DNA of 63,865 bases, the filler included, from an uncultured Methanosarcinales archaeon (lineage in GTDB: Archaea; Nanobdellota; Nanobdellia; Woesearchaeales; JAGLXL01): assembly GCA_964472345.1 (NCBI GenBank). It is 4 parts of 4 records of this genome, joined end to end, with 100 filler letters (N's around TTAATTAATTAA, not from the genome) between each part and the next. Parts side by side here need not be neighbours in the genome. Positions count along the whole stretch, not along the records: positions 1 to 20,045 come from CAYYLB010000014.1; 3 more parts are not named here. One strand, 5' to 3'. The translations under genes and the position numbers were made by a program. Below the pieces are notes generated by a model. That model saw nothing but the letters and a program-made list of their open reading frames with translations, did not search any database and was not told where the DNA came from. Shown here piece after piece: positions 1 to 63,865 of the stretch; position 1 is the first letter of the stretch; every line of letters starts with the position of its first letter.

Positions 1-74
1 TTTCATAACCCCAATAAACTTATCGTAGGGAAATAGTTTCGGGATAACACAGTTTAACGAACTGCCACTCCCTC

Positions 75-293
75 GGCGTTATTGAAAAGTCCGTAAGCGC
101 CACCGGAATGCGGGCGAGCAGGTCTGCCGAACGGAGTGAGCGCAGATAGAGAACGGAGCGCAGCGGAGTGAACGTGCGTCAACTTCAGTCGCGCCAGGGA
201 CTGTTTTCCACCGGAGAGGGAAGCAGAACTGCTCCGATAAAACCGGCGAGAAAACGGCGAGCTCGCAGGCGCAGGGAACTTTTCAATAACGCC
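75..293. mobile_element. MITE-like non-autonomous element, copy 1 (219 bp)
   Basis: Terminal inverted repeats GGCGTTATTGAAAAGT (75-90) / ACTTTTCAATAACGCC (278-293); flanked by 8-bp direct repeat ACTCCCTC (67-74, 294-301); same TIRs recur at 13277-13409. Confidence 0.85.
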
Positions 294-301
294 ACTCCCT
301 C

Positions 302-316
302 AAAACATTCTTAAAC
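302..316 (+). promoter_or_regulatory. BRE/TATA promoter of the 338 gene (probably leaderless)
   Basis: AAAACATTCTTAAAC ending about 22 nt upstream of ATG 338. Confidence 0.55.
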
Positions 317-337
317 AGTGCACGCTTCCGTTGAAGG

Positions 338-3073
338 ATGCAAAAGAGGGCGCTTGCCATTCTCCTTTCCCTTCTTTTGGTCGTCTTCCTGGGCAGCTGC
401 CTGCCAGCCGGCGAGCAGGCGGGTCAGGAGCAGGCACGGCCGGAGCCCACGCTTCCCGCGGAAGGGGATGCAGCACCGGCAGGAGATGGGCAGGGCGTGC
501 CGCAGTCGCCGGCACAAGGGCAGGATGCGCTGCAGGAAGCGCCATCCGGCATGGTGTTTGAGGTGGCCATCCCTGAAAACACCCCTGCAGGCGACACGGT
601 CTGGATCTATGTGATGCAGATTCCCCATAAAATGGAAAAAATAAAAGATTTCACCCACACCATAACTCTGAATGAAACTCAACTCTTCAACCAAGGATAC
701 ATCCCGATAGGAGGTGATACTATCCGTTACCGCTATTCTCGAAACAGATATGATTTTCATACTGCAGAGTACCTTGTCCCAACGCCTGAAGAGCCTGACC
801 GGGACACGAACAATTACTTCTGGACCGCACATGGAAGAGACAGTGATTACGAACCGGGCAAGATTCAAAAAGACACCATAGAAAGGTGGAGATGGTTTCC
901 CAAAGAGGGAACGATTACCAAAACAACTCATTTAGAACCCTCAGGAAACTTCTTGCCCCGGGTAAATAACCTTGAGTTCAGGTCAGGGCAAACAATCGAA
1001 GACCTCTATGTGCCTGCTTTTCATGATTTTTTTGATTCTATCGCCCACCATGTGAAAGAGCAAGGGTACACCTGGGTAGAAATTGATCCGCCATGGCAAT
1101 GGACAGAAGTGGATAATCTTCCCAAAGTAGCTAATGATTGGGAGAATAACCCAAACTATCCTGATGACGGGACATTCCTTGAGGAAGTGCAGGCATATAA
1201 GAAACAAGGCCTCAAGGTGCTTATCGCCCCGCAACTGTGCTGCAGCCCCCTCGATACAGCGAACAGGACCGAAGGATGGTGGAGGACATATTTTAATGAG
1301 ACGGAACGCTTTTTGCTGCATTTTGCATCCCTTGCAGAACAGGCAGATGCAGACGCTTTTTCCTATGCTGTCGGAACGTGGGAGACGGAAGAAGCGGCAA
1401 TAGACATCGAGCGGGAATGGAGGCGGATCTTCGGCAGCATACGGAATGTTTTCAGCGGGGAAGTTGGCCAGATGGTCTGGGTGCTTGGACCCGATGCCAG
1501 TCCTTCTCCTGTCCCCATACCGCAGCCAGAATCAGTTCCATGGGCCGGCATGCTTGATTTCATTCTTGTCGCCAGCGATTTCCCGCTCTCGATGAAGGAT
1601 GATCCAACCAACGAAGAACTGAAGAAAGGCGCAGACGCGGTTCTGGATGGCATGAAAGTATTCTATGACACATACAAGAAGCCAATCCTGATCAGGAACG
1701 GATATTTCAATGTCAGAAATTCCTGGAAAGGCCAGTCTTTCTATTCCATCAGTTCCATCCCCTGGATTGGCGATCCGGAAGCTGTACTCAAAGAAAGTAA
1801 ATATGAATTTGACACCCACGACCATGCCCGGGTTGTTCATGCATATTTCCGTGCAATCGCAGAAAGGCCCTGGGCCATCGGCTATTTCCATTTCGGCTAC
1901 ACGCATTGGGAGAATCCGCTATCGCCGTGGATGTCCATCCGGGGAAAGCCCGCAGAAGACATCTGGAGGAAATGGAATGGGGTGATTTATGAAAAGGAAG
2001 AGCTTTCTTTCGAAGAGCAGGTCTGGCGCAGGCGCATTGAAGCGGCCATGGCACCCGTCCCCTGCCCCGACGTGCCGAAGCCGGACTATCCCGCTTCTTA
2101 CTACCAAGGCCCGCTGATTGACACGCACCTTCATATCCCGGCTCTTCCTGACTGGTCGCCGGAGGAGGACAGCTTACCCACGGACCAGGGACCCGAAGGC
2201 AGGTTCGGCGGTCCGCAGGCACTGCTCGGCTGGAACGTGAAGATGGGCGGGATTGCGTGCACGCTGAAGCGCGAAGGCACCCGGAAAAATTTCGCGTTCT
2301 TTCCGGTGTATCAGGAGATGCCGGAACAGCTGCTGGAGGTGGCAGACCGCACCCTGCAGCAGCATCCCGCGCTCTTTACCCCGTTCATCATGTCTTCGGG
2401 CAATGATAACGAGCCGGGCGGTTTCCCGACCGTAGATGCGGCAGCGCTTCGGAGCATGCTTGCAGTTCATCCCGGATTGTTCCGCGGCTATGGTGAGATC
2501 GGGCTCTATGCGCGCGAAGGCGGCTCCGATGAGCTTCCCCCCGACTCACCGAGGCTTCAGGAGATCTATCCCATCCTGCGGCAACAGAAACTCGCCGCCT
2601 ATTTTCACCTCGGCGAGGGGCACAAAGGCAGCTTCAAAGAAGTTTTGCGGCAATATCCCGCCATCAGCTTCATCTGGCACGGAGACCAGCTGTCGGTGGA
2701 GGAGGTCGAAGAGATCCTCGATGCGCATCCCAATGCCTACTACGGGATTGACGCATTCTGGGGCGGTGATCGGGACCTCTTCCTGATGTTTGTGGGAAAG
2801 AGCAAGGAAGCGTATCTGCAGGCGCTGGATGAGCGGTTTGACAGGGTCCTCCGGCGTGCGGTACGGGACTGGAAAGATGCCATCGAGAGACATCCCGACC
2901 AGTTCCTCTGGGGGATCGACCGGGGGGATGCCGTCTGGAACTATGACCGCGACGTCGGCCAGATGCAGGTGAATCTTGCGAGAGCTTTCATCGGCCAGCT
3001 TGATCCGGCGGTGCAGGAGAAGTTCGCGTACAAGAATGCGGAGCGCGTGGTTACAGCGGCGGGGAACGGGTGA
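338..3073 (+). CDS. Lipoprotein: CBM20-like N-terminal module, TIM-barrel glycoside hydrolase-like (GH113-like) domain and C-terminal amidohydrolase-family metallohydrolase
   Basis: Signal peptide ending FLGSC; FEVAIPENTPAGDTVWI; WRRIFGSIRNVFSGEV and SIRGKPAEDIW typical of GH113-like barrels; IDTHLH, GYGEIG, FHLG, IWHG and WGIDRG amidohydrolase motifs. Confidence 0.6.
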   Translation: MQKRALAILLSLLLVVFLGSCLPAGEQAGQEQARPEPTLPAEGDAAPAGDGQGVPQSPAQGQDALQEAPSGMVFEVAIPENTPAGDTVWIYVMQIPHKMEKIKDFTHTITLNETQLFNQGYIPIGGDTIRYRYSRNRYDFHTAEYLVPTPEEPDRDTNNYFWTAHGRDSDYEPGKIQKDTIERWRWFPKEGTITKTTHLEPSGNFLPRVNNLEFRSGQTIEDLYVPAFHDFFDSIAHHVKEQGYTWVEIDPPWQWTEVDNLPKVANDWENNPNYPDDGTFLEEVQAYKKQGLKVLIAPQLCCSPLDTANRTEGWWRTYFNETERFLLHFASLAEQADADAFSYAVGTWETEEAAIDIEREWRRIFGSIRNVFSGEVGQMVWVLGPDASPSPVPIPQPESVPWAGMLDFILVASDFPLSMKDDPTNEELKKGADAVLDGMKVFYDTYKKPILIRNGYFNVRNSWKGQSFYSISSIPWIGDPEAVLKESKYEFDTHDHARVVHAYFRAIAERPWAIGYFHFGYTHWENPLSPWMSIRGKPAEDIWRKWNGVIYEKEELSFEEQVWRRRIEAAMAPVPCPDVPKPDYPASYYQGPLIDTHLHIPALPDWSPEEDSLPTDQGPEGRFGGPQALLGWNVKMGGIACTLKREGTRKNFAFFPVYQEMPEQLLEVADRTLQQHPALFTPFIMSSGNDNEPGGFPTVDAAALRSMLAVHPGLFRGYGEIGLYAREGGSDELPPDSPRLQEIYPILRQQKLAAYFHLGEGHKGSFKEVLRQYPAISFIWHGDQLSVEEVEEILDAHPNAYYGIDAFWGGDRDLFLMFVGKSKEAYLQALDERFDRVLRRAVRDWKDAIERHPDQFLWGIDRGDAVWNYDRDVGQMQVNLARAFIGQLDPAVQEKFAYKNAERVVTAAGNG

Positions 3074-3168
3074 GCCCGCGCCGCCGCCTTCCGGGCTAGC
3101 GCCAGTGAGAGGATTTCACCGGGGCGTTCAACATCACCTTTTTAACCAGCCGTCCGCGTCCAAGCACG

Positions 3169-3582
3169 ATGGGCCTGGCGCCGCACGAAAAGAAGGATCT
3201 CGGAATCATCGCAGGAATCTCCGCCTTCATCGCCGGCCTGTGCTGTTTCGCCCCCGTCGTCTTGGCGCTGCTCGGCCTTGGCCTGGGTCTGCTCGGCATC
3301 TCGTTTGCGCCGGGAGAAGCCGCCTTCGCATCAAATCTCGCGGCCATCCTCTACGGCCAGTACAAGTGGCTCTTCCGCTCCGCAGGCCTCCTCGCGCTGC
3401 TTGTGGGCCTCGTCCTCTCCTTCCGCAGGCGCGGCATCTGCACGCTTGATGATGCAAAGCGCAGCCGCACGAAGATCATCAATCTCACGCTGCTTGCCCT
3501 GCTCAGCGGCATCGTTCTCTACCTCTTCTGGCTCTATGTGGTCGTCGAGTGGCTCGGCATCGGCCTGGGGCTGTGGGGGTAA
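3169..3582 (+). CDS. Small membrane protein, MerT/MerF-like (CC motif in first TM helix)
   Basis: AGLCCFAPVVLALLGLG; three to four hydrophobic helices; RRRGICT. Confidence 0.55.
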   Translation: MGLAPHEKKDLGIIAGISAFIAGLCCFAPVVLALLGLGLGLLGISFAPGEAAFASNLAAILYGQYKWLFRSAGLLALLVGLVLSFRRRGICTLDDAKRSRTKIINLTLLALLSGIVLYLFWLYVVVEWLGIGLGLWG

Positions 3583-3682
3583 GTGATATATGAGGCGATC
3601 ATAAAATCCAGAAAAATAAGCGGAATGTTTAAATATAAGTTCGTTACTAATTGTTATTATTTAATAAGTTTTAGATACAAAA

Positions 3683-3961
3683 ATGCAAGGATTACCGCAA
3701 GAACAGAGGCTTGAACATAGCCCTACGCTGAATACGGTGCTTATGGTGGAGGATACTCTCAAGAATATGGATGAAAGTGTTATCACTGTTGCTGAACTCA
3801 AGCGTAAGCTTCCCCGGAAAGTAAACCACAACACCCTTAAAGCGATTCTGGAATATCTTGAACGGAGCAACAAGATCCTGGTAACGATGAGGGGCATCAC
3901 CTGGATCCACAACCCCCACCCCAACCTACGAAAGGCAATTGCTGAAGGGCTGGAATTATGA
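3683..3961 (+). CDS. Winged-helix protein, probable antitoxin
   Basis: 92 aa HTH-like protein; ATGA overlap with downstream RelE-like gene. Confidence 0.6.
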   Translation: MQGLPQEQRLEHSPTLNTVLMVEDTLKNMDESVITVAELKRKLPRKVNHNTLKAILEYLERSNKILVTMRGITWIHNPHPNLRKAIAEGLEL

Positions 3962-4311
3962 AAATCATTCGCGTAAAATTATCACCTGAGGCGGGAGAGG
4001 TCTATAATCATCTTAACGAAGAGGCTCCAACTTCAAAGACAGAGCGGATGATCCTCAGGGCAGTGAATCAAAAAATAGGGTTAATCAAATCAAATCCCCA
4101 CTATGGAAACCCTATCGCCAAAAACCTTATTCCTGAAGAGTACAAACAGAAATACGGAATAAAGAATCTTTTTCGTGTTGAACTTCCCGCTTTTTGGAGG
4201 ATGCTGTATTCGTTAACGGACGGGGAGAGCGAGGTCGAGATCATTGCATTTGTCCTTGATGTCATGGACCACAAAACCTACGATAAAAAATTTGGGTACC
4301 GGGGAAAATAG
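3958..4311 (+). CDS. RelE/ParE-like toxin
   Basis: NPHYGNPI...NLFRVELPAFWRMLYS...DHKTYDKKFGY, RelE-like layout. Confidence 0.65.
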   Translation: MKIIRVKLSPEAGEVYNHLNEEAPTSKTERMILRAVNQKIGLIKSNPHYGNPIAKNLIPEEYKQKYGIKNLFRVELPAFWRMLYSLTDGESEVEIIAFVLDVMDHKTYDKKFGYRGK

Positions 4312-4446
4312 CACCTCACACTCTCGGCGTCTTTTTTTCTATTCACGGATGACTGCGCTCCTGTGCTTACGGGTTACGCCCCCCATGCCTGACCCAACTC
4401 CATGTGGTGGGAGTAACTTTTTAAATCATGTCCCTCTCTCCGGTTC

Positions 4447-4665
4447 ATGGGAAACCTCGGGCTCCGCTACCTCTGCACCGGCTCCTGCGGCAGCTGTAGA
4501 ACCGAAGAGCAGCAGCAGGCGCAGGGAGCGACAAGCTGCCAGCAGAAAAGCTGCGGGCGCTACGGCCAGCCGCTCAAGAGGCGATGGCTCTGCCCGGACT
4601 GCCAGCTGCTCTTCGTCAGCAACGAGGACCACCGCTGCGTTCCGGAAAGAGCTGAGGCCGCATGA
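4447..4665 (+). CDS. Small Cys-rich putative zinc-binding protein
   Basis: CTGSCGSC, C-x4-C, CPDC, HRC; ATGA overlap with nadM; TATA-like TTTTTAAA upstream. Confidence 0.55.
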   Translation: MGNLGLRYLCTGSCGSCRTEEQQQAQGATSCQQKSCGRYGQPLKRRWLCPDCQLLFVSNEDHRCVPERAEAA

Positions 4666-5162
4666 GCACCGCACTTTTCATCGGCCGCTTCCAGCCGCTG
4701 CACAACGGCCATCTTACTATCCTTAAGCAGCTCTCCTCAAATTATCATATAGTCAAGATCGGCATCGGCAGCGCGCAGTACGGGAACACGCGCGACAACC
4801 CGCTGTCCTCAGCCGAGCGCCGCACGATGCTCCAAAAGACGCTGAAGGAGGCGCGCATCCGCAACACGCGCATCTTTTCCATCCCCGACATCCACGACAA
4901 CGGCCGCTGGGTGGCCCACGTGAAGCGAATCGTAGGCCCGTTTGATGTCGTCCATTCCGGCAATGCGCTCGTGCTGCGGCTGTTCCGGGAAAAGAGCGTC
5001 CCTGTCAGGCGCATCATCGAGATCCAGCCGTACGCATCAACGAGGCTCCGGGCGGCGATTGCCGCGGGCAGGAGCGTCCGCAGCAAGGTTCCCGGTGCCG
5101 TCTGCCGCTATCTGGGATTTATTGATGCGTTTACAAGAATCAGAAAGCTTTGTCACCGCTAA
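4662..5162 (+). CDS. nadM: Nicotinamide-nucleotide adenylyltransferase
   Basis: FIGRFQPLHNGH (HxGH), GIGSAQ, NPLS..ER, STRLR. Confidence 0.9.
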   Translation: MSTALFIGRFQPLHNGHLTILKQLSSNYHIVKIGIGSAQYGNTRDNPLSSAERRTMLQKTLKEARIRNTRIFSIPDIHDNGRWVAHVKRIVGPFDVVHSGNALVLRLFREKSVPVRRIIEIQPYASTRLRAAIAAGRSVRSKVPGAVCRYLGFIDAFTRIRKLCHR

Positions 5163-6157
5163 AGAGAGGAAATCTTCTCACTCCTTCTTTTCTTGAGCAC
5201 CTCCGGGTTCACCACCGACAGCGGCTTCTTCCCTTCGAACACCGCAATGATATTCTTCGCCGCCATCTCAGACATGGCATTTCTCGTTTCGAATGTCGCG
5301 CTGCCGGTATGGGGCACGATAATCACATTGCTCAGCTCCGCGAGCCCCGGCGCCATCTGCGGCTCGAACTCAAAGACATCGAGCGCAGCCCCTGCGATGG
5401 TCTTGTTGCGCAGGGCTTCCACCAGCGCATGCTCATCAACGACCGGACCGCGGCTCGTATTGATCAGGTAGGCGCTCTTCTTCATGATTGCGAGCTCATG
5501 CGCTCCGACAAGATGCCGTGTGGCGGGAGAGAGCGGCACGTGCAGTGTGATCACATCCGAAGTTTTGAGCAGCTTGTCTTTGCCGAGCAGGCGTGCGCCA
5601 AACGCTTTTTCAAAAGCTTCATCAGCGTTGTTGTCAAGATAGAGGATGTCCATGCCAAGCCCACGCGCAATCTCTGCGACACGCTTCCCGATTCTTCCTA
5701 GCCCGATGATCCCAATGGTTTTGCCGCGCATCTCGCTCCCCAGCAGCAGCATCGGCTCCCATCCGTGGTACTTGCCTGTGCGCATGAACTGGTCTGATTC
5801 CACAATGCGCCGGGCGATTGCCAGCAGGAGCCCAATCGTGTGCTCGGCAACCGCATTCGTCAGCACGCATGGCGTATTTGTAACAGGAATCCTGCGCTGT
5901 GTTGCGGCTGCGACATCAATATTATCATAGCCAACGGCATAGTTTGAAATGACCTGTAGCCGAGGATTTGCGTTAATCATATCACGATCAATCTTATCGG
6001 TCAGCAGCGACAGCAGCCCGTCGCACCACCGCACGCCGGCAAGCAGCTCGCCGCGCGCGAGAACCTCTCCCTCAGAAACGCGAACCTCGTAGCCCCGCTT
6101 TTTGAGCAGCTCGATTCCCGCATCCGGAATCTTGCGCGTGACAAATATTTTTTTCAC
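5159..6157 (-). CDS. gyaR: D-2-hydroxyacid dehydrogenase (glyoxylate reductase/D-glycerate dehydrogenase)
   Basis: NYAVGYDNID, GIIGLGRIG, INTSRGPVVDE, LDVFEFEP, PHTGS. Confidence 0.85.
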   Translation of the reverse strand: MKKIFVTRKIPDAGIELLKKRGYEVRVSEGEVLARGELLAGVRWCDGLLSLLTDKIDRDMINANPRLQVISNYAVGYDNIDVAAATQRRIPVTNTPCVLTNAVAEHTIGLLLAIARRIVESDQFMRTGKYHGWEPMLLLGSEMRGKTIGIIGLGRIGKRVAEIARGLGMDILYLDNNADEAFEKAFGARLLGKDKLLKTSDVITLHVPLSPATRHLVGAHELAIMKKSAYLINTSRGPVVDEHALVEALRNKTIAGAALDVFEFEPQMAPGLAELSNVIIVPHTGSATFETRNAMSEMAAKNIIAVFEGKKPLSVVNPEVLKKRRSEKISSL

Positions 6158-6371
6158 TGTTGTTCACCCTCGACTTCGCAGCGGCCGCGAGGCCAGCCTA
6201 GCCAGCCTATAGCGAAGGACATCAATGATCGCCACCTCCGTTTTTCCTTCGAACATCATAAGTGAAAATCTTATATAAATAGGTTGTGCTCACTATAGGC
6301 CTTCACTGCTTCGATCACGCACAGCCCAGCAGACCACAACGCTTAAATAACTTCCTGCCGTTCGCGGCAAG

Positions 6372-7046
6372 GTGAACCGACGCGAGCTTGCACAGCATCT
6401 CGACTTCGCAAACCATCATGCGGACGCCACCGCGGGCGACATCAGGGCCCTCTGTGCAGCCGTTTTGAGATATGGATTTCACAGCGCCTTTGTCAATCAG
6501 CACCACGTCGCGCTCACAAAAAGGCTTCTGCGGGGCAGCGCAGCGGCCGGCACGGTGATAAGCTTTCCCTTGGGGCAGGATGCCGCTGCCGCGAAGGTGG
6601 ACGCTGCGATTCACGCGGCGCGCAGCGGTGCAGACGAGCTTGACATAAGCATGAACGTCGGCCTTTTCAGGGAAAGAAAGTACGCACTCGTTCTCAAGGA
6701 GATGCAACAGGTTGTCCGCGCTGCCAAAAGGATCAAGCCGCGCATCCTTGTCAAATTCATCATCGAAACGGGCTACCTCAGCGACAGCGAAATAAAGAAA
6801 GCATCACAGCTCGTTGTCCAATCAGGAGCAGACTTTGTCAAGACCTGCTCAGGCTACGGCCCTCGCGGCGCCTCCCTCCAGGACGTCAGGCTCATCAAAG
6901 CAGCAATAGGCAACAAAGCAAAAATCAAAGTCGCAGGCGGCATCTCAACGACAGCACAAGCGCTCGCGTTCCTCCAGGCGGGCGCGCACCGCATCGGCAC
7001 CTCCCACGCCCCCCAAATCGTCAAGGGCGCTGCAAGTAAAGAGTAG
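6372..7046 (+). CDS. deoC: Deoxyribose-phosphate aldolase
   Basis: VISFPLG, GADELD, KFIIET, ADFVKTCSG, KVAGGI, RIGTS. Confidence 0.9.
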   Translation: MNRRELAQHLDFANHHADATAGDIRALCAAVLRYGFHSAFVNQHHVALTKRLLRGSAAAGTVISFPLGQDAAAAKVDAAIHAARSGADELDISMNVGLFRERKYALVLKEMQQVVRAAKRIKPRILVKFIIETGYLSDSEIKKASQLVVQSGADFVKTCSGYGPRGASLQDVRLIKAAIGNKAKIKVAGGISTTAQALAFLQAGAHRIGTSHAPQIVKGAASKE

Positions 7047-7111
7047 GACTTCTGCAGTCTGCAGGCGGAGAGTAAACAACAGGAAAACAAGAAAAGAAAA
7101 AAAAGAAATTT

Positions 7112-8395
7112 TTAGTAGTAGGTCTCTTCCTTCTCTTTGCCTTCGGTCTCGCTGCCTTTCATGCGGCTCAGGCCGACAATCAGGCCGACGACGACCAGCA
7201 GCACGACCAGGACAACCAGTCCGATCTGCAGCGCCGGAATCAGTCCGCGGTCGCGCGGTGCGACGACATTCGCCTTCAAGGCGACTTCCTTGAGGGTCTT
7301 GTCAGCGCTCTTCACGCTCACCGTGACAAGCTTCTCGCCCGGTGTCGCGTCCTTGCCCGCGGCGACCTGCACGGACGTTACCTTGGTCTCGCCTGCGCCG
7401 ACGACCAGCACGCTTGAGCTGACGCGCGCGGTTCCCCACTCGCCTGCAGTTGCGCTGACCGTGTAGGTCCTGCTCTCACTGCCTGCGTTGGTGATGGCGA
7501 CCGGGAAGATTGCCTCAGGGCCGCCCGCGACGATGTTCTGGCTTTCAGGTCCGATGGTTATGATTGCCTTTTCCTCAGCCTGCTTGCAGCGGGGGTTTTC
7601 GAGCACCGTGACGGTGAACTCTTCCCGCGCCGTGCGCGAGCTTTCATCATATTCCACAGTGACAAGGGCCGGGTACTGTCCAGGCAGTGCGCACTCAGGA
7701 ATGCGGACAAAGAGCTCCTCGCTCGACTTCTGGTCGTCGCTTTCAAGCTCTTCGACGAAATCGACATCTTTGACGCCGAAGTCATCAAGGCTCAGGGTGA
7801 CCTTGACATCGTCCTGATCCTTCTCGCCCAGGTTGTCAAGGCGGACACGGGCCAGGAGGGATCGGCCGGCCATGACACTGGTGCCGGGATTGAAGGTGAC
7901 ATCATCGATCACGACATTGTGCCGCTTGCCCGTAACTTCGATGGGCACATCAAGGGAGATGCGCTCATTCCGGCGGTCAAGGACATCGATGCGGATGACA
8001 TACACATCAGGATCAATGTTATGGGGGAGCCGCAAGGTCAGCTCTTTCACGTAGGTGTTTCCCGCCTTGACGGTGAATCGCTCGGTCTCGTCGCTGATAT
8101 CATTGTGGTCATCGCCATCGATCTCGGCCCTGACCTCAACTTCGCCATTGGCGAAAGCGTCGAGCTTGACCCTAACGTCGAGCGTGTCCGTCCGATCAAC
8201 ACCGAGAACTTCCCCGGGGCGGAACGTGTCGCCGTTGACCTTTACTTCAACAAAATCGACTGGCACGCTTTGTGCAACTGCACTGAGCGACAGAACGCTC
8301 GCGACCAGCAACGCAACCATTGCAACAATACCAAACTTTTGTATCATGTTCATCTCCCTCCTGATGTTCATGGTTTCGGCACCTATGGTGCCCAT
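7112..8395 (-). CDS. S-layer-like cell-surface protein with Ig-like domains and C-terminal TM anchor
   Basis: Signal peptide (true start probably MNMIQKFG after a GGAGG RBS); beta-rich repeated modules; C-terminal TM helix followed by charged tail ending ETYY. Confidence 0.7.
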   Translation of the reverse strand: MGTIGAETMNIRREMNMIQKFGIVAMVALLVASVLSLSAVAQSVPVDFVEVKVNGDTFRPGEVLGVDRTDTLDVRVKLDAFANGEVEVRAEIDGDDHNDISDETERFTVKAGNTYVKELTLRLPHNIDPDVYVIRIDVLDRRNERISLDVPIEVTGKRHNVVIDDVTFNPGTSVMAGRSLLARVRLDNLGEKDQDDVKVTLSLDDFGVKDVDFVEELESDDQKSSEELFVRIPECALPGQYPALVTVEYDESSRTAREEFTVTVLENPRCKQAEEKAIITIGPESQNIVAGGPEAIFPVAITNAGSESRTYTVSATAGEWGTARVSSSVLVVGAGETKVTSVQVAAGKDATPGEKLVTVSVKSADKTLKEVALKANVVAPRDRGLIPALQIGLVVLVVLLVVVGLIVGLSRMKGSETEGKEKEETYY

Positions 8396-8490
8396 GAATA
8401 GGACTCCACCCCTCTTCTTCCGCGGTGAAAACGCCGCTCCTATATAAATGTTTCGTATTTTTAGTATTATAAAGTAGTTACATACAATTG

Positions 8491-11349
8491 TTATCTTATA
8501 GTAACTACTCTATAGGTGATGTGCGCAAGCTCGTCGTTGCTGGCCGTGATGCGGACGTCGTACTCGCCCGAGGCATCCTCCGGAACATCCAGCAGCACGT
8601 GGCGCGTGAGCTGATCATCTTCGTCGAGGTCAAACGGGCCGACGCTGCGCTGCTCGCCCCAGTCATGCACGGAGACGGTGAGCCGCACGTCCTCGAGATC
8701 GCGCTCGCCGTCGTTCTCAAGGTCGATGCTGATGTCGAGCGTTTCGCCGGGCGCAAGCTGCTCGCCTGCCGGGAACCGGATCTTGCCGAACAGCAGCGCA
8801 AAGCGCTCGCCGTCCTCATCCTCGATGTCCACGGGCTCGCCGCTCACGGTGATTGTGTAAAACTGCGAATCGCTGCCGCCGAAGTTGTCGCGCGCGGAAG
8901 CCTGCACCTGGTACGTGCCAGGCTCCTCAGGCGTCCAGGTGATGAAGCCTGTCTGGCCGTTGATTTCCATCCCTTCAGGAAAGGTGTCCAGGCGGAAGAT
9001 GATTATGTCTCCGACATCGGGGTCAAACGCATCAACATCATAGGTGTAGAGCTCACCGGTCTGCGCGATGGTGACGGGCGCCGAGGTGATGATTGGCGGA
9101 TTGTTCAGGCCATTCACATCGACGGTGTATGTCTGCGTGTCCGCGAGCTGCCCGTCAGTCACGGCAACGGTGACCGTGTGGAGCCCTTGCTGTCCGTCGA
9201 CCGGCACCCAGCTGATGATGCCGAGGAACGGATCAATAGTCATGCCCGCAGGTGCTGTCGGGAGCGAAAAGGTGAGTGCATCGCCGTCGATGTCGAATGC
9301 CTGCACATCATAAGTATATTCTTCGCCGACAAACGCTTTCAGCGGCGGATTGAAGCTGTCGATGCGCGGCGCGTCATTGACCGCGGTTACCGTGACGGTG
9401 AAGCTGTCCGTGGCGCTCAGGCCTGCCTGGTCGCGCACGCTGACGGTGATGACACACTGCCCGTTAAATGCAAGCTGCGGGCGGACGTCGATGTTCGCGT
9501 TCAGGTCCTGCGTGACGCCGCACTCATTGTCAGGCACGGTAAAGACGAGCGCCTGGCGGGGCGTTTCGAGGTCTGAGGCGAAGTTGCGCAGATTGAACGC
9601 GTCGAGCAGCCGCGTGCCTTCCGCGAGCGTGATATCAGGCAGTCCCGCAAGCGTCGGCGCGCTGTTTCCTGAGGCAACATTCACCGTCAGTGTGTCGTCT
9701 GCATCTGCTCCCGACGGATCGGTGACCGTGAATGTGATAGTTCTCGTTGCTGGCGCTGCAGGCGCGGTGAAGGTGACCATGTTGTCCGCGTTGATGCTTA
9801 CCGTGATGCTTCCCGTGCTGCCCGCCGTGATGACAAGCGTTGATTTTGCATCATCAGGATCGGCGATGAACTCATTGAAATCGATCGTTGTGGTGCTTCC
9901 GGCGCTCAGCGTGAGCGGATCAATGGCATCGAGGAAGATGCTCGGATCGCGGTTGTTCGCGCTGAGCTGGACGTTGACAAAGACATCCGCGAGGCCGACC
10001 TGCACCGTTCCCGTGAGCGTCTTGAAGCTCGGGTGCGTGACCATGAACATGTAGGTTCCCGGCGGGATGCTCTGGATCGTCGCTACGCCATTGGCACCGG
10101 TGGTGTTTGTGCTTCCGGAGAGGGTGACCGTCGCCCCGCTGATGGGGCTGTTGCCCTGGGTGGTGACGGTGAAAATCACGTCGCTCCTTTCCGGCGGAAG
10201 GACAAATGTCTCCAGCGTCAGCGTTTCCTCAAGGCTTGGAACAGCGCTGCAGAGGCTGCCCTCGCCCCTTCCGGTGACAAAAATGGTATGGAAGCCTTCC
10301 GTGGTTGGCGTGAAGGTGAATGACTCGACTGATGGCATGTCCGTGTCGCCCGCCGGCAAGGTGACCGTCTGCGTGAAGACGACCTGGCCGAAGGGATCGC
10401 TCTGCCCCCGCCTGACCGTGTAAGTCGCGCGCAGGGGTACCGCCGTCTTCACGAAGTTGTTGTCAGCGAAGTTGCTGATGCGCGTGTAGAATGCCGTGAG
10501 CGGCTCATTGACGATGGGGAACGGGTTGAAGGTGAGGAGATTGTTCAGCACCGCATAGCACTGGTTCTGCGGGCGCGCCTGCAGGACGGTGAACTCCTGC
10601 GAGACAGCAACCTGCTCTGAGGAAGCGCACTGGTCATCGACGACGTTGCTCGTGACCTCTGCGCGGTAGCCCGTGCCTTGCAGCGTGGGCGTCCAGGTGA
10701 ACAGCACCAGCTGCTCCTCATCCATGAAAATGTTCAGGTTTCTCGTCTCCTCATGGACCAGCATGCCCACGGGATCGAAGATGCGCAGCGTGACATCCGT
10801 GCGCGCCGAGTAGTATTCGTCCTTGAACGCCGGCGGCACGAAGAACGGCGGCGTCCCCACGTCGCGGAAAGCCGAGTGCGTCACCGCGTCGAGGAACGCG
10901 CGCAGGTTGATCTGGAGCGGCTCGTTCTGGAAGACGCTGTTGATCGCGAGGAAGTTGTCGACAGGAGCGCGGCAGACAGGGACTTTGGTGAGGGGAACAG
11001 TATAATGGAACGTGAAGCCCGTCCCGAAATCATCGGGGATAACCCCTTCCGTCGGCGCGTAGCCCGGGACGTAAAAGTATGCTGCGTAATCAGTCGGATT
11101 GGGCGTGCCGGGGAACTCGAACGTTACCGTATCGCTCGTGCCGCTGTTGCCTTGGAAGACAGGTGGCTCCAGCACAGAGAAGCACTGGCCATTGTTGTCT
11201 GTACAGGTGAAGATGACGGCCTCGGCTCCCGTCAGCGGAGTGCCTGTTCCCATCTCGGAAAAATGCGCGACTCCGATGTTTCCAGCGAAGACGGACGGCA
11301 GTGCAAGGAGCAGCGCCACCACCAGCGAGAGTGCTTTCATTTTTTTCAC
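8491..11349 (-). CDS. Large secreted adhesin-like protein with cadherin/He_PIG/tandem Ig-like repeats
   Basis: Signal peptide; VNDAPRI, YTYDVQAFDIDGDALTFSL..APAGMTID..GIISW repeated; carboxypeptidase-regulatory-like domain. Confidence 0.75.
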   Translation of the reverse strand: MKKMKALSLVVALLLALPSVFAGNIGVAHFSEMGTGTPLTGAEAVIFTCTDNNGQCFSVLEPPVFQGNSGTSDTVTFEFPGTPNPTDYAAYFYVPGYAPTEGVIPDDFGTGFTFHYTVPLTKVPVCRAPVDNFLAINSVFQNEPLQINLRAFLDAVTHSAFRDVGTPPFFVPPAFKDEYYSARTDVTLRIFDPVGMLVHEETRNLNIFMDEEQLVLFTWTPTLQGTGYRAEVTSNVVDDQCASSEQVAVSQEFTVLQARPQNQCYAVLNNLLTFNPFPIVNEPLTAFYTRISNFADNNFVKTAVPLRATYTVRRGQSDPFGQVVFTQTVTLPAGDTDMPSVESFTFTPTTEGFHTIFVTGRGEGSLCSAVPSLEETLTLETFVLPPERSDVIFTVTTQGNSPISGATVTLSGSTNTTGANGVATIQSIPPGTYMFMVTHPSFKTLTGTVQVGLADVFVNVQLSANNRDPSIFLDAIDPLTLSAGSTTTIDFNEFIADPDDAKSTLVITAGSTGSITVSINADNMVTFTAPAAPATRTITFTVTDPSGADADDTLTVNVASGNSAPTLAGLPDITLAEGTRLLDAFNLRNFASDLETPRQALVFTVPDNECGVTQDLNANIDVRPQLAFNGQCVITVSVRDQAGLSATDSFTVTVTAVNDAPRIDSFNPPLKAFVGEEYTYDVQAFDIDGDALTFSLPTAPAGMTIDPFLGIISWVPVDGQQGLHTVTVAVTDGQLADTQTYTVDVNGLNNPPIITSAPVTIAQTGELYTYDVDAFDPDVGDIIIFRLDTFPEGMEINGQTGFITWTPEEPGTYQVQASARDNFGGSDSQFYTITVSGEPVDIEDEDGERFALLFGKIRFPAGEQLAPGETLDISIDLENDGERDLEDVRLTVSVHDWGEQRSVGPFDLDEDDQLTRHVLLDVPEDASGEYDVRITASNDELAHITYRVVTIR

Positions 11350-11350
11350 C

Positions 11351-12826
11351 TTAAGGTATCACAAATGCAGGGGCGAACGCTGCCGCGGCTTGGCCGCCCG
11401 ATGCTGCTCCTGATGGCGCGAGAGCCGATGCCGCTGCTCCGCCGGCCGCCGCGGTGGCGATGCCTGCGACAAGCCCGCCGACGCTTGCTGCCGAAAGGAG
11501 TGTATGGACCCAAATTGCTGTCTGCTCGCCCTTTGCACGCCAGTTGACCTGGTCATCCGTTGCGCCTTCTTCAAGCGCCTTGACGAGTTTGAGCAACTCC
11601 ATTGGGTTAGCTGCGTTGACTCCCATATATCCCTTTGCTTGTCCGATGCTCAGGAGCTTGCTGAATGGAAGAATATTCCACCACTTCATCAGGCCAGGCT
11701 CCGGAGCGAGCGCGAAGACATCCTGCTCCTCCAAGTCTAAATACCGGAACACTGCATCAGCAACATCCGGAGTAACTCGGCCATTATCTCTCAAAAGCCG
11801 GACTTCATTCCGTAGACCTGCCGTTGACCTGCGGATATCGTAATCAGTGCCATCGGGATCAATGCGAACCTTATACCGGCCGTCCTTCAAAAACTCCTTC
11901 GCCTTCTCCATGGGATCATAACCCACAATAGCACGATGGAGCATGTTATAGATGCCACGCTGGGATTGCTCCTCATACGGGATGTTGCGGCCGATCGCAT
12001 CGAACATCCGAATCATCCTTGCAAGGACTGTCCCTTGTCTATTAAAATCCTCAAGAAGGGTGTTCAGGTAGGCTTTTGCTCCATGCTGTTCATCGGTTTC
12101 ACCATCCTTTTTCGCAAGGGCGGCTCGAAGTGACCCTATATTTTTCTCTATTCCACCCTCACCATTATTACCACTGGAGTAACCGACAAGCGCAAGTTTG
12201 TCGTGGAGCCGCGCCATCGCCCGTCGTGCACTCGCTGCAATAGAGGTATCATAGCTGCGCTCAGCGTCGTTCTTGTGCGCACCTTTTGTTATCTGCCATG
12301 CATAATCAGCGATGAGATGCGGAAGCGCGTTGCAGCCACCACCATCAGTATTTTCAACGAGCGCGTGCATCTCGGCCTGAGCACCCGCGAGCCGCTCGAG
12401 CGTGCTCTTATCATCTGAGCTTAGGTCAAGCGCATTTGCTTGTGAGAGGTCGTATCGTATTTGAAGGGCATCGGGTACCTCTGTCGCTTGTCCCATCCCC
12501 GCAGATACGTCGGTGAGCGTTCGGGCGTCATCAGAGGAAGCGACGGCCTCAAGGTAACTGGGATTGACATCACCAAGGCGAAGGGGTCCTGCACAGCCTG
12601 CTAAATATACTGCTCCGCCGAGTGCTGCTGCTACCGCTGCGTTAAATTCTCTGCGTGTTATTCCTGCTTGTGATGATCCCGCAGAGGCATCCCCACTAGC
12701 AACATAAAGTGCTTGAGCAGGCACTTCAGGAGGCGAAAAATAAGATCTAATCAACCCAAAAAGCCCTTGCCGTGTGTGACCTTCAGTCATGATGGTTTCC
12801 TCCCAAAGACAAACTCTTCTGCTCAC
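11351..12826 (-). CDS. Hypothetical lipoprotein with twin-arginine-like signal
   Basis: ITRREF...AVYLAGC; long ORF; Gly/Ala-rich hydrophobic C-terminus. Confidence 0.55.
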   Translation of the reverse strand: MSRRVCLWEETIMTEGHTRQGLFGLIRSYFSPPEVPAQALYVASGDASAGSSQAGITRREFNAAVAAALGGAVYLAGCAGPLRLGDVNPSYLEAVASSDDARTLTDVSAGMGQATEVPDALQIRYDLSQANALDLSSDDKSTLERLAGAQAEMHALVENTDGGGCNALPHLIADYAWQITKGAHKNDAERSYDTSIAASARRAMARLHDKLALVGYSSGNNGEGGIEKNIGSLRAALAKKDGETDEQHGAKAYLNTLLEDFNRQGTVLARMIRMFDAIGRNIPYEEQSQRGIYNMLHRAIVGYDPMEKAKEFLKDGRYKVRIDPDGTDYDIRRSTAGLRNEVRLLRDNGRVTPDVADAVFRYLDLEEQDVFALAPEPGLMKWWNILPFSKLLSIGQAKGYMGVNAANPMELLKLVKALEEGATDDQVNWRAKGEQTAIWVHTLLSAASVGGLVAGIATAAAGGAAASALAPSGAASGGQAAAAFAPAFVIP

Positions 12827-13110
12827 CCACCCCTTGCTCCTGCCCCGAGTCGCTCCTTCTATTTAAACCTTTCGCATTTGTATCTATCTTATAATAGTGA
12901 CATTATGTAAATAACAGAGAATGGTGACTACGATGGCCTTGCATGAGGTGCCACGCGCGCATGCGTCCCGCACTGTTTCATTTCCAGCCAGCACCCAACC
13001 CACAAGGCGCCGCTCCCGATGCCGGCTCCCGCGATGCCGCGCACCCGTCGTTTCCGCTTCCGTTAACCCCTGCGCTCCCAGGCATCACCGCTCCGCAAAA
13101 AACAAAAGGA

Positions 13111-13230
13111 TGGGGACGCTGCGATTCGAACGCAGATTGGCCGGTATCAACCGCAAGTCTTGTCATCGGCACGCGCCTCATCGCTCCACGACTGGAGCCG
13201 GCCGTACTGGCCAGGTTATACTACGTCCCC
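13111..13230 (-). tRNA. tRNA-Trp(CCA) with 46-nt intron at 37/38 (13146-13191)
   Basis: Acceptor GGGGACG/CGTCCCC-A; anticodon stem GCCGG/CCGGC with CT-CCA-G; T arm CTGCG-TTCGAAT-CGCAG; mature length 74 nt. Confidence 0.92.
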
Positions 13231-13253
13231 ACAGGCAGCAAGAGCGGCAGGCG

Positions 13254-13268
13254 GTTTAAAAACGTTTC
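13254..13268 (-). promoter_or_regulatory. BRE/TATA promoter of tRNA-Trp
   Basis: Minus strand GAAACGTTTTTAAAC ending about 24 nt upstream of the tRNA 5' end. Confidence 0.65.
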
Positions 13269-13276
13269 TTGCTTGT

Positions 13277-13409
13277 GGCGTTATTGAAAAGTTCGCCAAG
13301 GCGGCCAGTGAGCGCTGGCGTAATCAGGATGCCTGCCAGGCTCTAGCTCGACTCGAGTCCGAAGGACAATCAGGTCGAGCGTAGCGAACGGGAACTTTTC
13401 AATAACGCC
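13277..13409. mobile_element. MITE-like non-autonomous element, copy 2 (133 bp)
   Basis: 18-bp perfect TIR GGCGTTATTGAAAAGTTC/GAACTTTTCAATAACGCC; 8-bp TSD TTGCTTGT (13269-13276, 13410-13417). Confidence 0.88.
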
Positions 13410-13624
13410 TTGCTTGTGCGCTGCAGGAGTTTAAGGAGCTCTCTCACCGCATCATAGCCGAGCGAAATTTTCGCTCCCGCCGTTTCCGGAAGCAGGGGAA
13501 GATGCTCCGAGGAAAAGCGCTTGTTTGCCGAGGTCTTTTCGAGCGATTGCGCAAGCTCGATGTCGGGAGTAACCGGTTTTGCCTGTCCGGTTTCCGTGCA
13601 CATGCGCCAATCCATCAGCCCCAC
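13370..13624 (-). pseudogene. Truncated HEPN-like partner of the upstream nucleotidyltransferase
   Basis: N-terminus MDWRMC...PDIELAQSL...LGYDAVRELL resembles archaeal HEPN-type partners; reading frame runs into the MITE. Confidence 0.5.
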
Positions 13625-14130
13625 CTCCGTGATCCCATGAGCAGGGATCCATTGAGGATGTTGTTGCGGAGATGGATGTTTTTGATGTGTTGGAACGAGG
13701 GAAACCAGTGCAGGTTCACCCGGCGCCGCAGCGTTGCTTCGTACGGCTTCAGGTCGAACGGCTTTTTTTGCGGAGTGATGAGCGCAATGTCAATATCTGA
13801 TTTCTCGGCGATTTCTGCCTTCGCGGCGGAGCCGAAGAGGATCACGGTTGGCTGTGCGAACCTCTTCTGGAGCGCTGCGGTTAGCGGCCCGAGCCTCTTT
13901 CTCCAGTAGATGCAGCATAGATCCTTTGCGTCGTCAGTTTCATTGTTTACAGAAAACAGCAGCCTGCCGTAGCGCTGCTCCCTGTGGAGGAGACCTGCCT
14001 TGTGGTATGCGTTGAGCATGCGGGAAGCAGTCGGAGGGCTCACGCCGATCAGCCTTGCATACTCGCGGACGCCGATGCGGCGGGAGCAGTCCTCGAACCA
14101 CGGAGAAAGACTGTTTATTATTTTTAACAT
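13615..14130 (-). CDS. HTH-fused minimal nucleotidyltransferase (MNT antitoxin-like)
   Basis: N-terminal HTH (VREYARLIGVSPPTAS); VILFGSAAK...SDIDIA. Confidence 0.85.
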   Translation of the reverse strand: MLKIINSLSPWFEDCSRRIGVREYARLIGVSPPTASRMLNAYHKAGLLHREQRYGRLLFSVNNETDDAKDLCCIYWRKRLGPLTAALQKRFAQPTVILFGSAAKAEIAEKSDIDIALITPQKKPFDLKPYEATLRRRVNLHWFPSFQHIKNIHLRNNILNGSLLMGSRRWG

Positions 14131-14157
14131 ATGTTATATAAATTTAACACTTGTTAA
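14125..14157. promoter_or_regulatory. Two palindromic operator-like sites over the MNT start and promoter
   Basis: TAACATATGTTA (14125-14136) and TTAACA-CT-TGTTAA (14144-14157). Confidence 0.5.
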
Positions 14158-14205
14158 TAAATATTTCCAAACTGCAGGCAGGGATACCCTGACGGACGTT
14201 CGCCG

Positions 14206-14370
14206 CTATGGCTTCCATCTCCGCTGCAGCCCTTTCCCGATGCGCCCATACTCTGTCTCGCCGCGGAGTGCGCCAAAGAAGCGGAAGAGTTCGCTGCCGC
14301 TTTTCCGGTCGCGCGTATGCTCCCGCTGCCTCTTCATAAGTATCCTGTCCATGACCAATCTATAGTGCAT
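14206..14370 (-). CDS. Short ORF (54 aa), possible orphan VapB-like antitoxin remnant
   Basis: MHYRLVMDRIL...ELFRFFGALRGE...; TATA-like sequence upstream. Confidence 0.3.
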   Translation of the reverse strand: MHYRLVMDRILMKRQREHTRDRKSGSELFRFFGALRGETEYGRIGKGLQRRWKP

Positions 14371-14464
14371 AATGGTATAAATATCTTGCGCACGTGCTCG
14401 CTAGGGCGTCGTCTTCTTCGCATGCAGAGCCACCTTTATTAACACCCATGCAGTTTCCCCGACC

Positions 14465-15550
14465 ATGCTCGAGCTCGACGGCAGCCACGGCGAGGGCGGC
14501 GGCCAGATCATCCGCACCGCATTGGCATTAAGCACGCTCACCGGCAGGCCGTTCCGCGTCACCAACATCAGGAAGAACAGGCCGCAGCCGGGGCTGAAGG
14601 CGCAGCATCTCACGGCGCTCACCGCGTTAAAGGAATGGTGCGGTGCGAAGAGCAGCGGCGTTGCCGTCGGCACGGAGGAGTTCTGGTACGAGCCGGGAGC
14701 GATCCGCGGCGGGCGCTTCTCGTTTGACGTCGGCACCGCAGGGAGCATCACGCTCGTCCTGCAGGCATTGCTGCTTCCTGCCCTGTTCGCCCCGAAAAAA
14801 ACAGCCATCACGCTCACGGGAGGGACCTGCGGCAAGTGGCAGGCGCCGGTCGAGTATTTCCAGAACGTCCTGCTGCCGCACCTGCAGCGGTTCGCTTCCG
14901 TCGGGTGCAGGCTGCTGAAGCGCGGCTATTATCCGAAAGGCGGCGGGCAGGTTGTCGTTGAAGTCACGCCGCGGCTGCCGCTGAAGGATTTTGAGTCATT
15001 TGAGGCGTTCGCAGGGCAGCTGGGAAAAACAACGCGGCCGTTCGGCCTGAACACGCAGGGCGGGCTGATGCAGCTCAAGGGCATATCACACGCATCACGT
15101 GACCTTGCCTCGGCGAAGGTTGCGGAGCGCCAGGCAGGCGCCGCACGTTTGGAGCTGATGAAACTGAAGGCACCCGTCGATGTTGTCTCGGAGTACGATG
15201 AGGCGCCGAGCATTGGCAGCGGCATCACGCTCTGGGCGCGCTTCAACAGGGACGATGAGTTCCACACCATCCTCGGAGCGGATGTGCTGGGCGAGCGGGG
15301 GAAACGGGCGGAAGACGTCGGAAAAGAAGCAGCCGCGGCCCTGCTCCGCACCATCGATTCCGGCGCAGCCGTTGATGCGCATCTCGCTGATCAGCTCCTG
15401 CCGTTCATGGCGCTGCTGCCGGGGAGCGTCCTCTCCGCAGAAGAGATCACGGAGCACTGCCGCACGAACCTATGGGTGATCGGGCAGTTCCTGCCGGTGA
15501 GGTTTCTCGTTGAAGGGACGACGGTTTCCGTCAAAGCCGCTCACGAGTGA
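14465..15550 (+). CDS. rtcA: RNA 3'-terminal phosphate cyclase
   Basis: LDGSHGEGGGQIIRTAL, RPQPGLKAQHL, GYYPKGGG, VDAHLADQL. Confidence 0.95.
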   Translation: MLELDGSHGEGGGQIIRTALALSTLTGRPFRVTNIRKNRPQPGLKAQHLTALTALKEWCGAKSSGVAVGTEEFWYEPGAIRGGRFSFDVGTAGSITLVLQALLLPALFAPKKTAITLTGGTCGKWQAPVEYFQNVLLPHLQRFASVGCRLLKRGYYPKGGGQVVVEVTPRLPLKDFESFEAFAGQLGKTTRPFGLNTQGGLMQLKGISHASRDLASAKVAERQAGAARLELMKLKAPVDVVSEYDEAPSIGSGITLWARFNRDDEFHTILGADVLGERGKRAEDVGKEAAAALLRTIDSGAAVDAHLADQLLPFMALLPGSVLSAEEITEHCRTNLWVIGQFLPVRFLVEGTTVSVKAAHE

Positions 15551-15682
15551 AGATGTGACGAAGCGCGCGGTTCGCCGGGCCGCTCGCGCCTCAAATCGCA
15601 CCCCTACGTGGACGGTGCCCGGACACAGCACGCCCGGAACACGACAACAAGTTTTATAAACACCCTTCCAAACCCGCGCGGC

Positions 15683-15856
15683 ATGATTGGCGAACATGTC
15701 TGCAACTCCTGCAAGAAGAAGATCTCGAACATCCCGAGCAGCACCAGGTTTCTCTGCCCGTCCTGCACCAAGCACGAGATTGTGCGCTGCGGCAGCTGCC
15801 GGAAGCTCGCGGCGAAATATGTCTGCCCCGGATGCGCGTTTGAAGGCCCTCACTGA
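15683..15856 (+). CDS. Zn-ribbon RNA-binding protein (DUF1610/HVO_2753-like)
   Basis: Four CxxC motifs, FLCPSC, ends FEGP; conserved position before EF-1beta. Confidence 0.85.
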   Translation: MIGEHVCNSCKKKISNIPSSTRFLCPSCTKHEIVRCGSCRKLAAKYVCPGCAFEGPH

Positions 15857-15858
15857 CG

Positions 15859-16137
15859 ATGGCAAACGTCATTCTCACGCTGACCATCATGCCCGATTCT
15901 CCCGAGGCGGATCTTGCGGCGATCGAGGCGCAGGCAAGAAAGGCAATTGCAGCGTTCGCTGGCAGGGGCGAGTGCCGGGCGGAGCAGAAGCCGGTTGCCT
16001 TCGGGCTGCGCTCAGTCAATCTGATGTTTGTGCTCGACGAGGCAAAAGGCGGCACCGAGGAGCTGGAGAAGCAGATCGCCGCGCTGCCGCAGGTGAGCTC
16101 GGTTGAGGTCACGGATGTGCGGAGAGCGATTGGGTAA
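15859..16137 (+). CDS. ef1b: Translation elongation factor 1-beta
   Basis: IMPDSPEADL, PVAFGL, VEVTDVRR. Confidence 0.93.
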   Translation: MANVILTLTIMPDSPEADLAAIEAQARKAIAAFAGRGECRAEQKPVAFGLRSVNLMFVLDEAKGGTEELEKQIAALPQVSSVEVTDVRRAIG

Positions 16138-17212
16138 TCTCTTCCGGGGACGCATCCGTTTTCACCGCGTGCGCTGAGAAGTGCGTCGGGAGCGCGAGGG
16201 AGCCATTGTTCCTGAGCTTTCTTAGTGCATCTTCCGTTTTTGGTATCGCTTCTTTTGTTTTCTTGGAGAGCGTATGCAGGTCATAGAAGCCGGGGATGTT
16301 GTGCTGGGATTCTTCTCCGACGATGGAAAGGAAGTTCCTGGTTTCTTCGCTGTTGCTGTTGTCGAGCATCGTGCTGGTGAGGCGCCGGTCGAACAGGGAG
16401 CCATCCCACAATGGGCCCGCTGTTTGGATGGTGCGGTGGGCGCATAGTGGCTGCGTGCCGTGCGCGGTGCAGGTGCTGCAGTAATAAAAGAGGCGGTGCT
16501 GCCTGAGCAGCTGGTCGCATGCCGCCTTGCTCTTTATGCTGTGGAAGAAGACGCGGTAATAGTGGTCCCTGGCATAGCTGAAGATGGGAGTGAGCGCTTT
16601 CTCATACTGCGCTGCGACAAGCTGCACCTTGCGGATGAGAATTCTCAAGCCGACCTCGTGCATGAGCTCGTTCCGCAATGGTGTCGCCCAGTATTTCCGC
16701 ATGCAGGCTTTGGGCGCGGTCCCTGCCAGCGCGGCGGTGTCAGTCGCGGTTATGGCGAGGATGCCGTGGCGGGCGATGCGCTTGAGCGCAGCATCGAGGA
16801 AGGGGTTTGGGCTTCCGAACGGGTCAATGTCGATGTAGTCGAAGCCGTCGCTTTCGAGCAGGAAAAGGCTCGCGTCCCTGGTGATTAGCGAGATGCGCCG
16901 GTCGTTCGCGAGGTTGTTCTGCTGGATGCTCTTTTTGATCGCGGCAAGAGCAGCAGGGCTGTAGTCGTTGATGGCAATGGCTTTTATCTTGCGCCGCGGC
17001 AGCTCCTTGAGGAAGCGGATGGAGCGCACCCCGGATCCTGCGAGGGGGTCGGCGATGCTGAGCCCGCTCCGCCTGAGGCTGCCGAGCAGGATGACACTGA
17101 TGTCCCGGTTGAATTTCATGGCGGGATTGTAGAAGACGGGGAGCTTGCTGCTGAGAGGGCCTGCTGATGCAGTAATCGCAGCGCTGCCTTCGGTGATGGT
17201 TTGTTTCTTCAT
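16109..17212 (-). CDS. trm1: tRNA (guanine26-N2)-dimethyltransferase
   Basis: VFYNPAMKFNRD, SGVRSIR, IDIDPFGSP, TATDTAAL. Confidence 0.93.
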   Translation of the reverse strand: MKKQTITEGSAAITASAGPLSSKLPVFYNPAMKFNRDISVILLGSLRRSGLSIADPLAGSGVRSIRFLKELPRRKIKAIAINDYSPAALAAIKKSIQQNNLANDRRISLITRDASLFLLESDGFDYIDIDPFGSPNPFLDAALKRIARHGILAITATDTAALAGTAPKACMRKYWATPLRNELMHEVGLRILIRKVQLVAAQYEKALTPIFSYARDHYYRVFFHSIKSKAACDQLLRQHRLFYYCSTCTAHGTQPLCAHRTIQTAGPLWDGSLFDRRLTSTMLDNSNSEETRNFLSIVGEESQHNIPGFYDLHTLSKKTKEAIPKTEDALRKLRNNGSLALPTHFSAHAVKTDASPEEITQSLSAHP

Positions 17213-17859
17213 CTGCCTCGGAAGGTGCTTCGGCCTAATAAAGCTCTCTTAAATTTATGGGTATCTCACTACCACTGTTTCTCGAAAACAATGGTAGTGA
17301 AACACCACTGTTTTAAGCATAAGCGGCTTATCAGCTTTGACATTCCACAAACGCCGATCTGCGGGAAGCCTGTCCTTGCCGCACTTTAGGGGGTAACCAG
17401 ATGCGAAGTTTGCAACAGCCTCAGGCGCCCCTCTCACAACCGTTATGCTCATTTCCCCCTGCTGGAAGCACGAAGAGCTGCAACATCATGCGCACCAATC
17501 AGCAGCCACATACCCAATATCGGGCAGCTTTTCAAGCTTCTTTTTGCTCGAAAATGAAGAATTAATCTTTTCCTTCAGCTCGGAAGCGCATCTGCCCGCT
17601 GAGGCATTAAATATTGGCTGCGCTTCCTTGCCCATGGCAGATGGCAAAGATGGTGCCGTGCAGTACGGTTTGTCCATACACAATAAATATATATTAGTGG
17701 GTATTGGTATAGCTTATGGTATATTGGTTTAGGCAACCGTTGGTGCACGTTCCATGAGCACAGCAAAGCTACTAACGAGTGGTGAAATAATGGAAAGATT
17801 TATAAAGAGGTGCTACTAGATGGGGGTTACATTAGGAGTGTTGGGGAGGTGGGTGTGAG

Positions 17860-19914
17860 ATGAGCCCACCTTCAGAAGCACTTCTTGAGAGAATGACCGA
17901 AGCACCAGATACCGAAATGGAGGGGGTGGTGAAGCCTAGAATAGGTGTACCCATAGCCATACCTGGAACCGAGGAAACGCAATGGTCGGTTGCTGATGTT
18001 TACAACGCGCTCAGCAAAGCTGGTGGATTCGAAGATTTTCCGACTACAGCGGAAGCGCTCAGGGCTGAAGTCGAGACGATGGGTAACAAGGATCATAGTA
18101 CCCTTATACACTATCTGCGAAGGGATAGGAGTAAAATCGATACCAAAAATCCACCGACAGGGTTTGTTGATGGACAGAAAACCCCTCTCCGGCCACTAAG
18201 GGATGATAAAGATGATAAGTGTATCTCACGTGCCGGCAGGTTACCCTTTGAACTCGCTGGAGACGAAGGATATGAAGCTGCAAGAGCCGGGAGCTTTCAA
18301 CAACTCGAAACGAGAAGTGCTGCTCGAGGTTCGCAAAGCTTTGAAGAACTCCTTTATGCAGCCACGGTTGAGAGTGATGTTCCCCGTATGCCGAGAACCT
18401 ATTGTATCACCGCTGATGATTTACTTCTGCGTATGTGCAGTTTTGACCCGATAGATGTAGTCGCAGGTGTCCCGTTCATCTATCCGCCAGGAACTACAAC
18501 TGATGAGGCAGTAACTGTTTTTGGTAAAGGTGTTGCTATTGAGCCTTCTACCCTTAGAGATGGAATCAATAATGGTTACGTAGGTCGCTACTTTAGGGCA
18601 GCCGAGACTGTCGGGGGGGGTCGAACGACGATTAAAATAGAACCATTCTCTCTTGGTGGTGGGGGTACAGATGGGGAGCAGAAGACTTATGCATTTGCGC
18701 GTGCTCTGCAGGACTGGAGTACATCGTTTCCTAGCGTTTTAAAGAAATTCCTTACCTTAGGACAGATCGATGATCAATTTTTGGAAGATGTTTTTCAGAC
18801 AGTTCTTAATAAATTAGAAAGCAGTACCCAAGAGAACGATCCCACAGGCACCGGTGTTGTAGCAGGATTACTTAAAAACCAATACGGTCGAAGAAACAAG
18901 TCGCAAAGTGTGACAGTGATAAACAGTTTTCAGGGATCTATGATGACCGCGCTCATCGGAGCCGCTATGGCAGATAAGTACTCATTGAGTGATGAGCATC
19001 TGTCGCGGCTTGTCCTTATCGAGCTTCTTAGAAATGGCAGTAGCATCCTTCCAAACTCAAACCTCCTGACTTCTTCGATGTCTCAGACAATCAGAGCTCT
19101 TAAAGAAGCTCGAGATCAGTACACGAGAACCAACTATGGGGGTTTACAACCTGAAGAAGCAGTCAATCGACTAGCCCATAATGCCGCTCTCCTGTACCGG
19201 AATGCTGTTAGTGGAAGCAAATATCTGAGGGATATCAGGTCGCCAACAGAGGATATTGGTGATCTCCTTGCAGATGCTGCTCGGTTGAGTCCGCTTGACT
19301 TAGGTGCGCTTCTCACCTCAGGCCGCAGAGAAAAGTGCGAAACCAACCCCGGCTTTCAGCAGAAAGGGCCGACAACGTACCAAGTGGGAATTGATGGAAG
19401 AGCGTATGATGACGAGACTATCAGATCTTTACAATCTGCCCGCAATAAACTCATTTCTTCGGCATCGAACGGCAGGAGGATACCTGCCGAGCAGGCATTC
19501 GAAACATATACTGCATTTGCAGAGCAAGCGGGTATAGCATCCCCAAACGATGCTCAGACCGCAAGAGAGGGGTATAACAACGGGGACTCGAACGGAGTGC
19601 TGGCATTCAACACCGAGGAAGGGCAACAGGCCTTTGAAAGGATTGAACGAAACATGCGTTTGTTTGCCCACTACGCTACTCAGGAAGAGATGTATGTTGT
19701 TTCCGATGATCGCACCTTAATAGGATTTGAAGAGCAAAGCGGTAGGCAGCTGGGTGAGCTTTTCCGGAGGTTTTCTGATGCTCTCTATACGCTTGCGGGC
19801 AATCCTCTCAAGAGAATTGTCGATTCCGTCGAAACTAGAATTTTAAAGGGCTGCGCCAGCTACCAGCCCATAGTTCAGAGGCTCAACAGAACAAATGAGG
19901 TAGGAAGGGAGTAA
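17860..19914 (+). CDS. Hypothetical protein, possibly a degenerate HD-GYP-like domain protein
   Basis: 684-aa ORF with BRE/TATA (17793-17806) and GGAGGT RBS; lower GC than flanks; weak HD-GYP-like pattern lacking the HD dyad. Confidence 0.6.
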   Translation: MSPPSEALLERMTEAPDTEMEGVVKPRIGVPIAIPGTEETQWSVADVYNALSKAGGFEDFPTTAEALRAEVETMGNKDHSTLIHYLRRDRSKIDTKNPPTGFVDGQKTPLRPLRDDKDDKCISRAGRLPFELAGDEGYEAARAGSFQQLETRSAARGSQSFEELLYAATVESDVPRMPRTYCITADDLLLRMCSFDPIDVVAGVPFIYPPGTTTDEAVTVFGKGVAIEPSTLRDGINNGYVGRYFRAAETVGGGRTTIKIEPFSLGGGGTDGEQKTYAFARALQDWSTSFPSVLKKFLTLGQIDDQFLEDVFQTVLNKLESSTQENDPTGTGVVAGLLKNQYGRRNKSQSVTVINSFQGSMMTALIGAAMADKYSLSDEHLSRLVLIELLRNGSSILPNSNLLTSSMSQTIRALKEARDQYTRTNYGGLQPEEAVNRLAHNAALLYRNAVSGSKYLRDIRSPTEDIGDLLADAARLSPLDLGALLTSGRREKCETNPGFQQKGPTTYQVGIDGRAYDDETIRSLQSARNKLISSASNGRRIPAEQAFETYTAFAEQAGIASPNDAQTAREGYNNGDSNGVLAFNTEEGQQAFERIERNMRLFAHYATQEEMYVVSDDRTLIGFEEQSGRQLGELFRRFSDALYTLAGNPLKRIVDSVETRILKGCASYQPIVQRLNRTNEVGRE

Positions 19915-20045
19915 TTACTCTCCATACTGGTGAGCTGTCCCCGTTCTTATAAAGAGATGCGCTTATTGGTGTAAGAAACCTACGCAGGCCACTGTATAGT
20001 ACCGAATTCACGTAACATTGATGTGGATACTCCAGCACCGAAATT

Positions 20046-20145
20046 NNNNNNNNNNNNNNNNNNNNNNNNNNNNNNNNNNNNNNNNNNNNTTAATTAATTA
20101 ANNNNNNNNNNNNNNNNNNNNNNNNNNNNNNNNNNNNNNNNNNNN
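20046..20145. other. Artificial contig linker
   Basis: 44 N + TTAATTAATTAA + 44 N. Confidence 0.97.
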
Positions 20146-20197
20146 TTTGCGGTGCAGCAGCTTTCCGCGCTCAGAATTTCAATGCCGCCAAGTTCCA

Positions 20198-20647
20198 TTA
20201 CACCGTCACAAACTCTGTCTTGAGCTGCCTGAACGACACCAGCGACATGATCTTCACCACGCCCTTGCGTGAGATGACGTTCCTGACGAACTGGTAATAG
20301 GCGTCCTGGTCTTTCACGCGCACCTTCAGCACGAGCTCCCAGTCGCCGGTGCAGATGTCAACGCTCTCAATCTGCGGGTGCTTCGCCAATTCACTGCTGA
20401 TGCGCTCAGGATCGCCATACTCGTCCGGCGAGAGGTTGATCAACACAATTACGCAGAAGCCTTCGTCGGTCTTCTTGTAGTCGAAGACAGCTTTGTAGGT
20501 TTTGACGGCTCCTTCTCTCTCAAGTTTCTTGATGTTGTAGTGGATGGTGGTTGCGGGCTCCTTGAGCTTCTTTGCGATGCGCGCGATCTGCGGCGTGCAG
20601 GAGCCTTCCTTGAGCAGCGCGACGAGCCTGGGGCGGATGTCTTTCAT
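20198..20647 (-). CDS. Lrp/AsnC family transcriptional regulator
   Basis: N-terminal HTH (IARIAKKLKEPATTIHYNIKKLEREG); TGDWELVLKV in RAM domain. Confidence 0.92.
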   Translation of the reverse strand: MKDIRPRLVALLKEGSCTPQIARIAKKLKEPATTIHYNIKKLEREGAVKTYKAVFDYKKTDEGFCVIVLINLSPDEYGDPERISSELAKHPQIESVDICTGDWELVLKVRVKDQDAYYQFVRNVISRKGVVKIMSLVSFRQLKTEFVTV

Positions 20648-20788
20648 ATTTTTGTAGATTATTCAATTATTTATAAATTTATCGCTTAATATTCATATAT
20701 TATTCAACAATGTATATTAGAATGCTGCTACTCCGAGCTCATAGATATAAAATGAAAACGAACCTAACGGAGGCTAAAGCACAAAAAC

Positions 20789-21646
20789 GTGCTGGTTGCT
20801 GGTATCACAAGCAAAGAAGATTTAACGAGATTTATCACTCAAGAACCTCTCATCGAGACGCACCATTCATTGGAGGGAATAAGGAATCTTTCTGAAGTCC
20901 GTGCGTTGTACTTCGGCGTTGGCTTGTGCAATGGCCTACCTTTGCTCAGCGCAGGCCTGCCGGTTGATGTCTTGAGTATGCTGCTCGTTAGTGAACAGGT
21001 GCATGTGTCCAAACATATCTTAATTGCGGATACTCATGCAATCACTAATGGTTTTGATACTCACTCTGTCGATCAATTAGCTCGGCAATACCAAGAAACA
21101 CTTCAAAGAATCATAGAAAATCTAGGCTTTTCTGGGTGGCAAGTAGCAAGAGCTTCAGAAATAGATCAAACTCCAGCCTACATGGAACTTCTTAGGGCAA
21201 TAGAAGCGTCTCACGACTACATTAGAAGAGAACTGGCAGATATGCGCTGGTTCAATCGTGAACATGATGTAAATCTCAAAGTAGGCTGGGTTCTCAACGG
21301 TAGTAAGAACTCAGGCGAGAGGTCATTTGACCAAGAATTCCGACGTCAGTTTGACGATCCCTTAGGATTTGTCTATGTAGTGCCCGGCAGAACATTTAAT
21401 CCCAGGAGACTTCACGCTGCCCCATACTTTTGTACAGATCCTGAGGAAAGAATTTTGCTCGAAGCAGGTGAAGATGTAGGTCGTAAACTAGCATTAGCTC
21501 AAGAGAAATTTGGTCGAGAAGCAACCAGGCCATGCGAGAACTTCCTGAGCCAAGTAATGAGGCTATACGACAAAACTGTAGAGAGAACAGAACAAGGACC
21601 TCTCACAGACAGACTGCAACAAGTAATAAACAGGTGTACCAAATGA
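20789..21646 (+). CDS. Class Ic aminoacyl-tRNA synthetase-like (TyrRS/TrpRS/CDPS-like) protein lacking HIGH and KMSKS
   Basis: YFGVG, ILIADTHA, VARASEI, YIRRELADM, KVGW...ERSFD and ILLEAGEDVGRKL are colinear with TyrRS blocks. Confidence 0.55.
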   Translation: MLVAGITSKEDLTRFITQEPLIETHHSLEGIRNLSEVRALYFGVGLCNGLPLLSAGLPVDVLSMLLVSEQVHVSKHILIADTHAITNGFDTHSVDQLARQYQETLQRIIENLGFSGWQVARASEIDQTPAYMELLRAIEASHDYIRRELADMRWFNREHDVNLKVGWVLNGSKNSGERSFDQEFRRQFDDPLGFVYVVPGRTFNPRRLHAAPYFCTDPEERILLEAGEDVGRKLALAQEKFGREATRPCENFLSQVMRLYDKTVERTEQGPLTDRLQQVINRCTK

Positions 21647-22431
21647 AACAAAAAATCTTAGGCGTAATTGGGGGGCTCGGCCCTGAAACGGGCTGCAGGT
21701 TCTGCCTCAACGTGAACAACAAGTTCAAGCTGCAAACGAAGAGACAGCCCCATATTGTCCTTGATAACCTTCCCATTTCTCAGGAAGCAGAAGAACGGCT
21801 GATTCACGGAGGCCCTTCCCAAGAGCATTTTGACCTGCTCGTGGAGTCCGTCCGACGATTAAACAATCTTCATGCGAATCTCATTGTTATTGCTTGTAAT
21901 ACAGTTCACTTGTTCATCGAAGAGCTTAGGAAAATATCGAGGGTACCAATTTTGAGCATAGTAGAGGAAACAGCGAAAAAATGCAAAGAGATGAACATGA
22001 CAACCGTTGGTCTCCTAGGCTCCACGAAAACGATCCAGTCTGGGCTTCATTCAAAAGAGCTGAAACGATTCCGCATTGAGGTCGTTCTTCCCAATAAACA
22101 GGATCAGCGCTTTGTAAGTGAGTGCATTATCAGGATCATTAACCAACAAGTTAAGCGGGATGACAAGAAAAGAATGGTTCAAATCATCGAAAAACTTGAG
22201 AAGGTGGGAGCCGGAGGAATAATTTTAGGATGTACTGATCTCCCATTGCTATTATCAGGTGATGATGCGGGTGTACCAATCATAAACACTATGCGAATAT
22301 TAGAGGATTCTGCGGTGAACCACCTCTCGAACAATGAACAGACAAAAGATTCGCAGCGAATGGTGGCACCGTTAATCATACCGCTGGAGGCAGAGCAGCA
22401 TAAAGATCTATCTCACCCCCATAATATATAA
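21643..22431 (+). CDS. PLP-independent aspartate/glutamate-family amino-acid racemase
   Basis: ILGVIGGLGP, IACNTVH and ILGCTDLP (two catalytic Cys); ATGA overlap with upstream gene. Confidence 0.9.
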   Translation: MKQKILGVIGGLGPETGCRFCLNVNNKFKLQTKRQPHIVLDNLPISQEAEERLIHGGPSQEHFDLLVESVRRLNNLHANLIVIACNTVHLFIEELRKISRVPILSIVEETAKKCKEMNMTTVGLLGSTKTIQSGLHSKELKRFRIEVVLPNKQDQRFVSECIIRIINQQVKRDDKKRMVQIIEKLEKVGAGGIILGCTDLPLLLSGDDAGVPIINTMRILEDSAVNHLSNNEQTKDSQRMVAPLIIPLEAEQHKDLSHPHNI

Positions 22432-22464
22432 ATATGCCCACCATACGACGCTAAAGTAACCACC

Positions 22465-23424
22465 ATGAGCATAACAAAACCCCAATCAAGCGCATTGATC
22501 CCGCAAGAGAAAGCAGCGCAGCAGCCGGCGGGCCTCGTCCTTGACACGCTTCCCATCCTTGCCCTCGACCATCCGGGAGCAAGTGATCCTGAGTACAGGA
22601 AGCGCCGTGATGAAATAGCGAGAGCGGCGCTCGAGTTTCACCTCGGCGATCCCTCGACACGGCAGATTCCGGCCATCCGCTACACTAAAGAAGAGCAGCG
22701 GGTGTGGCGTCATGTTAACGAAAGACTGGAGCCGCTGCACGAGCAATGGGCCTGCTCGCTCTACAAGGAAGGCCGGCGGAGGATTTCCATTCCCGAAGAC
22801 CACATCCCGCAGCTTGCTGACCTGAGCACGCGGCTGGGAGAAATCAACGGCTACCGGTTGGAGCCGATCCATGGGCTTGTGGATCCGCGGGCTTTCCTCA
22901 GCAGGTTGGCGGACAAGGTTATGCTGTCCACTCAGTACATGAGGCACCATTCATGTCCGGAATTCACGCCGGAGCCGGATATCATCCATGAGGTTCTGGG
23001 GCATGTCCCAACATTCACTGATGGAGCTATGGTTAATTTCCAGTTTATGATTGGAAAAGCTGCGCAGACAGCAACGGAGGAAGAGTTCAAATCGCTGAGT
23101 CGGCTGTACTGGTTCACCGTTGAATATGGGTTGATTGAAGAAGGCGATAAGATCAGGGCATTTGGTGCCGGGCTGCTTGGGGGGATTCAGGACTTAACCA
23201 ACGCTATGACCGAGAAGGTTCCCTTACAGAAATTCACAATGGATGAGGTTATCAACACACCTTATGAGTACTCGTTTGGGCAGCCGCGGTTCTTTGTGTT
23301 CCCGTCGCTGGAGTTTTTGCACCGGGAGACGAAGAAGCTGATTGCCGGATTCAGGGCAAATCGTGAGCACTATGACGACTTCGGTGCTCCCCTCGAAACT
23401 TTAAATGGCCGGTACAAGAAATAA
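22465..23424 (+). CDS. phhA: Pterin-dependent aromatic amino-acid hydroxylase (phenylalanine 4-monooxygenase family)
   Basis: DHPGASDPEYRKRR, TQYMRH, PEPDIIHEVLGHVP, YWFTVEYGL (His-His-Glu iron triad), AFGAGLL. Confidence 0.9.
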   Translation: MSITKPQSSALIPQEKAAQQPAGLVLDTLPILALDHPGASDPEYRKRRDEIARAALEFHLGDPSTRQIPAIRYTKEEQRVWRHVNERLEPLHEQWACSLYKEGRRRISIPEDHIPQLADLSTRLGEINGYRLEPIHGLVDPRAFLSRLADKVMLSTQYMRHHSCPEFTPEPDIIHEVLGHVPTFTDGAMVNFQFMIGKAAQTATEEEFKSLSRLYWFTVEYGLIEEGDKIRAFGAGLLGGIQDLTNAMTEKVPLQKFTMDEVINTPYEYSFGQPRFFVFPSLEFLHRETKKLIAGFRANREHYDDFGAPLETLNGRYKK

Positions 23425-23594
23425 AAGCGTGGCTCGTGTCATTTACTTCTTAAACCCCGACACCTTCCGGATCCGATGCAGGGGAAACTGCTGATTTCTA
23501 TGCCGCCAAACAGCAGCGAACAGCAAAGACAAGCCAACGTGCTGGTGCCTGATGCTGCGCCAGCTTTAAATAGCAGCGCGGCCCGCAGGCCGCT

Positions 23595-24470
23595 ATGGCA
23601 ACGATGGATCCTTTGGTTAGATACGGGCGGGAACCTTCATCGGTGAATGGAGCACCTGAGCGGTTCGTGAGGACAACGCATAATGTGCGGGGCTTGGATC
23701 CGGCGATGGTCAGCTCAGTCCTGTCCTCATTTGCCGAAATGGTGGGGAATGGTGATATCGGCACCGATCTGCTGGCGGGAAAAGCATACATCCTTGGGAT
23801 GCAATGCCTTCAAGCGATGAAGCTTTGCGCCGGCAGAAATGGAGATCTCCAGCGCAAGGAAATGGAAATCCACACCAGCCTCGCACAGCTAGCACGGCAT
23901 CTTTTTTACGCAACGAGGCAGGAGCAGTATGCCCACTACTGGTACGAGCACGCGGTTGCGGCAGGGGATGGCGCAAGGCCACGTCGACCGCTCATCGAGG
24001 CGCTCGTTGAGGGTTACCACGCGCACTACCAGTCAGCCCTGAAGCAGGCGAGCTCGGACCCTCCTGGCGCAGCGAAGGACTTCCTGATCGCAGCAGAGAG
24101 AATTGGGCTGCTCGCCCAGCATGAGCCGCCCACGTACGAAGGATTGCACGGACTGCTCTCCCTCCAGTTGGAGTGTTACCGGCGCGGATTGCGTTATTCC
24201 AGCGTTCCCGAAGAGAAGGCCCTTGTTTCGTTGCTGCAGTACGCACGCAAATATCCCGACCTGAGGCCGGCGGTCACCGAAGTGCTTCCTTACTGTCCTG
24301 CCGCGGTCCGGCAGCGGTGGAAACGGGGGGAGCGGCAAAACCAAGCACAGCAGAGGCAGCTCCGTCAGGATACGCTCCAGGGCCTGCTCCGGAGGGAAAG
24401 GACCAAACGCGAACGGCGTGCGCGGGTGAAGGTACGGCACTGGATTCAGCAGAACGTGTGGGGCTCCTGA
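23595..24470 (+). CDS. Hypothetical helical protein
   Basis: 291-aa ORF with TATA (TTTAAATA) about 25 nt upstream. Confidence 0.55.
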   Translation: MATMDPLVRYGREPSSVNGAPERFVRTTHNVRGLDPAMVSSVLSSFAEMVGNGDIGTDLLAGKAYILGMQCLQAMKLCAGRNGDLQRKEMEIHTSLAQLARHLFYATRQEQYAHYWYEHAVAAGDGARPRRPLIEALVEGYHAHYQSALKQASSDPPGAAKDFLIAAERIGLLAQHEPPTYEGLHGLLSLQLECYRRGLRYSSVPEEKALVSLLQYARKYPDLRPAVTEVLPYCPAAVRQRWKRGERQNQAQQRQLRQDTLQGLLRRERTKRERRARVKVRHWIQQNVWGS

Positions 24471-24993
24471 AAAACTCCGTCACCGGCACCTGCCTGATCC
24501 AGTGCGTTGCCCCCCGTTGCAGGAAGCGCGGCAGGAAGATGTTGTTATAGACAAGCAGCACCGCATCGTGCCGCATCTCCTTCAGCAGCTTGTCTTCAAG
24601 GCCATTGTAAAATCCCGTGTCGGGGTTGACGAACAGCATGTCGTAGCGCGAGAAGTCGTGCGCGAAGAAGTCGCCGCAGAGGAGCTTGGCGTTGAGCTTG
24701 AGCCGCCTGCTGATCTCATTGCCCTTGTTCACAAGATCGGCATCAATCTCGATCCCTGCCGCCTCAGTGAACAGCGACGCCACCAGCACGACGCGCCCGT
24801 CGCCGCAGCCGATGTCGAGGAAGCTCTTTGCCCTTTGCAGCCCGATCTTCTGAAACAGCCCAAACACCACGTCAAGGTCGCTCGGGCCCCAGATGCCCTT
24901 CGCGGTGTCGCGGACGACAAAGCGGAAGCTCTCTTTGAGCTCGCGGTCGGAGGCTTGGAAGGCCTGTTTGATGCTGTTGAACCTGGGATCCAT
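24274..24993 (-). CDS. Class I SAM-dependent methyltransferase
   Basis: FLDIGCGDGRVV, GIEID, GDFF, YDMLFVNPD. Confidence 0.85.
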   Translation of the reverse strand: MDPRFNSIKQAFQASDRELKESFRFVVRDTAKGIWGPSDLDVVFGLFQKIGLQRAKSFLDIGCGDGRVVLVASLFTEAAGIEIDADLVNKGNEISRRLKLNAKLLCGDFFAHDFSRYDMLFVNPDTGFYNGLEDKLLKEMRHDAVLLVYNNIFLPRFLQRGATHWIRQVPVTEFFRSPTRSAESSAVPSPAHAVRVWSFPSGAGPGAYPDGAASAVLGFAAPPVSTAAGPRQDSKEALR

Positions 24994-25032
24994 CCGGCTT
25001 GAGGAATCACCGGCCTTTAAAAGAATATCCTG

Positions 25033-25317
25033 TCAGGCTGCGTCTCGGCGCGGATAATCTAGGGGTACTTCAGCTTCGCTTGAGGCGCCAGGCACAGGCT
25101 CCTGTCGCGCGTCTTGATATATATCGTCAAGCATCACCAGGAGATCGAGGATCCGCGGATCAGGGCCCCCAAGCTGCTCACTCACCACCGCAAAGTCTTT
25201 CGCATAAGCCTTATAGAGTGTTTCATCTCCAGACTGAGCCGCATCGATGGCTTGAAGGAGTAGGTTCGCCTGATCAGTTACGAGAGCACGTTTTACGAAC
25301 TCAGAGATTTCCTCCAT
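25033..25317 (-). CDS. Hypothetical acidic protein
   Basis: 94-aa ORF with an AT-rich promoter-like region upstream. Confidence 0.5.
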   Translation of the reverse strand: MEEISEFVKRALVTDQANLLLQAIDAAQSGDETLYKAYAKDFAVVSEQLGGPDPRILDLLVMLDDIYQDARQEPVPGASSEAEVPLDYPRRDAA

Positions 25318-25512
25318 TGACAGGTTCCAAATGATTCTATTCTTATCTCATTTCCTCTATATTTTTATAGAACTTCTACAGAAAAGCCGCACCGCGAGCC
25401 AAAAACGCGCGAAACGTCCCCGCAACCTTTATAAACCACCAGCCTCTTGCACCCCTCTGACGGGAGAAGCGAAACGCATGAGGAAACAACATTCCTTCTG
25501 TTCAACACCACG

Positions 25513-25857
25513 ATGAAACCATTGCTGCCGAGCCTCAAGGAAAAAAGGCGCTACATTGCGTTTGAGGTCATCACGGGCGCCCAGGTTGGGGAAGACGACG
25601 TCTACGATGCGGTTCGCGCGAGCATGCACCAGCTGGTCGGCGACCTTGGCATGGCGGCCGCAGGGCTGCAGTTCGTGCGCGAGCGGTGGAGCAGCAGGCG
25701 GTTGCGCGGCATCGCGCGCGTCAGCCATCGCTCGGTGGACCATTTCAAGGCGTCGCTCGTGTTCGTCCAGCAGGTGAAGCAGCATCCTGCAGCCGTGCAT
25801 TCCCTGGGCGTGAGCGGGATCCTGGCAAAAGCTGCACAGCAGTACATTGCAGCCTGA
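25513..25857 (+). CDS. rnp2: Ribonuclease P protein component 2 (Pop5/Rpp14)
   Basis: LLPSLKEKRRYIAF, LGVSGILAKA; first gene of the superoperon. Confidence 0.9.
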   Translation: MKPLLPSLKEKRRYIAFEVITGAQVGEDDVYDAVRASMHQLVGDLGMAAAGLQFVRERWSSRRLRGIARVSHRSVDHFKASLVFVQQVKQHPAAVHSLGVSGILAKAAQQYIAA

Positions 25858-25865
25858 GGTGAACC

Positions 25866-26606
25866 ATGACTGTCATGAAAATGCCGCAAAAGATGGGGTA
25901 TGACCGCAGCATCACGATGTTCTCTCCCGACGGGAGGCTGCTTCAGGTCGAGTACGCGAAGAAGACGGTGCGGCAGGGCAGCACGGCCATCGGAATCGTG
26001 TGCAGGGACGGCGTCGTCTTTGTCGCGGACAAGCGCATCGTCGGCAAGCTCGTGGTCCCCGAGTCGGTCGAGAAGCTGTTCAAGATTGACGACCATGCGG
26101 GCGCCGCGGCAGCCGGCATCATTTCCGATGCACGGGTGCTCGTGGAGCGCGCGCAGCTCCGTGCGCAGCAGCACCGCGTGACCTATGACAGCACCATGGC
26201 GCTGCTCGAGCTCGTGAAGGACATGAGCGACCTGTGCCAGTACACCACCCAGAGCGCGGGCCTGCGGCCGTTCGGCGTTTCGCTGCTCGTCGGCGGCGTT
26301 GACGAAGACGATGAGCCGAAGCTGTTCATGACGGATCCGACAGGGATCTTTTTCCGCTATCGCGCTGCGGTAATCGGCGAAGGCGAGATTGAGATTGAAA
26401 AGGCGCTGCAGCAGCGCTATACGCAGGCGCTGACGGCTGAAGACGGGCTGCTGCTCGGCGTGGGCGCGCTCGCAGAGTTCATCGGTGAGGCGCTTGACGT
26501 CGACCGGCTTGAAGCAGCAGTCATTCCCGTGAAGGGCAAGAGCTATACGCATGTTTCCAAGGAGAAGCTGCGGGAGCTGCTCGCGCGGGCACGAAAGAAA
26601 CGATGA
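25866..26606 (+). CDS. psmA: Proteasome alpha subunit
   Basis: GYDRSITMFSPDGRLLQVEYA, GLRPFGVSLL. Confidence 0.97.
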   Translation: MTVMKMPQKMGYDRSITMFSPDGRLLQVEYAKKTVRQGSTAIGIVCRDGVVFVADKRIVGKLVVPESVEKLFKIDDHAGAAAAGIISDARVLVERAQLRAQQHRVTYDSTMALLELVKDMSDLCQYTTQSAGLRPFGVSLLVGGVDEDDEPKLFMTDPTGIFFRYRAAVIGEGEIEIEKALQQRYTQALTAEDGLLLGVGALAEFIGEALDVDRLEAAVIPVKGKSYTHVSKEKLRELLARARKKR

Positions 26607-27319
26607 CACTGCATGTCGGGCGGGAGCGCGTGCATCTGAATCTCGCACGCCTCAAAAAGAGCGGAGAAGTGTTCGAGGTGGACATCGACCCCGACCTTGC
26701 CTTGCGCTTCCGGCGCGGCGAGGATGTTGACATCCACCAGGTGCTCAAGGCGGCCACGATCTTCAAGAACACGCAAAAGGGGCTCGCCGCAAGCGAAACG
26801 CTTATGACGGAGCTCTTTGGCACGGCAGATGCGTTTGAGGTTGCCGCGAGGATTATCAAAGAGGGCGATATCCAGCTCACCGCAGAGTACCGGGAGCGCC
26901 TGCGCGAGGCGAAGAAGCGGCGCATCATCGAGATCATCCACCGCAACGGGATCGACCCGCGGAGCAAGCTGCCGCATCCCGTGGTGCGCATCGAGGCTGC
27001 GCTCGAAGAGGCAAAGGTGCGGATTGACGAGCACCGGCGCGCGGAAGAGCAGGTCAAGGAGATCGTCGCGGCGCTGCAGCTCGTGCTGCCGATAACATTC
27101 GCGAAAAAAGAGATCTGGGTGCACCTGCCCGCGCAGTTTGCGGCAAAGGCCTACAGCATCGTCAGGAGCATAAGCACCATCCTGCAGGAATCGTGGCGCG
27201 ATGACGGGAGCTGGGAAGCGACGGTGGAGATTCCCGGCGGGCTGGAGGAGGAATTTCATGACAAGCTCAACAAGGCGACAAAAGGGGAAGTCCAGACAAA
27301 AGTCATTCGGGAGAAATAG
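26603..27319 (+). CDS. Ribosome maturation factor SBDS/SDO1
   Basis: ARLKKSGEVFEV, IQLTAEYR, DPRSKLPHP. Confidence 0.95.
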   Translation: MTLHVGRERVHLNLARLKKSGEVFEVDIDPDLALRFRRGEDVDIHQVLKAATIFKNTQKGLAASETLMTELFGTADAFEVAARIIKEGDIQLTAEYRERLREAKKRRIIEIIHRNGIDPRSKLPHPVVRIEAALEEAKVRIDEHRRAEEQVKEIVAALQLVLPITFAKKEIWVHLPAQFAAKAYSIVRSISTILQESWRDDGSWEATVEIPGGLEEEFHDKLNKATKGEVQTKVIREK

Positions 27320-27322
27320 GAG

Positions 27323-28006
27323 TTGATGATGATGGGAATGCTTGTTCAGGAGAAGGCGGTGGTGGCGCCGGGCGAAGCCATCGCAGAAGGCATGGATTAC
27401 CTGCCCGGAGAGTTTACGTACCGGATCGGCGAGAAAATCATCGCCAAGCGGCTCGGTCTCGTCGAGGTTGCCGGGCGGGCGGTGAAGCTGATCCCCCTGT
27501 CCGGACGCTACCTGCCGAAGGTCGGGGACACGATCATCGGCAATGTGTACGACATCACGCTGAGCGGATGGCTGCTGAACACAAACTCGGCGTACAACGC
27601 GATGCTCAACATCAAGGACACGACGCGCTTCATCCGCAAAGGAGATGACCTGACGCGGTATATCGACGTGGGCGATTACATCCGCGCCAAGATCGTCAAT
27701 GTGACGTCGCAGTATGTCGTTGACGTGACGCTGAAGGAGCCCGGCCTGAACAAGCTGAACGGGGGCAGGATCATCAGGGTCAGCCCCAGCAAGGTTCCGC
27801 GCGTGATCGGGAAGCAGGGCAGCATGGTCATGCTCATCAAGGAGAGGACCCGCTGCTCAATCGCGGTCGGCCAGAATGGCGTCGTCTGGATCCAAGGAGA
27901 AAATCCCGATGATGAGCTGCGCGCGGTGAACGCGATCAGGAAAATCGAGGCGGAAGCGCACATCGAAGGGTTAACCGAGCGCATCACCCGGTTTTTGGAG
28001 ACGTGA
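27323..28006 (+). CDS. rrp4: Exosome RNA-binding subunit Rrp4
   Basis: YLPKVGDTIIG (S1), KVPRVIGKQGSM (KH), GQNGVVW. Confidence 0.95.
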   Translation: MMMMGMLVQEKAVVAPGEAIAEGMDYLPGEFTYRIGEKIIAKRLGLVEVAGRAVKLIPLSGRYLPKVGDTIIGNVYDITLSGWLLNTNSAYNAMLNIKDTTRFIRKGDDLTRYIDVGDYIRAKIVNVTSQYVVDVTLKEPGLNKLNGGRIIRVSPSKVPRVIGKQGSMVMLIKERTRCSIAVGQNGVVWIQGENPDDELRAVNAIRKIEAEAHIEGLTERITRFLET

Positions 28007-28728
28007 TCATGATGGCATACAAGCAAAGGTTTGACGGCCGCGGCTGGGATGAGCTGCGCCCGATTGAGGCAAAGGCAGGCGTGATCAGGAACGCGGACGG
28101 AAGCGCGCTGTTCCGCATCGGCAGGACAACAGCGATCGCTGCGGTATACGGGCCGCGCGACCTGCATCCGAGGTTCCTGCAGGACCCCAAGAAAGGCAGA
28201 CTGCGCTGCTACTACAACATGATGCCCTTTTCCGGCATGGGCGACCGCGTGCGCCCCGGCGGCTCGCGGCGCAGCAAGGAGATCAGCATGGTGATGGAAA
28301 AAGCGCTGCTGCCGGTGCTTGACCTGAAGGGCTTTCCCAATGCGGTGATCGACGTCTTTATCGAGCTGCCGCAGACGGATGCCGGATCGCGCTGTGCGGC
28401 AATCTGCGCGGCTGCGATGGCATTGGCGGACGCCGGGCTGGTGATGACTGACATGGTCAGCGCGGTCGCGGTCGGCAAGGTGGACGACCGGATCGTCACC
28501 GACCTCACGTACGAAGAAGAATCTTATGAAGAAGGCCCGGTCACGGACATCCCCGTCGCGATGCTCTACAACACGAAGGATATCACGCTGCTCCAGATGG
28601 ACGGCGAGATCTCGAAGGAAGACCTGCACAAGGCGCTTGAGCTCGCAAGGGACGCAACGACGAAGATTGCAGAGATCCAGATAGCGGCGCTCAAGCAGCG
28701 CTATGCGCGCCAGCAGGCAGGTGAATGA
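28003..28728 (+). CDS. rrp41: Exosome exonuclease Rrp41
   Basis: RFDGRGWDELRP, ADGSA, AVYGPR, DAGSR. Confidence 0.95.
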   Translation: MIMMAYKQRFDGRGWDELRPIEAKAGVIRNADGSALFRIGRTTAIAAVYGPRDLHPRFLQDPKKGRLRCYYNMMPFSGMGDRVRPGGSRRSKEISMVMEKALLPVLDLKGFPNAVIDVFIELPQTDAGSRCAAICAAAMALADAGLVMTDMVSAVAVGKVDDRIVTDLTYEEESYEEGPVTDIPVAMLYNTKDITLLQMDGEISKEDLHKALELARDATTKIAEIQIAALKQRYARQQAGE

Positions 28729-29510
28729 CCATGGACGAACAACTCAAGGAACACATGCTGAAACTGGTCCAGAACGGCAAGCGGGGCGACGGCCGCGGCC
28801 TGACCGAGTACCGCACCCCCATCACGGTGATGCAGGGGATCTCGCAGACCGCAGAAGGCAGCGCACAGGTGCAGATCGGCGACACGATCGTGATGGCGGG
28901 CGTGAAGCTGAGCATCGAGCGTCCGTATCCCGACACGCCGGAGCAGGGCAGCATCACGGTGAACGTCGAGCTGTATCCGCTGTCGAACCCCGACTATGAG
29001 CCGGGACCGCCCGGCATCTACGCGGTGGAGCTTGCGCGCGTTGTCGACCGCGGCATCCGCGAGGCAAAGGCCATCGATCTGAAGAAGCTCTGCATCGAGA
29101 AGGGCGAGAAGGCATGGACCGTGAACATTGACATTGTCACTATCAACGACGCAGGCAACCTGTTCGACGCCTGCGCATTGGCTGCGATTGCTGCGCTGCG
29201 CGACGCGGTGTTTCCGGCGTACGAGGATGGCAAGCTCGACTACGCCGCGAAGACCAAGAAGAAGCTGCCGCTGACGAAAGAGCCGGTTTCGGTGACCGTG
29301 AGCAAGCTCGGCAGCGCGCTGCTTGTCGACCCGGACTGCGACGAGGAGAAAGTGTGCGATGCGCGCCTGACCGTGGCAAGCACGCCGGAAGGGATGCTGA
29401 GTGCGCTCCAGAAGGGAGGAGATGCTCCCCTGACGCTCGCAGACATCGAGCGGATGGCCGGGCTTGCGCTTGAGAAGACGGCGTTTCTGCGCGGGAAGCT
29501 GGAAGGCTGA
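28725..29510 (+). CDS. rrp42: Exosome subunit Rrp42
   Basis: RGDGRGLTEYR, PYPDTP, ELARVVDRGIRE, DAGNLFDA. Confidence 0.95.
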   Translation: MTMDEQLKEHMLKLVQNGKRGDGRGLTEYRTPITVMQGISQTAEGSAQVQIGDTIVMAGVKLSIERPYPDTPEQGSITVNVELYPLSNPDYEPGPPGIYAVELARVVDRGIREAKAIDLKKLCIEKGEKAWTVNIDIVTINDAGNLFDACALAAIAALRDAVFPAYEDGKLDYAAKTKKKLPLTKEPVSVTVSKLGSALLVDPDCDEEKVCDARLTVASTPEGMLSALQKGGDAPLTLADIERMAGLALEKTAFLRGKLEG

Positions 29511-29515
29511 GCACC

Positions 29516-29740
29516 ATGGCGGAAGAGATGAGCTATTCACGGTATGAGAAGGCGCGCATGATCGGCTCGCGCGCGCTTCAGATCGCGATGGGAGCGCCGT
29601 TCCTTGTGACGCTGAGCGAGCAGGAGCTTGTGCAGATGCGCTACAGCCCGATTGAGATCGCGAAGCTCGAGTTTGACGCGGGAGTGATCCCCATCACCGT
29701 GCGCAGGCCGCTGCCGAAGATGGTGGGAAAGAAGGAGTAG
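29516..29740 (+). CDS. rpoK: RNA polymerase subunit K (Rpo6)
   Basis: RYEKARMIGSRALQIAMGAP, IPITVRR. Confidence 0.95.
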   Translation: MAEEMSYSRYEKARMIGSRALQIAMGAPFLVTLSEQELVQMRYSPIEIAKLEFDAGVIPITVRRPLPKMVGKKE

Positions 29741-29968
29741 GATCCTCTTTCGTTCGATGGCCGGCAATTGCTGACGATGCGGCCCTCTCTCGCTTAGGCC
29801 CAATCCCGGTCTGTTTGCGGAGCATGCCTCCTGAAAATGGGCGCCCGTTTGCCAGCCTAATGGTTCCATTGCTCTTTTGCGAGTGAGGATGACCGACACG
29901 TTCCCGCTGCAAAAAGACTCCCTCGCTTGCGATATATTTATATAGGTGTATGCATATACGTATGCAGT

Positions 29969-30199
29969 ATGGTCAAGGTCGTATCGCTGTCGGACCGCGC
30001 GTACACGAGCCTCAAAGGCATCAAAAGCGGAGAGGAGTCATTCTCTGATGTGGTGCTCCGGCTGGTGGTGGGCGAAGCCAAGCGCTCGCTGCTGGGATTC
30101 GCAGGGATGTGGAAAGGCCACGATGAATTCGCCGCGATATTCCGTGCTGTTGAAAAGGAGCGGAGGGGGTTCCGGAGCCGCGATGTTCTGATACCCTGA
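29969..30199 (+). CDS. vapB: VapB-family antitoxin
   Basis: MVKVVSLSDRAY...ESFSDVVLRL...LLGFAGMW; directly upstream of PIN toxin. Confidence 0.85.
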   Translation: MVKVVSLSDRAYTSLKGIKSGEESFSDVVLRLVVGEAKRSLLGFAGMWKGHDEFAAIFRAVEKERRGFRSRDVLIP

Positions 30200-30200
30200 G

Positions 30201-30596
30201 ATGTACTGCCTCGACACGAACATCGTAGTTGACTTTTTCCGCGGCGACGAACAAATCGCTGAAAAGATGCGAATGGCGGTTGCGCGCGGCTCTGCCATCG
30301 CGATCACGATCCTGACGGTTTGCGAACTCTATAAAGGAGTGTTCCAGTCGTCCCATGCCGAGGAGCACCTGAGCCAGCTTAATGGGTTTCTCGAATCGGT
30401 GAATATCCTTGGCCTGACACTGGGCGCCTGTGAGGTGTATGGGCGATTGTATAAAACGCTCAAGGATTCGGGGAAGCTCTCCCAGGAGTTTGATTTGCTC
30501 ATCGCAAGCATCGTCCAGGCGCACCGGTACACATTGGTGACAAGGAACATCAAGGACTTCACGAGATTCAATGAGCTTCAGGTAGAACGATGGTAA
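30201..30596 (+). CDS. vapC: VapC PIN-domain toxin
   Basis: LDTNIVVD, CELYKG, FDLLIAS, LVTRNIKDF. Confidence 0.92.
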   Translation: MYCLDTNIVVDFFRGDEQIAEKMRMAVARGSAIAITILTVCELYKGVFQSSHAEEHLSQLNGFLESVNILGLTLGACEVYGRLYKTLKDSGKLSQEFDLLIASIVQAHRYTLVTRNIKDFTRFNELQVERW

Positions 30597-30804
30597 AAAG
30601 ACGATGTCAAGATAATGGTGGTGGGAACGTCGTCGTGGCCAGTTCGCTCCGCCGATTTCCCGACGTGTTTTCGCAGGAGACTTGTCTGGCCTCATCGAAG
30701 GAAATCGGTTCCGACAAGCGATACAAGCAGTCGACAGCGTCGCTCACCATCAGTGGCCTTGACGACGACGCTCCCACTCAACTCGATATCGCCTGGTAAA
30801 AAGC

Positions 30805-31320
30805 TTACGGTTTCTGCACAGGCGTTTCCGAAGGCACATGGGCAGGCTCCGCTCCGCTGAACGCCTCGTCTGTCCTGCGCAGGTACTCCTTCACCCTGCC
30901 GAGGATGGAGGTGAGCAGGAAGCTTTCTCCCTTTTCGCGGAAGACCTCGCTCAATGGCGCGAACTCTGCGATGCGGTAGCCTGCCGCCGCGGCATCGACG
31001 AGCATGAGGTCCTTCAGCCGCTTCAGCTGCCGCCGGATGTTGCTGTGCGCGATGCCGAGCGCAGGAAGGGCATGCTGCGTGCGCAGCGCGATGACCTGCG
31101 TGCGGATGGCGTCCGAGGAAAGCTCCTGTTTCTGCGCGCGCGCCTGCAGGAGCACCATAAGAATGTCCACAATCACGTCGCGGCTGTCCCCGGGCTGCAG
31201 CAGGCCCACGCTGAGGCAAAGCTTGCGCACCAGCTCGCGCCCGCGCAGCTCCGCAGGCTTCTCGTACCGGCGCAGGGTCAGTTCAGCAATCGGCAGGTCC
31301 TTCGCGATGCGCTGAGGCAT
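30805..31320 (-). CDS. Conserved archaeal winged-helix protein
   Basis: ELTLRRYEKP...LCLSVGLLQPGDSRD...SNIRRQLKRLKD. Confidence 0.7.
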   Translation of the reverse strand: MPQRIAKDLPIAELTLRRYEKPAELRGRELVRKLCLSVGLLQPGDSRDVIVDILMVLLQARAQKQELSSDAIRTQVIALRTQHALPALGIAHSNIRRQLKRLKDLMLVDAAAAGYRIAEFAPLSEVFREKGESFLLTSILGRVKEYLRRTDEAFSGAEPAHVPSETPVQKP

Positions 31321-31473
31321 GGCTGATCGATTGGCGGTCGGCTTATTAAGGTTTCGGCTGCCCACCCCTTAAGCCGCACATGCCCATCGACGACAAATCG
31401 CCACAGGAACACCACCACTCAAAAAGAGAAATGCATAAAAGGGCGCTGCTTCCCCCTCCAGCAGTTCATTGGG

Positions 31474-34400
31474 GTGGATCCTATAACCGCAGCAAGCTCG
31501 AGGGGTTTCATTTACGTTCTGCCGGACGGCGCGCGGGGCAAGCACGTTTCAGCCATTGAAGTTGGGCCATTCCCTGAGGCGGACCTCGCGCAGGAACTGG
31601 ACCGTTTTTTCGGGACGCAGATTGCCGGTCTGACACGGATAGATGCCTACATCCTGGTCCACCCGGATGGGTTGGCCGGACTCGAAGGGCTTCTCCGCGG
31701 CGCGCCTTTTGTCGATCCCATCACCCATCGTGCAGCACTGAACGGGCCGCTTGCGCTCCAGCTCGGCATCCCGTTTGATTATATTCTGCAAAGCATGCTG
31801 CTCCCGGGGACAAGCGATGCCGAGGGCACCATTGCGCTTGGGCAGGCGTTCCGCGCGCTTGGCATGAAACCGGACAGCGGCGATGCCGGATTCCGCGCGC
31901 AGCAATACTTTCTCGCTGCAGAAAACATGACGCCTGAGCGGCTGCGTGCAATTGCTGATTTTCTCGCCAACCCCGAGCTTTTTGCCTCACGCATCCTTTC
32001 CAGATCGGAGTATGAAGCAGGAAGCCGCATTCATGTTCCCATCGTCACGCTCAAGCCTGACATCACCGTTGAGGAGTTTGATGTTGCGCAGATGTCAGGC
32101 GAAGGGCTTCTTGAACTCAACACGACACGGAAACTTGCCGCGTCACTGGAAGAGCTGCTCGCGTTCCAGCGGATGTACCGCGATGGGCAGTTTATCGCAA
32201 AGAGGCGGGAATCAGGCTTAACGGCAAGAGCGACCGATGTCGAGCTCGAGACGTGGTTTGGCCTGCGCTCCGAGCATTGCTTCCACAAGGAGTTCAATGC
32301 GCGCATCACCTTAGAAGATAGGGCAGAGGATCCCGTGTTCGCGAGCGCGCTGCAGCGAGGCTGGCTGGCACGCAATGGAAACGGGCAGTACGTCGTTGAA
32401 GACGGGGTTTTCAAAAGATTCATCGAAGAACCTGCACGCAACATATCTGAAAAGCTCCGGGTGCGGGGCAACAACTGGATGGTGAGCATGTTCGAGGATA
32501 ACTCCGGCGTCGTTCGCTACGATGACAATTTCATGATTGCCATAAAGTTCGAAACCCATAACTCACCATCGCAGATAGAGCCAATCCAAGGCGCAAAGAC
32601 AGGCATTGACGGCGTCAACCGCGACATATTCGGCACCATGCTGGGCACATTCGATGCGCTGGCGAACTTCTTTTTCTACTGCACCGGCGATCCGGACTAT
32701 GGTGGCTGGCTTCCTGCAGGTGTGAAGCATCCGTACGTCATCCTCAAGGGCATAACCCGCGGCGTGCGCGAGGGCGGCAATGAGATGCAGATTCCTACGC
32801 TCAACGGCGGCCTTATAACCGATCTGCGCTATATGGCCAAATGCCTCGTCTACTGCGGCACCGCCGGCTGGTCCCCTGTCGCGTCAGCGGATGGGAAAAG
32901 TTACACCAGCAAGCATCCTTCGCATAGCGATCTCGTCTTTGTCGCAGGCCAGGCAGTCGGCATTGATGGCGTCCACGGAGCGACGGAAAGCTCTTTAAGC
33001 GCAGGCGCGCATATCAGCCTCGGGCATGTGCAGGCAGACTTCTCTTTTATCCAGGCGAAGCTCAAGGGGTACATCCTTGACGTTGCGCGTTCGCTTCTCC
33101 TTACTTCAATCACGGATATGGGTGCGATGGGCCTCGGCTCAGCGTCCCACGAGACTGCGCGCTCCACGGGCGGCCTGGAGCTCGATTTGGCGCTGCATCC
33201 AAGAAAATACAGCGGCATAAATCCATGGCAGATCAACTGCTCCGAAACGCAGGACCGCATGCTGCTTGTCGCACCCCCCGAACATGAAGCTGAGCTTTTG
33301 AGGCGGGCAGCATTGCATGATGTCCAGGTCACGCGCCTCGGCCACTTAACAGATTCCGGCTATATCCATCTAACCTACGGAGGAAAAACCGTGGCGCTCT
33401 TCAACATCACTATGCTCTTCGACAAGGAGCCGCGCAGGCGCATGCATGCGGTATGGTCCGGCACGCCCCCACCCCAGCAACCTCCGGGCACGAAGAATTA
33501 TTCCCTTGAGGACTCCCTTTGCCTTGTCATGGCAAGGCCTGATATCGCTTCACGTGAATGGTTCTTCCGGCAAAAGGACTCTTCCGTCAAGGGCGCAACC
33601 ATCCTCAGCCCGCTGCTTGGCCTCCAGCAGGAAGTCGAATCAGATGCAACCATCCAGAAGCCCCTTGATACCGAAGGGCGCGATCATGGCGCGATTGCGT
33701 ACGCGCAGGGCATTGCACCGAAGCTTGCGGACATCGATCCTTACCTTGCGGCCCAGCGCTCTTTCCTTGATATGGTCGGCAAGATCATTGCCGTTGGCGG
33801 CGATTTGCCTGACCTAAGCACTCCGCGATGGGATGCCTGGGCGGTCTGTGGGAATTACTGCCAGCCGAATTCCGACGCAACCACGACGCTCAGCAGAGAT
33901 GCCGGCCACCGGAATCTTGCGGCGCTTGTGCGTGAGGCAATCGGCGTGCGCGAAGCCGTTGAAAAGCTGAACATCCCCGTGATTTCGGGCAAAGACAGCA
34001 TGAAATGCTCGGCGAAATACAAGGTAGACCCCTCTTTCACGCTTGACGACGTTCCACAGGATCTTCGCGAACAGGTCATCCTCGTGGAAAAAGAGAACGG
34101 CGAGCGCTGGGTAGAGCTTCATGACCCGCCGACGTATCTTGCATCCTGCGCAGTAAAGATAGAGGATTACAGGAAGTGCGTTGACCCCTCATTCAAGCAG
34201 GATGGCGACTTGATTTACGTCGTAGGCACAACCAAACCCCATCTCGGAGCCTCGCAGCTCCTGCAGGCCGCTGGCTACGCGGAGCAGGGCGCGCCGCTCA
34301 AAGGCGGAGAGGCGCCACGAGCGAATCTCGACGAATTTGTTGCTGCCGCGCGCGCAATCCACAGCGCTATTGACCAGGAGGTTGTCGCATCCTGCAGCTA

Positions 34401-34755
34401 CGTGCACAACGGCGGTCTCGCGACTGCGCTTGCAAAAGCTGCGCTTGCAGGCGAAAGAGGCGCTGCGGTTGATATCCGGTTTATCCCTCATAAGGGCTGT
34501 TCAACAGCCGAAGAGTTCCTGTACAGCGAGACGCCCGGGCGCTTTATTGTTACGGTCGATCCAAAAGATGAGCAGCGCTTTGAGCAGGCGCTTGGCACTG
34601 TCCCCTACGCACGTTTTGGCCGTGTTATCAATGCACGCAGCCTTGACGTATCAAAGCCCGATGGGACGCAGGAAACCGTCTCGCTGGAAAAGGTAAAGCG
34701 GCATTACCAAGGGACGCTGCGCTTCGGGCTACAGCCCGCTCTCTCACATGGTTAA
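31474..34755 (+). CDS. purL: Phosphoribosylformylglycinamidine synthase large subunit (divergent)
   Basis: SEHCFHKEF, KFETHNSPS, TDMGAMGL, SETQDRM, PVISGKDSM, SETPGRF. Confidence 0.9.
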   Translation: MDPITAASSRGFIYVLPDGARGKHVSAIEVGPFPEADLAQELDRFFGTQIAGLTRIDAYILVHPDGLAGLEGLLRGAPFVDPITHRAALNGPLALQLGIPFDYILQSMLLPGTSDAEGTIALGQAFRALGMKPDSGDAGFRAQQYFLAAENMTPERLRAIADFLANPELFASRILSRSEYEAGSRIHVPIVTLKPDITVEEFDVAQMSGEGLLELNTTRKLAASLEELLAFQRMYRDGQFIAKRRESGLTARATDVELETWFGLRSEHCFHKEFNARITLEDRAEDPVFASALQRGWLARNGNGQYVVEDGVFKRFIEEPARNISEKLRVRGNNWMVSMFEDNSGVVRYDDNFMIAIKFETHNSPSQIEPIQGAKTGIDGVNRDIFGTMLGTFDALANFFFYCTGDPDYGGWLPAGVKHPYVILKGITRGVREGGNEMQIPTLNGGLITDLRYMAKCLVYCGTAGWSPVASADGKSYTSKHPSHSDLVFVAGQAVGIDGVHGATESSLSAGAHISLGHVQADFSFIQAKLKGYILDVARSLLLTSITDMGAMGLGSASHETARSTGGLELDLALHPRKYSGINPWQINCSETQDRMLLVAPPEHEAELLRRAALHDVQVTRLGHLTDSGYIHLTYGGKTVALFNITMLFDKEPRRRMHAVWSGTPPPQQPPGTKNYSLEDSLCLVMARPDIASREWFFRQKDSSVKGATILSPLLGLQQEVESDATIQKPLDTEGRDHGAIAYAQGIAPKLADIDPYLAAQRSFLDMVGKIIAVGGDLPDLSTPRWDAWAVCGNYCQPNSDATTTLSRDAGHRNLAALVREAIGVREAVEKLNIPVISGKDSMKCSAKYKVDPSFTLDDVPQDLREQVILVEKENGERWVELHDPPTYLASCAVKIEDYRKCVDPSFKQDGDLIYVVGTTKPHLGASQLLQAAGYAEQGAPLKGGEAPRANLDEFVAAARAIHSAIDQEVVASCSYVHNGGLATALAKAALAGERGAAVDIRFIPHKGCSTAEEFLYSETPGRFIVTVDPKDEQRFEQALGTVPYARFGRVINARSLDVSKPDGTQETVSLEKVKRHYQGTLRFGLQPALSHG

Positions 34756-35611
34756 AGCATATATCATAACGGGACTCGGCATCGGCTGCCACGAAGAAGC
34801 CGCTCATGCCTACCGCAAAGCGGGAGCGGAAACCGAATTTGTCCACGCGCGGCAGCTTCTCTCCGGGGAGCGAGGGCTCTCGGGAGCCCAGATCCTCAAT
34901 TTCCCAGGCGGTCTCCTGCACGGCGATATTCTCGGTGCGGGCATGTGCGCAGCAAATGAGTTCGCCCATGCGGCCGACGGCAGGCAGCGCCTGAAGGATT
35001 CGCTTATCGCATTCGCGGAAAATGGAAATGTTGTCTATGGCCAGTGCAATGGCTTCCAGTTGCTGGTCAAGCTTGGGCTGCTCCCCGGCATAGGCGGCGA
35101 CTGCTCGCGCCAGACGGCCACCCTGACCTATAACGATTGCGGAAGCTACCGGGTCGCTCCGGTGCTGCATGCCGTTGATAAGCCCCATTTCGCTTTTGAG
35201 GGTATCAATGAAGCGTGGCTCTGGTGCAGGCACGGAGAGGGCAAGCTCCAGTTCCATTCAGGGCATGGGCTGGTGACACCTGAGGAAGGCGAGCGCAACC
35301 GGGAAATAACAAACCAACGCCACGTGCTGCTCCGCTATGCGCACCCGGCAACGCACCAGCCTACAGAAGAATTCCCCCACAATCCCAATGGCTCGGCCGA
35401 TGGCATCGCCGGACTGGTCAACAGCAACGGGAACATCTTCGGCCACATGGCCCATCCTGAGGTTGGTGTTTATGACTCCCGCGACCCACGATTTTTTGCG
35501 CTCAAAGACGCATGGCGGAGGCGGGGAATAAAAGCGGGTGATATCAGCGATCGGATGCTTGAAGGAATCGCTCTGGAGATTTTTAGGAATATTGTACGGC
35601 ATTTTGCCTGA
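34748..35611 (+). CDS. purQ: FGAM synthase glutaminase subunit
   Basis: FPGG..HGD, GQCNGFQLLV, RHGEGK, HNPNGS, MAHPE. Confidence 0.92.
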   Translation: MVKAYIITGLGIGCHEEAAHAYRKAGAETEFVHARQLLSGERGLSGAQILNFPGGLLHGDILGAGMCAANEFAHAADGRQRLKDSLIAFAENGNVVYGQCNGFQLLVKLGLLPGIGGDCSRQTATLTYNDCGSYRVAPVLHAVDKPHFAFEGINEAWLWCRHGEGKLQFHSGHGLVTPEEGERNREITNQRHVLLRYAHPATHQPTEEFPHNPNGSADGIAGLVNSNGNIFGHMAHPEVGVYDSRDPRFFALKDAWRRRGIKAGDISDRMLEGIALEIFRNIVRHFA

Positions 35612-35620
35612 GGTGGAACC

Positions 35621-35710
35621 ATGCCAAGAGAAGAGCTCACTGTTATGGTCGTTGACCACAGCGCGCGTGCACATGCAGTGGCCAGCAACGCGTTCATCAC
35701 AACTAAGTAA
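35621..35710 (+). pseudogene. Possible 5' remnant of purD
   Basis: GAGGTGG RBS overlapping the purQ stop; MPREELTVMVVDHSARAHAVA resembles the PurD N-terminal VLVVGSGGREHALA; stops after 29 aa. Confidence 0.4.
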
Positions 35711-35973
35711 TCACTTTCCGATAGAAACATATAAAAACCATTGCGCAATTCCGCGGCAAACGGGGGTGTGTATGATTCAGCAGACACGACGCGTTGGCAG
35801 GTTTCATTCTTCGGGCGGGGTGGTCTTATGGCCGTCCGCATAGGGTTTGTATCCACAATCACGGATACGCGGGCAAAAGTGCTGCACGAGCGCCTCCGGC
35901 GCGCAGGGAAAGAGCCGCCGCAAGAATGGCAATGGTTGGGGCTGTTCAGGAATGAGGTGAAGTAGTCTAGCTA

Positions 35974-37710
35974 ATGGGCACGCAAAAGAGGGATGACAGG
36001 AAAGTGGCCACTGTGGAAACGCCGGGGAGCGATTCGGGCGATTCTTATGTGCGCGGGACTATCCAAAAAGGTGACGAAGGCTCGGGACTCCTTGCGCGGT
36101 TGACGCAGGAAACATGGGGATTTAATGAACATGTTGTGCCGATTTCCAGCGGTATGGGGGGTATTGCTGCAGTTCAAATTCCTGAGACCCACATTGCGGT
36201 CGTTTACTCGACTAGTGGAGATCCAGCAAAAGTAGACCCTTATACCCATACGGCGTCGCTTGCTGCGCAGCTGTTTCGGCATGCACGGGAAAAAGGGATG
36301 ACTCCTCTCGGACTCTGGGATGTCATCGACTCAACAAGAGGTGATGAATCGCTCCTCGAGAAAGTAGTTCGTGGCCTCCACGGAGTCGCCCATGCAAACA
36401 ACTTTGCCATCCTCGGCGGGGAGAACGCCATCCTCGGCGATCGCGTTATGCTAACGGCGGGGGGATTAGTCAGGCCTTCGGCGAATGTTTCAGGGACGAT
36501 GATTGCGATGGTTGAAATGGGGAAAAAGGGCGATATTTTCACGAAAGGGATGAAAATCGAAAACGACGCTGATGGGGTGGAAGTCTTCCGTGGAGGTACA
36601 CAAATCGCTAGGTACGCAAATGGAGTGGAAGTGCATCGAGTCGCTTCTGACGGCAAGGAGCTTCTCTGCCTCGTCTTTGATCCCAAGGGGAGGCTTGTGG
36701 TGGGTGGCTCTGACGGTGTAGGGACAAAACTTGAGGTCTATGAACAAGATGGAAGGCGGTGGCTTGGAGTTCAGGACGCGGTTGCGATGGTCGCAGACGA
36801 TGCCGCACGGATGGATGCAGCGTTGCTGGGAATCTCAGGGGTTGTCGAAAGAACTGATAACCACCCTGTTGGCGGCATTCGAGACGCTGCGAACTACCTC
36901 TCTGTGCTGCTGGGCGTTCCCGCAGTATTCCAGCAGGAACGCGTGGCTGTTCCAAAGAAAGAGGTAAGAAAAAATAAAGATGGACAAGAGGAGGAAGTAG
37001 AGGCAGGATACAGAATTAAGCGGCTGCGCGGCCCAGAAGGCGCTGACGCCTACAACATCAACGCAACCGCCATCAGCGCCGCCGATGAGCAGCTGCTTCG
37101 GAACCCGCCGCGGCCGCGCGCAGGCGATTGCCTCGTCGTCATTGGCGGTAATGTGGAAAAACCAGGGAAGACTCGCTCTCTAACTGGAGAATATGCCAAT
37201 CCACGTTCGAATGGGTTCAGGGACCGGCGGGAGCGGATGGAAAGGCTTTATGGGAAGGAGTGGCACACCACGCCATTCGGGCGCGTGATGCTGGAGTATC
37301 TCGCACGACCTTCAACCGTCTTCTACCCGCTCGTGCACGGGCTGTGGCAAGGAGGACTAATCACCGCATTTTACCATATGAGCGGCGGTGCCCTTGAGGG
37401 AAAGCTCGCGCGGCCGCTCGCGAAGGAAGGGCTCTCGGTACGGATGAGAAAAGGGGATCTTCTCGAGCCTCACCCCCTTGAATATTTTTTTGTTGGCCAG
37501 CATGATGATGTCGCGGATGTTTATCGCAAGCTCCCGTTAGGAAGCGATGCTTTCGTAGCGACGAGAGATCCCGATCGCGTCATCGGGGAAGCGTTCAAGC
37601 AAGGTTTCCGCGCAAAGCGCATCGGGCAACTGGAACAAGTGGACAAAAGAATGGCCGGCGTCTATCTCCTCGTCGGGAAACGTGTCATCCATTTTTCCGG
37701 CAAGGACTAA
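35974..37710 (+). CDS. purM: PurM-like AIR synthetase with an extra N-terminal AIRS-like domain
   Basis: AILGGENAIL..ANVSGT in first half; SDGVGTKL, MVADDA, NPRSNGF and YHMSGGA in second half. Confidence 0.7.
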   Translation: MGTQKRDDRKVATVETPGSDSGDSYVRGTIQKGDEGSGLLARLTQETWGFNEHVVPISSGMGGIAAVQIPETHIAVVYSTSGDPAKVDPYTHTASLAAQLFRHAREKGMTPLGLWDVIDSTRGDESLLEKVVRGLHGVAHANNFAILGGENAILGDRVMLTAGGLVRPSANVSGTMIAMVEMGKKGDIFTKGMKIENDADGVEVFRGGTQIARYANGVEVHRVASDGKELLCLVFDPKGRLVVGGSDGVGTKLEVYEQDGRRWLGVQDAVAMVADDAARMDAALLGISGVVERTDNHPVGGIRDAANYLSVLLGVPAVFQQERVAVPKKEVRKNKDGQEEEVEAGYRIKRLRGPEGADAYNINATAISAADEQLLRNPPRPRAGDCLVVIGGNVEKPGKTRSLTGEYANPRSNGFRDRRERMERLYGKEWHTTPFGRVMLEYLARPSTVFYPLVHGLWQGGLITAFYHMSGGALEGKLARPLAKEGLSVRMRKGDLLEPHPLEYFFVGQHDDVADVYRKLPLGSDAFVATRDPDRVIGEAFKQGFRAKRIGQLEQVDKRMAGVYLLVGKRVIHFSGKD

Positions 37711-37829
37711 AGAGCGAAAAATGGGAAAAACTATGATGCCTCTCATCGGGAAGATCACACAAAGAGCATGAACCTGACACCCTTCTACCAGCCGAAGGAA
37801 ACGCCGATGCGGCTCGCGGGGGTGGCGGG

Positions 37830-38816
37830 ATGAGCTTGCTCGTGGCGCAGGTGCGCGGGTCGGTAAATGATACTGCATACGCCAAGCTCATAATAAAAGA
37901 TGGCAGGCGGGAAGAACAATTCATCAGCTATCTGCAGCGTCAGGGCATCAGTACACTGGTACATGACGGTGTCTGCTCAATTCATGGGAACACCAGTCTT
38001 GTTTTAGAATTCGCACGGCGGCTTCAAGAGTCTGCGGCAACGAATAACCCCCTCGCGTGTGTTGCCGCGGGCGGATTGGGCTTTGGGCTGCCGGGTATCA
38101 TTGCAGCAAACGCACATACTATCCCGGTCATCAGCGTTCCGCTTGGCGGTGGCTATGGGGGGCTTCCCGCGTTTCTTGCCGCCGACGTCCCGCAGGGAAC
38201 TGGCGCGGTCGGCACCGTGGGCGTTAATCAGTACGGGACGGCCGCACGCTTCCTTGCAGCAATGGAAAAGTACCACGCCGGCATTCAAAATGCTCAAAAC
38301 GGGGCCGGCCACATTGGGGTTTATACCTATGGCGCCACCGAGACGTTATGTGAGAAACTTGAAGGACTGAGCGTCCCCATTCTCGGAAAGGCGAAGGCCG
38401 GAGACGACCTTTTCGGCAGGCTCGTTGTCGGGCATCTTTCACCAGGCGCTAAAGGCTTTACCAAGGACATTTTCGGGAATTTTGACAGGCTCGGCGCGTT
38501 TGGCATCTTCACGGTTGAGCCATCCGACAAAGCTTACAAGGCCCTCGAAGTGATGCGGTGCATGAAAGAAGCGCCGGGAGAAGAGTGGCACAGCGTCTAT
38601 GTGTATAGTGACGCCAACGCCGCGATCTTCGCTGCCAAGGTTCTCGCGGCAGGACATCCGGGAGGTATCTTTGACAAGAAAATTCAACCTGTGATTAGGA
38701 TACCGGAGCATGACCGCGCGCACATCGCCAACGCCCTCAAAAAAGCGGCAGCGGAAAAAGCAAAAAGCTACGAGCAGCCTCAGCTTGTTTTTACGCGGGG
38801 TGAGCGCGGTGGGTAG
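37830..38816 (+). CDS. purE: Divergent, internally duplicated PurE-like AIR carboxylase/mutase
   Basis: VRGSVND, CSIHG, LPGIIAA..PVISVP, VPQGTGAVGTVG; second NAAIFAAKVL segment. Confidence 0.65.
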   Translation: MSLLVAQVRGSVNDTAYAKLIIKDGRREEQFISYLQRQGISTLVHDGVCSIHGNTSLVLEFARRLQESAATNNPLACVAAGGLGFGLPGIIAANAHTIPVISVPLGGGYGGLPAFLAADVPQGTGAVGTVGVNQYGTAARFLAAMEKYHAGIQNAQNGAGHIGVYTYGATETLCEKLEGLSVPILGKAKAGDDLFGRLVVGHLSPGAKGFTKDIFGNFDRLGAFGIFTVEPSDKAYKALEVMRCMKEAPGEEWHSVYVYSDANAAIFAAKVLAAGHPGGIFDKKIQPVIRIPEHDRAHIANALKKAAAEKAKSYEQPQLVFTRGERGG

Positions 38817-39600
38817 TGTCAAAGACCTGATAACGCTGGAAAATGTCGGGCGTTTCATCAAGGCGGAGCCCGAGAAAGAGCGCGCGTTGAGAGCAGCGGC
38901 AGGGCTGTATCAGAAGCCGCGCCCCGATGCACTCGGTCGTGGCGCCTGGAAGGTGAGCGGGAGATTCTCGGTCGGGGACCTGAAGGATAGTATCCCCCAA
39001 GACGCGGTGGTCCCGAACAAAGAGTACGTGCTGGCGATGACAGCAGCAGCATACTTGGAGGCAGCTGCAAGCACAGGAATCACCTCATGCTACACTGGAA
39101 TGCTCGATGCAGAAGGTAAAGAGGCCGATGTGGCGAAATTGATTCAGCGCGGGGAGCTGAGCGACTTGGTGGTGATGCAGATCGCGAATACGCCCCGCGA
39201 GCACACTCCGGAAGGTATTGCAGCATACCACCAATCAATAAAATCAGGGGGCCTTCCGGTACACGTGGCTGACGTCGAATGCATTTTCCGTGCTGGGCTT
39301 CCGCTCGGCTCATCCTCATTCAAAAAGATGTTCGAGCTTGCCGGCAAGGCAGGCGACTACGCACACCTCGCAACCCTTGTGGAAACCGAAAAGGCGCTTG
39401 CTTCACTGCGTGCGTCCGTTTTTCAGGATGGGAAGTGCACCAGCCAAGAACTTGCAGAATACCTTCAACTCATTGGATTCAGCACAATTCCCGGACCCGG
39501 TGCACACCTTCCAAAAATCATTTACGATTTCACAACAAAGTTTGACATTGCCGCGGACAGCCCAATTACTGCAGGGGAGGGGCGCGCGCGCCTCGCCGAG
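38809..39600 (+). CDS. purC: SAICAR synthetase (archaeal long type), 3'-truncated by a chimeric junction
   Basis: GTG start after GGGGTGA; GSVKDL, SGRFSVGD, PNKE, ECIFRAGLPLGSS, DFTTKF. Confidence 0.75.
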
Positions 39601-39639
39601 ATCACGAAGCAGCTCGAAGCGGGCCGCGCCGACCGCGCC

Positions 39640-40126
39640 GCTGCGGGCGTTCGTGCTGCTCAAGGCGCTGGTGCAGTACCACCGTCTGCTGCTGTGGCCG
39701 AGCGGCCTGCACATGGAGCGCTTCATCGTCGCGCCGACCTCGTGGGACAGCCCCTACGTCATCATGGGCATCGGGCTGCTCGCGGCCTGGGCGGCGTATG
39801 CCTTCCGCACCGTGCGGCGCAACCTGGCGCTGGCCTTCGGCGCGGCCTGGTTCTTCGTCGTGCTGGCGCCGTCGATCCACATCCTGCCGATCCAGGGGCT
39901 GCTCTACGAGCACTGGCTCTACCTGCCGATGCTGGGCCTGGCCATGGTCGCCGGCTGGCACGCCGCCGGGGCGGTCTTCGCCGAGCGTGGCCCGCAATGG
40001 ACGCGCGCCGTGGCGTTGGTCGGCGTGTCGGTCGTTTTGGCCGCCAGCCTCGTCCGCACGGTCATGCGCAACGCCGACTGGCGCAATCCGATCTGCTTCT
40101 AGGAGAAGAACGTCGCCCTCGGCGGG
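39640..40126 (+). other. High-GC fragment of a TMTC-like membrane glycosyltransferase/TPR gene; probable misassembly or contaminant
   Basis: Frame of ORF 39290: YHRLLLWP..LHMER, WFFVVLAP, YEHWLYLP, RNADW; abrupt GC rise at contig end. Confidence 0.6.
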
Positions 40127-40226
40127 NNNNNNNNNNNNNNNNNNNNNNNNNNNNNNNNNNNNNNNNNNNNTTAATTAATTAANNNNNNNNNNNNNNNNNN
40201 NNNNNNNNNNNNNNNNNNNNNNNNNN
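40127..40226. other. Artificial contig linker
   Basis: N-run with TTAATTAATTAA. Confidence 0.97.
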
Positions 40227-40395
40227 TCAGATAGGTGCCGTAGTTTTTACTTACTTTAACATCAATAACTGCGAAGCAGACTATATGTCCGTTAGGACAA
40301 GAGGGGGGGCTGTTTTTGGTTATTTTTTTGAAAAAGAACATTTTTGGGTGCCTGATTAGAAATATTTATAAAGCTGTGCAAACATTTATTGTATT

Positions 40396-40542
40396 ATGGG
40401 TAGTAAAAATATCACTTTGAAAGTTGATGAAGATTTGTATAATGCCTATAAAGAATCCTGCAAAAAGAAGGGTTTAGTAATATCTCGGCAATTTGAAATC
40501 TTTGCAGAAGAACAATTAAAAAAAGAGAAAGGGAAGTTTTAA
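40396..40542 (+). CDS. Small ribbon-helix-helix protein (possible controller)
   Basis: MGSKNITLKVDEDLYNAYKESCKKKGLVISRQFEIFAEEQLKKEKGKF; TATA upstream; stop 2 nt before the MTase start. Confidence 0.7.
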   Translation: MGSKNITLKVDEDLYNAYKESCKKKGLVISRQFEIFAEEQLKKEKGKF

Positions 40543-40544
40543 AT

Positions 40545-41585
40545 ATGGCAAGAGAGGGTTCAGTCAAATACATACACAATGCAAAGAGCAATAAGAATGA
40601 TGAATTCTACACTGTTCTTTCTGATATAGAAAAAGAACTGAAGCACTACAAAAATCACTTCAAAAATAAAGTAGTTTATTGTAATTGTGATGATCCTTTT
40701 GAAAGTAATTTCTTTAAGTTTTTTGCTGCTAATTTTATTAATTTTGGATTAAAAAAACTTATTGTGACTTCTTATGGTGGATCGCCCATCATTGGTAGTC
40801 AATTACCTTTGTTAGATATCAAGGGAATAAATGGTAAAGAGCCCATTAAAATCGAAATAAATAAAGTAGATGATTATAATAAAGATGGTTCTATTGATTT
40901 ATCTGATGTTCAATTATTATTAGAACGTGATGCGAATACATCAGCACCTCTTAAACAAGGAGGAGATTTTCGTAGTAATGAATGTATTGAATTGCTAAAA
41001 CAGGCCGACATTGTTGTTACCAACCCGCCTTTTTCATTGTTCAGAGAGTACGTTGGACAACTTATGAAATACAAAAAAAAGTTTTTGATTATCGGAACTT
41101 GGAATGCGATTACTTACAAAGAAATTTTTCCTCTAATAAAGGATAATAAAATATGGATTGGCATAAATAGTAATCGTAATTTTTCAGGTTTTATCGTGCC
41201 AAAGCATTATCCATTAAGTGGAACAGAAGCTCGCATAGATGAAAATGGAAACAGAATAGTTTCCTCTAATAATACTTGTTGGTTTACAAATCTTGATAAT
41301 ACAAGCCGCCATGAAAAACTCATTTTATACAAAAAATATGATTCCAAAGAATACCACACTTACGACAATTTTGACGCAATTGAAGTTTCAAAAACCAATA
41401 ATATTCCGATTGATTATAAAGGTTTAATGGGTGTTCCTATTACTTTTATGAATAAATATAATCCAGAACAGTTTGAAATATTACAATGTTCTGCTTATTC
41501 GGATAAAAATAATCATGGCAGTGGTGCGTTATATGTGAAAAGGAAAAAACAATACGCCCGTATTTTAATCAAACACAAAAAATGA
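40545..41585 (+). CDS. Adenine-specific DNA methyltransferase, EcoRI family
   Basis: KNDEFYT, VYCNCDDP, GDFRS.EC, IVVTNPPFSLFREY, MGVPITF. Confidence 0.92.
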   Translation: MAREGSVKYIHNAKSNKNDEFYTVLSDIEKELKHYKNHFKNKVVYCNCDDPFESNFFKFFAANFINFGLKKLIVTSYGGSPIIGSQLPLLDIKGINGKEPIKIEINKVDDYNKDGSIDLSDVQLLLERDANTSAPLKQGGDFRSNECIELLKQADIVVTNPPFSLFREYVGQLMKYKKKFLIIGTWNAITYKEIFPLIKDNKIWIGINSNRNFSGFIVPKHYPLSGTEARIDENGNRIVSSNNTCWFTNLDNTSRHEKLILYKKYDSKEYHTYDNFDAIEVSKTNNIPIDYKGLMGVPITFMNKYNPEQFEILQCSAYSDKNNHGSGALYVKRKKQYARILIKHKK

Positions 41586-41609
41586 AAGGTAAAAACCGGG
41601 AGAAATAAA

Positions 41610-42704
41610 ATGAAAATAGAGTTACATAAAATACCAATCAAAGAAGTATTAAAAGACTATAAAGATGATGCGGAAGAGGGTGTAACTGCCTATGGCGGAA
41701 AATTAGATATCCGTCCAAAATACCAAAGGGAATTTGTATATACTGGTAAGCAACGAGACGAAGTAGTTGAGACCGTAAGGAAGAAATTTCCGCTTAACAT
41801 AATGTATTGGGTAAAAAAAGCAGATGGGAATTTTGAGGTTTTAGATGGGCAGCAGAGAACAATAAGTATTGCTCAATACGTTGCAGGGGATTTTTCAATA
41901 AACGAAAAATATTTTCATAGTTTAACAAAAGATGAACAAAATCAAATTTTAAATTATGAATTAATGATTTACTTTTGTGAAGGTAAAGAAAGAGAAAAAT
42001 TGGATTGGTTTAGAATTGTGAATATCGCTGGAGAAAAATTAACTGATCAAGAACTTCGTAATGCTGTATACACAGGACCTTGGCTTTCAGACGCTAAGTT
42101 GCATTTTAGCAAAACAAATTGCGCTGCACATTCTTTAGCCGGTGATAAAGGGCAATTGATGAAAAGTTCACCAATCAGACAAGAGCTTTTGGAAACTATA
42201 TTATCCTGGATTAATCATGGAAAAATTGAAGAATATATGTCTAAACATCAACACGACAAAAATGCAGATGAATTATGGAAATATTTCCAAAAAGTAATTG
42301 AATGGGTAAGAAAGACTTTCCCCAACTATAGAACAGAAATGAAAGGGATCGAGTGGGGAGAGTTATATAATAAGTTCAAGAATAAAAAATTAGATCCAGA
42401 AAAACTAGAAACAGAAATATCCGAATTAATGCAAGATGAAGATGTTACAAACCATAAAGGGATATATCTTTATGTTTTAACTAGGGACGAAAGATATCTA
42501 AATATTCGAGCATTTACAGATAAGCAAAAAAGAAAGGCGTATGAAAGACAAAAAGGTATTTGCCCCAAATGTAAAAAACATTTCAAAATAGAGGAAATGG
42601 AAGCAGACCATATCAAACTTTGGAGCGAAGGCGGAAAAACAATAGATGAAAATTGTCAAATGTTATGTAGAGATGACCATAGGGAAAAATCCAAAAAAAG
42701 ATAA
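41610..42704 (+). CDS. DUF262 plus HNH restriction endonuclease
   Basis: RPKYQREFVY, LDGQQRT, WFRIVN; C-terminal CPKC...ADHI...GGKT...NCQMLC. Confidence 0.88.
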   Translation: MKIELHKIPIKEVLKDYKDDAEEGVTAYGGKLDIRPKYQREFVYTGKQRDEVVETVRKKFPLNIMYWVKKADGNFEVLDGQQRTISIAQYVAGDFSINEKYFHSLTKDEQNQILNYELMIYFCEGKEREKLDWFRIVNIAGEKLTDQELRNAVYTGPWLSDAKLHFSKTNCAAHSLAGDKGQLMKSSPIRQELLETILSWINHGKIEEYMSKHQHDKNADELWKYFQKVIEWVRKTFPNYRTEMKGIEWGELYNKFKNKKLDPEKLETEISELMQDEDVTNHKGIYLYVLTRDERYLNIRAFTDKQKRKAYERQKGICPKCKKHFKIEEMEADHIKLWSEGGKTIDENCQMLCRDDHREKSKKR

Positions 42705-43356
42705 AATTGATACTTAATAAATTTCTTTTACGAAGTAAAAGGCAATATGTGCGTAGCACCAGCCCCCCCCCCTCTCGTCCGTTTTAAAGTAAGTAAAAAT
42801 TTGGGTGAAGCCAAGCGTAACCGTTTAGCAATATGTTAGATGAAGTTTACAATTTCATTATTCTCGTTTTCGTTGGACTGCTAAACGAAGGCACCTATCA
42901 AAAATGATTTTCGGGAACGAAGCGAACCTACTTGGAAGTAAGAAAATTTTGAGAAACACCTATTAGCCGCTGTTTTCATTGCGTTTAATGGGTTGTTTTT
43001 AGTTAAAACGAATTTTTTAACTCCGGGTTATTCTACCATCAGATGGAAAATCACGGCACCAGCCAAACGTTGCATGTTTTCGAAGTCTTCGGGCTTAACG
43101 GTTCTGCTCGCCTGCGGCCCGCTCCAGCCCGACTTCCACGCTAAAACCGCGGCTGGTTGAGATTGAAGCGGAAGTTCGTTTAGCTCAGCATGAACCGCAC
43201 CCAACCCCAAAACAATTAAACACCTTCCCCCATTTTCTCCCCGGCGAGGTGATGGGCAATGAAACGAAAAATCAGGGTTTCAGTGGTCGAAGGCAGCAGT
43301 GGCGGACATTGTGGCGCATGCCGCGGCGATTTGCTCGGGAATTGGCACCTCAAACT

Positions 43357-43526
43357 GGACACTGCGGGTGCCGGCTTCACCCTCTGCTCGAACGATTGCG
43401 AGGCAGCTGTCTTCCGAATCGCGGAGGCGCTCCCGTAAAAGGATGGCCCCCCCCGTGTTGGGCGTTTCTGGATTCAAAGGGAAGTCCACGGGGCGGTGCT
43501 CCACCCACAAGGAACCCGCAGTGCCC
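43357..43526 (-). ncRNA. Candidate structured RNA / 3' UTR element of msrA
   Basis: 13-bp closing stem GGGCACTGCGGGT/ACCCGCAGTGTCC enclosing helices GGTG/CACC, CCCGTG/CACGGG, GGGGGC/GCCTCC and GCGATT/AATCGT. Confidence 0.4.
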
Positions 43527-43991
43527 TCAGCACGTCTTCTTCCCGCGTTTCATTAAATACTGCTGATGATGCTCTTCCGCGGGATAGAACGCGCCCGCCT
43601 TCACGATTTCCGTCACCGCCTTCTCCCCCGTTTTCTTCTCCCACGCCGCCTTTGCTTTTGATGCCGTCTCCTTCTGTCCCTCCGTGTGATAAAAAACCGC
43701 CGACCGGTACTGCGTCCCGACATCCGGCCCCTGCCTGTTGAGCTGCGTCGGATCGTGGAGAGAAAAGAACACCTCCACCAGCTTCCCATAGCTCACCTTA
43801 TCAGGATCAAATGTCACCTCGACCGCTTCCGCATGCCCCGTCTCATCCGAACATACCTGCTGATAGCTTGGTTTTGCCATAGCTCCGCCGGTATACCCGA
43901 CCCGGGTTGACACGACACCTTTCACCTCAGAAAACGCCAGCTCGACGTGCCAGAAGCACCCTGCGGCGAACGTCGCCTTCTCAGCCTTCAT
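43527..43991 (-). CDS. msrA: Peptide-methionine (S)-S-oxide reductase
   Basis: [46 protein letters not shown]. Confidence 0.96.
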
Positions 43992-44382
43992 TTTTCCCCT
44001 CGAACTCCAGGGCGCAGGAATTGATGCAGTAGCGCTTCTTGGTTGGCATGGGTCCGTCATCGAACACGTGGCCAAGGTGCCCGCCGCACCGCTTGCACAC
44101 CACCTCAGCGCGCTTCATCCCGTGGCTCCTATCCTCACGCAATTCCACCGCATCGCTCTTCGCAACATCGTAAAAGCTCGGCCACCCCGTGCCTGATTCA
44201 AACTTTTTATCAGAAGGAAACAGTTCAGCCCCGCACCCGGCGCACACAAACATCCCTTTTCGCTTCTCTTCCAGCAGTTCACCGGTAAACGCCGCTTCCG
44301 TGCCTTTCTCCCGCAGCACATGATACTGCTCCGGCGTCAGGCGCGTCTTCCATTCCTTTTCGCTTTTATTCACCGGGGTCAT
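43981..44382 (-). CDS. msrB: Peptide-methionine (R)-S-oxide reductase
   Basis: [30 protein letters not shown]. Confidence 0.96.
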
Positions 44383-44978
44383 TGCCTGCTCAGCTTCACA
44401 TCATTTGACTGGATCCCCAGGCATCCCGGCTCGGTGTTTGAAATTGTCCCCTGCATAAGGTCGCTGCTCACCATGAGCTCCCACACATTGCCGCCAGCAT
44501 CAGCAAATGTCAGGCGGGATGAAGAGATCGTGCCTTGAATGGGGCTTTGCGAGACCGCTTGCTGCTGAACAAGCTGCTGGAACGTCCCGCATTCCAATCC
44601 CTCGACAAGCTCCTCAATCTCAAAGTTCGCAAAATGGACGGTGACAGCTCCATTCACATTGTTCCCGTTCTGCGCGAGATTCATCGTAATCGACGGCGGC
44701 GCTAACCTGCCGATGTACCTGCACGCCGGATTTGGGCAGTTGTTTGTAAAGAGCAGCGATCCGGCCCAGTTGCCCGTCACATCAGCCGCGGGCGAGATTG
44801 TTGTCGTCAATCTTTGCTGTTGTTGCACGCCTGCCTGTGCTTCTTCAGGAGGAGCCTGTGTCGGCGCTTCGATCGGTGCTTGTATCGGTGCTTGGGTCGG
44901 AGCCCGCTCGTCCGGCTGCCGCGGCGCGCATGCAGTGATCAAGACCAGGAAAGCAAGAACCACCGGTGCAAATCTCAT
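44379..44978 (-). CDS. Hypothetical lipoprotein
   Basis: LITAC lipobox; [12 protein letters not shown] repeat linker; beta-rich Cys-containing domain. Confidence 0.65.
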
Positions 44979-45332
44979 GCCCCTGTAAATGAGCTTTTTG
45001 TTTAAAAACCTGCCGACGGCACAGGGGTTGGTGCGTCATTCGCTCTCGCGGCACTGCCAGCTCGCTCCGCTGATTTCCCGAAGCCTTTTTCGCAGCTGCC
45101 TCGCAGTTCGCATTGAAGGAAATCAGTCCCGCGAGCCCTGCAAGCAGCAGACAGTGTCGCTCGCAAAGGAAGGGCAGTGCACATTACGCACCAACTCTGA
45201 CGGCACGGGCTGCATCCCGGCTCCGGTGAAAAAGTTCGGCGCCCCTTCGCCCGCGCTTTTCTGGAGGTTTTCCACCTCAACCCTAGATTCCAAAAACCTT
45301 AAATACACAACTGCCTTTTCCCGCCCTAAGAG

Positions 45333-45548
45333 GTGATTGCAATGATACTCGGCTGTAAGAAATGCCGGACGATCGGCGGTCTTGTCTTGTTGGCGTTGGG
45401 TGCGCTGTTCTTGTTGGTTGATTTTGGTTTTTGGGACTTCTGGAACGTCCAATGGTGGACCGCACTCTTCATCGTCTGGGGCATTGGCGCTCTCGGGCAG
45501 GTAAGCTGCAAGGACTGCTGCGCCATCATCGAAGGCCGGAAGAAATAA
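45333..45548 (+). CDS. Small membrane protein with CxxC motifs
   Basis: GAGGTGA RBS; two TM helices flanked by CKKC and CKDC. Confidence 0.65.
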   Translation: MIAMILGCKKCRTIGGLVLLALGALFLLVDFGFWDFWNVQWWTALFIVWGIGALGQVSCKDCCAIIEGRKK

Positions 45549-45563
45549 CCCCTTTCATTTTTT

Positions 45564-46151
45564 TTATTTTTTTCTTGCCACGTTCCCCTTCCTGCGGTGC
45601 TTTCCGACAATCGTACGGATCCGCTCAATCTCCTCTGCTGGCGGTTTCATGATCTGCTCACCAAGCCTCCAGTATTTGCCGCCGTGGTAGGCGAGCGGCT
45701 CCTTTCCGCTCCCCATAGTCGCCTCAAGCACCTCGCCGGCCAGCATCACATGGTCGCCGAGCCGTATCCTCTTGACAAGCCTGCACTCAATGTTCAGCGC
45801 TGCACCATCAACCATCAGCACATTAATCCTTTTTGCCTTAGAGAAACGGAAGCCGAGCTCGCGCAGCGCACTGATTTTGTTCACGTCTTTCCCTGTGCTT
45901 CCGCCGGCAACGCTGGAGAGCACATTCTGATCTGTGGCGCACAGGTTCACCCCGAATACTTTCGTCTTCCTGATATTCATCGCTGTCGCATCACCTGCGT
46001 GGATAGAAATCACAATCAAGCCGGGGCTATAGGAGATATGATGCGTCCACTCCGCTGCCATGATGTTCGGCCCATACGGCCCGTCGCTTGTAATCAGGCC
46101 GATGCCGGTAACAAACTGCCTGCTCCGCTTATCACCCCATGGGAGGTCCAT
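45564..46151 (-). CDS. Flavin reductase family protein
   Basis: NIMAAEW, ISYSP, FGVNL, IECRL, GDHVMLAGEV. Confidence 0.88.
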   Translation of the reverse strand: MDLPWGDKRSRQFVTGIGLITSDGPYGPNIMAAEWTHHISYSPGLIVISIHAGDATAMNIRKTKVFGVNLCATDQNVLSSVAGGSTGKDVNKISALRELGFRFSKAKRINVLMVDGAALNIECRLVKRIRLGDHVMLAGEVLEATMGSGKEPLAYHGGKYWRLGEQIMKPPAEEIERIRTIVGKHRRKGNVARKK

Positions 46152-46154
46152 CGT

Positions 46155-47099
46155 TCACTCCCCGCTCACACGCAGGACAACCTTGCCCCGTGAGTGCCCT
46201 GCCTGCAGGTATGCGAGCGCCTCCCCTGCCTGAGAGAGGGAAAACACCTTATCGACATGCACGTTGATCGCCTGCCTGTCTGCAAGATCGGCCAATCGTA
46301 CAAGGCGTTCAGTGCTCACCTGGGTGAACTGCCCGATAGCATTCACCCCCGAACGTTTCATCAGCTCTGCGTTCGGCTGCTCCAGCAGAGAAACGATCGT
46401 GCCGCCCTTCTTCAGGACGCTGAAAGACCTGGCATAGGTTTCACCGCCGACCAGGTCGAGGACTGCATCGTAGCCATGGAGGATTTCGTCGAATTGCTGC
46501 AGGCGGTAATCGATGACCTCATCCGCCCCAAGCCCTTGGACATACTGCGCATCGCGTGCGTCCACGGTCGCTGCGACGTATGCTCCTCTCCACTTCGCGA
46601 TCTGGACTGCAAATGTCCCGATGCCCCCCGCACCGCCATGGATGAGGATCCTCTGCCCCTTGGCAAGCTGCAGATGGTCGGTGATGGCCTGCCAGGCACT
46701 CACTCCCGCGAGCGGCAATGCTGCTGCCTCGATATGGCTGAGCCTCTTCGGTTTCTGCGCAACCGTTGTTGCGGCGGCTGAAGCAAACTCGGCGAACGAT
46801 CCCGAGCCGCCGCCGAGCACGCTCGCCTGCCCATACACCTCATCACCCTTTCTGAAGCCGGCGGCGTCCTTCCCGGCCTCTACCACAACACCCGAGAAGT
46901 CTCCCCCCAACGTTGCGGGCAGGTGCAGGGGCATCATCTGCTGCAGGTAGCCTTCGCGGATTTTCCAGTCAATCGGATTGACTCCTGCTGCGTGTACCTT
47001 GACGAGAAGCTGTCCTGCAGAAAGCAGCGGTTGCGCCGTCTCGCTGAGCTCAACCGCATCGCTGCCCCCGTACCTCTTCAGCTGTGCCGCGTTCATCAT
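46155..47099 (-). CDS. NADP-dependent oxidoreductase (MDR/quinone oxidoreductase family)
   Basis: AAGVNPIDWK, GGDFSGVV, IHGGAGGIG, GADEVIDY, RGKVV. Confidence 0.92.
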   Translation of the reverse strand: MMNAAQLKRYGGSDAVELSETAQPLLSAGQLLVKVHAAGVNPIDWKIREGYLQQMMPLHLPATLGGDFSGVVVEAGKDAAGFRKGDEVYGQASVLGGGSGSFAEFASAAATTVAQKPKRLSHIEAAALPLAGVSAWQAITDHLQLAKGQRILIHGGAGGIGTFAVQIAKWRGAYVAATVDARDAQYVQGLGADEVIDYRLQQFDEILHGYDAVLDLVGGETYARSFSVLKKGGTIVSLLEQPNAELMKRSGVNAIGQFTQVSTERLVRLADLADRQAINVHVDKVFSLSQAGEALAYLQAGHSRGKVVLRVSGE

Positions 47100-47142
47100 C
47101 CGTACTCCAGTGACCCGAGATAAAAAGAAAAGAAAGGAAATG

Positions 47143-47292
47143 TCACTTGTTTTTCAGCTTTTCGATCGTTTCCTTCACGCCTTGCGCTTCCTTCTCGAGA
47201 GATTCCTGGTATTCCTTGAGCATCTCCATCCTCTCCTCGTTTGTCAGGAAACTCCGGGGGCCGCAACAGCCTCCGCTTCCGCACATTCCCAT
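47143..47292 (-). CDS. Small Cys-rich coiled-coil protein (DUF5320-like)
   Basis: MGMCGSGGCCGPRSFLTNEERMEMLKEYQESLEKEAQGV; AGGTGA RBS. Confidence 0.7.
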   Translation of the reverse strand: MGMCGSGGCCGPRSFLTNEERMEMLKEYQESLEKEAQGVKETIEKLKNK

Positions 47293-47324
47293 GGTTTCAC
47301 CTTCCGCCCGTCGCTGCGAGCGTT

Positions 47325-47370
47325 TATCGGATAACCGATACTTATATATAAATATGTCGGTAATCCGATA
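47325..47370. promoter_or_regulatory. Paired palindromic operators flanking a TATA box (likely PadR sites)
   Basis: TATCGG-ATAA-CCGATA (47325-40) and TGTCGG-TAAT-CCGATA (47355-70) around TTATATATAA. Confidence 0.65.
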
Positions 47371-47422
47371 GAGAGATGCGGGCGGCAGAACGTATAAATA
47401 GCAGTTCCGCTTCCCTTGGCGC

Positions 47423-47731
47423 ATGTCACGCCACTGCGAGATGCGCGGCTTCCTGACGTTCCTGGTGCTGCGGCTGCTCAGCGGGAAGGAGATGTCCGGT
47501 GAGGAGATCCGGCAGGAGCTTGCCCAGCGGAAAGGCTGCAGGCCGAGCGCAGGCACGGTGTACCCGGTGCTCAAGGGGCTCAGGGAAAGCGGATTCATCG
47601 AGGAGACGTCGCAGGGCCATAAGGTCAAGCGCTACCGTCTCACCCCCGAAGGCAGGCGTGAAGTGAGGCTCGCGACAAAGAAGTTCATCCAGCTCTTCTA
47701 CGACTGCAAGGATGAGTTCAGGGACTGCTAA
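47423..47731 (+). CDS. PadR family transcriptional regulator
   Basis: LVLRLL...[12 protein letters not shown]...YRLTPEGR. Confidence 0.9.
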
Positions 47732-48381
47732 GGCCGCTGCGCAGGCTGGCGTGCGGCATCCGCTTCCTTGCTCTCCTTTGATGCGGCAGCATTCCCCCCA
47801 TTGCCCTCTTTCGCAGGGGCGGCGTTCTTCTCGTTGTTCTCATCCATGATCAGCACTGCGGAAGCGATGACTGTCGTCCAGATCCCGCCCTTGCCCTGCG
47901 CCGACTGCGTTATGTTCCGTGTCCGGACGATCTTGCCCGACAGCTTGTAGATCTGCTCCCGCTCGTCCCAGCTCAGGTTTTCGTCGTACGAGATGCCCAG
48001 CGTCGTCGCAAGCATGCTTGCCGCAAGGTCTTCCGCGTACTCGCCTGCCTGCTCGTCCGTCTGCCCCGTGCTGTGGTGCTCGCTGAGATATCCGTAGTCA
48101 TTCGGGTCAGCAGGGACCGCGATGCCGATGGAAGCCGCGACGAGCCGGTTGTTCTCATCGGTTTCCTGGCGTGCGATGACAAAGTGCACGATCTGCCCCG
48201 GTTTCAGCTCTGTGACGCCTTTCTCCTTCGGGATGATTTTGCAGTTCGGCGGCAGGATGCTCGACACAGAGACGAGGTTGAACTTCTCGATCCCCGCATC
48301 GCGCAGCGCCAGCTCGAAGCTCGCAAGCCGCTCCTTGTGCCGGCCGACGCCTTTCGTCAGGAACAGCTTTACCGGGATCAT
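47728..48381 (-). CDS. pdaD: Pyruvoyl-dependent arginine decarboxylase
   Basis: [32 protein letters not shown]. Confidence 0.92.
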
Positions 48382-48396
48382 CGCCGCTTCACCATG

Positions 48397-48774
48397 CTAC
48401 GCTTTCGCCTCATCAGTCAGCTGCCCGAGGCTGAACGCGCCGACCGCAAGCACCAGGTCGCGCACCGCGATATCATACGCCCCGAGCAGCACGAGATTGA
48501 GCGAGATCAGCGCAAGCCACGCAGCGACAATGTATGCCCCGATCTTGGTGAACTTGCTCAGGACAATGACGCCTGCGATGATTTCAGCGACACCGGCAAC
48601 CGCAAGGAACGCCGCCGCGCTGAACGGCAGCAGCTCCGCAACCAGCGGGCTCAGGTACGCATCCCACTGTGCAAGGATGTTGAAGAACTTGTCCAGTCCA
48701 GCGACAATCGGCAGGACGCCGAAGGTGATCTTCAGGAGCAGCCACATGCGGTGCAGCCTCTTGCTTGCAGCCAT
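48397..48774 (-). CDS. DoxX-like membrane protein
   Basis: PIVAGLDKFFN, WDAYL, EIIAG, YDIAVRD. Confidence 0.8.
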   Translation of the reverse strand: MAASKRLHRMWLLLKITFGVLPIVAGLDKFFNILAQWDAYLSPLVAELLPFSAAAFLAVAGVAEIIAGVIVLSKFTKIGAYIVAAWLALISLNLVLLGAYDIAVRDLVLAVGAFSLGQLTDEAKA

Positions 48775-48933
48775 GGCGGCAAAAAAGCGCACCTGCTTTA
48801 TAAGAGTTATGGTTGGGTTGGTGATAACTCTGATTGAGGCTTGTGAACTGTCGATGCACTGCTGGCAGGAGCAGGCTCTGTTCAACAACCGGCGACCATA
48901 ACCCATATATATCTAACCTCATTCATAACTGCC

Positions 48934-49749
48934 ATGCACAAAAGAGGCCAGGTGACGCTGTTCATGCTTCTCGGCGTGCTCATCCTTCTCGCGGTCGGCA
49001 TCACCCTGTTCCTTATCCTGCAGCGCGAAGAAGCCACCCTCGATGCCGCACAACCCCAAGACCCGCTGCCGGAGCAGGCCGCGCTCCAGTCATTTGTCCA
49101 ATCCTGCGCCGAGCAGACGCTGGACGATGCGCTGCGCATATTGGGGGAAAATGGCGGCCACCTCCCACGCCCTTCCTACCTCACCCTGCAATACACTGAG
49201 GATCGCTTCATAGCAGTCCTCTACGCAAAGCGCGTCGCACTTCTCCCGACGCATGAGCTGATCCGGGAAAGCCTCGAACGCTACCTCGCGGAGAACCTCC
49301 GCTACTGCCTTGATGACCTCGCGCTTTTTGAGGAGCAGGGCTGGGTTGCCCAGCTTGCAGGCGTCACGGCAGACCTGACCATCACCAACGAAACGCTCAT
49401 CACACACATCTTCTTTCCCGCAACCGTCACCCGTGGCAACCATTCATTTACCCTCGCCCCGGCGCGCGCGCAGCGCCAGATCGCGCTCCCCCGCCTGCTT
49501 GCGACGGTTGAGCGCATCCTCGCGGATGTCAGTATGCTCCAGCAGGAGCTCGACGCGGCAGCAGCGACGCGCAGCGACGACAACCCGAGCAACGACCGTC
49601 CGCCGCGCATCGAGCAGCTGCCGCGCACCTTCACGCGCAACGGCATCAAGATTACGCACCATCCTTATCCCAATAAGAACAACATCCTGTGGAGGGTGAG
49701 CGACGGCACGCTCGATTGGTATTTCGCGACCGCGCTTGAAGCGCCATGA
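48934..49749 (+). CDS. Class III signal peptide (type IV pilin-like) protein
   Basis: MHKRG-QVTLFMLLG hydrophobic helix; FVQSC..LGENGG pattern. Confidence 0.8.
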   Translation: MHKRGQVTLFMLLGVLILLAVGITLFLILQREEATLDAAQPQDPLPEQAALQSFVQSCAEQTLDDALRILGENGGHLPRPSYLTLQYTEDRFIAVLYAKRVALLPTHELIRESLERYLAENLRYCLDDLALFEEQGWVAQLAGVTADLTITNETLITHIFFPATVTRGNHSFTLAPARAQRQIALPRLLATVERILADVSMLQQELDAAAATRSDDNPSNDRPPRIEQLPRTFTRNGIKITHHPYPNKNNILWRVSDGTLDWYFATALEAP

Positions 49750-50846
49750 GACCGCTCCTGATCGCCATCACCATGATGCTGCTCAGCAGCCTTCTGGCGG
49801 CAGCTGCGCCTCAGGTGAGCTGCCAAAAGCAGGGCGGCATCGACTGCGCTGCCTGCTGCGCGCAGCCGCTCGGCGCCGCAAACACCCTCGCCTGCTGCCA
49901 GCCTGCAGCCTGCATCGAGCGCATTGCCGCCGCGACAACATTCCCTGGGCTTGGCGAGGTTCGTGTCGAGCGGCTTCCTTCCGGATCCTACCTTGTCTGG
50001 TACGGTGAAAAGGATGCAGTCTTCGGCGCGCGCCCCTTCGTTGAGGCGCATCAGAAGGAAAATGGGGAATACCAGTTCACCCTCAAGGGCTCCACCCACT
50101 CCTTCCGCGTGCGCGAAGGCACCTGCTCGGTTGATATTATCCCGCTCGAGCGGAAAGAATCCGGCTGCGCCCTCGATTTTTCCTGCGAAGCCTATTTCAT
50201 CATTGTCCCCGTTGACGGCAGCTGGCCCAGCCAGCGCCTCTTTGAGCGCGAAGCAGCGAATCGCGCCGCCTTTTTCCAGGACATCTCCTCGTTCAGGGAG
50301 CGCAGCACAGGGTTCCTTTTCATGCCCCTCAGCTTCACTGCAGGCAACTGTGATGTCGCCCGCGTCAAGGAAAATCTCAAAGACCGCAGCAGCCACCAGC
50401 GCATCAAGGATTGTGCCGACCGCTACGCGCAGTCCCTTGGCATCGGCTACGAGCGCGCCATCGGCTTCTCGAACAGCTACGGCCCGGGACGCACGTTCTT
50501 TGGCTACAAGGCCGTCTGGGCCTCGCGCGGCTACGGCCAGCAGGATCGGCCGGGGCTCGTCGCCCATGAGCTTGGCCATACCTATCATCTTTGCGATGAA
50601 TACAGCTACGCTGAATACGCAACGCAGGACCAGTTCTTCCGCGGTGACACCTGCCGGAATGACTTCCCTGCGAACTGCGGGCCCGCAGAGCAGTACTGCC
50701 AGGGCAGCACGCCGACGTACCGTGACTACCGCGGCAGGCCGCTCGACGGCGCCTGCCAGTCGCTCCCGGCCTATTCCGTCATGGGCTGGAGCCTCGCCAA
50801 TGAGTGCGGCTTCGACGCAACGGGCGGCTACGAGGCCATACGATGA
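49746..50846 (+). CDS. Secreted Cys-rich zinc metalloprotease (metzincin-like)
   Basis: Signal peptide; AHELGHTYHLCDEY; YSVMG Met-turn. Confidence 0.8.
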   Translation: MRPLLIAITMMLLSSLLAAAAPQVSCQKQGGIDCAACCAQPLGAANTLACCQPAACIERIAAATTFPGLGEVRVERLPSGSYLVWYGEKDAVFGARPFVEAHQKENGEYQFTLKGSTHSFRVREGTCSVDIIPLERKESGCALDFSCEAYFIIVPVDGSWPSQRLFEREAANRAAFFQDISSFRERSTGFLFMPLSFTAGNCDVARVKENLKDRSSHQRIKDCADRYAQSLGIGYERAIGFSNSYGPGRTFFGYKAVWASRGYGQQDRPGLVAHELGHTYHLCDEYSYAEYATQDQFFRGDTCRNDFPANCGPAEQYCQGSTPTYRDYRGRPLDGACQSLPAYSVMGWSLANECGFDATGGYEAIR

Positions 50847-51649
50847 ACCGGTACATGCTCTTCCTGGCAGCGGCACTTGTTCTCACCGCATCAGCGGTAT
50901 CCGCAGATCTCATGACTGAGTTCGATTTTGCCGTCGCAAGGAACGACAGCGTCGAGCTTGTGAAGATCATTTCCTACCCCGGGAATCCCGAGATGGTTGC
51001 CCCGCCAGGCTCCGCGTACACCCTGCTCCTGACAGACAATGATAACAGAACCGAGCGCCTGCTGCTCCCCGTCGCCTTGTATGTGCTCCATCCGCTCGAG
51101 GAAGTCGACGCTGCGCCGGCGTCCGTGCGCACCCGCTTCAATCCTGTGTGGGCGTCGCTTGAGCTGTTCCATGGCAACCGCAGCATCTTCAGCTTCTCGC
51201 TGTCAGGACTCTTCTGCAATCATGATGGCAGCTGCAGCGGCTATGAGTCAACGCTCACCTGCCCGGCGGACTGCCCCAGCGGCTCAGCAGATCGCTGGTG
51301 CGACGCCCGCTCAGACCTTGTCTGCGACCCTGACTGCCTTTCGCGCGATCCCGACTGCACCCAGGCAGCGCCGCAAACGCTCGTCGCGCTCATCAGGGAC
51401 CTCCCGGCGGCGTGCAACAGCGACGGCATCTGCGGCCTGTACGAGAACACGGCAAACTGCCCGGCGGACTGCAGCAGGCCGCTCACCACTGAGCGCATCC
51501 TTCTTTTTGTCGAGCGCCCGCCGCCATCCCCCCGGGAACGCGCGCTGCAATACCCGCTCACCGAGAGGCGCATCCTGGGCATCATCATGGTGCTCAGCGC
51601 ATTGCTTGTTGCCCTGCTTGCATGGGTTTATCTTCATCGCCGCCGCTAA
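50843..51649 (+). CDS. Membrane-anchored protein with Cys-rich repeats
   Basis: Signal peptide; CNxDGxC..E....CPADC twice; CDPDC..DPDC; C-terminal TM helix plus RRR. Confidence 0.75.
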   Translation: MNRYMLFLAAALVLTASAVSADLMTEFDFAVARNDSVELVKIISYPGNPEMVAPPGSAYTLLLTDNDNRTERLLLPVALYVLHPLEEVDAAPASVRTRFNPVWASLELFHGNRSIFSFSLSGLFCNHDGSCSGYESTLTCPADCPSGSADRWCDARSDLVCDPDCLSRDPDCTQAAPQTLVALIRDLPAACNSDGICGLYENTANCPADCSRPLTTERILLFVERPPPSPRERALQYPLTERRILGIIMVLSALLVALLAWVYLHRRR

Positions 51650-51736
51650 GAAATGGTACGATAGCAGCGTGAGCTGGCCATAAGGAAGAGTAGCGCCGCG
51701 CGAACGAATGGACTGCAACCATAACCGGCGACCCCA

Positions 51737-52348
51737 TCACCTCTTCCACTCCACCAGTTTCCCTGCGTTGATTTCGGTCGGGTCCGCGCGCCTCAGCGTC
51801 GCGATCTGCGCTCTTGTCAGCAGTGGGAAGTGCCGGACGTCTGCGAGATGGTCCGGGATGTACCACACATCCTCCTCAGCAGTCATCCAGCCGCGCCTGT
51901 CAAACCGCGACAGGTCCACCGGCAGCGAGTACGAGCGCAGCGTCTTCCTCCCGTCGTCCATAAAGTACTCGTGGAAGAAGGACAGCACCAGCTCCCGGAT
52001 GCTGCGGTAGACCGGCTCGCGGTAGCGCAGGACCGCATGGTTCGTCTTGGTGATGGCCCCCCAGCAGCCGTGCTGCCGGAAGACCGCAAGCACATGGTCG
52101 TCGTCCCGCTTCACTGCAGTAAGGTCAACCACCAGCGGCGCGTGCCCGTGAAGCCGCAAAGCAGCAGCCGCAAGCATCGCCCCTTCCATGCAGTGCGCCT
52201 TCCGCTCCCGCAGCACGCGCCGCGGCGACATGCACGTTTCCCCTTTTTCCTCGAAGTTGATCTGCAGCGTGTTCAGGAAGTCCTGGATTTTGCGGGGCGT
52301 GTTGAGCTTTTTCAGTAGGTGCAGTTCCCTGGCGTTGAAACCGGACAT
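51737..52348 (-). CDS. Conserved transglutaminase/papain-like fold protein
   Basis: AHCMEGA, DDDHVLAVF, WGAITKTNH, LRYREPVY. Confidence 0.7.
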   Translation of the reverse strand: MSGFNARELHLLKKLNTPRKIQDFLNTLQINFEEKGETCMSPRRVLRERKAHCMEGAMLAAAALRLHGHAPLVVDLTAVKRDDDHVLAVFRQHGCWGAITKTNHAVLRYREPVYRSIRELVLSFFHEYFMDDGRKTLRSYSLPVDLSRFDRRGWMTAEEDVWYIPDHLADVRHFPLLTRAQIATLRRADPTEINAGKLVEWKR

Positions 52349-54873
52349 CAGCCCCCCCGCACCGCTTCGCGAATGATAGCATACACCTCAGGATACTCAT
52401 CGGTGTCCAGCAGCTCCGTGTGCAGCGTCTCGAACCTGCTGCAGCTCCCTTTGACCAGCACGTTGCGCGCGCTGTCGAGCCACGCCCGCTCCGCAAGCAC
52501 GACGCCGTCGCCCTCATTCCCGTCCATGGCGCAGCCGGTGCCGACGATGTTCGTGACGGGGATGGCTGCTGCCGGGCCGCGGCTGAGCTTGTTCATGAAG
52601 AGGCTGTCCGCGTGCATGTCCCTGCACTCGAGCTTCTCCCCCACCAGCGGGCAGTAGTCCGCGATGTTTCCGGCGATGCCGCTGTTCGGCGTGCCGATCA
52701 TGATCAGCTTCGCGACGCGCTCGCTGCCGAAGACCTGCAGGTAGCGCCGCGCGACGAGGCCGCCCATGCTGTGCGCGACAATCACCGCCTTCGGCCTTCC
52801 GGTCCGTGCGGCGACGGTGTCCAGCAGCTCCTTCAGGCGGATCGCGTAGGTGTCGATGCTCTCGCTCTTCGCCTGCACCACCACATAGTTCTCCGGCTCG
52901 CGGAAGAGGTCGAGATAGTAGCTCGCCTTCAGCGTGAGCGGCACGCGCAGCATGCTCCACGCCCCCCGCGCTTCATCACCCGGAGTGTAGAGCGAGACCG
53001 CGCCTGCGCTGAGGTAGCCGTCCTCCTCGAGCCGCTGCTGGATCTTGTTGAATGCATCGAGGCTGTACTCTGCAGAGGTGTCCTTGTTGAACGCATGGCC
53101 ATGCAGGAAAACCACCGGGAAGAGCGCAGAATTCTCCCTGCAGGACGCGTCGACGCAGCACGCCTGGCACTGCCCTTTGAGGCAGCACTGCGGCAGAGGA
53201 TCAGCAAAGGAGATTCCCATGGGGACCGGGACGCCTGCTGCGAGGGATAGGTTGAGCACCGTAATGGGCTGCAGCACTTCAAGGCTCACATTCACGAATG
53301 CGCACGCTTCCGGAAGCTGCCGCGCCAGCTCCGCGTGGAGCGCTGCCGTAAGGTTCAGCCCCTCGTACGCAGCCGTTTCAAGTGGCGGCGCAGCAACCAG
53401 CAGCTCTTCTAGCAGCAGCGTGTTCGTCGCGTTCGGCGGCAGCTGCGCGCGGTACTGCGCGGTGATGTTGCTCTTCAGGTTCCGCAGCTTTGCGGTGATG
53501 TTCTGCCGGAATTCCGTCGTATTGGGGTAGCTTTCGTCGGCGCTTCCGTTTATCGGCGGAAGGGCGAGCGCCGCTGCACGCACAGCACCGGTGAGTGTAC
53601 ACGCATCTGCCAGATCCGCCCGCTGGACCGCACGCTCCGCGATGGAAGGATGCACGGCGCAGATGCCTGAGACGATGCACAGCGCGTCTGCGGAGATGTC
53701 CGCTTCAACCGCACGCACAAGCGCTTCCTCCTCCTGCTCACGCCGGAGCCGCAGAGCATCTGCAAGCAGCTCACGCGCCGGCGGCGCGACGATTGCTTCT
53801 TTCTCTTCAAGCGCTATGCGCTGCCCGAACGCCTCAGCGAGCGCACCGAGCGCACTGCTGCTTTCGTTCACTGCTGCGGCACGCGAGGCGTTCGTGAAGG
53901 CCTGCGCGCGCAGTTCTGCGATTGCCTGCCAGGCCGCCTGCAGCTCCTCACCTAGCGCGTCAAGCCGCGAAATGTTCCCCTCAACGCTTTCAGTAAGCGC
54001 ACCGAGCGCCGTTTCCGTCTCAGCGATGCGCGCCTGCAACGCGCCAAGCTGCTGCACCACCGCTTCCGGATCCTGTGCGCTCCATGCTTCCTGCAGCCGC
54101 CCGAACGCTGCGCGGTGTCCGGCAAGCTGCCCATCGATCAGCGCCGCTTCCTGCAGCAGCTCCTCAGCCGCAAGCGTTTCGTTCAGCGCAGCAACCGCAT
54201 CATGCAGCGCCGCCTGCCGCCCCTGCAGTTCAGCTCCCTGTCCGAGCAGCGCGGCAATGGCCTGCCGTGAGCGTTCCTGCGCTTCCTTCTCTTCCGCCGT
54301 CAGGTTTCTCGCGGCCGTCAGCAGGATGCTCCGCGTCGTCGGCTCCTCGTCGGTATGGCAGAGCAGCGTCTTGACGCTTTTGCACGTCACCCGGAAACGA
54401 TACAGGTCGAGCCCCGTCCCCGCGCGCGCAGCGTGGATCGTGTACATCTTCCGCTCAGGGATCGCCGGGCGCAGGGAGAACGACGCTTCCTCGACGATGC
54501 TCCCGCTGCTCAGGTCCTCGAACACCGAGCTGCACGCTGCCGAGCAGAATGGGTTGGTGGTGACGCTCACGTCGAAAGTGACGCTCGCGTTACCGCCGTG
54601 CACGAGGGAGAGCGCTTCCGTGTCCGCCGCAAGGCTGATGATGATGTCATTCCCCAGCAGGAAATTGGCGAGCAGCGCGAGCTTGGTCCCGAAGAAGCCG
54701 AGCAGCGCGAGGACGACGAGCGCCATGGCCAGCACGGGCAGGCGGTGCCTCCTGATCCATGAGCGGAGCCGGCGCAGTTTCGTATGCCTTGCCTTTGCTT
54801 CTTTCTTCATGGGCTCGTGCAGCCGCCCGCCTGGCAGCGTTTCTTTCCGCCTGTTTTTCCGTTTGTTCTCCAT
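52348..54873 (-). CDS. Membrane-anchored alpha/beta-hydrolase (lipase-like) on a long helical stalk
   Basis: N-terminal TM helix; Ala/Leu/Glu-rich coiled coil; VVFLHGH, AHSMGG, IGTPNSG, GDGVV, C-terminal His. Confidence 0.8.
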   Translation of the reverse strand: MENKRKNRRKETLPGGRLHEPMKKEAKARHTKLRRLRSWIRRHRLPVLAMALVVLALLGFFGTKLALLANFLLGNDIIISLAADTEALSLVHGGNASVTFDVSVTTNPFCSAACSSVFEDLSSGSIVEEASFSLRPAIPERKMYTIHAARAGTGLDLYRFRVTCKSVKTLLCHTDEEPTTRSILLTAARNLTAEEKEAQERSRQAIAALLGQGAELQGRQAALHDAVAALNETLAAEELLQEAALIDGQLAGHRAAFGRLQEAWSAQDPEAVVQQLGALQARIAETETALGALTESVEGNISRLDALGEELQAAWQAIAELRAQAFTNASRAAAVNESSSALGALAEAFGQRIALEEKEAIVAPPARELLADALRLRREQEEEALVRAVEADISADALCIVSGICAVHPSIAERAVQRADLADACTLTGAVRAAALALPPINGSADESYPNTTEFRQNITAKLRNLKSNITAQYRAQLPPNATNTLLLEELLVAAPPLETAAYEGLNLTAALHAELARQLPEACAFVNVSLEVLQPITVLNLSLAAGVPVPMGISFADPLPQCCLKGQCQACCVDASCRENSALFPVVFLHGHAFNKDTSAEYSLDAFNKIQQRLEEDGYLSAGAVSLYTPGDEARGAWSMLRVPLTLKASYYLDLFREPENYVVVQAKSESIDTYAIRLKELLDTVAARTGRPKAVIVAHSMGGLVARRYLQVFGSERVAKLIMIGTPNSGIAGNIADYCPLVGEKLECRDMHADSLFMNKLSRGPAAAIPVTNIVGTGCAMDGNEGDGVVLAERAWLDSARNVLVKGSCSRFETLHTELLDTDEYPEVYAIIREAVRGG

Positions 54874-54914
54874 CTTGCAGCAGCACGTCCAGCGGGCTCT
54901 TCACCTTCTCGGGC

Positions 54915-55292
54915 TCAATTCCTGTTCCCTTCAAGCGCCCATTTCAGGGCAGGCATCACCCTTATGCTCTTCCCGTCTCTCCTGATATCTTCCGTCTGTT
55001 CGAACGTCAGGACTATCCCTTCCGGTAATCGGAATGTGTTCATCGCATCAAGAAGCCCTCTGAGCTCTCGTTCCCTGTTGGAATCATCGAGGGAGTAGCA
55101 GACCTGTATCGCATCGGTTATTTTCGTTCCTTCCTTTGCCACAAAATCACATTCATTCCTGTTTGCGTAGTAGTATACCTCCTTGCCTTTTCGTTTTAGT
55201 TCGATGAAGATGGCATTTTCGAGGTTTCTCCCTTTGTTCGGCGTGAACGTCAGCCCGCAGACCTTGAGTTCGGTTTCGAGCTTCTGGAGCAT
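54915..55292 (-). pseudogene. Chimeric remnant: integrase-like first residues fused to DUF4143 C-terminus of an AAA+ ATPase
   Basis: MLQKLETELKVCG then GRNLENAIFIEL...ECDFV...AIQVCY...RERELRGL; no Walker A. Confidence 0.6.
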
Positions 55293-55395
55293 ACAACCTC
55301 TTTTTGCAGTGTTTGATGACTGCGTGAGAAGTTTGTTTAATCCGGTTTATTTAAATGTTTGTTGCTGCGCCGCACGCACATTCCATTTATCGACG

Positions 55396-56322
55396 CTACG
55401 CTTCCTGCGGGAGGGGCTTCACGTTCCGGCGCACCAGTTCCTGCCACACCAAATATTCTTCCATTTTTCCCAGTGCTTTGGCCAGCTCGATTTCGGCGGC
55501 CTGTGCAGCGTCGTGGCCGCTGGCGCACAGCGACTCATGGTACGCAACAATCTGCTGCTGCCATTCTTCAGGGGCTTTGTCCACGGCGACAAAAAAAAGA
55601 CTGCCGGATGCGCGCCCAGGCAATCCATCAATTTCCCCACTCTTAACTAAAACATACTTGATCTTATCGCCCTTGAAGGTAAAGCTTCGCTCCAGCCCTT
55701 CATTGATCTTATCCCAATAGAGCTGGGATAAACCTTCGTGGGGGTCTTGGAGATCCATCCGACCCATCCTGTAGCCGTTCCCTTTCTTTTGTGGGGGTTG
55801 CTCGCTCGGCTTTGCCACGGCTTGCGCGCTGCCGCCAAAGAAGTACCCCCTTGCCCGCCGGGGATTTTTCGCGTACGCAACAAGGTCATCGATGACGTTC
55901 TCAGCCTTGAAAGGTCCGCCGCTTTGGTATTCTCTGAAGATTCCCTCAAGCTGGAAGTTTTTCATCACCTCTGCAGTTACCATTCCATCTCTTTGGAATA
56001 AAAACTTAAGTTCTAAATACTCGCACCTGTTTTGGGGGAGCACGTCAACAAGAACATACTCAGAAACATCACCATCAACAACATCGCCCAACTCGGAATA
56101 GGTAGTAGCATCCTTCACCTTCCGAATCGCTTCCTCCGACGGGTCATCAATGCACTCCCTGGCGATGATGAGGGATCTCTTTCGCGACACCAGACAATGA
56201 ACACTAAACTCCCCTGGATCCTCAAGGCTCTCAACAGCCTTCCCTGCTGCTTCAAGACTTCGGATGAGATAACGGCTCCAAAGCTCGTCCGGCCCGCGTT
56301 GCAAGAGATCGTGTGGTGCCAT
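55396..56322 (-). CDS. Hypothetical protein
   Basis: 308-aa ORF; C-terminal AYHESLC..GHD.A...E could bind metal. Confidence 0.55.
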   Translation of the reverse strand: MAPHDLLQRGPDELWSRYLIRSLEAAGKAVESLEDPGEFSVHCLVSRKRSLIIARECIDDPSEEAIRKVKDATTYSELGDVVDGDVSEYVLVDVLPQNRCEYLELKFLFQRDGMVTAEVMKNFQLEGIFREYQSGGPFKAENVIDDLVAYAKNPRRARGYFFGGSAQAVAKPSEQPPQKKGNGYRMGRMDLQDPHEGLSQLYWDKINEGLERSFTFKGDKIKYVLVKSGEIDGLPGRASGSLFFVAVDKAPEEWQQQIVAYHESLCASGHDAAQAAEIELAKALGKMEEYLVWQELVRRNVKPLPQEA

Positions 56323-56422
56323 TGTTGTGCAGTTGATGGGTCTTTTATTTAAGCTTTTCTATTATTGTAATCATCTAGTAGTTACAAAAAGAAAGGTTTA
56401 TAAATGAGCACAACCTAAGGCA

Positions 56423-57298
56423 ATGAAAAGGAAACCGAATCAAAAAGGAAACCGAATCATGGACACTTACGCACCATCGGGCTACCAAAGAACACAACTG
56501 CCTTGTATACTGGCGAGCAGACTTGAGCAGACATTAGGTGAAATCGGCAGGCGATACTATCCTTCTGAACTGGATGGCTGGCTACAACTCACGAAGGAGA
56601 ATGTTTCGGGACTAGGGATCGAAGGATTGCGTAGTCTGCAAGGCTTGATTAATCAACGCAGGAAGGATCTCCACGAAGGGGCGCATCGGGTATCGAAAGA
56701 TGTGCCCACACCCGGCGCAGCCAGCCCCACAATTCACCCTAGTTTAGTGGGTGAAGGTGCCCGCGAATACTTAACCAAAGACCCCCTTCTGTGCGAGATG
56801 CTGTTTGGTTCAGACTTTAACCTCTTCTCGACTCGTGATGGCTGTACTGATAGCCACCTCAACCTTTATACTGCAATGGCTATAAGTGAGTTGGTTATCT
56901 CAGAGGATGACCCATCCCGTGCAGTCCTTATCGCCGATGATGTCTTTGCGTTACTCAACGGTTCCGTGTTTTATGAAAACCAAACCACTCTCACCGCGTT
57001 CAGCGCATTCGTCCGTGGACTGGTCTGTTATTACCTCTCTACCAGATACTCGGAAATCCACGCTGCCTCGGGAAATGATGATCATGCAGAGCTTGCGGAG
57101 GCTTATACTAATGAAGGCCGAGCCCATCAAGAAACGGCAGTAAAGTACCTCAGAGAAACCCATCCTTCGCTCAATAACCAACTTTCCGAAATTCTTAGCG
57201 CAAAACACTCCATGCTTCTTCAGAAGGAATTTTCCTTCGGCCCTCATCGGAAAAACGGCAGCCCTGCAAAAAGTGCTGAACAGGAACCCCATCGATAA
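56423..57298 (+). CDS. Hypothetical protein
   Basis: 291-aa ORF after BRE/TATA GAAAGGTTTATAAA (56391-56404). Confidence 0.55.
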   Translation: MKRKPNQKGNRIMDTYAPSGYQRTQLPCILASRLEQTLGEIGRRYYPSELDGWLQLTKENVSGLGIEGLRSLQGLINQRRKDLHEGAHRVSKDVPTPGAASPTIHPSLVGEGAREYLTKDPLLCEMLFGSDFNLFSTRDGCTDSHLNLYTAMAISELVISEDDPSRAVLIADDVFALLNGSVFYENQTTLTAFSAFVRGLVCYYLSTRYSEIHAASGNDDHAELAEAYTNEGRAHQETAVKYLRETHPSLNNQLSEILSAKHSMLLQKEFSFGPHRKNGSPAKSAEQEPHR

Positions 57299-57379
57299 AT
57301 GGGATGAAACCTGCCCACAGGTACCCTGAAAGCGCCAGGATACCACAAGTTATAAAAACCCAACAACACTTACAGCACT

Positions 57380-57793
57380 ATGGGCATCAGTGATTGGTTG
57401 CGAATGGGAAAAGCGCCAGGAAGCGCTCTGTTAGGCGAGGACAAACCAGTCAATGATCAGGTCGCAGCGATACTTGCGTGGGCTCTTGCGGCTCAAAAAG
57501 CGGTAGGAAACGAGAAGTACACAGAAGCAGATCGGCTCCTCGTAGATGTGTACAACCAGGCAAGGCGTGTACTACGTAAGCATAAAAGCAACATCGGCGG
57601 TGAGTTGAAGAAAAATTTGCTGCAAATCCAAGCAGTTGTACTTGATGACCTCCTCCCGACAGTACGGCGCTTAGCGGAACAAAAAAAATCGCAGCGAAAA
57701 TCACTATTTCAAGTTACAAAAAAAACTCTCCGTACGGGCACCAATTTTAATCTTCTTATTAGTGAAGCAACCAAAGCAAGCAGGTTAGTGTAA
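57380..57793 (+). CDS. Hypothetical basic helical protein
   Basis: 137-aa ORF after TTATAAAA. Confidence 0.55.
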   Translation: MGISDWLRMGKAPGSALLGEDKPVNDQVAAILAWALAAQKAVGNEKYTEADRLLVDVYNQARRVLRKHKSNIGGELKKNLLQIQAVVLDDLLPTVRRLAEQKKSQRKSLFQVTKKTLRTGTNFNLLISEATKASRLV

Positions 57794-57859
57794 CACTCTC
57801 GATAGTCAGGATGCTCACGCCGCTCAGCCCAACAATGGAAGCCCCGAAAGCAATCCTCC

Positions 57860-58300
57860 TCACCCTTTCGCCGGATTGATAACCTTCACGCCGGGGATTC
57901 GGGAGAAGCCTTTTTCATCCCCAGTGTATATTGTGAAGATGTCGTTCTCGATCATCGTCGCTCCGATGAGTGCATCCCAGAACGGGACGTGCGCGGTTGC
58001 AGCGAGCGCCGCCGCCCTCCGGAGCGTCGCTGCCGTATAATTCACTTTAACCCAATAATCGCTGGAGAGGAACAGTTCGAGCAGCTCCTGCGCCTCATCG
58101 CTGCCGATGGGATGGTCGGCTTTCCTTGTGATCACAAAGAGAAACTCCGCGAGCACCTGGTTGGATACGGCAAGCCGCGTCTTCCCCTCAAAGCAGGATA
58201 GGACAAGGCGCCGGCACGCTTCCTGCCGCTCCCTGTCGTGGGCAGATTGCTCGTACGAATAGACAATGATGTTGGTGTCAACAAATGCCTTAGCGCTCAT
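57860..58300 (-). CDS. vapC: PIN-domain toxin
   Basis: AFVDTNIIVY, QVLAEF, FWDALI, YTGDEKGF. Confidence 0.9.
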   Translation of the reverse strand: MSAKAFVDTNIIVYSYEQSAHDRERQEACRRLVLSCFEGKTRLAVSNQVLAEFLFVITRKADHPIGSDEAQELLELFLSSDYWVKVNYTAATLRRAAALAATAHVPFWDALIGATMIENDIFTIYTGDEKGFSRIPGVKVINPAKG

Positions 58301-58529
58301 GCAGCTCTTCCCGCGCCGTGTAGCGGAGCCTGCCAAGGCGGTGGCCTTTCCCCCAGAGTGCTGCTGCCCTGCGCGCAATCTCTTCTTGCCGGTGCTCCCC
58401 CACCCATCTCTTCATTGCCTCCGTGACTGCATCGCCCAGATAGCCCTTCCGCCCGCCGTACGCCTCTTTCGCGTGCTCGCGGAACGTGCGCTCAACGTCC
58501 GTTTCAACACTGATGGTGATGGTCGTCAT
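58290..58529 (-). CDS. RHH antitoxin
   Basis: MTTITISVETDVERTFR...KGYLGDAVTEAM...REELHER; overlaps the toxin start. Confidence 0.82.
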   Translation of the reverse strand: MTTITISVETDVERTFREHAKEAYGGRKGYLGDAVTEAMKRWVGEHRQEEIARRAAALWGKGHRLGRLRYTAREELHER

Positions 58530-58647
58530 GCTACCTACGTAATAAGAACAAGTATTTAAATATTTCTTCGGACTACGTACAAAAGACCGGCGGCTCCTGC
58601 TCGACTTTTACCGGAAAGAGATCGAGAACCTGCTCAAGGACTAGCAC

Positions 58648-58788
58648 TCACCGCACGCGCCGGACACGCCCTTCCTTGATGTCCTTCAGGCCTGCCATCA
58701 ATCCATGGAGGAGCTCAACATCGATTGCCGCCTGCTTTTTCAGCTGCTCATATTCTCCCTTTGGGATTGTTATTGTTTCCGTTACCAT
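58648..58788 (-). CDS. Orphan small antitoxin-like protein
   Basis: MVTETITIPKGEYEQLKKQAAIDVELLHGLMAGLKDIKEGRVRRVR. Confidence 0.6.
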   Translation of the reverse strand: MVTETITIPKGEYEQLKKQAAIDVELLHGLMAGLKDIKEGRVRRVR

Positions 58789-58823
58789 GGGTTATGGAGA
58801 CACGCCAGCGTTCATAAGCTTTC

Positions 58824-59543
58824 CTACCCAAAATAGCTCAGCGTCTTCTTCTTCTGCAGGTCGGTCGTCTGCTGCGCCTGGCTCACAAGCAGCTTCAGCT
58901 TCTGCTCAAACGCCTCCGCCTGCTTGATCAGCGGCTTCGGGTCGACATCAAGCTCAAGATAGGCGTCCAGCGCCCTGATGATCTCTGCCGCGGCCTTGCT
59001 GTCCGGCAGGTTGCTGTGCGTCTCCGCAAAGATCGCAGTCACCGGCGTCGGGCAGTCCCCCGCGCACGCCAGCAGCGCTCCCGTCACGCCGACGACGATC
59101 CCTTCCTGCAGCGGCTTGGCGATCTTGTCCAGCGCCGCCTTCTTCTTCGCATCGGTGGTGAAGTAATAGACATTCGTGGTGTTGCTCGGCTTGGCGCTTC
59201 CCACCCCTTCCACGGAGATGATCTCCTTCGCCTGGAGCTCAGCAGCGAGCTGCTGGATCACCTTTGCCATCGTCCAGCCTGCGCCGTCCCCTGCGCTGAT
59301 CGAGTGCAGCAGCACGAGGTTGTACTTCTTGTTGTAATGCACGCTCACCGGCTCGATGAGCTTGTTGTTGTGCACCGCGATGATTGCCGGCACGTTGTCC
59401 ACGAGCACGCTGCCGATCTGATCCGTCTTCAGGTGCTCGACAAGGAATTCCGTCGTGATGGTGCCGATGAGCCCGATGCCCGGAAAGCCGTCGAGGATCG
59501 TCACCCCTTTCGGCTTTTTCTTGAGGACAAGCTGGACAGTCAT
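58824..59543 (-). CDS. PAC2 family proteasome assembly chaperone
   Basis: GFPGIGLIG, GIVVGVTGALL, PDSKAAA, LIKQAEAFE. Confidence 0.9.
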   Translation of the reverse strand: MTVQLVLKKKPKGVTILDGFPGIGLIGTITTEFLVEHLKTDQIGSVLVDNVPAIIAVHNNKLIEPVSVHYNKKYNLVLLHSISAGDGAGWTMAKVIQQLAAELQAKEIISVEGVGSAKPSNTTNVYYFTTDAKKKAALDKIAKPLQEGIVVGVTGALLACAGDCPTPVTAIFAETHSNLPDSKAAAEIIRALDAYLELDVDPKPLIKQAEAFEQKLKLLVSQAQQTTDLQKKKTLSYFG

Positions 59544-59634
59544 ACGGGAGGAGAAAGGAACGCTGTTTATAAACGCTTCGCTCGTTCCGGCGGCAGGCTA
59601 TCGCGTCTCGCCGGCTTCATCCCTGCTGCAGCAG

Positions 59635-59734
59635 NNNNNNNNNNNNNNNNNNNNNNNNNNNNNNNNNNNNNNNNNNNNTTAATTAATTAANNNNNNNNNN
59701 NNNNNNNNNNNNNNNNNNNNNNNNNNNNNNNNNN
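59635..59734. other. Artificial contig linker
   Basis: N-run with TTAATTAATTAA. Confidence 0.97.
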
Positions 59735-60713
59735 AGAGAGCGGCAGTTTGATGTTGTCCATCTTATCGGAAGCAGCTTAGGGTGTGCTGAGCGGCTACGG
59801 AAGCTGATATCCATTCCTCTTGTATCAACTATTGAAAGTTATATTGCACTGTGCCCCAAAGGAGACTTTTTGTGCGGGAAGAAAGCAGATGCGGCTCGAT
59901 GGCCGTTTGGGCGGTTTGTTTCCTGTCTGCTCTATTCGGATGAAATCGGAAAAACGAGAAACCGTTTTTATCTGAAGTACAACCCCCTCTTCTGGTTTGG
60001 GAGCTATTCACGCTTTGTGCAGCTTGAAAGGAACCTCCGGTTCGTGAGCCTAATCGCCGTCAGCCGGTTCGTGCACGACGTCCTGAAAAAAAATGATGGG
60101 CTGGAAAGCGCCGTGGTGCCGAATTTCATTGATATCGCCGCGTTCCGGAGGCCGCTGTTGAGGAGCATGGCACCAAACAGGAAGCCCGTCGTCGTTTATC
60201 TTGGGGCGCTTGCGGAGCACAAAGGGCCGCAGGTGCTTTTAGAGGCGGCTGTTGGTCTTGATTGCCGCATCGAATTGTACGGCGACGGGCCTTTGCGGGA
60301 GCAGCTGCTCGCGTTCATTGCGGAGCATGAGCTTGATGCGGAAATCTATGCGCCGGTGCCCTATGAGCAGGTTCCCCAAATCTATGCACGTGCCGATCTC
60401 GTGGCTTTTCCGTCGCTCTGGCCGGAGCCGTTCGGGAGGATCGCGATTGAAGCGCTGGCTGCAGGCGTGCCGGTGGTCGGCTCTGCAGCAGGGGCCATTG
60501 CCGAGACCATCCCTCCGAAGGCAGGAATCCTTGTCGAGCCGGGAAATGCCGGACAGCTGCGGGAGGCGATNNNNNNNNNNTGCGCGGCGCACAGAGCGGA
60601 AGAAAGCGGCATCTTCTACGCGGAAAATGGTTGCCGCACGCTACGGCAAGGAGCGCGTCGTCGCGCAGATGCTGAAGTTCTATGCTGCCCTGGCTTCTGC
60701 CAACCCGCAGTAA
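59735..60713 (+). CDS. Glycosyltransferase family 4 (5'-partial; 10-N gap at 60571-60580 shifts the frame)
   Basis: IAVSRFV, VVPNFID, HKGP, PSLWPEPFGRIAIEALAAGVPVV. Confidence 0.88.
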
Positions 60714-60728
60714 AATTACTTCTTTTAA

Positions 60729-61790
60729 GTGATAACATTAGAAAGCTTTATAAGCCGGAATAATGCTCATCTGCCCATGGTCAATACGCTCCTTGCCCAC
60801 TGGAATGAACCGCCGAGGCTTGAGGTCAGGCTTCACGATTCTTTTCCCCTCGCCGAAGCGACGGGCGTCCCGCAAGCATTTGGTGCGGAAGAGCCGAACT
60901 GGGATATGCTGCGCGGGCGGTATGGTCCTGGAGTTTACATCAACCCCGGCACGCCTCTTGAGTGGAGGGAAGTGAGTCTCGCGACAGCGCGCTCGCTTGA
61001 GGACTGCTTGCGCGCAGAGGGCGGCGTCGTATCCTTCGACGGCTTCAAGATAGACTCATTCACGATTCAGGCGCAGCGCAAACCACCTGCAGGGAACTTC
61101 AATAACTTTTCCTACCTCGAGACGGGCATCTACTGCTTCATGCTCTCGCCCGATGAAGAGAACATCATCGTCGGGACGCGAGGGGGGAGCGAGAGCATCG
61201 GGCAGGTGATTGCCGCTCCGGTAGGGAGTGTGGGCTACCCAAAAGGGAACCTATGGATAGATCCCATCACCGACGCCGTTCTTGCTGAAGCGCATGAGGA
61301 GCTTGGCCTGTTGCCGGGAAGTTACACTGCTCAGTTTGTAGGCCTGTTCCGGCAGGAGCCCGGGAGCGCTGCACCATCCAACAATTTTTTCTATGTCGCA
61401 CAGCTGAAAATCCCCCCTGAGTGGGTGGTGCGGTGCCATACCCAAGCCATGGAACTTTACCGGAATTTCAAGCGGGAGGCTAAAGGAACGGATCAGGAAA
61501 AAGAATTCGCTGCGCGAGGCCTCCTTGCCCAAATGGCTGAGGGAGATTTGACCATCCCGCGCGACGCATGGGAGAATGAGCACCTCCGGCTGCTTCCAAA
61601 CAATCCTGAGCAACTTATCAGCGCATTGCGCCCCTCAATGGAAAGAAATGAGCTTAAGCATGGCATGTACGGGGCACTTGCGCTGTACTTTCTGCACGCT
61701 TTTGGGAAGCAGTGGTACGGGAAGCTGCTTGACGTACCTAAAGTGAAGGGGGAGATCAAAGAAGGGCCTCTCCTGCAGCGCATCATCTAA
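60729..61790 (+). CDS. NUDIX-fold protein
   Basis: IIVGTRG..APVGS..AVLAEAHEELGL Nudix-box-like; start possibly ATG 60777. Confidence 0.6.
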   Translation: MITLESFISRNNAHLPMVNTLLAHWNEPPRLEVRLHDSFPLAEATGVPQAFGAEEPNWDMLRGRYGPGVYINPGTPLEWREVSLATARSLEDCLRAEGGVVSFDGFKIDSFTIQAQRKPPAGNFNNFSYLETGIYCFMLSPDEENIIVGTRGGSESIGQVIAAPVGSVGYPKGNLWIDPITDAVLAEAHEELGLLPGSYTAQFVGLFRQEPGSAAPSNNFFYVAQLKIPPEWVVRCHTQAMELYRNFKREAKGTDQEKEFAARGLLAQMAEGDLTIPRDAWENEHLRLLPNNPEQLISALRPSMERNELKHGMYGALALYFLHAFGKQWYGKLLDVPKVKGEIKEGPLLQRII

Positions 61791-61831
61791 AAACCTTAAT
61801 AAGCCACCCCCGTCACTCTCTGGCGAGAAGC

Positions 61832-62525
61832 ATGAGACGAGAAGGTTGGGACAAGGTGAAGGCATTGGCAACAAGGGAACTGCTCCTCAAGCCCCTCAAC
61901 CGGCTGCTCCAGCCGCTCGTGAAGCTCATCTACCGGTACACCCCGCTTGTCCCAAATCACATCACGGGAGCGAACGTCATCGTCGGGCTTGCGGCGCTCT
62001 TCTTCATGGCAGTGAGCGGGCACCTGCCGGGGCTGTTCGGCCTCACCGAGTATGGGCTGCGGCTCGCCGGCGCGCTGCTGACGACGNNNNNNNNNNCTCT
62101 ACATCTGCCTCGACTCCATGGACGGCCAGCTGGCGCGCGGCGGCAACATGAAGAGCGAGTTCGGGCACTGGTTCGACTCGACGCTCGACTCGGTCATGTT
62201 CCCTCTCTTCCTGCTGGCGCTGGGCATCGGGATGGATGATTACTGGTCTCTTGTCATCGGCGCTTTCGCAGCGCTCTGCTTCCCCCTCCAGTTCCTGCTC
62301 CAGTTCAAGTTCAAGCTCGACACGCCGCAGCTGCTTGACGGATCGCCGCTCGCGACGAGGAGCAGGCTCCGCTACCTGTATGGCGGCGCGGTCTTCTACT
62401 GGCTGAACCTGGTCTTTGCGCTCCTCGGCCGGCCGCTGTATACGCTTGTGTTCTTTGCGGCGTTCGGGAATGCGTTCTGGATGGGGATCCTGTTCTTCCA
62501 GGGTCTTGCGGTGAGGAAGAAGTAG
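61832..62525 (+). CDS. CDP-alcohol phosphatidyltransferase (split by 10-N gap at 62087-62096)
   Basis: PNHIT; LDSMDGQLAR...GHWFDSTLD matches the DxxDGxxAR...GxxxDxxxD motif. Confidence 0.88.
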
Positions 62526-62698
62526 GGGTGAAGGCGTGCCCTCTGCTTGTAGCACCAACGAATGCGGATGGGCTCCTACGGCCTGTGCACGGCTGCTTGA
62601 GGCGACTGCGGCGCAGCCCATCATAGCGGGTGAATAGTCACTTTTTAGTGGTTAAATAATAGAAATGTTTATAAAGCCAAGCTGGCGAAGCCCTGCCC

Positions 62699-63598
62699 AT
62701 GAGCGGTTATGGGAAAGAGCTAAGAGTGGCACTGCAGCTTGCGGAAGAGGCGGGTAGAGTTCTGTTGGGCTATGCGGCACGAGGGGACACCAAACCATCA
62801 ACGAAGGCGGATGGAACGCCTGTGCGCAATGCTGATCTAGAGTCTCAAAAGCTGATCGGCGAAGGCCTGCAAAAAGCTTTTCGGCTCGATGGGATTGTCG
62901 CCGAAGAGGACACGACAAGGAACCCCCACCCAGAGGCGCCGCGGCAATGGTACGTTGACCCGCTCGATGGGACGGCAGGCTATCCTCATGAGCCATATGC
63001 GGTGATGATCGGTTTGGCAAAGGGCAGAAAGCCGGTCCTGGGGGTTGTGCTTGTTCTGGACCCCAAGGTTCGTGGTAAGCCCATAATGTATTATGCTTGC
63101 GATGGCAAGGCGTACGTAATGAGTGGTAAGAGAGGCTGGAGATGGAGCGGCCCTTCTGAGCTGCCCATCATGCGCCCCCACAAAAATAATGTTACCCACG
63201 AAAATAATGTTATCATACAAGCTGGGAAGTTTGACGAAGATGATATTGCTCGTTTGGTACGCGAAGAGTTCGGTGATTCCATCAGGATAAGGTATGGCAG
63301 CGCGCTCGGTTTTAACATATGCGACGTGGCAGGGGGGGCGGCAAGTGCGGCTATCGACTTCCGCGGAGCAGATCAAACAGCGGTCGGAGGCCCCTGGGAC
63401 ACCTGCGCGCCGGAAGCGATTGTCCGGGTGGCTGGCGGGAAGATGACTGATCTCAGGCAGAAGAAGTTTTGTTATGACGGGAAGGTTTGGAAGCCCTATG
63501 GCGCGGTAACCGCAGCAAGCGAGGAAGCGCACAAAAAAGCCATGCGCGTCGCCAGCGAAAGCATGCGGACCTTGCGCGGCGAGCACCAGCATCCGTGA
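62699..63598 (+). CDS. Inositol monophosphatase/CysQ family phosphatase
   Basis: KADGTPVRNAD, AEED, YVDPLDGT, GPWDTCA. Confidence 0.88.
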   Translation: MSGYGKELRVALQLAEEAGRVLLGYAARGDTKPSTKADGTPVRNADLESQKLIGEGLQKAFRLDGIVAEEDTTRNPHPEAPRQWYVDPLDGTAGYPHEPYAVMIGLAKGRKPVLGVVLVLDPKVRGKPIMYYACDGKAYVMSGKRGWRWSGPSELPIMRPHKNNVTHENNVIIQAGKFDEDDIARLVREEFGDSIRIRYGSALGFNICDVAGGAASAAIDFRGADQTAVGGPWDTCAPEAIVRVAGGKMTDLRQKKFCYDGKVWKPYGAVTAASEEAHKKAMRVASESMRTLRGEHQHP

Positions 63599-63647
63599 CC
63601 TAAACCTTTATAAAAACCGCATCGCGGGAACAGCACCGTTGGTGCAC

Positions 63648-63865
63648 ATGAGCATGACGGAAACGGCCAAGCACATCAGCTACGGGAACGTGAAGTCCTT
63701 CTGGGACGATGAGTACAAGAGCCCGGACTTCCACTACGGGCAGGGCTGGCACTCGGTGAACGAGGACTTCAGCAAGCTACGGTTCCGCTGGGAGATCCGG
63801 CGCTATGCCAGGCTCTTCAGCGTGCGGGAGCGGGGCGCGGACACACTGCTTGATCTCGGATGCGG
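63648..63865 (+). CDS. Class I SAM-dependent methyltransferase (3'-partial)
   Basis: Open frame from ATG 63648 reaching LLDLGC(G) at the window edge; TATA upstream. Confidence 0.7.
   Translation, partial: MSMTETAKHISYGNVKSFWDDEYKSPDFHYGQGWHSVNEDFSKLRFRWEIRRYARLFSVRERGADTLLDLGC

Follow-up and report, generated by a model that had tools for sequence, protein, structure and literature searches.

What decides where a small transposable element settles in a compact archaeal genome? The question is raised by two short, related insertions in the 63,865 nucleotides of DNA analysed here (filler included; hereafter the window), which belong to a 1.26-Mb Woesearchaeota-type DPANN MAG, one of the groundwater archaea of small genome. 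The initial annotation took the two for copies of one MITE family, whose insertions appear to keep a constant distance upstream of BRE/TATA promoters. We examined this proposal in the window, across the genome that contains it and in other genomes.

Two insertions, each abutting a core promoter

The features of the two loci are as follows.

67-74: left TSD copy of MITE 1, ACTCCCTC, 8 bp, same as 294-301
75-293: MITE 1, 219 bp, non-coding, a hairpin closed by its TIRs
75-90 and 278-293: TIRs of MITE 1, GGCGTTATTGAAAAGT, perfect, 16 nt
294-301: right TSD copy of MITE 1, ACTCCCTC
302-317, plus strand: host BRE/TATA core promoter AAAACATTCTTAAACA, abutting the TSD of MITE 1
338-3073, plus strand: gene downstream of MITE 1, apparently leaderless, 911-aa product
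13108-13231, minus strand: tRNA-Trp(CCA) with a 46-nt intron, called by ARAGORN with the intron option
13253-13268, minus strand: host BRE/TATA core promoter GAAACGTTTTTAAACC of tRNA-Trp, abutting the TSD of MITE 2
13269-13276: promoter-side TSD copy of MITE 2, TTGCTTGT
13277-13409: MITE 2, 133 bp, the commonest size class
13277-13292 and 13394-13409: TIRs of MITE 2, perfect
13410-13417: distal TSD copy of MITE 2, TTGCTTGT

Both elements lie where they were first placed, and all four of their terminal inverted repeats (TIRs) are perfect. A TIR pattern search of the window matched 4/4 repeats with 0 mismatches, against 0.31 matches expected by chance, and 0/100 shuffles gave four matches. Fold z-scores were -4.8 for MITE 1 and -6.6 for MITE 2. 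As originally described, the 8-bp target-site duplications (TSDs) of the two elements differ, and each is followed with zero spacing by one of two near-identical 15-mers, AAAACATTCTTAAAC (302-316) and GAAACGTTTTTAAAC (13268-13254, minus strand), which agree at 12/15 positions. These had been placed about 22-24 nt upstream of gene starts; measured from the end of the 15-mer, the intervals are 21 nt to the ATG at 338 and 22 nt to tRNA-Trp.

Scored with the generic-promoter matrix described below, AAAACATTCTTAAACA reaches 14.2 bits and GAAACGTTTTTAAACC 18.5 bits, both at offset 8, and the motif starts 36 nt before the ATG and 37 nt before the tRNA 5' end, respectively. With the right TSD copy of MITE 1, the 8 bases that natively precede the promoter stay where they were. 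The 911-aa product encoded behind the first promoter has a signal peptide, a GH113 domain and a lipobox-like LGSC, the last read by eye. The gene behind the second is tRNA-Trp, which default ARAGORN and Rfam at gathering score missed in the region searched.

Promoter offset across the genome

The genome holds 26 end sets with the TIR GGCGTTATTGAAAAGT; there are 21 paired copies of 132-310 bp (a count that leaves out 2 composite pairs) plus partial copies. An exact 8-bp TSD flanks 12/21 of the paired elements, and several others have a near-exact one. With its TIRs and TSDs of constant length, its small, non-coding, multi-copy members and the autonomous partner described below, the family is a MITE family.

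A promoter position weight matrix (PWM) was trained solely on 327 MITE-free gene upstreams and gave the consensus GAAAnnTTTATAAA, starting at -37/-36. This matrix scored at least 12 bits at exactly offset 8, directly after the TSD, in 20/26 end sets, and in 2 further sets the peak was one base off (offsets 7 and 9). Genome-wide, scores of at least 10 occur at a background of 8.75e-4 per position-strand, and the enrichment of BRE/TATA beyond the TSD corresponds to a binomial P of 1.6e-50. Because BRE/TATA begins right after the 8-bp TSD, 14 nt separate the tip of the TIR from the TATA box. No promoter was found at 4/26 end sets, two with degenerate TIRs (C18, C110) and two consisting of single ends (C114, C67).

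The opposite flank behaves differently. Among 18 elements with both flanks, the non-promoter side had a mean PWM score of -22.0, equal to that of random genome sequence (-22.0), and the next ORF on this side lies anywhere from -150 to +562 nt away while the promoter-side offset stays constant. The interior of the MITEs is oriented 8:8 relative to the promoter. The offset is fixed, one-sided and free of orientation bias; what had been proposed from two copies is strongly supported and generalises beyond them, and we regard targeted integration as close to certain.

Host origin of the adjoining promoters

The targeted sequences are genuine host promoters. An ATG opening an ORF of at least 86 aa lies 36-39 nt from the motif start in 12/22 targeted promoters, as in leaderless genes, and in 5 more of the 22 a start is found at 24-48 nt; 3 targets are tRNA genes called by ARAGORN and 1 is a tRNA-like sequence recognized by eye. 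This geometry matches that of the genome's leaderless genes. Targeted and generic promoters show no difference at 15/16 motif positions, degenerate positions included. A canonical ORF stands behind 16/22 MITE-adjacent PWM matches versus 522/1240 MITE-free matches, an enrichment that counts as weak evidence because overlapping registers were counted separately.

MITE-free relatives retain the motif at a matching distance from the ATG. For the locus of MITE 1, a MITE-free homologue (L198) carries GAAACATTATTAAACA 37 nt before its ATG, 14/16 identical to the 16-mer AAAACATTCTTAAACA. In the same-genus pair G002 and G007, one G002 gene next to a MITE has an orthologue in G007 whose 16-mer is 12/16 identical and lies at 36 nt. 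Orthologous sites in this pair were sought at L003, L005, L015, L012 and L007, and only L003 of the five yielded a promoter-side orthologue; L015 and L007 gave no match, and L005 and L012 matched on the non-promoter side alone. No true empty-site allele was found in the orthologue comparisons or in groundwater contigs, and for window positions 1-14000 no joint skipping either MITE was present in contigs assembled from a single groundwater study (4 runs), a source from which rare variants can escape. The conserved motifs in MITE-free relatives indicate that the promoter predates the insertion. The proposal passed both refuting tests named in the initial annotation, in that further copies carry the motif and MITE-free homologues have it at an unchanged distance from the ATG.

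The autonomous element and its relatives

The autonomous partner of these MITEs was located at loci outside the window's genome (L075/L149). It is 934 bp long, its left TIR is identical to the MITE TIR, and it contains one gene, for a 290-aa DDE transposase whose ORF meets no stop codon within the element, and no accessory gene. No transposase gene was found in the window's own assembled genome; a protein search detected homologues in 82/401 sampled genomes. The transposase scores 41.6 bits with Pfam DDE_Tnp_1 (PF01609), for which the cut-off is 23, and has a DDE triad (D117/D188/E240) with the Y-2-R-3-E-6-K signature. Across 10 sequences whose identity falls as low as 27%, D117, D188, E240, Y233, R236 and K247 do not vary.

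The initial annotation had named IS1595 as a candidate for the parent family, and here it did not hold: no IS1595 model appeared among the 6 NCBIfam families matched with E <= 1, and the profile matches instead identify an IS5-like DDE_Tnp_1 transposase. The best model is NCBIfam NF033579 (IS5), with 95.8 bits for the protein P0001 and 116.2 bits for a copy from G226; since both scores fall below the cut-off of 140, we file the transposases as an IS5-like, outlying clade. Pfam and NCBIfam matches were to DDE_Tnp_1/IS5, IS982, IS1182 and IS4, with no Mutator-type model among them.

The promoter rule is conserved across divergent relatives, and additional copies in other Woesearchaeales genomes also carry the motif at the fixed distance. 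Scores of at least 12 were obtained for 9/13 elements in G002 and of at least 11 for 7/11 loci in G060, and the single locus in G046 conformed (1/1); two full-length IS copies adjoin promoters scoring 18.4 and 16.3. A TIR scan of genome contigs returned at least 80 loci, mostly single chance matches in bacteria; at further archaeal, Woesearchaeota-type loci the rule held in 5/10 among the matches listed (10 examined, with L040, L080 and L087 left out). Relatives with transposases about 30% identical obey it in two near-complete genomes, in 6/6 copies of G226 (9-bp TSD) and 4/4 of G326 (8-bp TSD), so that 10/10 copies comply. Relative to the promoter, the transposase gene of the G226 IS is oriented 3:3. 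The window's own genome also contains a second MITE family with TIR GGGGTTGGTGCG and a 9-bp TSD, in which the PWM peaks at the matching offset in 12/31 ends and within one base of it in 3 more.

The distance from TIR tip to TATA box is 14 nt with an 8-bp TSD and 15 nt with a 9-bp TSD. The promoter-proximal cut falls at the BRE edge with either stagger, as would be expected if a barrier or landmark fixed on the promoter's side set its position.

Choice of the insertion site

The MITEs are best explained as non-autonomous derivatives of a ~934-bp Woesearchaeales insertion sequence, whose 290-aa IS5-like DDE transposase is predicted to bind the 16-18-nt TIRs and to integrate with an 8-bp stagger. 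Promoter-proximal strand transfer would occur at the 5' border of the BRE, leaving 6 bp to the TATA box and ~36-37 bp to the start of transcription/translation; the second cut would lie 8 bp farther upstream. Gap repair would then duplicate these 8 bp and so restore the native upstream flank, leaving core promoter and gene intact; insertion beside a promoter may in this way provide a safe harbour in a genome of 1.26 Mb that is densely filled with genes. The landmark that we favour would be a promoter shaped or occupied by TBP/TFB, with bent TATA DNA and with TFB on the BRE acting as downstream boundary. That the transpososome takes its bearings from a TBP/TFB-bound promoter, in a manner resembling the use of TFIIIB by Ty3, is plausible, and our judgement on it is evenly poised. 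Tentatively, we extend the proposal to a widespread DPANN IS5-like clade that would dock on the TBP/TFB-bound core promoter, the TFB/BRE boundary setting the proximal cut. A predicted complex of G226 transposase with the G226 TFB core and TBP scored 0.00 in a run without controls and weighs neither way.

The transposase could instead act alone, reading the sequence or shape of (R)AAA-NN-TTTWWAWA beside its target with the N-terminal region that binds the TIRs or with some other surface, no host protein being involved; promoters would then be targeted as the main carriers of this motif outside genes. Small IS elements usually pick their targets by transposase alone, and direct recognition would suit a 934-bp element lacking an accessory gene. 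In addition, a BRE-like GAAAAG precedes a TATA-like box in the left TIR of the autonomous IS (12.3 bits in L075, 10.2 bits in L150 and L151), and a TIR-binding transposase may therefore intrinsically favour DNA of this kind. A pyrimidine at motif position 5 in 19/20 targeted promoters (C in 14/20, compared with 31% C in generic promoters) points the same way, with a Fisher p of 0.001 uncorrected, or about 0.02 after correction for 16 positions. This bias was not seen in other genomes, where a manual tally of printed sequences found C in about 7/22, and we rejected a position-5 pyrimidine as a family-wide signature. Several further observations argue against recognition by the transposase alone. 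A symmetric transpososome that reads DNA should leave at least a weak mirrored half-site, yet the other flank is indistinguishable from random sequence. The per-position profile otherwise equals that of generic promoters, and the same spot is used by transposases only 27-33% identical that have other TIRs and another stagger. We consider this explanation possible but doubtful.

Near-random insertion followed by purifying selection, which would keep only copies just outside core promoters, is very improbable. ORFs of 100 aa or more cover at least 84% of the genome, and insertions into genes or promoters would indeed be lost. Selection, however, cannot give single-base precision: sites a few bases farther upstream would be equally harmless and yet are unused in 20-22/26 sets, the distance to the next ORF varies widely on the non-promoter side while the promoter offset does not, and precision is equal in the 10/10 IS copies of two other genomes.

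Least probable of all, to the point of being negligible, is that element borders were mis-set and the BRE/TATA is part of an element delivering a promoter to its neighbour: outward promoters are carried by many bacterial MITEs, as stated in a review (PMC10969869), and the TIR read outward is itself weakly promoter-like (8.5 bits), but the motif lies outside the direct repeats, differs in sequence between copies, occurs on one side only of a symmetric element and is present at the same ATG distance in MITE-free homologues, and tRNA genes require promoters of their own.

Relation to known systems

The autonomous element resembles IS5 members in its single ORF, DDE triad with Y-2-R-3-E-6-K, DDE_Tnp_1 domain, short TIRs starting with GG and length of 0.9-1.0 kb. 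The archaeal ISH1 group of IS5 generates an 8-bp TSD. Known IS5 members prefer short sequences within the duplication (e.g., YTAR), whereas the preference here is for a one-sided 14-bp motif beside it. The element also departs from IS5 in scoring under the NCBIfam equivalog cut-off and in lacking a stop codon inside its borders.

The nearest precedents for the targeting are yeast Ty3 and the bacterial TnGBS/ISLre2 elements. Yeast Ty3 (and Ty1) retrotransposons target Pol III promoters via TFIIIB or Pol III subunits, and archaeal TFB is a homologue of the Brf1/TFIIB part of TFIIIB. Ty3 integration takes a fixed position set by a TBP-containing initiation complex, the part predicted here for TBP/TFB, and tRNA genes are among the targets in both systems. 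Ty3, however, belongs to the LTR retrotransposons and uses an integrase of retroviral type, whereas the family described here is a cut/copy DNA transposon that targets all promoter classes, those of protein genes mostly; dependence on a host factor is demonstrated for Ty3 and proposed here. The Ty3-TFIIIB case is also cited by Guerillot et al. (2014, PMC3942029).

That paper describes the TnGBS ICEs, the ISLre2 family and the ISKra4 group as carriers of bacterial Mutator-like DDE transposases, with integration 15-17 bases upstream of sigmaA promoters, and its authors, drawing the parallel with Ty3, suggest that the initiation machinery is contacted. In both cases, prokaryotic DDE elements insert at a fixed short distance upstream of a core promoter (here 14-15 bases upstream of the TATA box) and spare promoter and gene. 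The differences lie in the promoter, an archaeal BRE/TATA read by TBP/TFB as opposed to sigmaA -35/-10, in the transposase, IS5-like DDE_Tnp_1 as opposed to Mutator-like (p-MULT), and in orientation, which is reported as fixed for TnGBS-type elements and is evenly divided both for our MITEs and for the G226 IS. Most copies here, moreover, are MITEs.

For an archaeal p-MULT 2 element, ISH6, PMC3942029 gives an AT-rich target and only speculates on a promoter preference. It resembles our family in that TATA-like, AT-rich DNA has been suggested to bear on where it inserts, but the ISH6 motif AANATNTT is itself duplicated, whereas here the duplicated 8 bp are not conserved and an intact BRE/TATA adjoins them at fixed phase. 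In papers available without subscription, our search found no archaeal transposon described as targeting promoter edges.

Implications

Targeting of promoter upstreams is a rare strategy, known from a few bacterial Mutator-like elements and from yeast retrotransposons, by which a transposon can increase in number while a host with hardly any spare DNA survives. The same strategy is found here in archaea, in an unrelated IS5-like clade, and at the TBP/TFB-type promoter common to archaea and eukaryotes. Promoter-edge targeting would explain the MITE densities of very small genomes, which are among the highest reported for archaea; PMC11602168 gives 105 MITEs/Mb for one Woesearchaea genome. As an aid to annotation, each element end marks a core promoter in uncultured DPANN genomes; since the mRNAs lack leaders, it also points to the true start codon ~36 nt downstream. 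The family may also become a tool for gene-sparing, promoter-proximal integration in archaea, and it offers a system in which the reading of an initiation complex by a DNA transposase can be put to the test. If docking on TBP/TFB proves true, MITE and IS positions would amount to a free single-base promoter map in uncultured archaea, and targeting of the Ty3/TFIIIB kind would have an archaeal equivalent that arose in a DNA transposon, with integration guided by initiation factors in all three domains.

Two promoter-adjacent elements in the window

The window carries two short members of MITE family 1, each beside a BRE/TATA-like sequence.

Features of the window
75–293: MITE 1, 219 bp, non-coding, perfect 16-nt terminal inverted repeats (TIRs) GGCGTTATTGAAAAGT
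302–316, plus strand: promoter 15-mer AAAACATTCTTAAAC, zero spacing from the MITE 1 duplication
13277–13409: MITE 2, 133 bp, non-coding, perfect 16-nt TIRs GGCGTTATTGAAAAGT
13268–13254, minus strand: promoter 15-mer GAAACGTTTTTAAAC, zero spacing from the MITE 2 duplication
13108–13231, minus strand: tRNA-Trp(CCA) with a 46-nt intron, called by ARAGORN with the intron option only

All four TIR matches in the window are exact (0.31 expected by chance; four reached in 0 of 100 shuffles). Exact 8-bp direct repeats surround both elements and differ in sequence (ACTCCCTC around 75–293, TTGCTTGT around 13277–13409). The initial annotation, which described two elements with common TIRs and different target-site duplications (TSDs), was correct in every detail. 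It had also placed near-identical 15-mers directly against the promoter-side TSD, upstream of gene starts, and this too held. The 15-mers agree at 12 of 15 positions, and each lies beyond one duplication only of its element. The first is separated by 21 nt from the ATG (338) of a downstream 911-aa ORF that has a GH113 domain, and the second by 22 nt from tRNA-Trp(CCA). Default ARAGORN called no tRNA in window positions 1–20045, nor did Rfam at gathering score. The whole assembly yields just 17 tRNAs (ARAGORN, intron option); introns are long or odd in many of them, and some calls are doubtful. The tRNA genes of this host are atypical or poorly assembled.

Positions 1–20045 correspond to one contig (C14) of a 1.26-Mb assembly with 120 contigs and 57% G+C, from an order of well over a hundred families with genomes of roughly 1 Mb. 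The window consists of several concatenated contigs, with N runs at 20046–20145, 40127–40226, 59635–59734, 60571–60580 and 62087–62096. The stretch is present in contigs of groundwater runs, and the same TIR occurs in public Woesearchaeota or Nanoarchaeota MAG records among the matches listed. We take the host to be a DPANN archaeon of Woesearchaeota type. Word depth in contigs of four groundwater runs was about 5–20 times that of neighboring bins at 1–467 and 13077–13543 (X1: 209.7 versus about 10), which fits many element copies in the community, possibly in several organisms.

A fixed offset across the host genome

Crude calling gave 1164 ORFs of at least 100 aa covering 84% of the genome. 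TATA-like hexamers peak between -31 and -29 relative to the first start codon, with 178 in this bin versus about 15–40 in adjacent bins, so most mRNAs appear to be leaderless. A 16-nt promoter matrix was iteratively refined on 1101 upstream regions lacking a TIR within 120 nt, no MITE flank being included. It converged on 327 sites with consensus GAAA-nn-TTTATAAA, of which 188 begin at -39 to -34; genome-wide, the motif start peaks at -37/-36 relative to the start codon.

Scanning the genome for the TIR with up to 3 mismatches gave 58 matches and 23 TIR pairs. Two composite pairs, in which a chance 3-mismatch match was paired with a real TIR, were excluded, leaving 21 paired elements of 132–310 bp. 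Five end sets were added, comprising one element split over the C45/C116 contig ends with overlapping interiors and single ends in C9, C101, C114 and C67, for a total of 26. Flanks were anchored on the TIR tip alone before matrix scoring. A motif of 12–19 bits lay on one side at exactly offset 8 (nucleotides from TIR tip to motif start) in 20 of the 26 sets; in two others the peak was one base away, at offset 7 in C4 (18.4 bits) and at offset 9 in C7 (12.8 bits). No promoter was found in the remaining four: two (C18 and C110) have degenerate TIRs, and two (C114 and C67) are single ends with one visible flank. Scores of at least 10 occur genome-wide at 8.75e-4 per position-strand, giving a binomial P of 1.6e-50 for 20 of 26. 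Independently of the motif definition, the distance from TIR tip to the first T of the TATA box is 14 nt. In 18 elements both flanks are present and the promoter is at offset 8; their other flank scored a mean of -22.0, identical to random genome positions. The fixed offset proposed from two copies thus holds in 20 of the 26 end sets, with two more one base off.

Compared without TIRs, the interiors of 18 of the 21 elements cluster as one family; three, including 75–293, do not. Among 16 promoter-adjacent members of this main family the promoter adjoins either canonical end equally often (8 left, 8 right); the initial annotation had noted differing orientation in its two copies.

A further repeat (…TTCCTAAATTCCCGTTGAAATAGGCATTAGGTTGGTGTG…) occurs at four contig ends (C114:1859–1909 and the starts of C34, C72 and C117), adjoins the solo family-1 TIR in C114, and is probably an unassembled multi-copy element.

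The targeted sequences are genuine, working promoters of the host. In 12 of 22 promoter-adjacent sets the ATG of an ORF of at least 86 aa lies 36–39 nt from the motif start, and 5 more have starts at 24–48 nt. Three precede tRNAs called by ARAGORN (Trp, Gly-GCC and a third whose anticodon call is doubtful); in C9 the downstream sequence looks tRNA-like by eye, and C36 has no nearby gene call. At 15 of 16 motif positions no difference was seen between targeted promoters and 188 generic canonical ones; position 5 is a pyrimidine in 19 of 20 targeted promoters (C in 14 of 20 versus 31% of generic; Fisher p = 0.001, uncorrected). Counts at the final TSD base (C 13, A 5, G 2, T 0) agree with the generic composition at -1 (C 0.43, A 0.35, T 0.03), so the duplication keeps even the weakly conserved first BRE base.

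Replication in related genomes

Of 61 related genomes, the window's own counted, 5 contain the TIR or a variant that differs by one base, GGCGATATTGAAAAGT.

Promoters at offset 8 outside the host assembly
G002 (other genus, same family): 9 of 13 elements at 12 bits or more; 2 more at 8–9.3 bits
G060 (other family): 7 of 11 loci at 11 bits or more
G046: 1 of 1
G007: lone 1-mismatch match, without promoter
Ten further Woesearchaeota-type loci among the matches listed: 5 of 10 with at least one end at 13–20 bits

Background for scores of at least 11, in loci from G002, G060, G226 and G326, was 0.0009–0.004 per position-strand.

The autonomous element and its relatives

An autonomous element with the same TIRs was located at loci L075/L149. 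Its left TIR is exact; the right one, which has 3 mismatches, lies 934 bp away, where the contig ends. The element's single 290-aa ORF continues through the right TIR with no stop codon. The protein matches Pfam DDE_Tnp_1 (41.6 bits, cut-off 23). The IS1595-like parent suggested initially was not supported: the best NCBIfam model is IS5 family NF033579 (95.8 bits, under the cut-off of 140), and no IS1595 model matched. All 10 sequences compared, down to 27% identity, keep D117, D188 and E240 as well as the signature Y233-x2-R236-x3-E240-x6-K247. Of 112 protein clusters matching at E <= 1e-10, the majority lie on 1–2-kb contigs, and most source-named ones are called 'hypothetical protein', three 'transposase'. 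No transposase copy was found in the window's own assembly. Promoters of 18.4 and 16.3 bits lie at offset 8 from the left TIR of copies in G344 and G206 that are 76–80% identical; on the only flank visible for L075 there is no promoter (1.2 bits).

The stopless ORF (L075:2565–3434; L182:671–1507, minus strand) extends beyond the right TIR into the neighboring sequence, and the insertion site thereby sets the C-terminal tail; homologues with near-identical cores are 284–353 aa long. The left TIR overlaps an inward-facing BRE/TATA-like GAAAAGTTAATAAGTG (L075:2509–2524, 12.3 bits), as also at L150:1426–1441 and L151:1437–1452 (10.2 bits). This is presumably the transposase promoter, with a BRE-like GAAAAG falling within the TIR.

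Of 401 genomes sampled from the order, 82 (G320 included) encode homologues at E <= 1e-5. Every copy was inspected in two near-complete genomes. The G226 IS (890 bp, TIR GGCTCTGTCCTAAA, 9-bp TSD, NF033579 116 bits) has a promoter of 14–19 bits at offset 9 in 6 of 6 copies, with the transposase gene oriented 3:3 relative to the promoter. The G326 IS (1030 bp, TIR GGCTCTGTCCGAAAAT, 8-bp TSD) has one of 17–19 bits at offset 8 in 4 of 4. One G226 copy (L183:691–1580) lies between divergent promoters, one of 18.8 bits at offset 8 and one of 14.1 bits at offset 9. These two were originally separated by only about the length of the 9-bp duplication, so that both ends of the copy adjoin BRE/TATA.

A second MITE family in the host genome emerged from a blind search for words that recur, at fixed spacing, upstream of promoters. 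It looks unrelated to the first, with TIRs GGGGTTGGTGCG.../...CGCACCAACCCC, lengths of about 150–270 bp and 9-bp duplications (8/9 match in three elements).

Second-family members, outside the window
C38:10127–10296
C70:3619–3790
C17:14185–14451
C45:3041–3290

For 31 exact ends, the best promoter match of at least 8 bits fell at the 9-bp-TSD position in 12, within one base in 3 and elsewhere in 3, and 13 had none. These counts are about those expected if one of two ends per element adjoins a promoter. The promoter-proximal cut is therefore fixed at the BRE edge for an 8- or a 9-bp stagger.

Discussion

Integration is targeted to the upstream edge of the BRE/TATA, recognition is one-sided, the element ends are interchangeable, and the promoter is left intact. 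The targeting is real, statistically overwhelming and replicated, and reaches the autonomous element and a wider transposase clade. Archaeal TBP/TFB footprints end a few bases upstream of the BRE. We favor, at about even odds, the TBP/TFB-bound, bent promoter as the landmark, on which the transpososome would dock, because the cut falls where these footprints end, the target profile equals that of generic promoters, and transposases of about 30% identity with other TIRs and staggers keep one proximal cut. A symmetric transpososome reading DNA would also be expected to leave a mirrored signal, which is absent. Direct DNA readout by the transposase is a serious rival, which we hold to be possible though not probable: the pyrimidine bias at position 5, the BRE/TATA-like sequence within the autonomous left TIR and an autonomous element without any accessory gene are in its favor, but the opposite flank, at the random level, is against it.

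Selection alone is contradicted by the exactness of the offset; on the non-promoter side the next ORF lies -150 to +562 nt away, so the promoter-side constancy does not come from shortage of room. That the element itself carries the promoter is contradicted by MITE-free relatives, which hold the same promoter at like distance. L198, a metagenomic homologue of the window's gene (60% identity) without TIR, has GAAACATTATTAAACA 37 nt before the ATG, matching the window's AAAACATTCTTAAACA at 36 nt in 14 of 16 positions. In a same-genus comparison (1 usable of 5 tried), the MITE-adjacent G002 promoter TAAAGTTTTATAAACG corresponds to TAAATGTTTATAAGTA in MITE-free G007, both at 36 nt. True filled/empty allele pairs were not found in contigs of the groundwater runs.

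In the literature searched, including a 2026 archaeal IS survey (PMC13343696), a MITE review (PMC10969869) and a MITE census (PMC11602168), archaeal elements that target promoter edges are not reported; the census only notes that MITE density is very high in one Woesearchaea genome. In its way of working, the nearest analogue is the TnGBS/ISLre2/ISKra4 group, bacterial Mutator-like DDE elements that, according to PMC3942029, insert 15–17 bases upstream of sigmaA promoters in fixed orientation, and for which the Ty3-TFIIIB precedent is likewise invoked. The same paper only speculates on a promoter preference of archaeal ISH6 via its AT-rich duplicated target. The likeness lies in the way of working, not in membership: the present elements have an IS5-like transposase, free orientation and an archaeal promoter as target. 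The strategy is known but rare, and these elements are a new archaeal variant of it.

Follow-up and report, generated by a model that had tools for sequence, protein, structure and literature searches.

A pseudo-tyrosyl-tRNA synthetase encoded with an Lrp regulator and a two-cysteine racemase

What does a protein with the fold of an aminoacyl-tRNA synthetase (aaRS) do between an Lrp-type regulator and an amino-acid racemase? The locus that raises this question lies in a window of 63,865 nucleotides, the whole stretch of DNA that was analyzed. An Lrp/AsnC (FFRP) regulator on the minus strand (20198..20647) is divergent from three co-oriented genes on the plus strand. These encode a 285-aa pseudo-TyrRS read from a GTG (20789..21646), hereafter X, a two-Cys racemase of the Asp/Glu superfamily (21643..22431), and a PhhA-type pterin-dependent aromatic amino-acid hydroxylase (22465..23424). 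Genes and coordinates are as an earlier note on this DNA described them, and the 4-nt ATGA overlap of the first two co-oriented genes, which it also described, is real (X TGA, 21644-21646; racemase ATG, 21643-21645).

The locus and its gene products

The window consists of joined contigs, in which contig C14 (1-20045) is followed by an N spacer (20046-20145) and the locus begins 53 nt into contig C15; it is therefore without a true left flank. A 684-aa ORF at 17860-19914 was rejected as a neighbor because it sits on C14. The Lrp-X, X-racemase, and racemase-PhhA junctions are each bridged at 100% identity by Logan contigs from four runs of one study, possibly the source samples, and an assembly chimera is ruled out as the origin of the gene order. 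The claim that X and the racemase are AT-richer than their flanks held against Lrp, PhhA, and the right side. GC content is 44.6% for X and 44.4% for the racemase versus 55.3% for Lrp, 54.3% for PhhA, and 58 to 59% farther right; the corresponding GC3 values are 0.385, 0.48, 0.81, and 0.64, with core genes at ∼0.76 to 0.80.

The racemase matches PF01177 at 128.7 bits and TIGR00035 at 173.2 bits (cut-off 93.1). The two-Cys chemistry ascribed to it in the earlier note is supported, as the catalytic residues C85 and C197 are both invariant across 18 X-linked racemases. Its best solved relative is the aspartate racemase 1jfl (phmmer E 8.9e-35). In the Pyrococcus horikoshii aspartate racemase, Arg48 and Lys164 are presumably the residues that bind the beta-carboxylate; the present racemase has Glu and Asn there (phmmer alignment to 1jfl, counted by hand). 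Aspartate specificity is doubtful; specificity for Tyr is putative, and the kinship with an aspartate racemase counts against it. The C-terminus is ∼26 aa longer than in orthologs, and the usual stop codon is lost.

PhhA matches PF00351 at 245.7 bits and NF008877 at 224.7 bits, just under the cut-off of 247. Its translation contains H-E-V-L-G-H and, later, W-F-T-V-E; we take the two His of the His-x4-His and the Glu of the second motif to be the iron ligands. A gene for pterin-4a-carbinolamine dehydratase lies elsewhere in the genome. Among 41 genomes, this one alone carries PhhA, and the nearest homologs are at most 63% identical. The earlier suggestion that PhhA may be an independent neighbor gains support from an AT-rich, TATA-like run on the plus strand (∼22422-22436, a putative promoter element ∼30 nt before the PhhA ATG) and from a scan of 147 neighboring ORFs at other X loci, none of which matched PF00351. 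PhhA is thus a lineage-specific neighbor of the module, to which it is linked thematically because it leads from Phe to Tyr.

The regulator matches PF01037, the RAM ligand-binding domain, at 48.6 bits (cut-off 25); helix-turn-helix models match it only below their cut-offs, and it reaches no NCBIfam equivalog. Its orthologs in X loci are 62 to 81% identical. The spacer toward X (20648-20788) has a GC content of 27%, and the bidirectional control region within it (20648..20751) shows repeated ATATTC-type boxes, which are candidate Lrp sites, together with TATA-like elements. When the spacer, extended by ∼10 coding nt on either side, was aligned for 10 loci whose X proteins are 57 to 81% identical, mean column identity was 74%. 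An FFRP of P. horikoshii is described as sensing a D-amino acid and derepressing a racemase cluster (PMC13628549).

X, a tyrosyl-tRNA synthetase fold without ATP motifs

The AlphaFold2 model of X (pLDDT 93.5) has the class Ic Rossmann catalytic-domain topology, as judged by both VIA and Foldseek (Foldseek E 4.4e-8). Its best structural match is the TyrRS of Aeropyrum pernix (2cya_A; VIA Z 20.1, rmsd 3.4 Å over 249 residues), in an alignment that spans model residues 8 to 285 and thus the whole length. TrpRS structures score lower (Z 12.9-17.3), and all top 50 Foldseek matches are TyrRS. Profile alignment by hhalign likewise pairs X with TyrRS (91.9% probability, E 6.8e-7). At the level of family models, a Pfam search at E ≤ 0.01 returned no match for X, PF00579 included, nor for 10 more stand-alone members, and the TyrRS model NF006330 gives 18.7 bits, under its cut-off of 220.

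Both ATP motifs are missing. In the hhalign alignments, L52-L53-S54-A55 stands opposite the H-V-G-Y of TyrRS, where the family consensus has no His, and R-L-H-A-A-P-Y-F stands opposite the KMSAS of the genome's own TyrRS; P212-Y213, invariant in the X family, occupy this stretch. The model, the structural matches, and the profile alignment therefore bear out the earlier view of X as a class Ic aaRS-fold protein without ATP motifs.

The tyrosine-pocket residues are kept. X residues Y41, Y144, E148, D151, and E177 pair with the Tyr-binding residues of TyrRS (hhalign), and two pocket Gln positions of TyrRS are Glu in this X. In a joint MAFFT alignment, the G, ADxH, Y, D, and D(Q/E)R columns of the two families coincide. 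In the yeast enzyme, Tyr43 and Asp177 are described as binding the Tyr hydroxyl, and Tyr170, Gln174, and Gln192 as binding the amino and carbonyl groups (PMC1934993). Across 166 family members, Y144 (165), D151 (153), and E177 (all 166) are conserved, position 148 is Glu in 111 and Gln in 55, and position 41 is Tyr in 89, Phe in 49, Met in 10, and Trp in 10. With positions 41 and 148 variable, some clades may have a ligand other than tyrosine.

Conservation extends beyond the pocket: G43, G45, P58, Y144, K164, W167, E177, P212, Y213, and R221 are nearly or fully invariant in the 166 members, and D60, D81, D151, D176, and D181 are each at least 92% conserved. This pattern marks X as a selected protein and not a decaying gene. 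Position 176 is Asp in 158 of the 166 members but Gly in the X of this locus. This X is acidic (pI 5.8), which offers no argument for RNA binding.

Gene neighbors and the leader reading frame

The X family comprises 352 clusters. Its closest members bearing a name are from Woesearchaeota, and others occur in Patescibacteria; the earlier remark that the cluster is unexpected in a DPANN-like genome is not supported. The module is rare, being found in none of 40 relatives of this genome and in 3 of 301 sampled Patescibacteria. A comparison of neighborhoods, which the earlier note had proposed, upheld two of its three expected linkages: among 33 unique loci, a racemase of the Asp/Glu type adjoins X in 21 and an Lrp, divergent and upstream, in 16, whereas PhhA adjoins it in none. 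Lrp-X-racemase is thus a conserved module, and in archaea the X gene overlaps that of the racemase at nearly every locus.

Other neighbors link X to tyrosine and tRNA-Tyr. A TyrRS gene adjoins X in 3 of the 33 loci and tRNA-Tyr(GTA) stands beside it in 4 (tRNA-Leu and tRNA-His in one each); Trp/Tyr permease and DAHP synthase genes are also among the neighbors. Four longer, fused forms occur among the best 150 X representatives listed, three of which (P0066, P0073, and P0095) contain a complete TyrRS, in either order. A further group of neighbors points to D-amino acids and editing. Deacylase genes adjoin X (DTD2 in locus L009, YbaK-like in L014 and L075), L052 has a gene similar to M15 D-Ala-D-Ala dipeptidases, and in L070 and L084 the gene next to X encodes an enolase-type (MR/MLE) enzyme that is not homologous to the Asp/Glu-type racemases. 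In L014, from Patescibacteria, a T-box (98.3 bits; gathering threshold 93) with UAC aligned at the specifier precedes tRNA-Tyr, X, the YbaK-like gene, and TyrRS. X is no simple replacement of D-aminoacyl-tRNA deacylases: DTD2 or DTD1 is present in 7 of 15 X-bearing genomes, and DTD2 is present in 25 of the 40 relatives lacking X. Within the family of this genome, 0 of 8 relatives (one unpublished and 69% complete) have DTD2, and X is found only in this genome.

An ATG-led leader ORF (20752..20895, plus strand) overlaps the start of X in the −1 frame relative to it. It begins at ATG 20752 and contains a Trp codon (20800-20802) followed by the Tyr codon TAT (20803-20805); a candidate +1 shift there would enter the X frame at ATC (20804-20806). 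Such an ORF is found in 19 unique archaeal loci, in most of which its ATG lies 37 nt before the X GTG (22-55 nt in the others), and a TAT codon marks the leader/X junction in all 19. The putative shift site, mostly CGG-TAT-C, is not a classic slippery site except in three loci with CTT-TAT. The leader ATG is fused in frame with X in two other lineages and in P0015, and 3 of the 19 loci offer no in-frame canonical start for X. These features suggest that a hungry Tyr codon may cause a +1 frameshift. Because 16 of the 19 loci, this one included, have an in-frame GTG, ATG, or TTG, and because GGAGG lies 13 nt upstream of the X GTG here, a plain GTG start is also possible.

Function and comparison with known systems

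Since X stands beside or is fused to tyrosine-charging genes in many small microbes, it probably serves tyrosine-tRNA supply rather than peptide synthesis. We give an even chance to the reading in which Lrp, X, and the racemase form a module that keeps tyrosine and tRNA-Tyr in balance and deals with D-amino acids. As a TyrRS derivative, X would still hold the tyrosyl group while being unable to activate tyrosine with ATP; its target would be either tyrosine or the tyrosyl end of tRNA-Tyr. We favor X as a trans-editing factor for TyrRS that would remove or exclude D-Tyr from tRNA-Tyr; alternatively, it may be a partner of TyrRS. The racemase would most likely turn D-tyrosine, or a related D-amino acid, into the usable L-form, and amino acids, acting through the dedicated Lrp, would switch the operon. 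Translation of X might require a shortage of charged tRNA-Tyr and proceed through a +1 shift at the leader Tyr codon, and PhhA, placed beside the module in this genome, would serve the same end by converting Phe to Tyr. What the comparisons show is the fold, the missing motifs, the kept pocket residues, and the gene linkages; substrate, direction, deacylase activity, and frameshift are what we infer. The full scheme, in which X clears D-Tyr from tRNA-Tyr (or rescues charging), the racemase converts D-Tyr to L-Tyr, and expression in DPANN depends on a Tyr-codon +1 frameshift, is tentative and unlikely to hold in every part.

It is possible, if not what we favor, that X is an inert pseudo-enzyme, a tyrosine-sensing or scaffolding subunit that pairs with TyrRS, in the manner of the dead half of double-length kinetoplastid TyrRS, or with the racemase, and tunes its partner but does no chemistry on tRNA. 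The loss of both ATP motifs, the TyrRS fusions in both orders, the overlap with the racemase gene, and the structural match to the double-length Leishmania TyrRS (3p0h_A, Z 17.1) would all suit such a role. However, the TyrRS of this genome is on contig C8, away from the stand-alone X gene, and an invariant polar set foreign to TyrRS (D60, K164, W167, E177 where TyrRS has Gln, D181, Y213, and R221) suggests a new active site and not a remnant.

The earlier note proposed that X resembles cyclodipeptide synthases (CDPSs) and makes either a dipeptide or an aminoacylated product from aminoacyl-tRNA; the racemase and, in this genome, PhhA would provide or tailor residues that are D-configured or aromatic and hydroxylated. 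We consider this improbable. CDPSs (AlbC, YvmC, and Rv2275; PF16715) do share with X a Rossmann core that derives from class Ic and lacks ATP motifs, and a Tyr-x3-Glu pair (Y144/E148 in X) at the aminoacyl pocket, and a neighboring TyrRS or tRNA-Tyr could supply substrate. The fused form P0064 bears a GNAT Acetyltransf_6 domain, and in L070 and L084, both from Patescibacteria, X lies between a ∼465-aa unannotated gene (faint GCS2 match in L084, E 6.4e-5; no Pfam match in L070) and the MR/MLE enzyme; in L070 a C26/GATase gene comes next. Yet CDPS chains align only to model residues ∼19 to 204 (Z 9-12.8, 138-180 residues), whereas the far better TyrRS match covers the whole length, including three C-terminal helices missing from CDPSs, and X does not match PF16715. 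The position of the CDPS Ser nucleophile presumably corresponds to the invariant G45 of X, and the nearby C47 is variable (Cys in 104, Ser in 20, Thr in 13, and Ala in 13 of 166); a Ser nucleophile is not evident. The catalytic residues of CDPSs are given as Ser37, Asn40, Tyr178, Glu182, and Tyr202 in AlbC numbering, Tyr178 and Glu182 holding the aminoacyl amino group (PMC7731078). The gene context also speaks against a natural-product cluster: the partners of X are TyrRS, tRNA-Tyr, a tRNA-Tyr-sensing T-box, and aminoacyl-tRNA deacylases, which fit translation upkeep, and there is no tailoring oxidase or P450 among the 147 neighboring ORFs in other loci.

That the grouping is incidental, a recently transferred and functionless AT-rich X-racemase cassette next to an unrelated Lrp and PhhA, accords with GC3 values far from the ∼0.8 of host genes, the absence from 40 relatives, the rare G176, and the lost racemase stop codon, but is very improbable, as the X and racemase ORFs are undamaged and retain every other invariant residue, the Lrp is the module's own ortholog, the control region is conserved, and 21 of 33 loci repeat the arrangement.

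Among known proteins, archaeal and eukaryal TyrRS (2cya; yeast 2dlc) are closest to X, sharing the whole fold, CP1, the first C-terminal helices, the ADxHA strand motif, the Tyr/Asp Tyr-binding pair, and the Tyr-x3-Gln/Glu and D(Q/E)R positions. X differs in lacking HIGH and KMSKS, in the Gln-to-Glu changes at two ligand positions, in its shorter length, and in a new invariant set (P58, D60, K164, W167, D181, P212-Y213, and R221). In kinetoplastid TyrRS an active unit and a degenerate TyrRS-like one form a single chain, and so they do in P0066, P0073, and P0095. X, by contrast, belongs to a distinct family that is widely found unfused, has invariant residues of its own, and in archaea is coupled to a racemase. 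The Leishmania major enzyme (3p0h) is described as a double-length pseudo-dimer (PMC3532385).

Should the favored reading of X as a trans-editing factor be correct, it would be a new, TyrRS-derived kind. Editing factors such as DTD1/DTD2, YbaK/ProX, and AlaX are free-standing, encoded next to their cognate synthetase, or joined to it in one chain. X follows this pattern and shares operons with YbaK-like and DTD2 genes, but its fold is unrelated and it is no phyletic substitute for DTD. BAR, a broad-specificity amino-acid racemase, is PLP-dependent, whereas the racemase here is a cofactor-free two-Cys enzyme. The DARP-BAR cluster of P. horikoshii, as described, likewise sets an Lrp-family regulator beside a racemase for D-amino-acid use, with no TyrRS-like partner (PMC13628549).

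As with Tyr T-boxes, prfB, and Ty3, expression of X would follow tRNA charging or a slow A-site codon. The prfB gene and yeast Ty3 are +1 frameshift sensors. For archaea, a 2021 review presents one −1 case as the sole experimentally demonstrated frameshift in a cellular gene, and +1 events, in a haloarchaeal virus and a magnesium chelatase, as merely suggested (PMC8211752). If real, the DPANN leader frameshift would correspond in archaea to the Tyr T-box that controls the same protein in Patescibacteria.

Identity of the synthetase-like protein X

The unannotated 285-aa protein X, encoded at 20789–21646 (+), belongs to an undescribed family derived from tyrosyl-tRNA synthetase (TyrRS). It has no Pfam family, and the only curated model that it touched was that of archaeal TyrRS (18.7 bits versus a cut-off of 220). 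An AlphaFold2 model built from 31 sequences (pLDDT 93.5, pTM 0.91) found its best structural match among 48,161 chains in A. pernix TyrRS (Z 20.1, rmsd 3.4 Å), covering 249 residues within model residues 8–285. Further TyrRS and TrpRS chains followed at Z 12.8–18.9, and the best 50 Foldseek matches were all TyrRS. Profile–profile alignment with hhalign, using 166 X-family members and eight TyrRS sequences from the window's genome and its relatives, gave a probability of 91.9% (E 6.8e-7); the same family profile against one single TyrRS sequence gave a weak match (32.9%). A PDB sequence search with the family profile reached yeast TyrRS at E 0.012.

The hhalign alignment places L-L-S-A at the HIGH site of X and, in the KMSKS region, a segment with an invariant P212–Y213 instead. 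As described in a passage of PMC1934993, yeast TyrRS binds the tyrosine hydroxyl through Tyr43 and Asp177 and the amino and carbonyl groups through Tyr170, Gln174, and Gln192. The counterparts in X are Y41, D151, Y144, E148, and E177, respectively, so that the tyrosine-holding residues are kept or conservatively changed, and an independent MAFFT alignment paired the same columns. Position 41 varies across the family. Read from these alignments, X can probably hold a tyrosyl moiety and is probably unable to make Tyr-AMP. The family has its own invariant residues (G43, G45, P58, D60, D81, H83, K164, W167, D176, D181, G200, P212, Y213, and R221), and because of this set X is predicted to have a selected, new, and probably catalytic function. 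Position 176 is Gly in the X of the window versus Asp in 158 of 166 family members. The family's pI range of 5.4–10.1 was uninformative.

An exhaustive search returned 352 representative clusters, defined at 50% identity, at E ≤ 0.001 and 262 at E ≤ 1e-10. The 52 relatives from a word-indexed search were all unnamed or hypothetical proteins, those with a named source being from Candidatus Woesearchaeota. In a protein atlas, X matched unnamed clusters and, at 0.86, which is below the trusted level, one cluster labeled cyclodipeptide synthase (CDPS). A literature search, whose coverage excludes subscription journals, found no paper on the family.

X was rejected as a TyrRS, as it lacks HIGH and KMSKS and scores below the curated cut-off. 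Nor was X assigned as a CDPS, and the earlier note's proposal of a peptide product found no support: X matched no CDPS profile, the genomic context is different, and CDPS chains matched the model more weakly and only in part, over the Rossmann core alone (Z 9–12.8, 138–180 residues).

The gene cluster and its conserved part

The four-gene group consists of an Lrp/AsnC regulator (20198–20647, −; PF01037, 48.6 bits), X, a racemase (21643–22431, +; PF01177, 128.7 bits; TIGR00035, 173.2 bits, cut-off 93.1), and PhhA (22465–23424, +; PF00351, 245.7 bits). This arrangement was described correctly in the earlier note, and the ATGA overlap between X and the racemase and the TATA-like run ahead of PhhA are indeed present in the sequence. 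So is the reported AT-richness, with X and the racemase at 44–45% GC versus 54–59% in the surroundings. The window strings several contigs together with N spacers between them, and the group starts 53 nt inside contig C15, so that true genomic context exists on its right-hand side only; positions 1–20045 are contig C14 of the same 1.26-Mb, 120-contig genome. Each of the three gene junctions is crossed, at 100% identity, by Logan contigs of four runs, all belonging to a single study and possibly including the source samples, so the gene order is not an assembly artefact. GC3 is host-like in Lrp (0.81) and not host-like in the adjoining X (0.385) and racemase (0.48); a chimeric assembly as the source of the jump between Lrp and X was ruled out by the Logan contigs across that junction.

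We gathered X loci from species genomes (14) and metagenomes (31); merging those alike at 97% nucleotide identity left 33 unique ones (locus numbers are prefixed L, representative proteins P). The predicted linkage of Lrp, X, and racemase was confirmed. A racemase adjoins X in 21 of the 33 loci, as counted by tblastn with the window's racemase as query, some of these genes lying under long antisense ORFs; of the other 12 loci, 3 are on contigs that stop at X. Upstream of X, in divergent orientation, 16/33 loci have an Lrp orthologue. These Lrp proteins are 62–81% identical to that of the window, which, despite its host-like GC3, is the module's own orthologue, the same identity holding against the Lrp of loci with 31–46% GC. 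The Lrp–X spacer shows 74% mean column identity over 10 loci (aligned together with some 10 nt from either neighboring gene) and carries repeated ATATTC-type boxes together with TATA-like elements. X itself was found in 0 of 40 relatives, bar one 24-bit match that is probably a TyrRS. The X and PhhA tallies include eight relatives of the same family, among them the unpublished, 69% complete G008; leaving that genome out gives same-family counts of 0/7.

PhhA stands apart from this linkage. It was not found among the 147 neighboring ORFs scanned around X, and within the 41-genome set of relatives it occurs in one, the window's own, where a pterin-4a-carbinolamine dehydratase gene is present elsewhere. 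Its presence beside the module (Phe to Tyr) is thematically coherent, yet lineage-specific. The protein scores 201.9 bits with 5jk5, as against 95–118 bits with solved phenylalanine hydroxylases of bacteria, and is thus nearer to the catalytic domains of eukaryote-type aromatic amino-acid hydroxylases; it has about 35 additional N-terminal residues compared with its nearest homologues. The racemase ends 33 nt ahead of PhhA and extends about 26 codons beyond the stop position of 17 orthologues (22352–22431); the stop codon typical of these genes was apparently lost at the point of contact between the module and PhhA.

No Rfam family matched within 20146–24000, and no tRNA gene was found in the window. 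A sigma-70 promoter scan gave chance-level results and is not applicable to archaea. A 684-aa ORF that matches neither Pfam nor NCBIfam (17860–19914, +) lies at the end of C14, in a tail of 47–48% GC; it is low in GC like X and physically unlinked to it in the assembly. Downstream of PhhA, a 291-aa ORF without any family (23595–24470, +) and a 239-aa methyltransferase-like ORF (24274–24993, −; PF13847, 27.4 bits; PF08123 DOT1, 23.7 bits) converge and share about 200 nt; one of them may be a spurious call.

Genomic contexts of the X family and a leader ORF

Tyrosine with its tRNA is a recurrent theme of X contexts. X is followed by a gene for TyrRS or a class Ic synthetase in the L014 group, the L016 group, and L069. 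In the L014 group (Patescibacteria), the order is T-box leader, tRNA-Tyr (directly behind the leader), X, YbaK-like deacylase gene, TyrRS. The T-box (L014 278–687; also in L067, L068, and L082) matches RF00230 at 98.3 bits (gathering threshold 93), with the Tyr codon UAC aligned at what we take to be the specifier position; a tRNA gene behind a T-box looks unusual. A tRNA-Tyr(GTA) gene accompanies X in the L014 and L016 groups, L070, and L072, which is 4 of the 33 unique loci, versus one tRNA-Leu and one tRNA-His. X lies between an aminotransferase and a Trp/Tyr permease in L078 and near a DAHP synthase in L069. Among the best 150 X representatives, four are long fused forms, three of them with a complete TyrRS above the curated cut-off: X precedes TyrRS in P0066 and P0095 and follows it in P0073. 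The fourth, P0064, bears a GNAT Acetyltransf_6 domain. A homologue search restricted to longer proteins returned no fused X forms, which weighs little. The AlphaFold2 model of P0095 is uninformative on domain packing because most of its TyrRS half, covered by only two aligned rows, has pLDDT <50.

A second recurrent theme is D-amino acids with aminoacyl-tRNA deacylation. X and the racemase are joined by the archaeal D-aminoacyl-tRNA deacylase DTD2 in L009 and by an M15 D-Ala-D-Ala-dipeptidase-like gene, lying between them, in L052; L075 holds an HTH-fused racemase, a YbaK-like gene, and X. X is followed in L070 and L084 by a nonhomologous enzyme of the enolase superfamily (MR/MLE). In these two patescibacterial loci (L070 2539–7115; L084 85–3785), X is flanked by the MR/MLE gene and by an unannotated gene of about 465 aa, which has a faint GCS2 match in L084 (E 6.4e-5) and none in L070; L070 also holds a C26/GATase gene besides its tRNA-Tyr. 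This layout is a second, different X context and might be a small peptide pathway.

A short ORF in the −1 frame, opened by an upstream ATG, overlaps the start of X in 19 unique archaeal loci, of which the window is one. In the window, this leader runs from 20752 to 20895 (+), with TAT (20803–20805) at the junction; L003 is another example. The leader ATG lies 37 nt ahead of the GTG of X in most loci and 22–55 nt in the others. The leader codon at the overlap is TAT in all 19 and thus marks Tyr, rather than Trp, as the conserved junction codon; X itself does contain Trp, W167 being invariant. TAT is preceded by CGG in 11 loci, CTT in 3, TGG in 2 (one being the window), CCG in 2, and GTT in 1. 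In 3 of the 19 (L053, L063, and L073), neither ATG nor GTG nor TTG occurs in the X frame between its last stop and the conserved N-terminal helix, and L063 has a stop three codons past the GTG position. The leader ATG is in frame with X, forming a fusion, in two lineages (L054/55 and L007/64) and in P0015. The pattern makes the leader a candidate sensor of Tyr-tRNA-Tyr, in which ribosomes would shift +1 into the X frame at TAT when Tyr-tRNA-Tyr is scarce. The shift remains a candidate because 16/19 loci retain an in-frame start for X and the window has GGAGG 13 nt upstream of the GTG.

A proposed role in tyrosine management and its precedents

D-Tyr mischarging is a classic chirality problem of translation, and TyrRS is usually said to lack an editing domain of its own. 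Trans-editing factors occur stand-alone, adjacent to, or fused with their synthetases, and X shares this distribution relative to TyrRS. Because of this editing-like distribution, and because its partners make or remove D-amino acids, we read Lrp–X–racemase as a putative module for tyrosine or tRNA-Tyr homeostasis, in which the target of X would be Tyr or (D-)Tyr-tRNA-Tyr and the racemase would salvage D-Tyr.

Several observations speak against X as a simple editing factor. We looked for phyletic complementarity between X and the deacylases DTD1 and DTD2 and did not see it: DTD2 or DTD1 occurs alongside X in 7 of 15 genomes, and DTD2 is missing throughout the family to which the window's genome belongs, with or without X. 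Pocket position 41 varies, and the closest solved relative of the racemase is an aspartate racemase, although the two positions presumed to bind the aspartate side chain are Glu and Asn in the window's enzyme. X is predicted to keep the tyrosine pocket and drop ATP use, and it recurs with TyrRS, tRNA-Tyr, aminoacyl-tRNA deacylases, and two unrelated kinds of racemase. For these reasons, the contexts of the family point to an undescribed management of tyrosine chirality or supply in organisms whose genomes are minimal and which rely on scavenged amino acids.

Lrp-family control of such a racemase module has a precedent in DARP of P. horikoshii, which, according to a portion of PMC13628549, senses a D-amino acid and derepresses a racemase cluster. 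The +1 shift proposed for archaea under Tyr-tRNA-Tyr scarcity would follow the same logic as the Tyr T-box of Patescibacteria. In the pertinent part of a 2021 review (PMC8211752), one −1 frameshift is given as the only experimentally demonstrated case in archaeal cellular genes; should the leader function in the way suggested here, archaea would have a natural +1 frameshift that senses an amino acid. The X family itself is a second, independent case, beside the CDPSs, of a class Ic synthetase recycled for another use.
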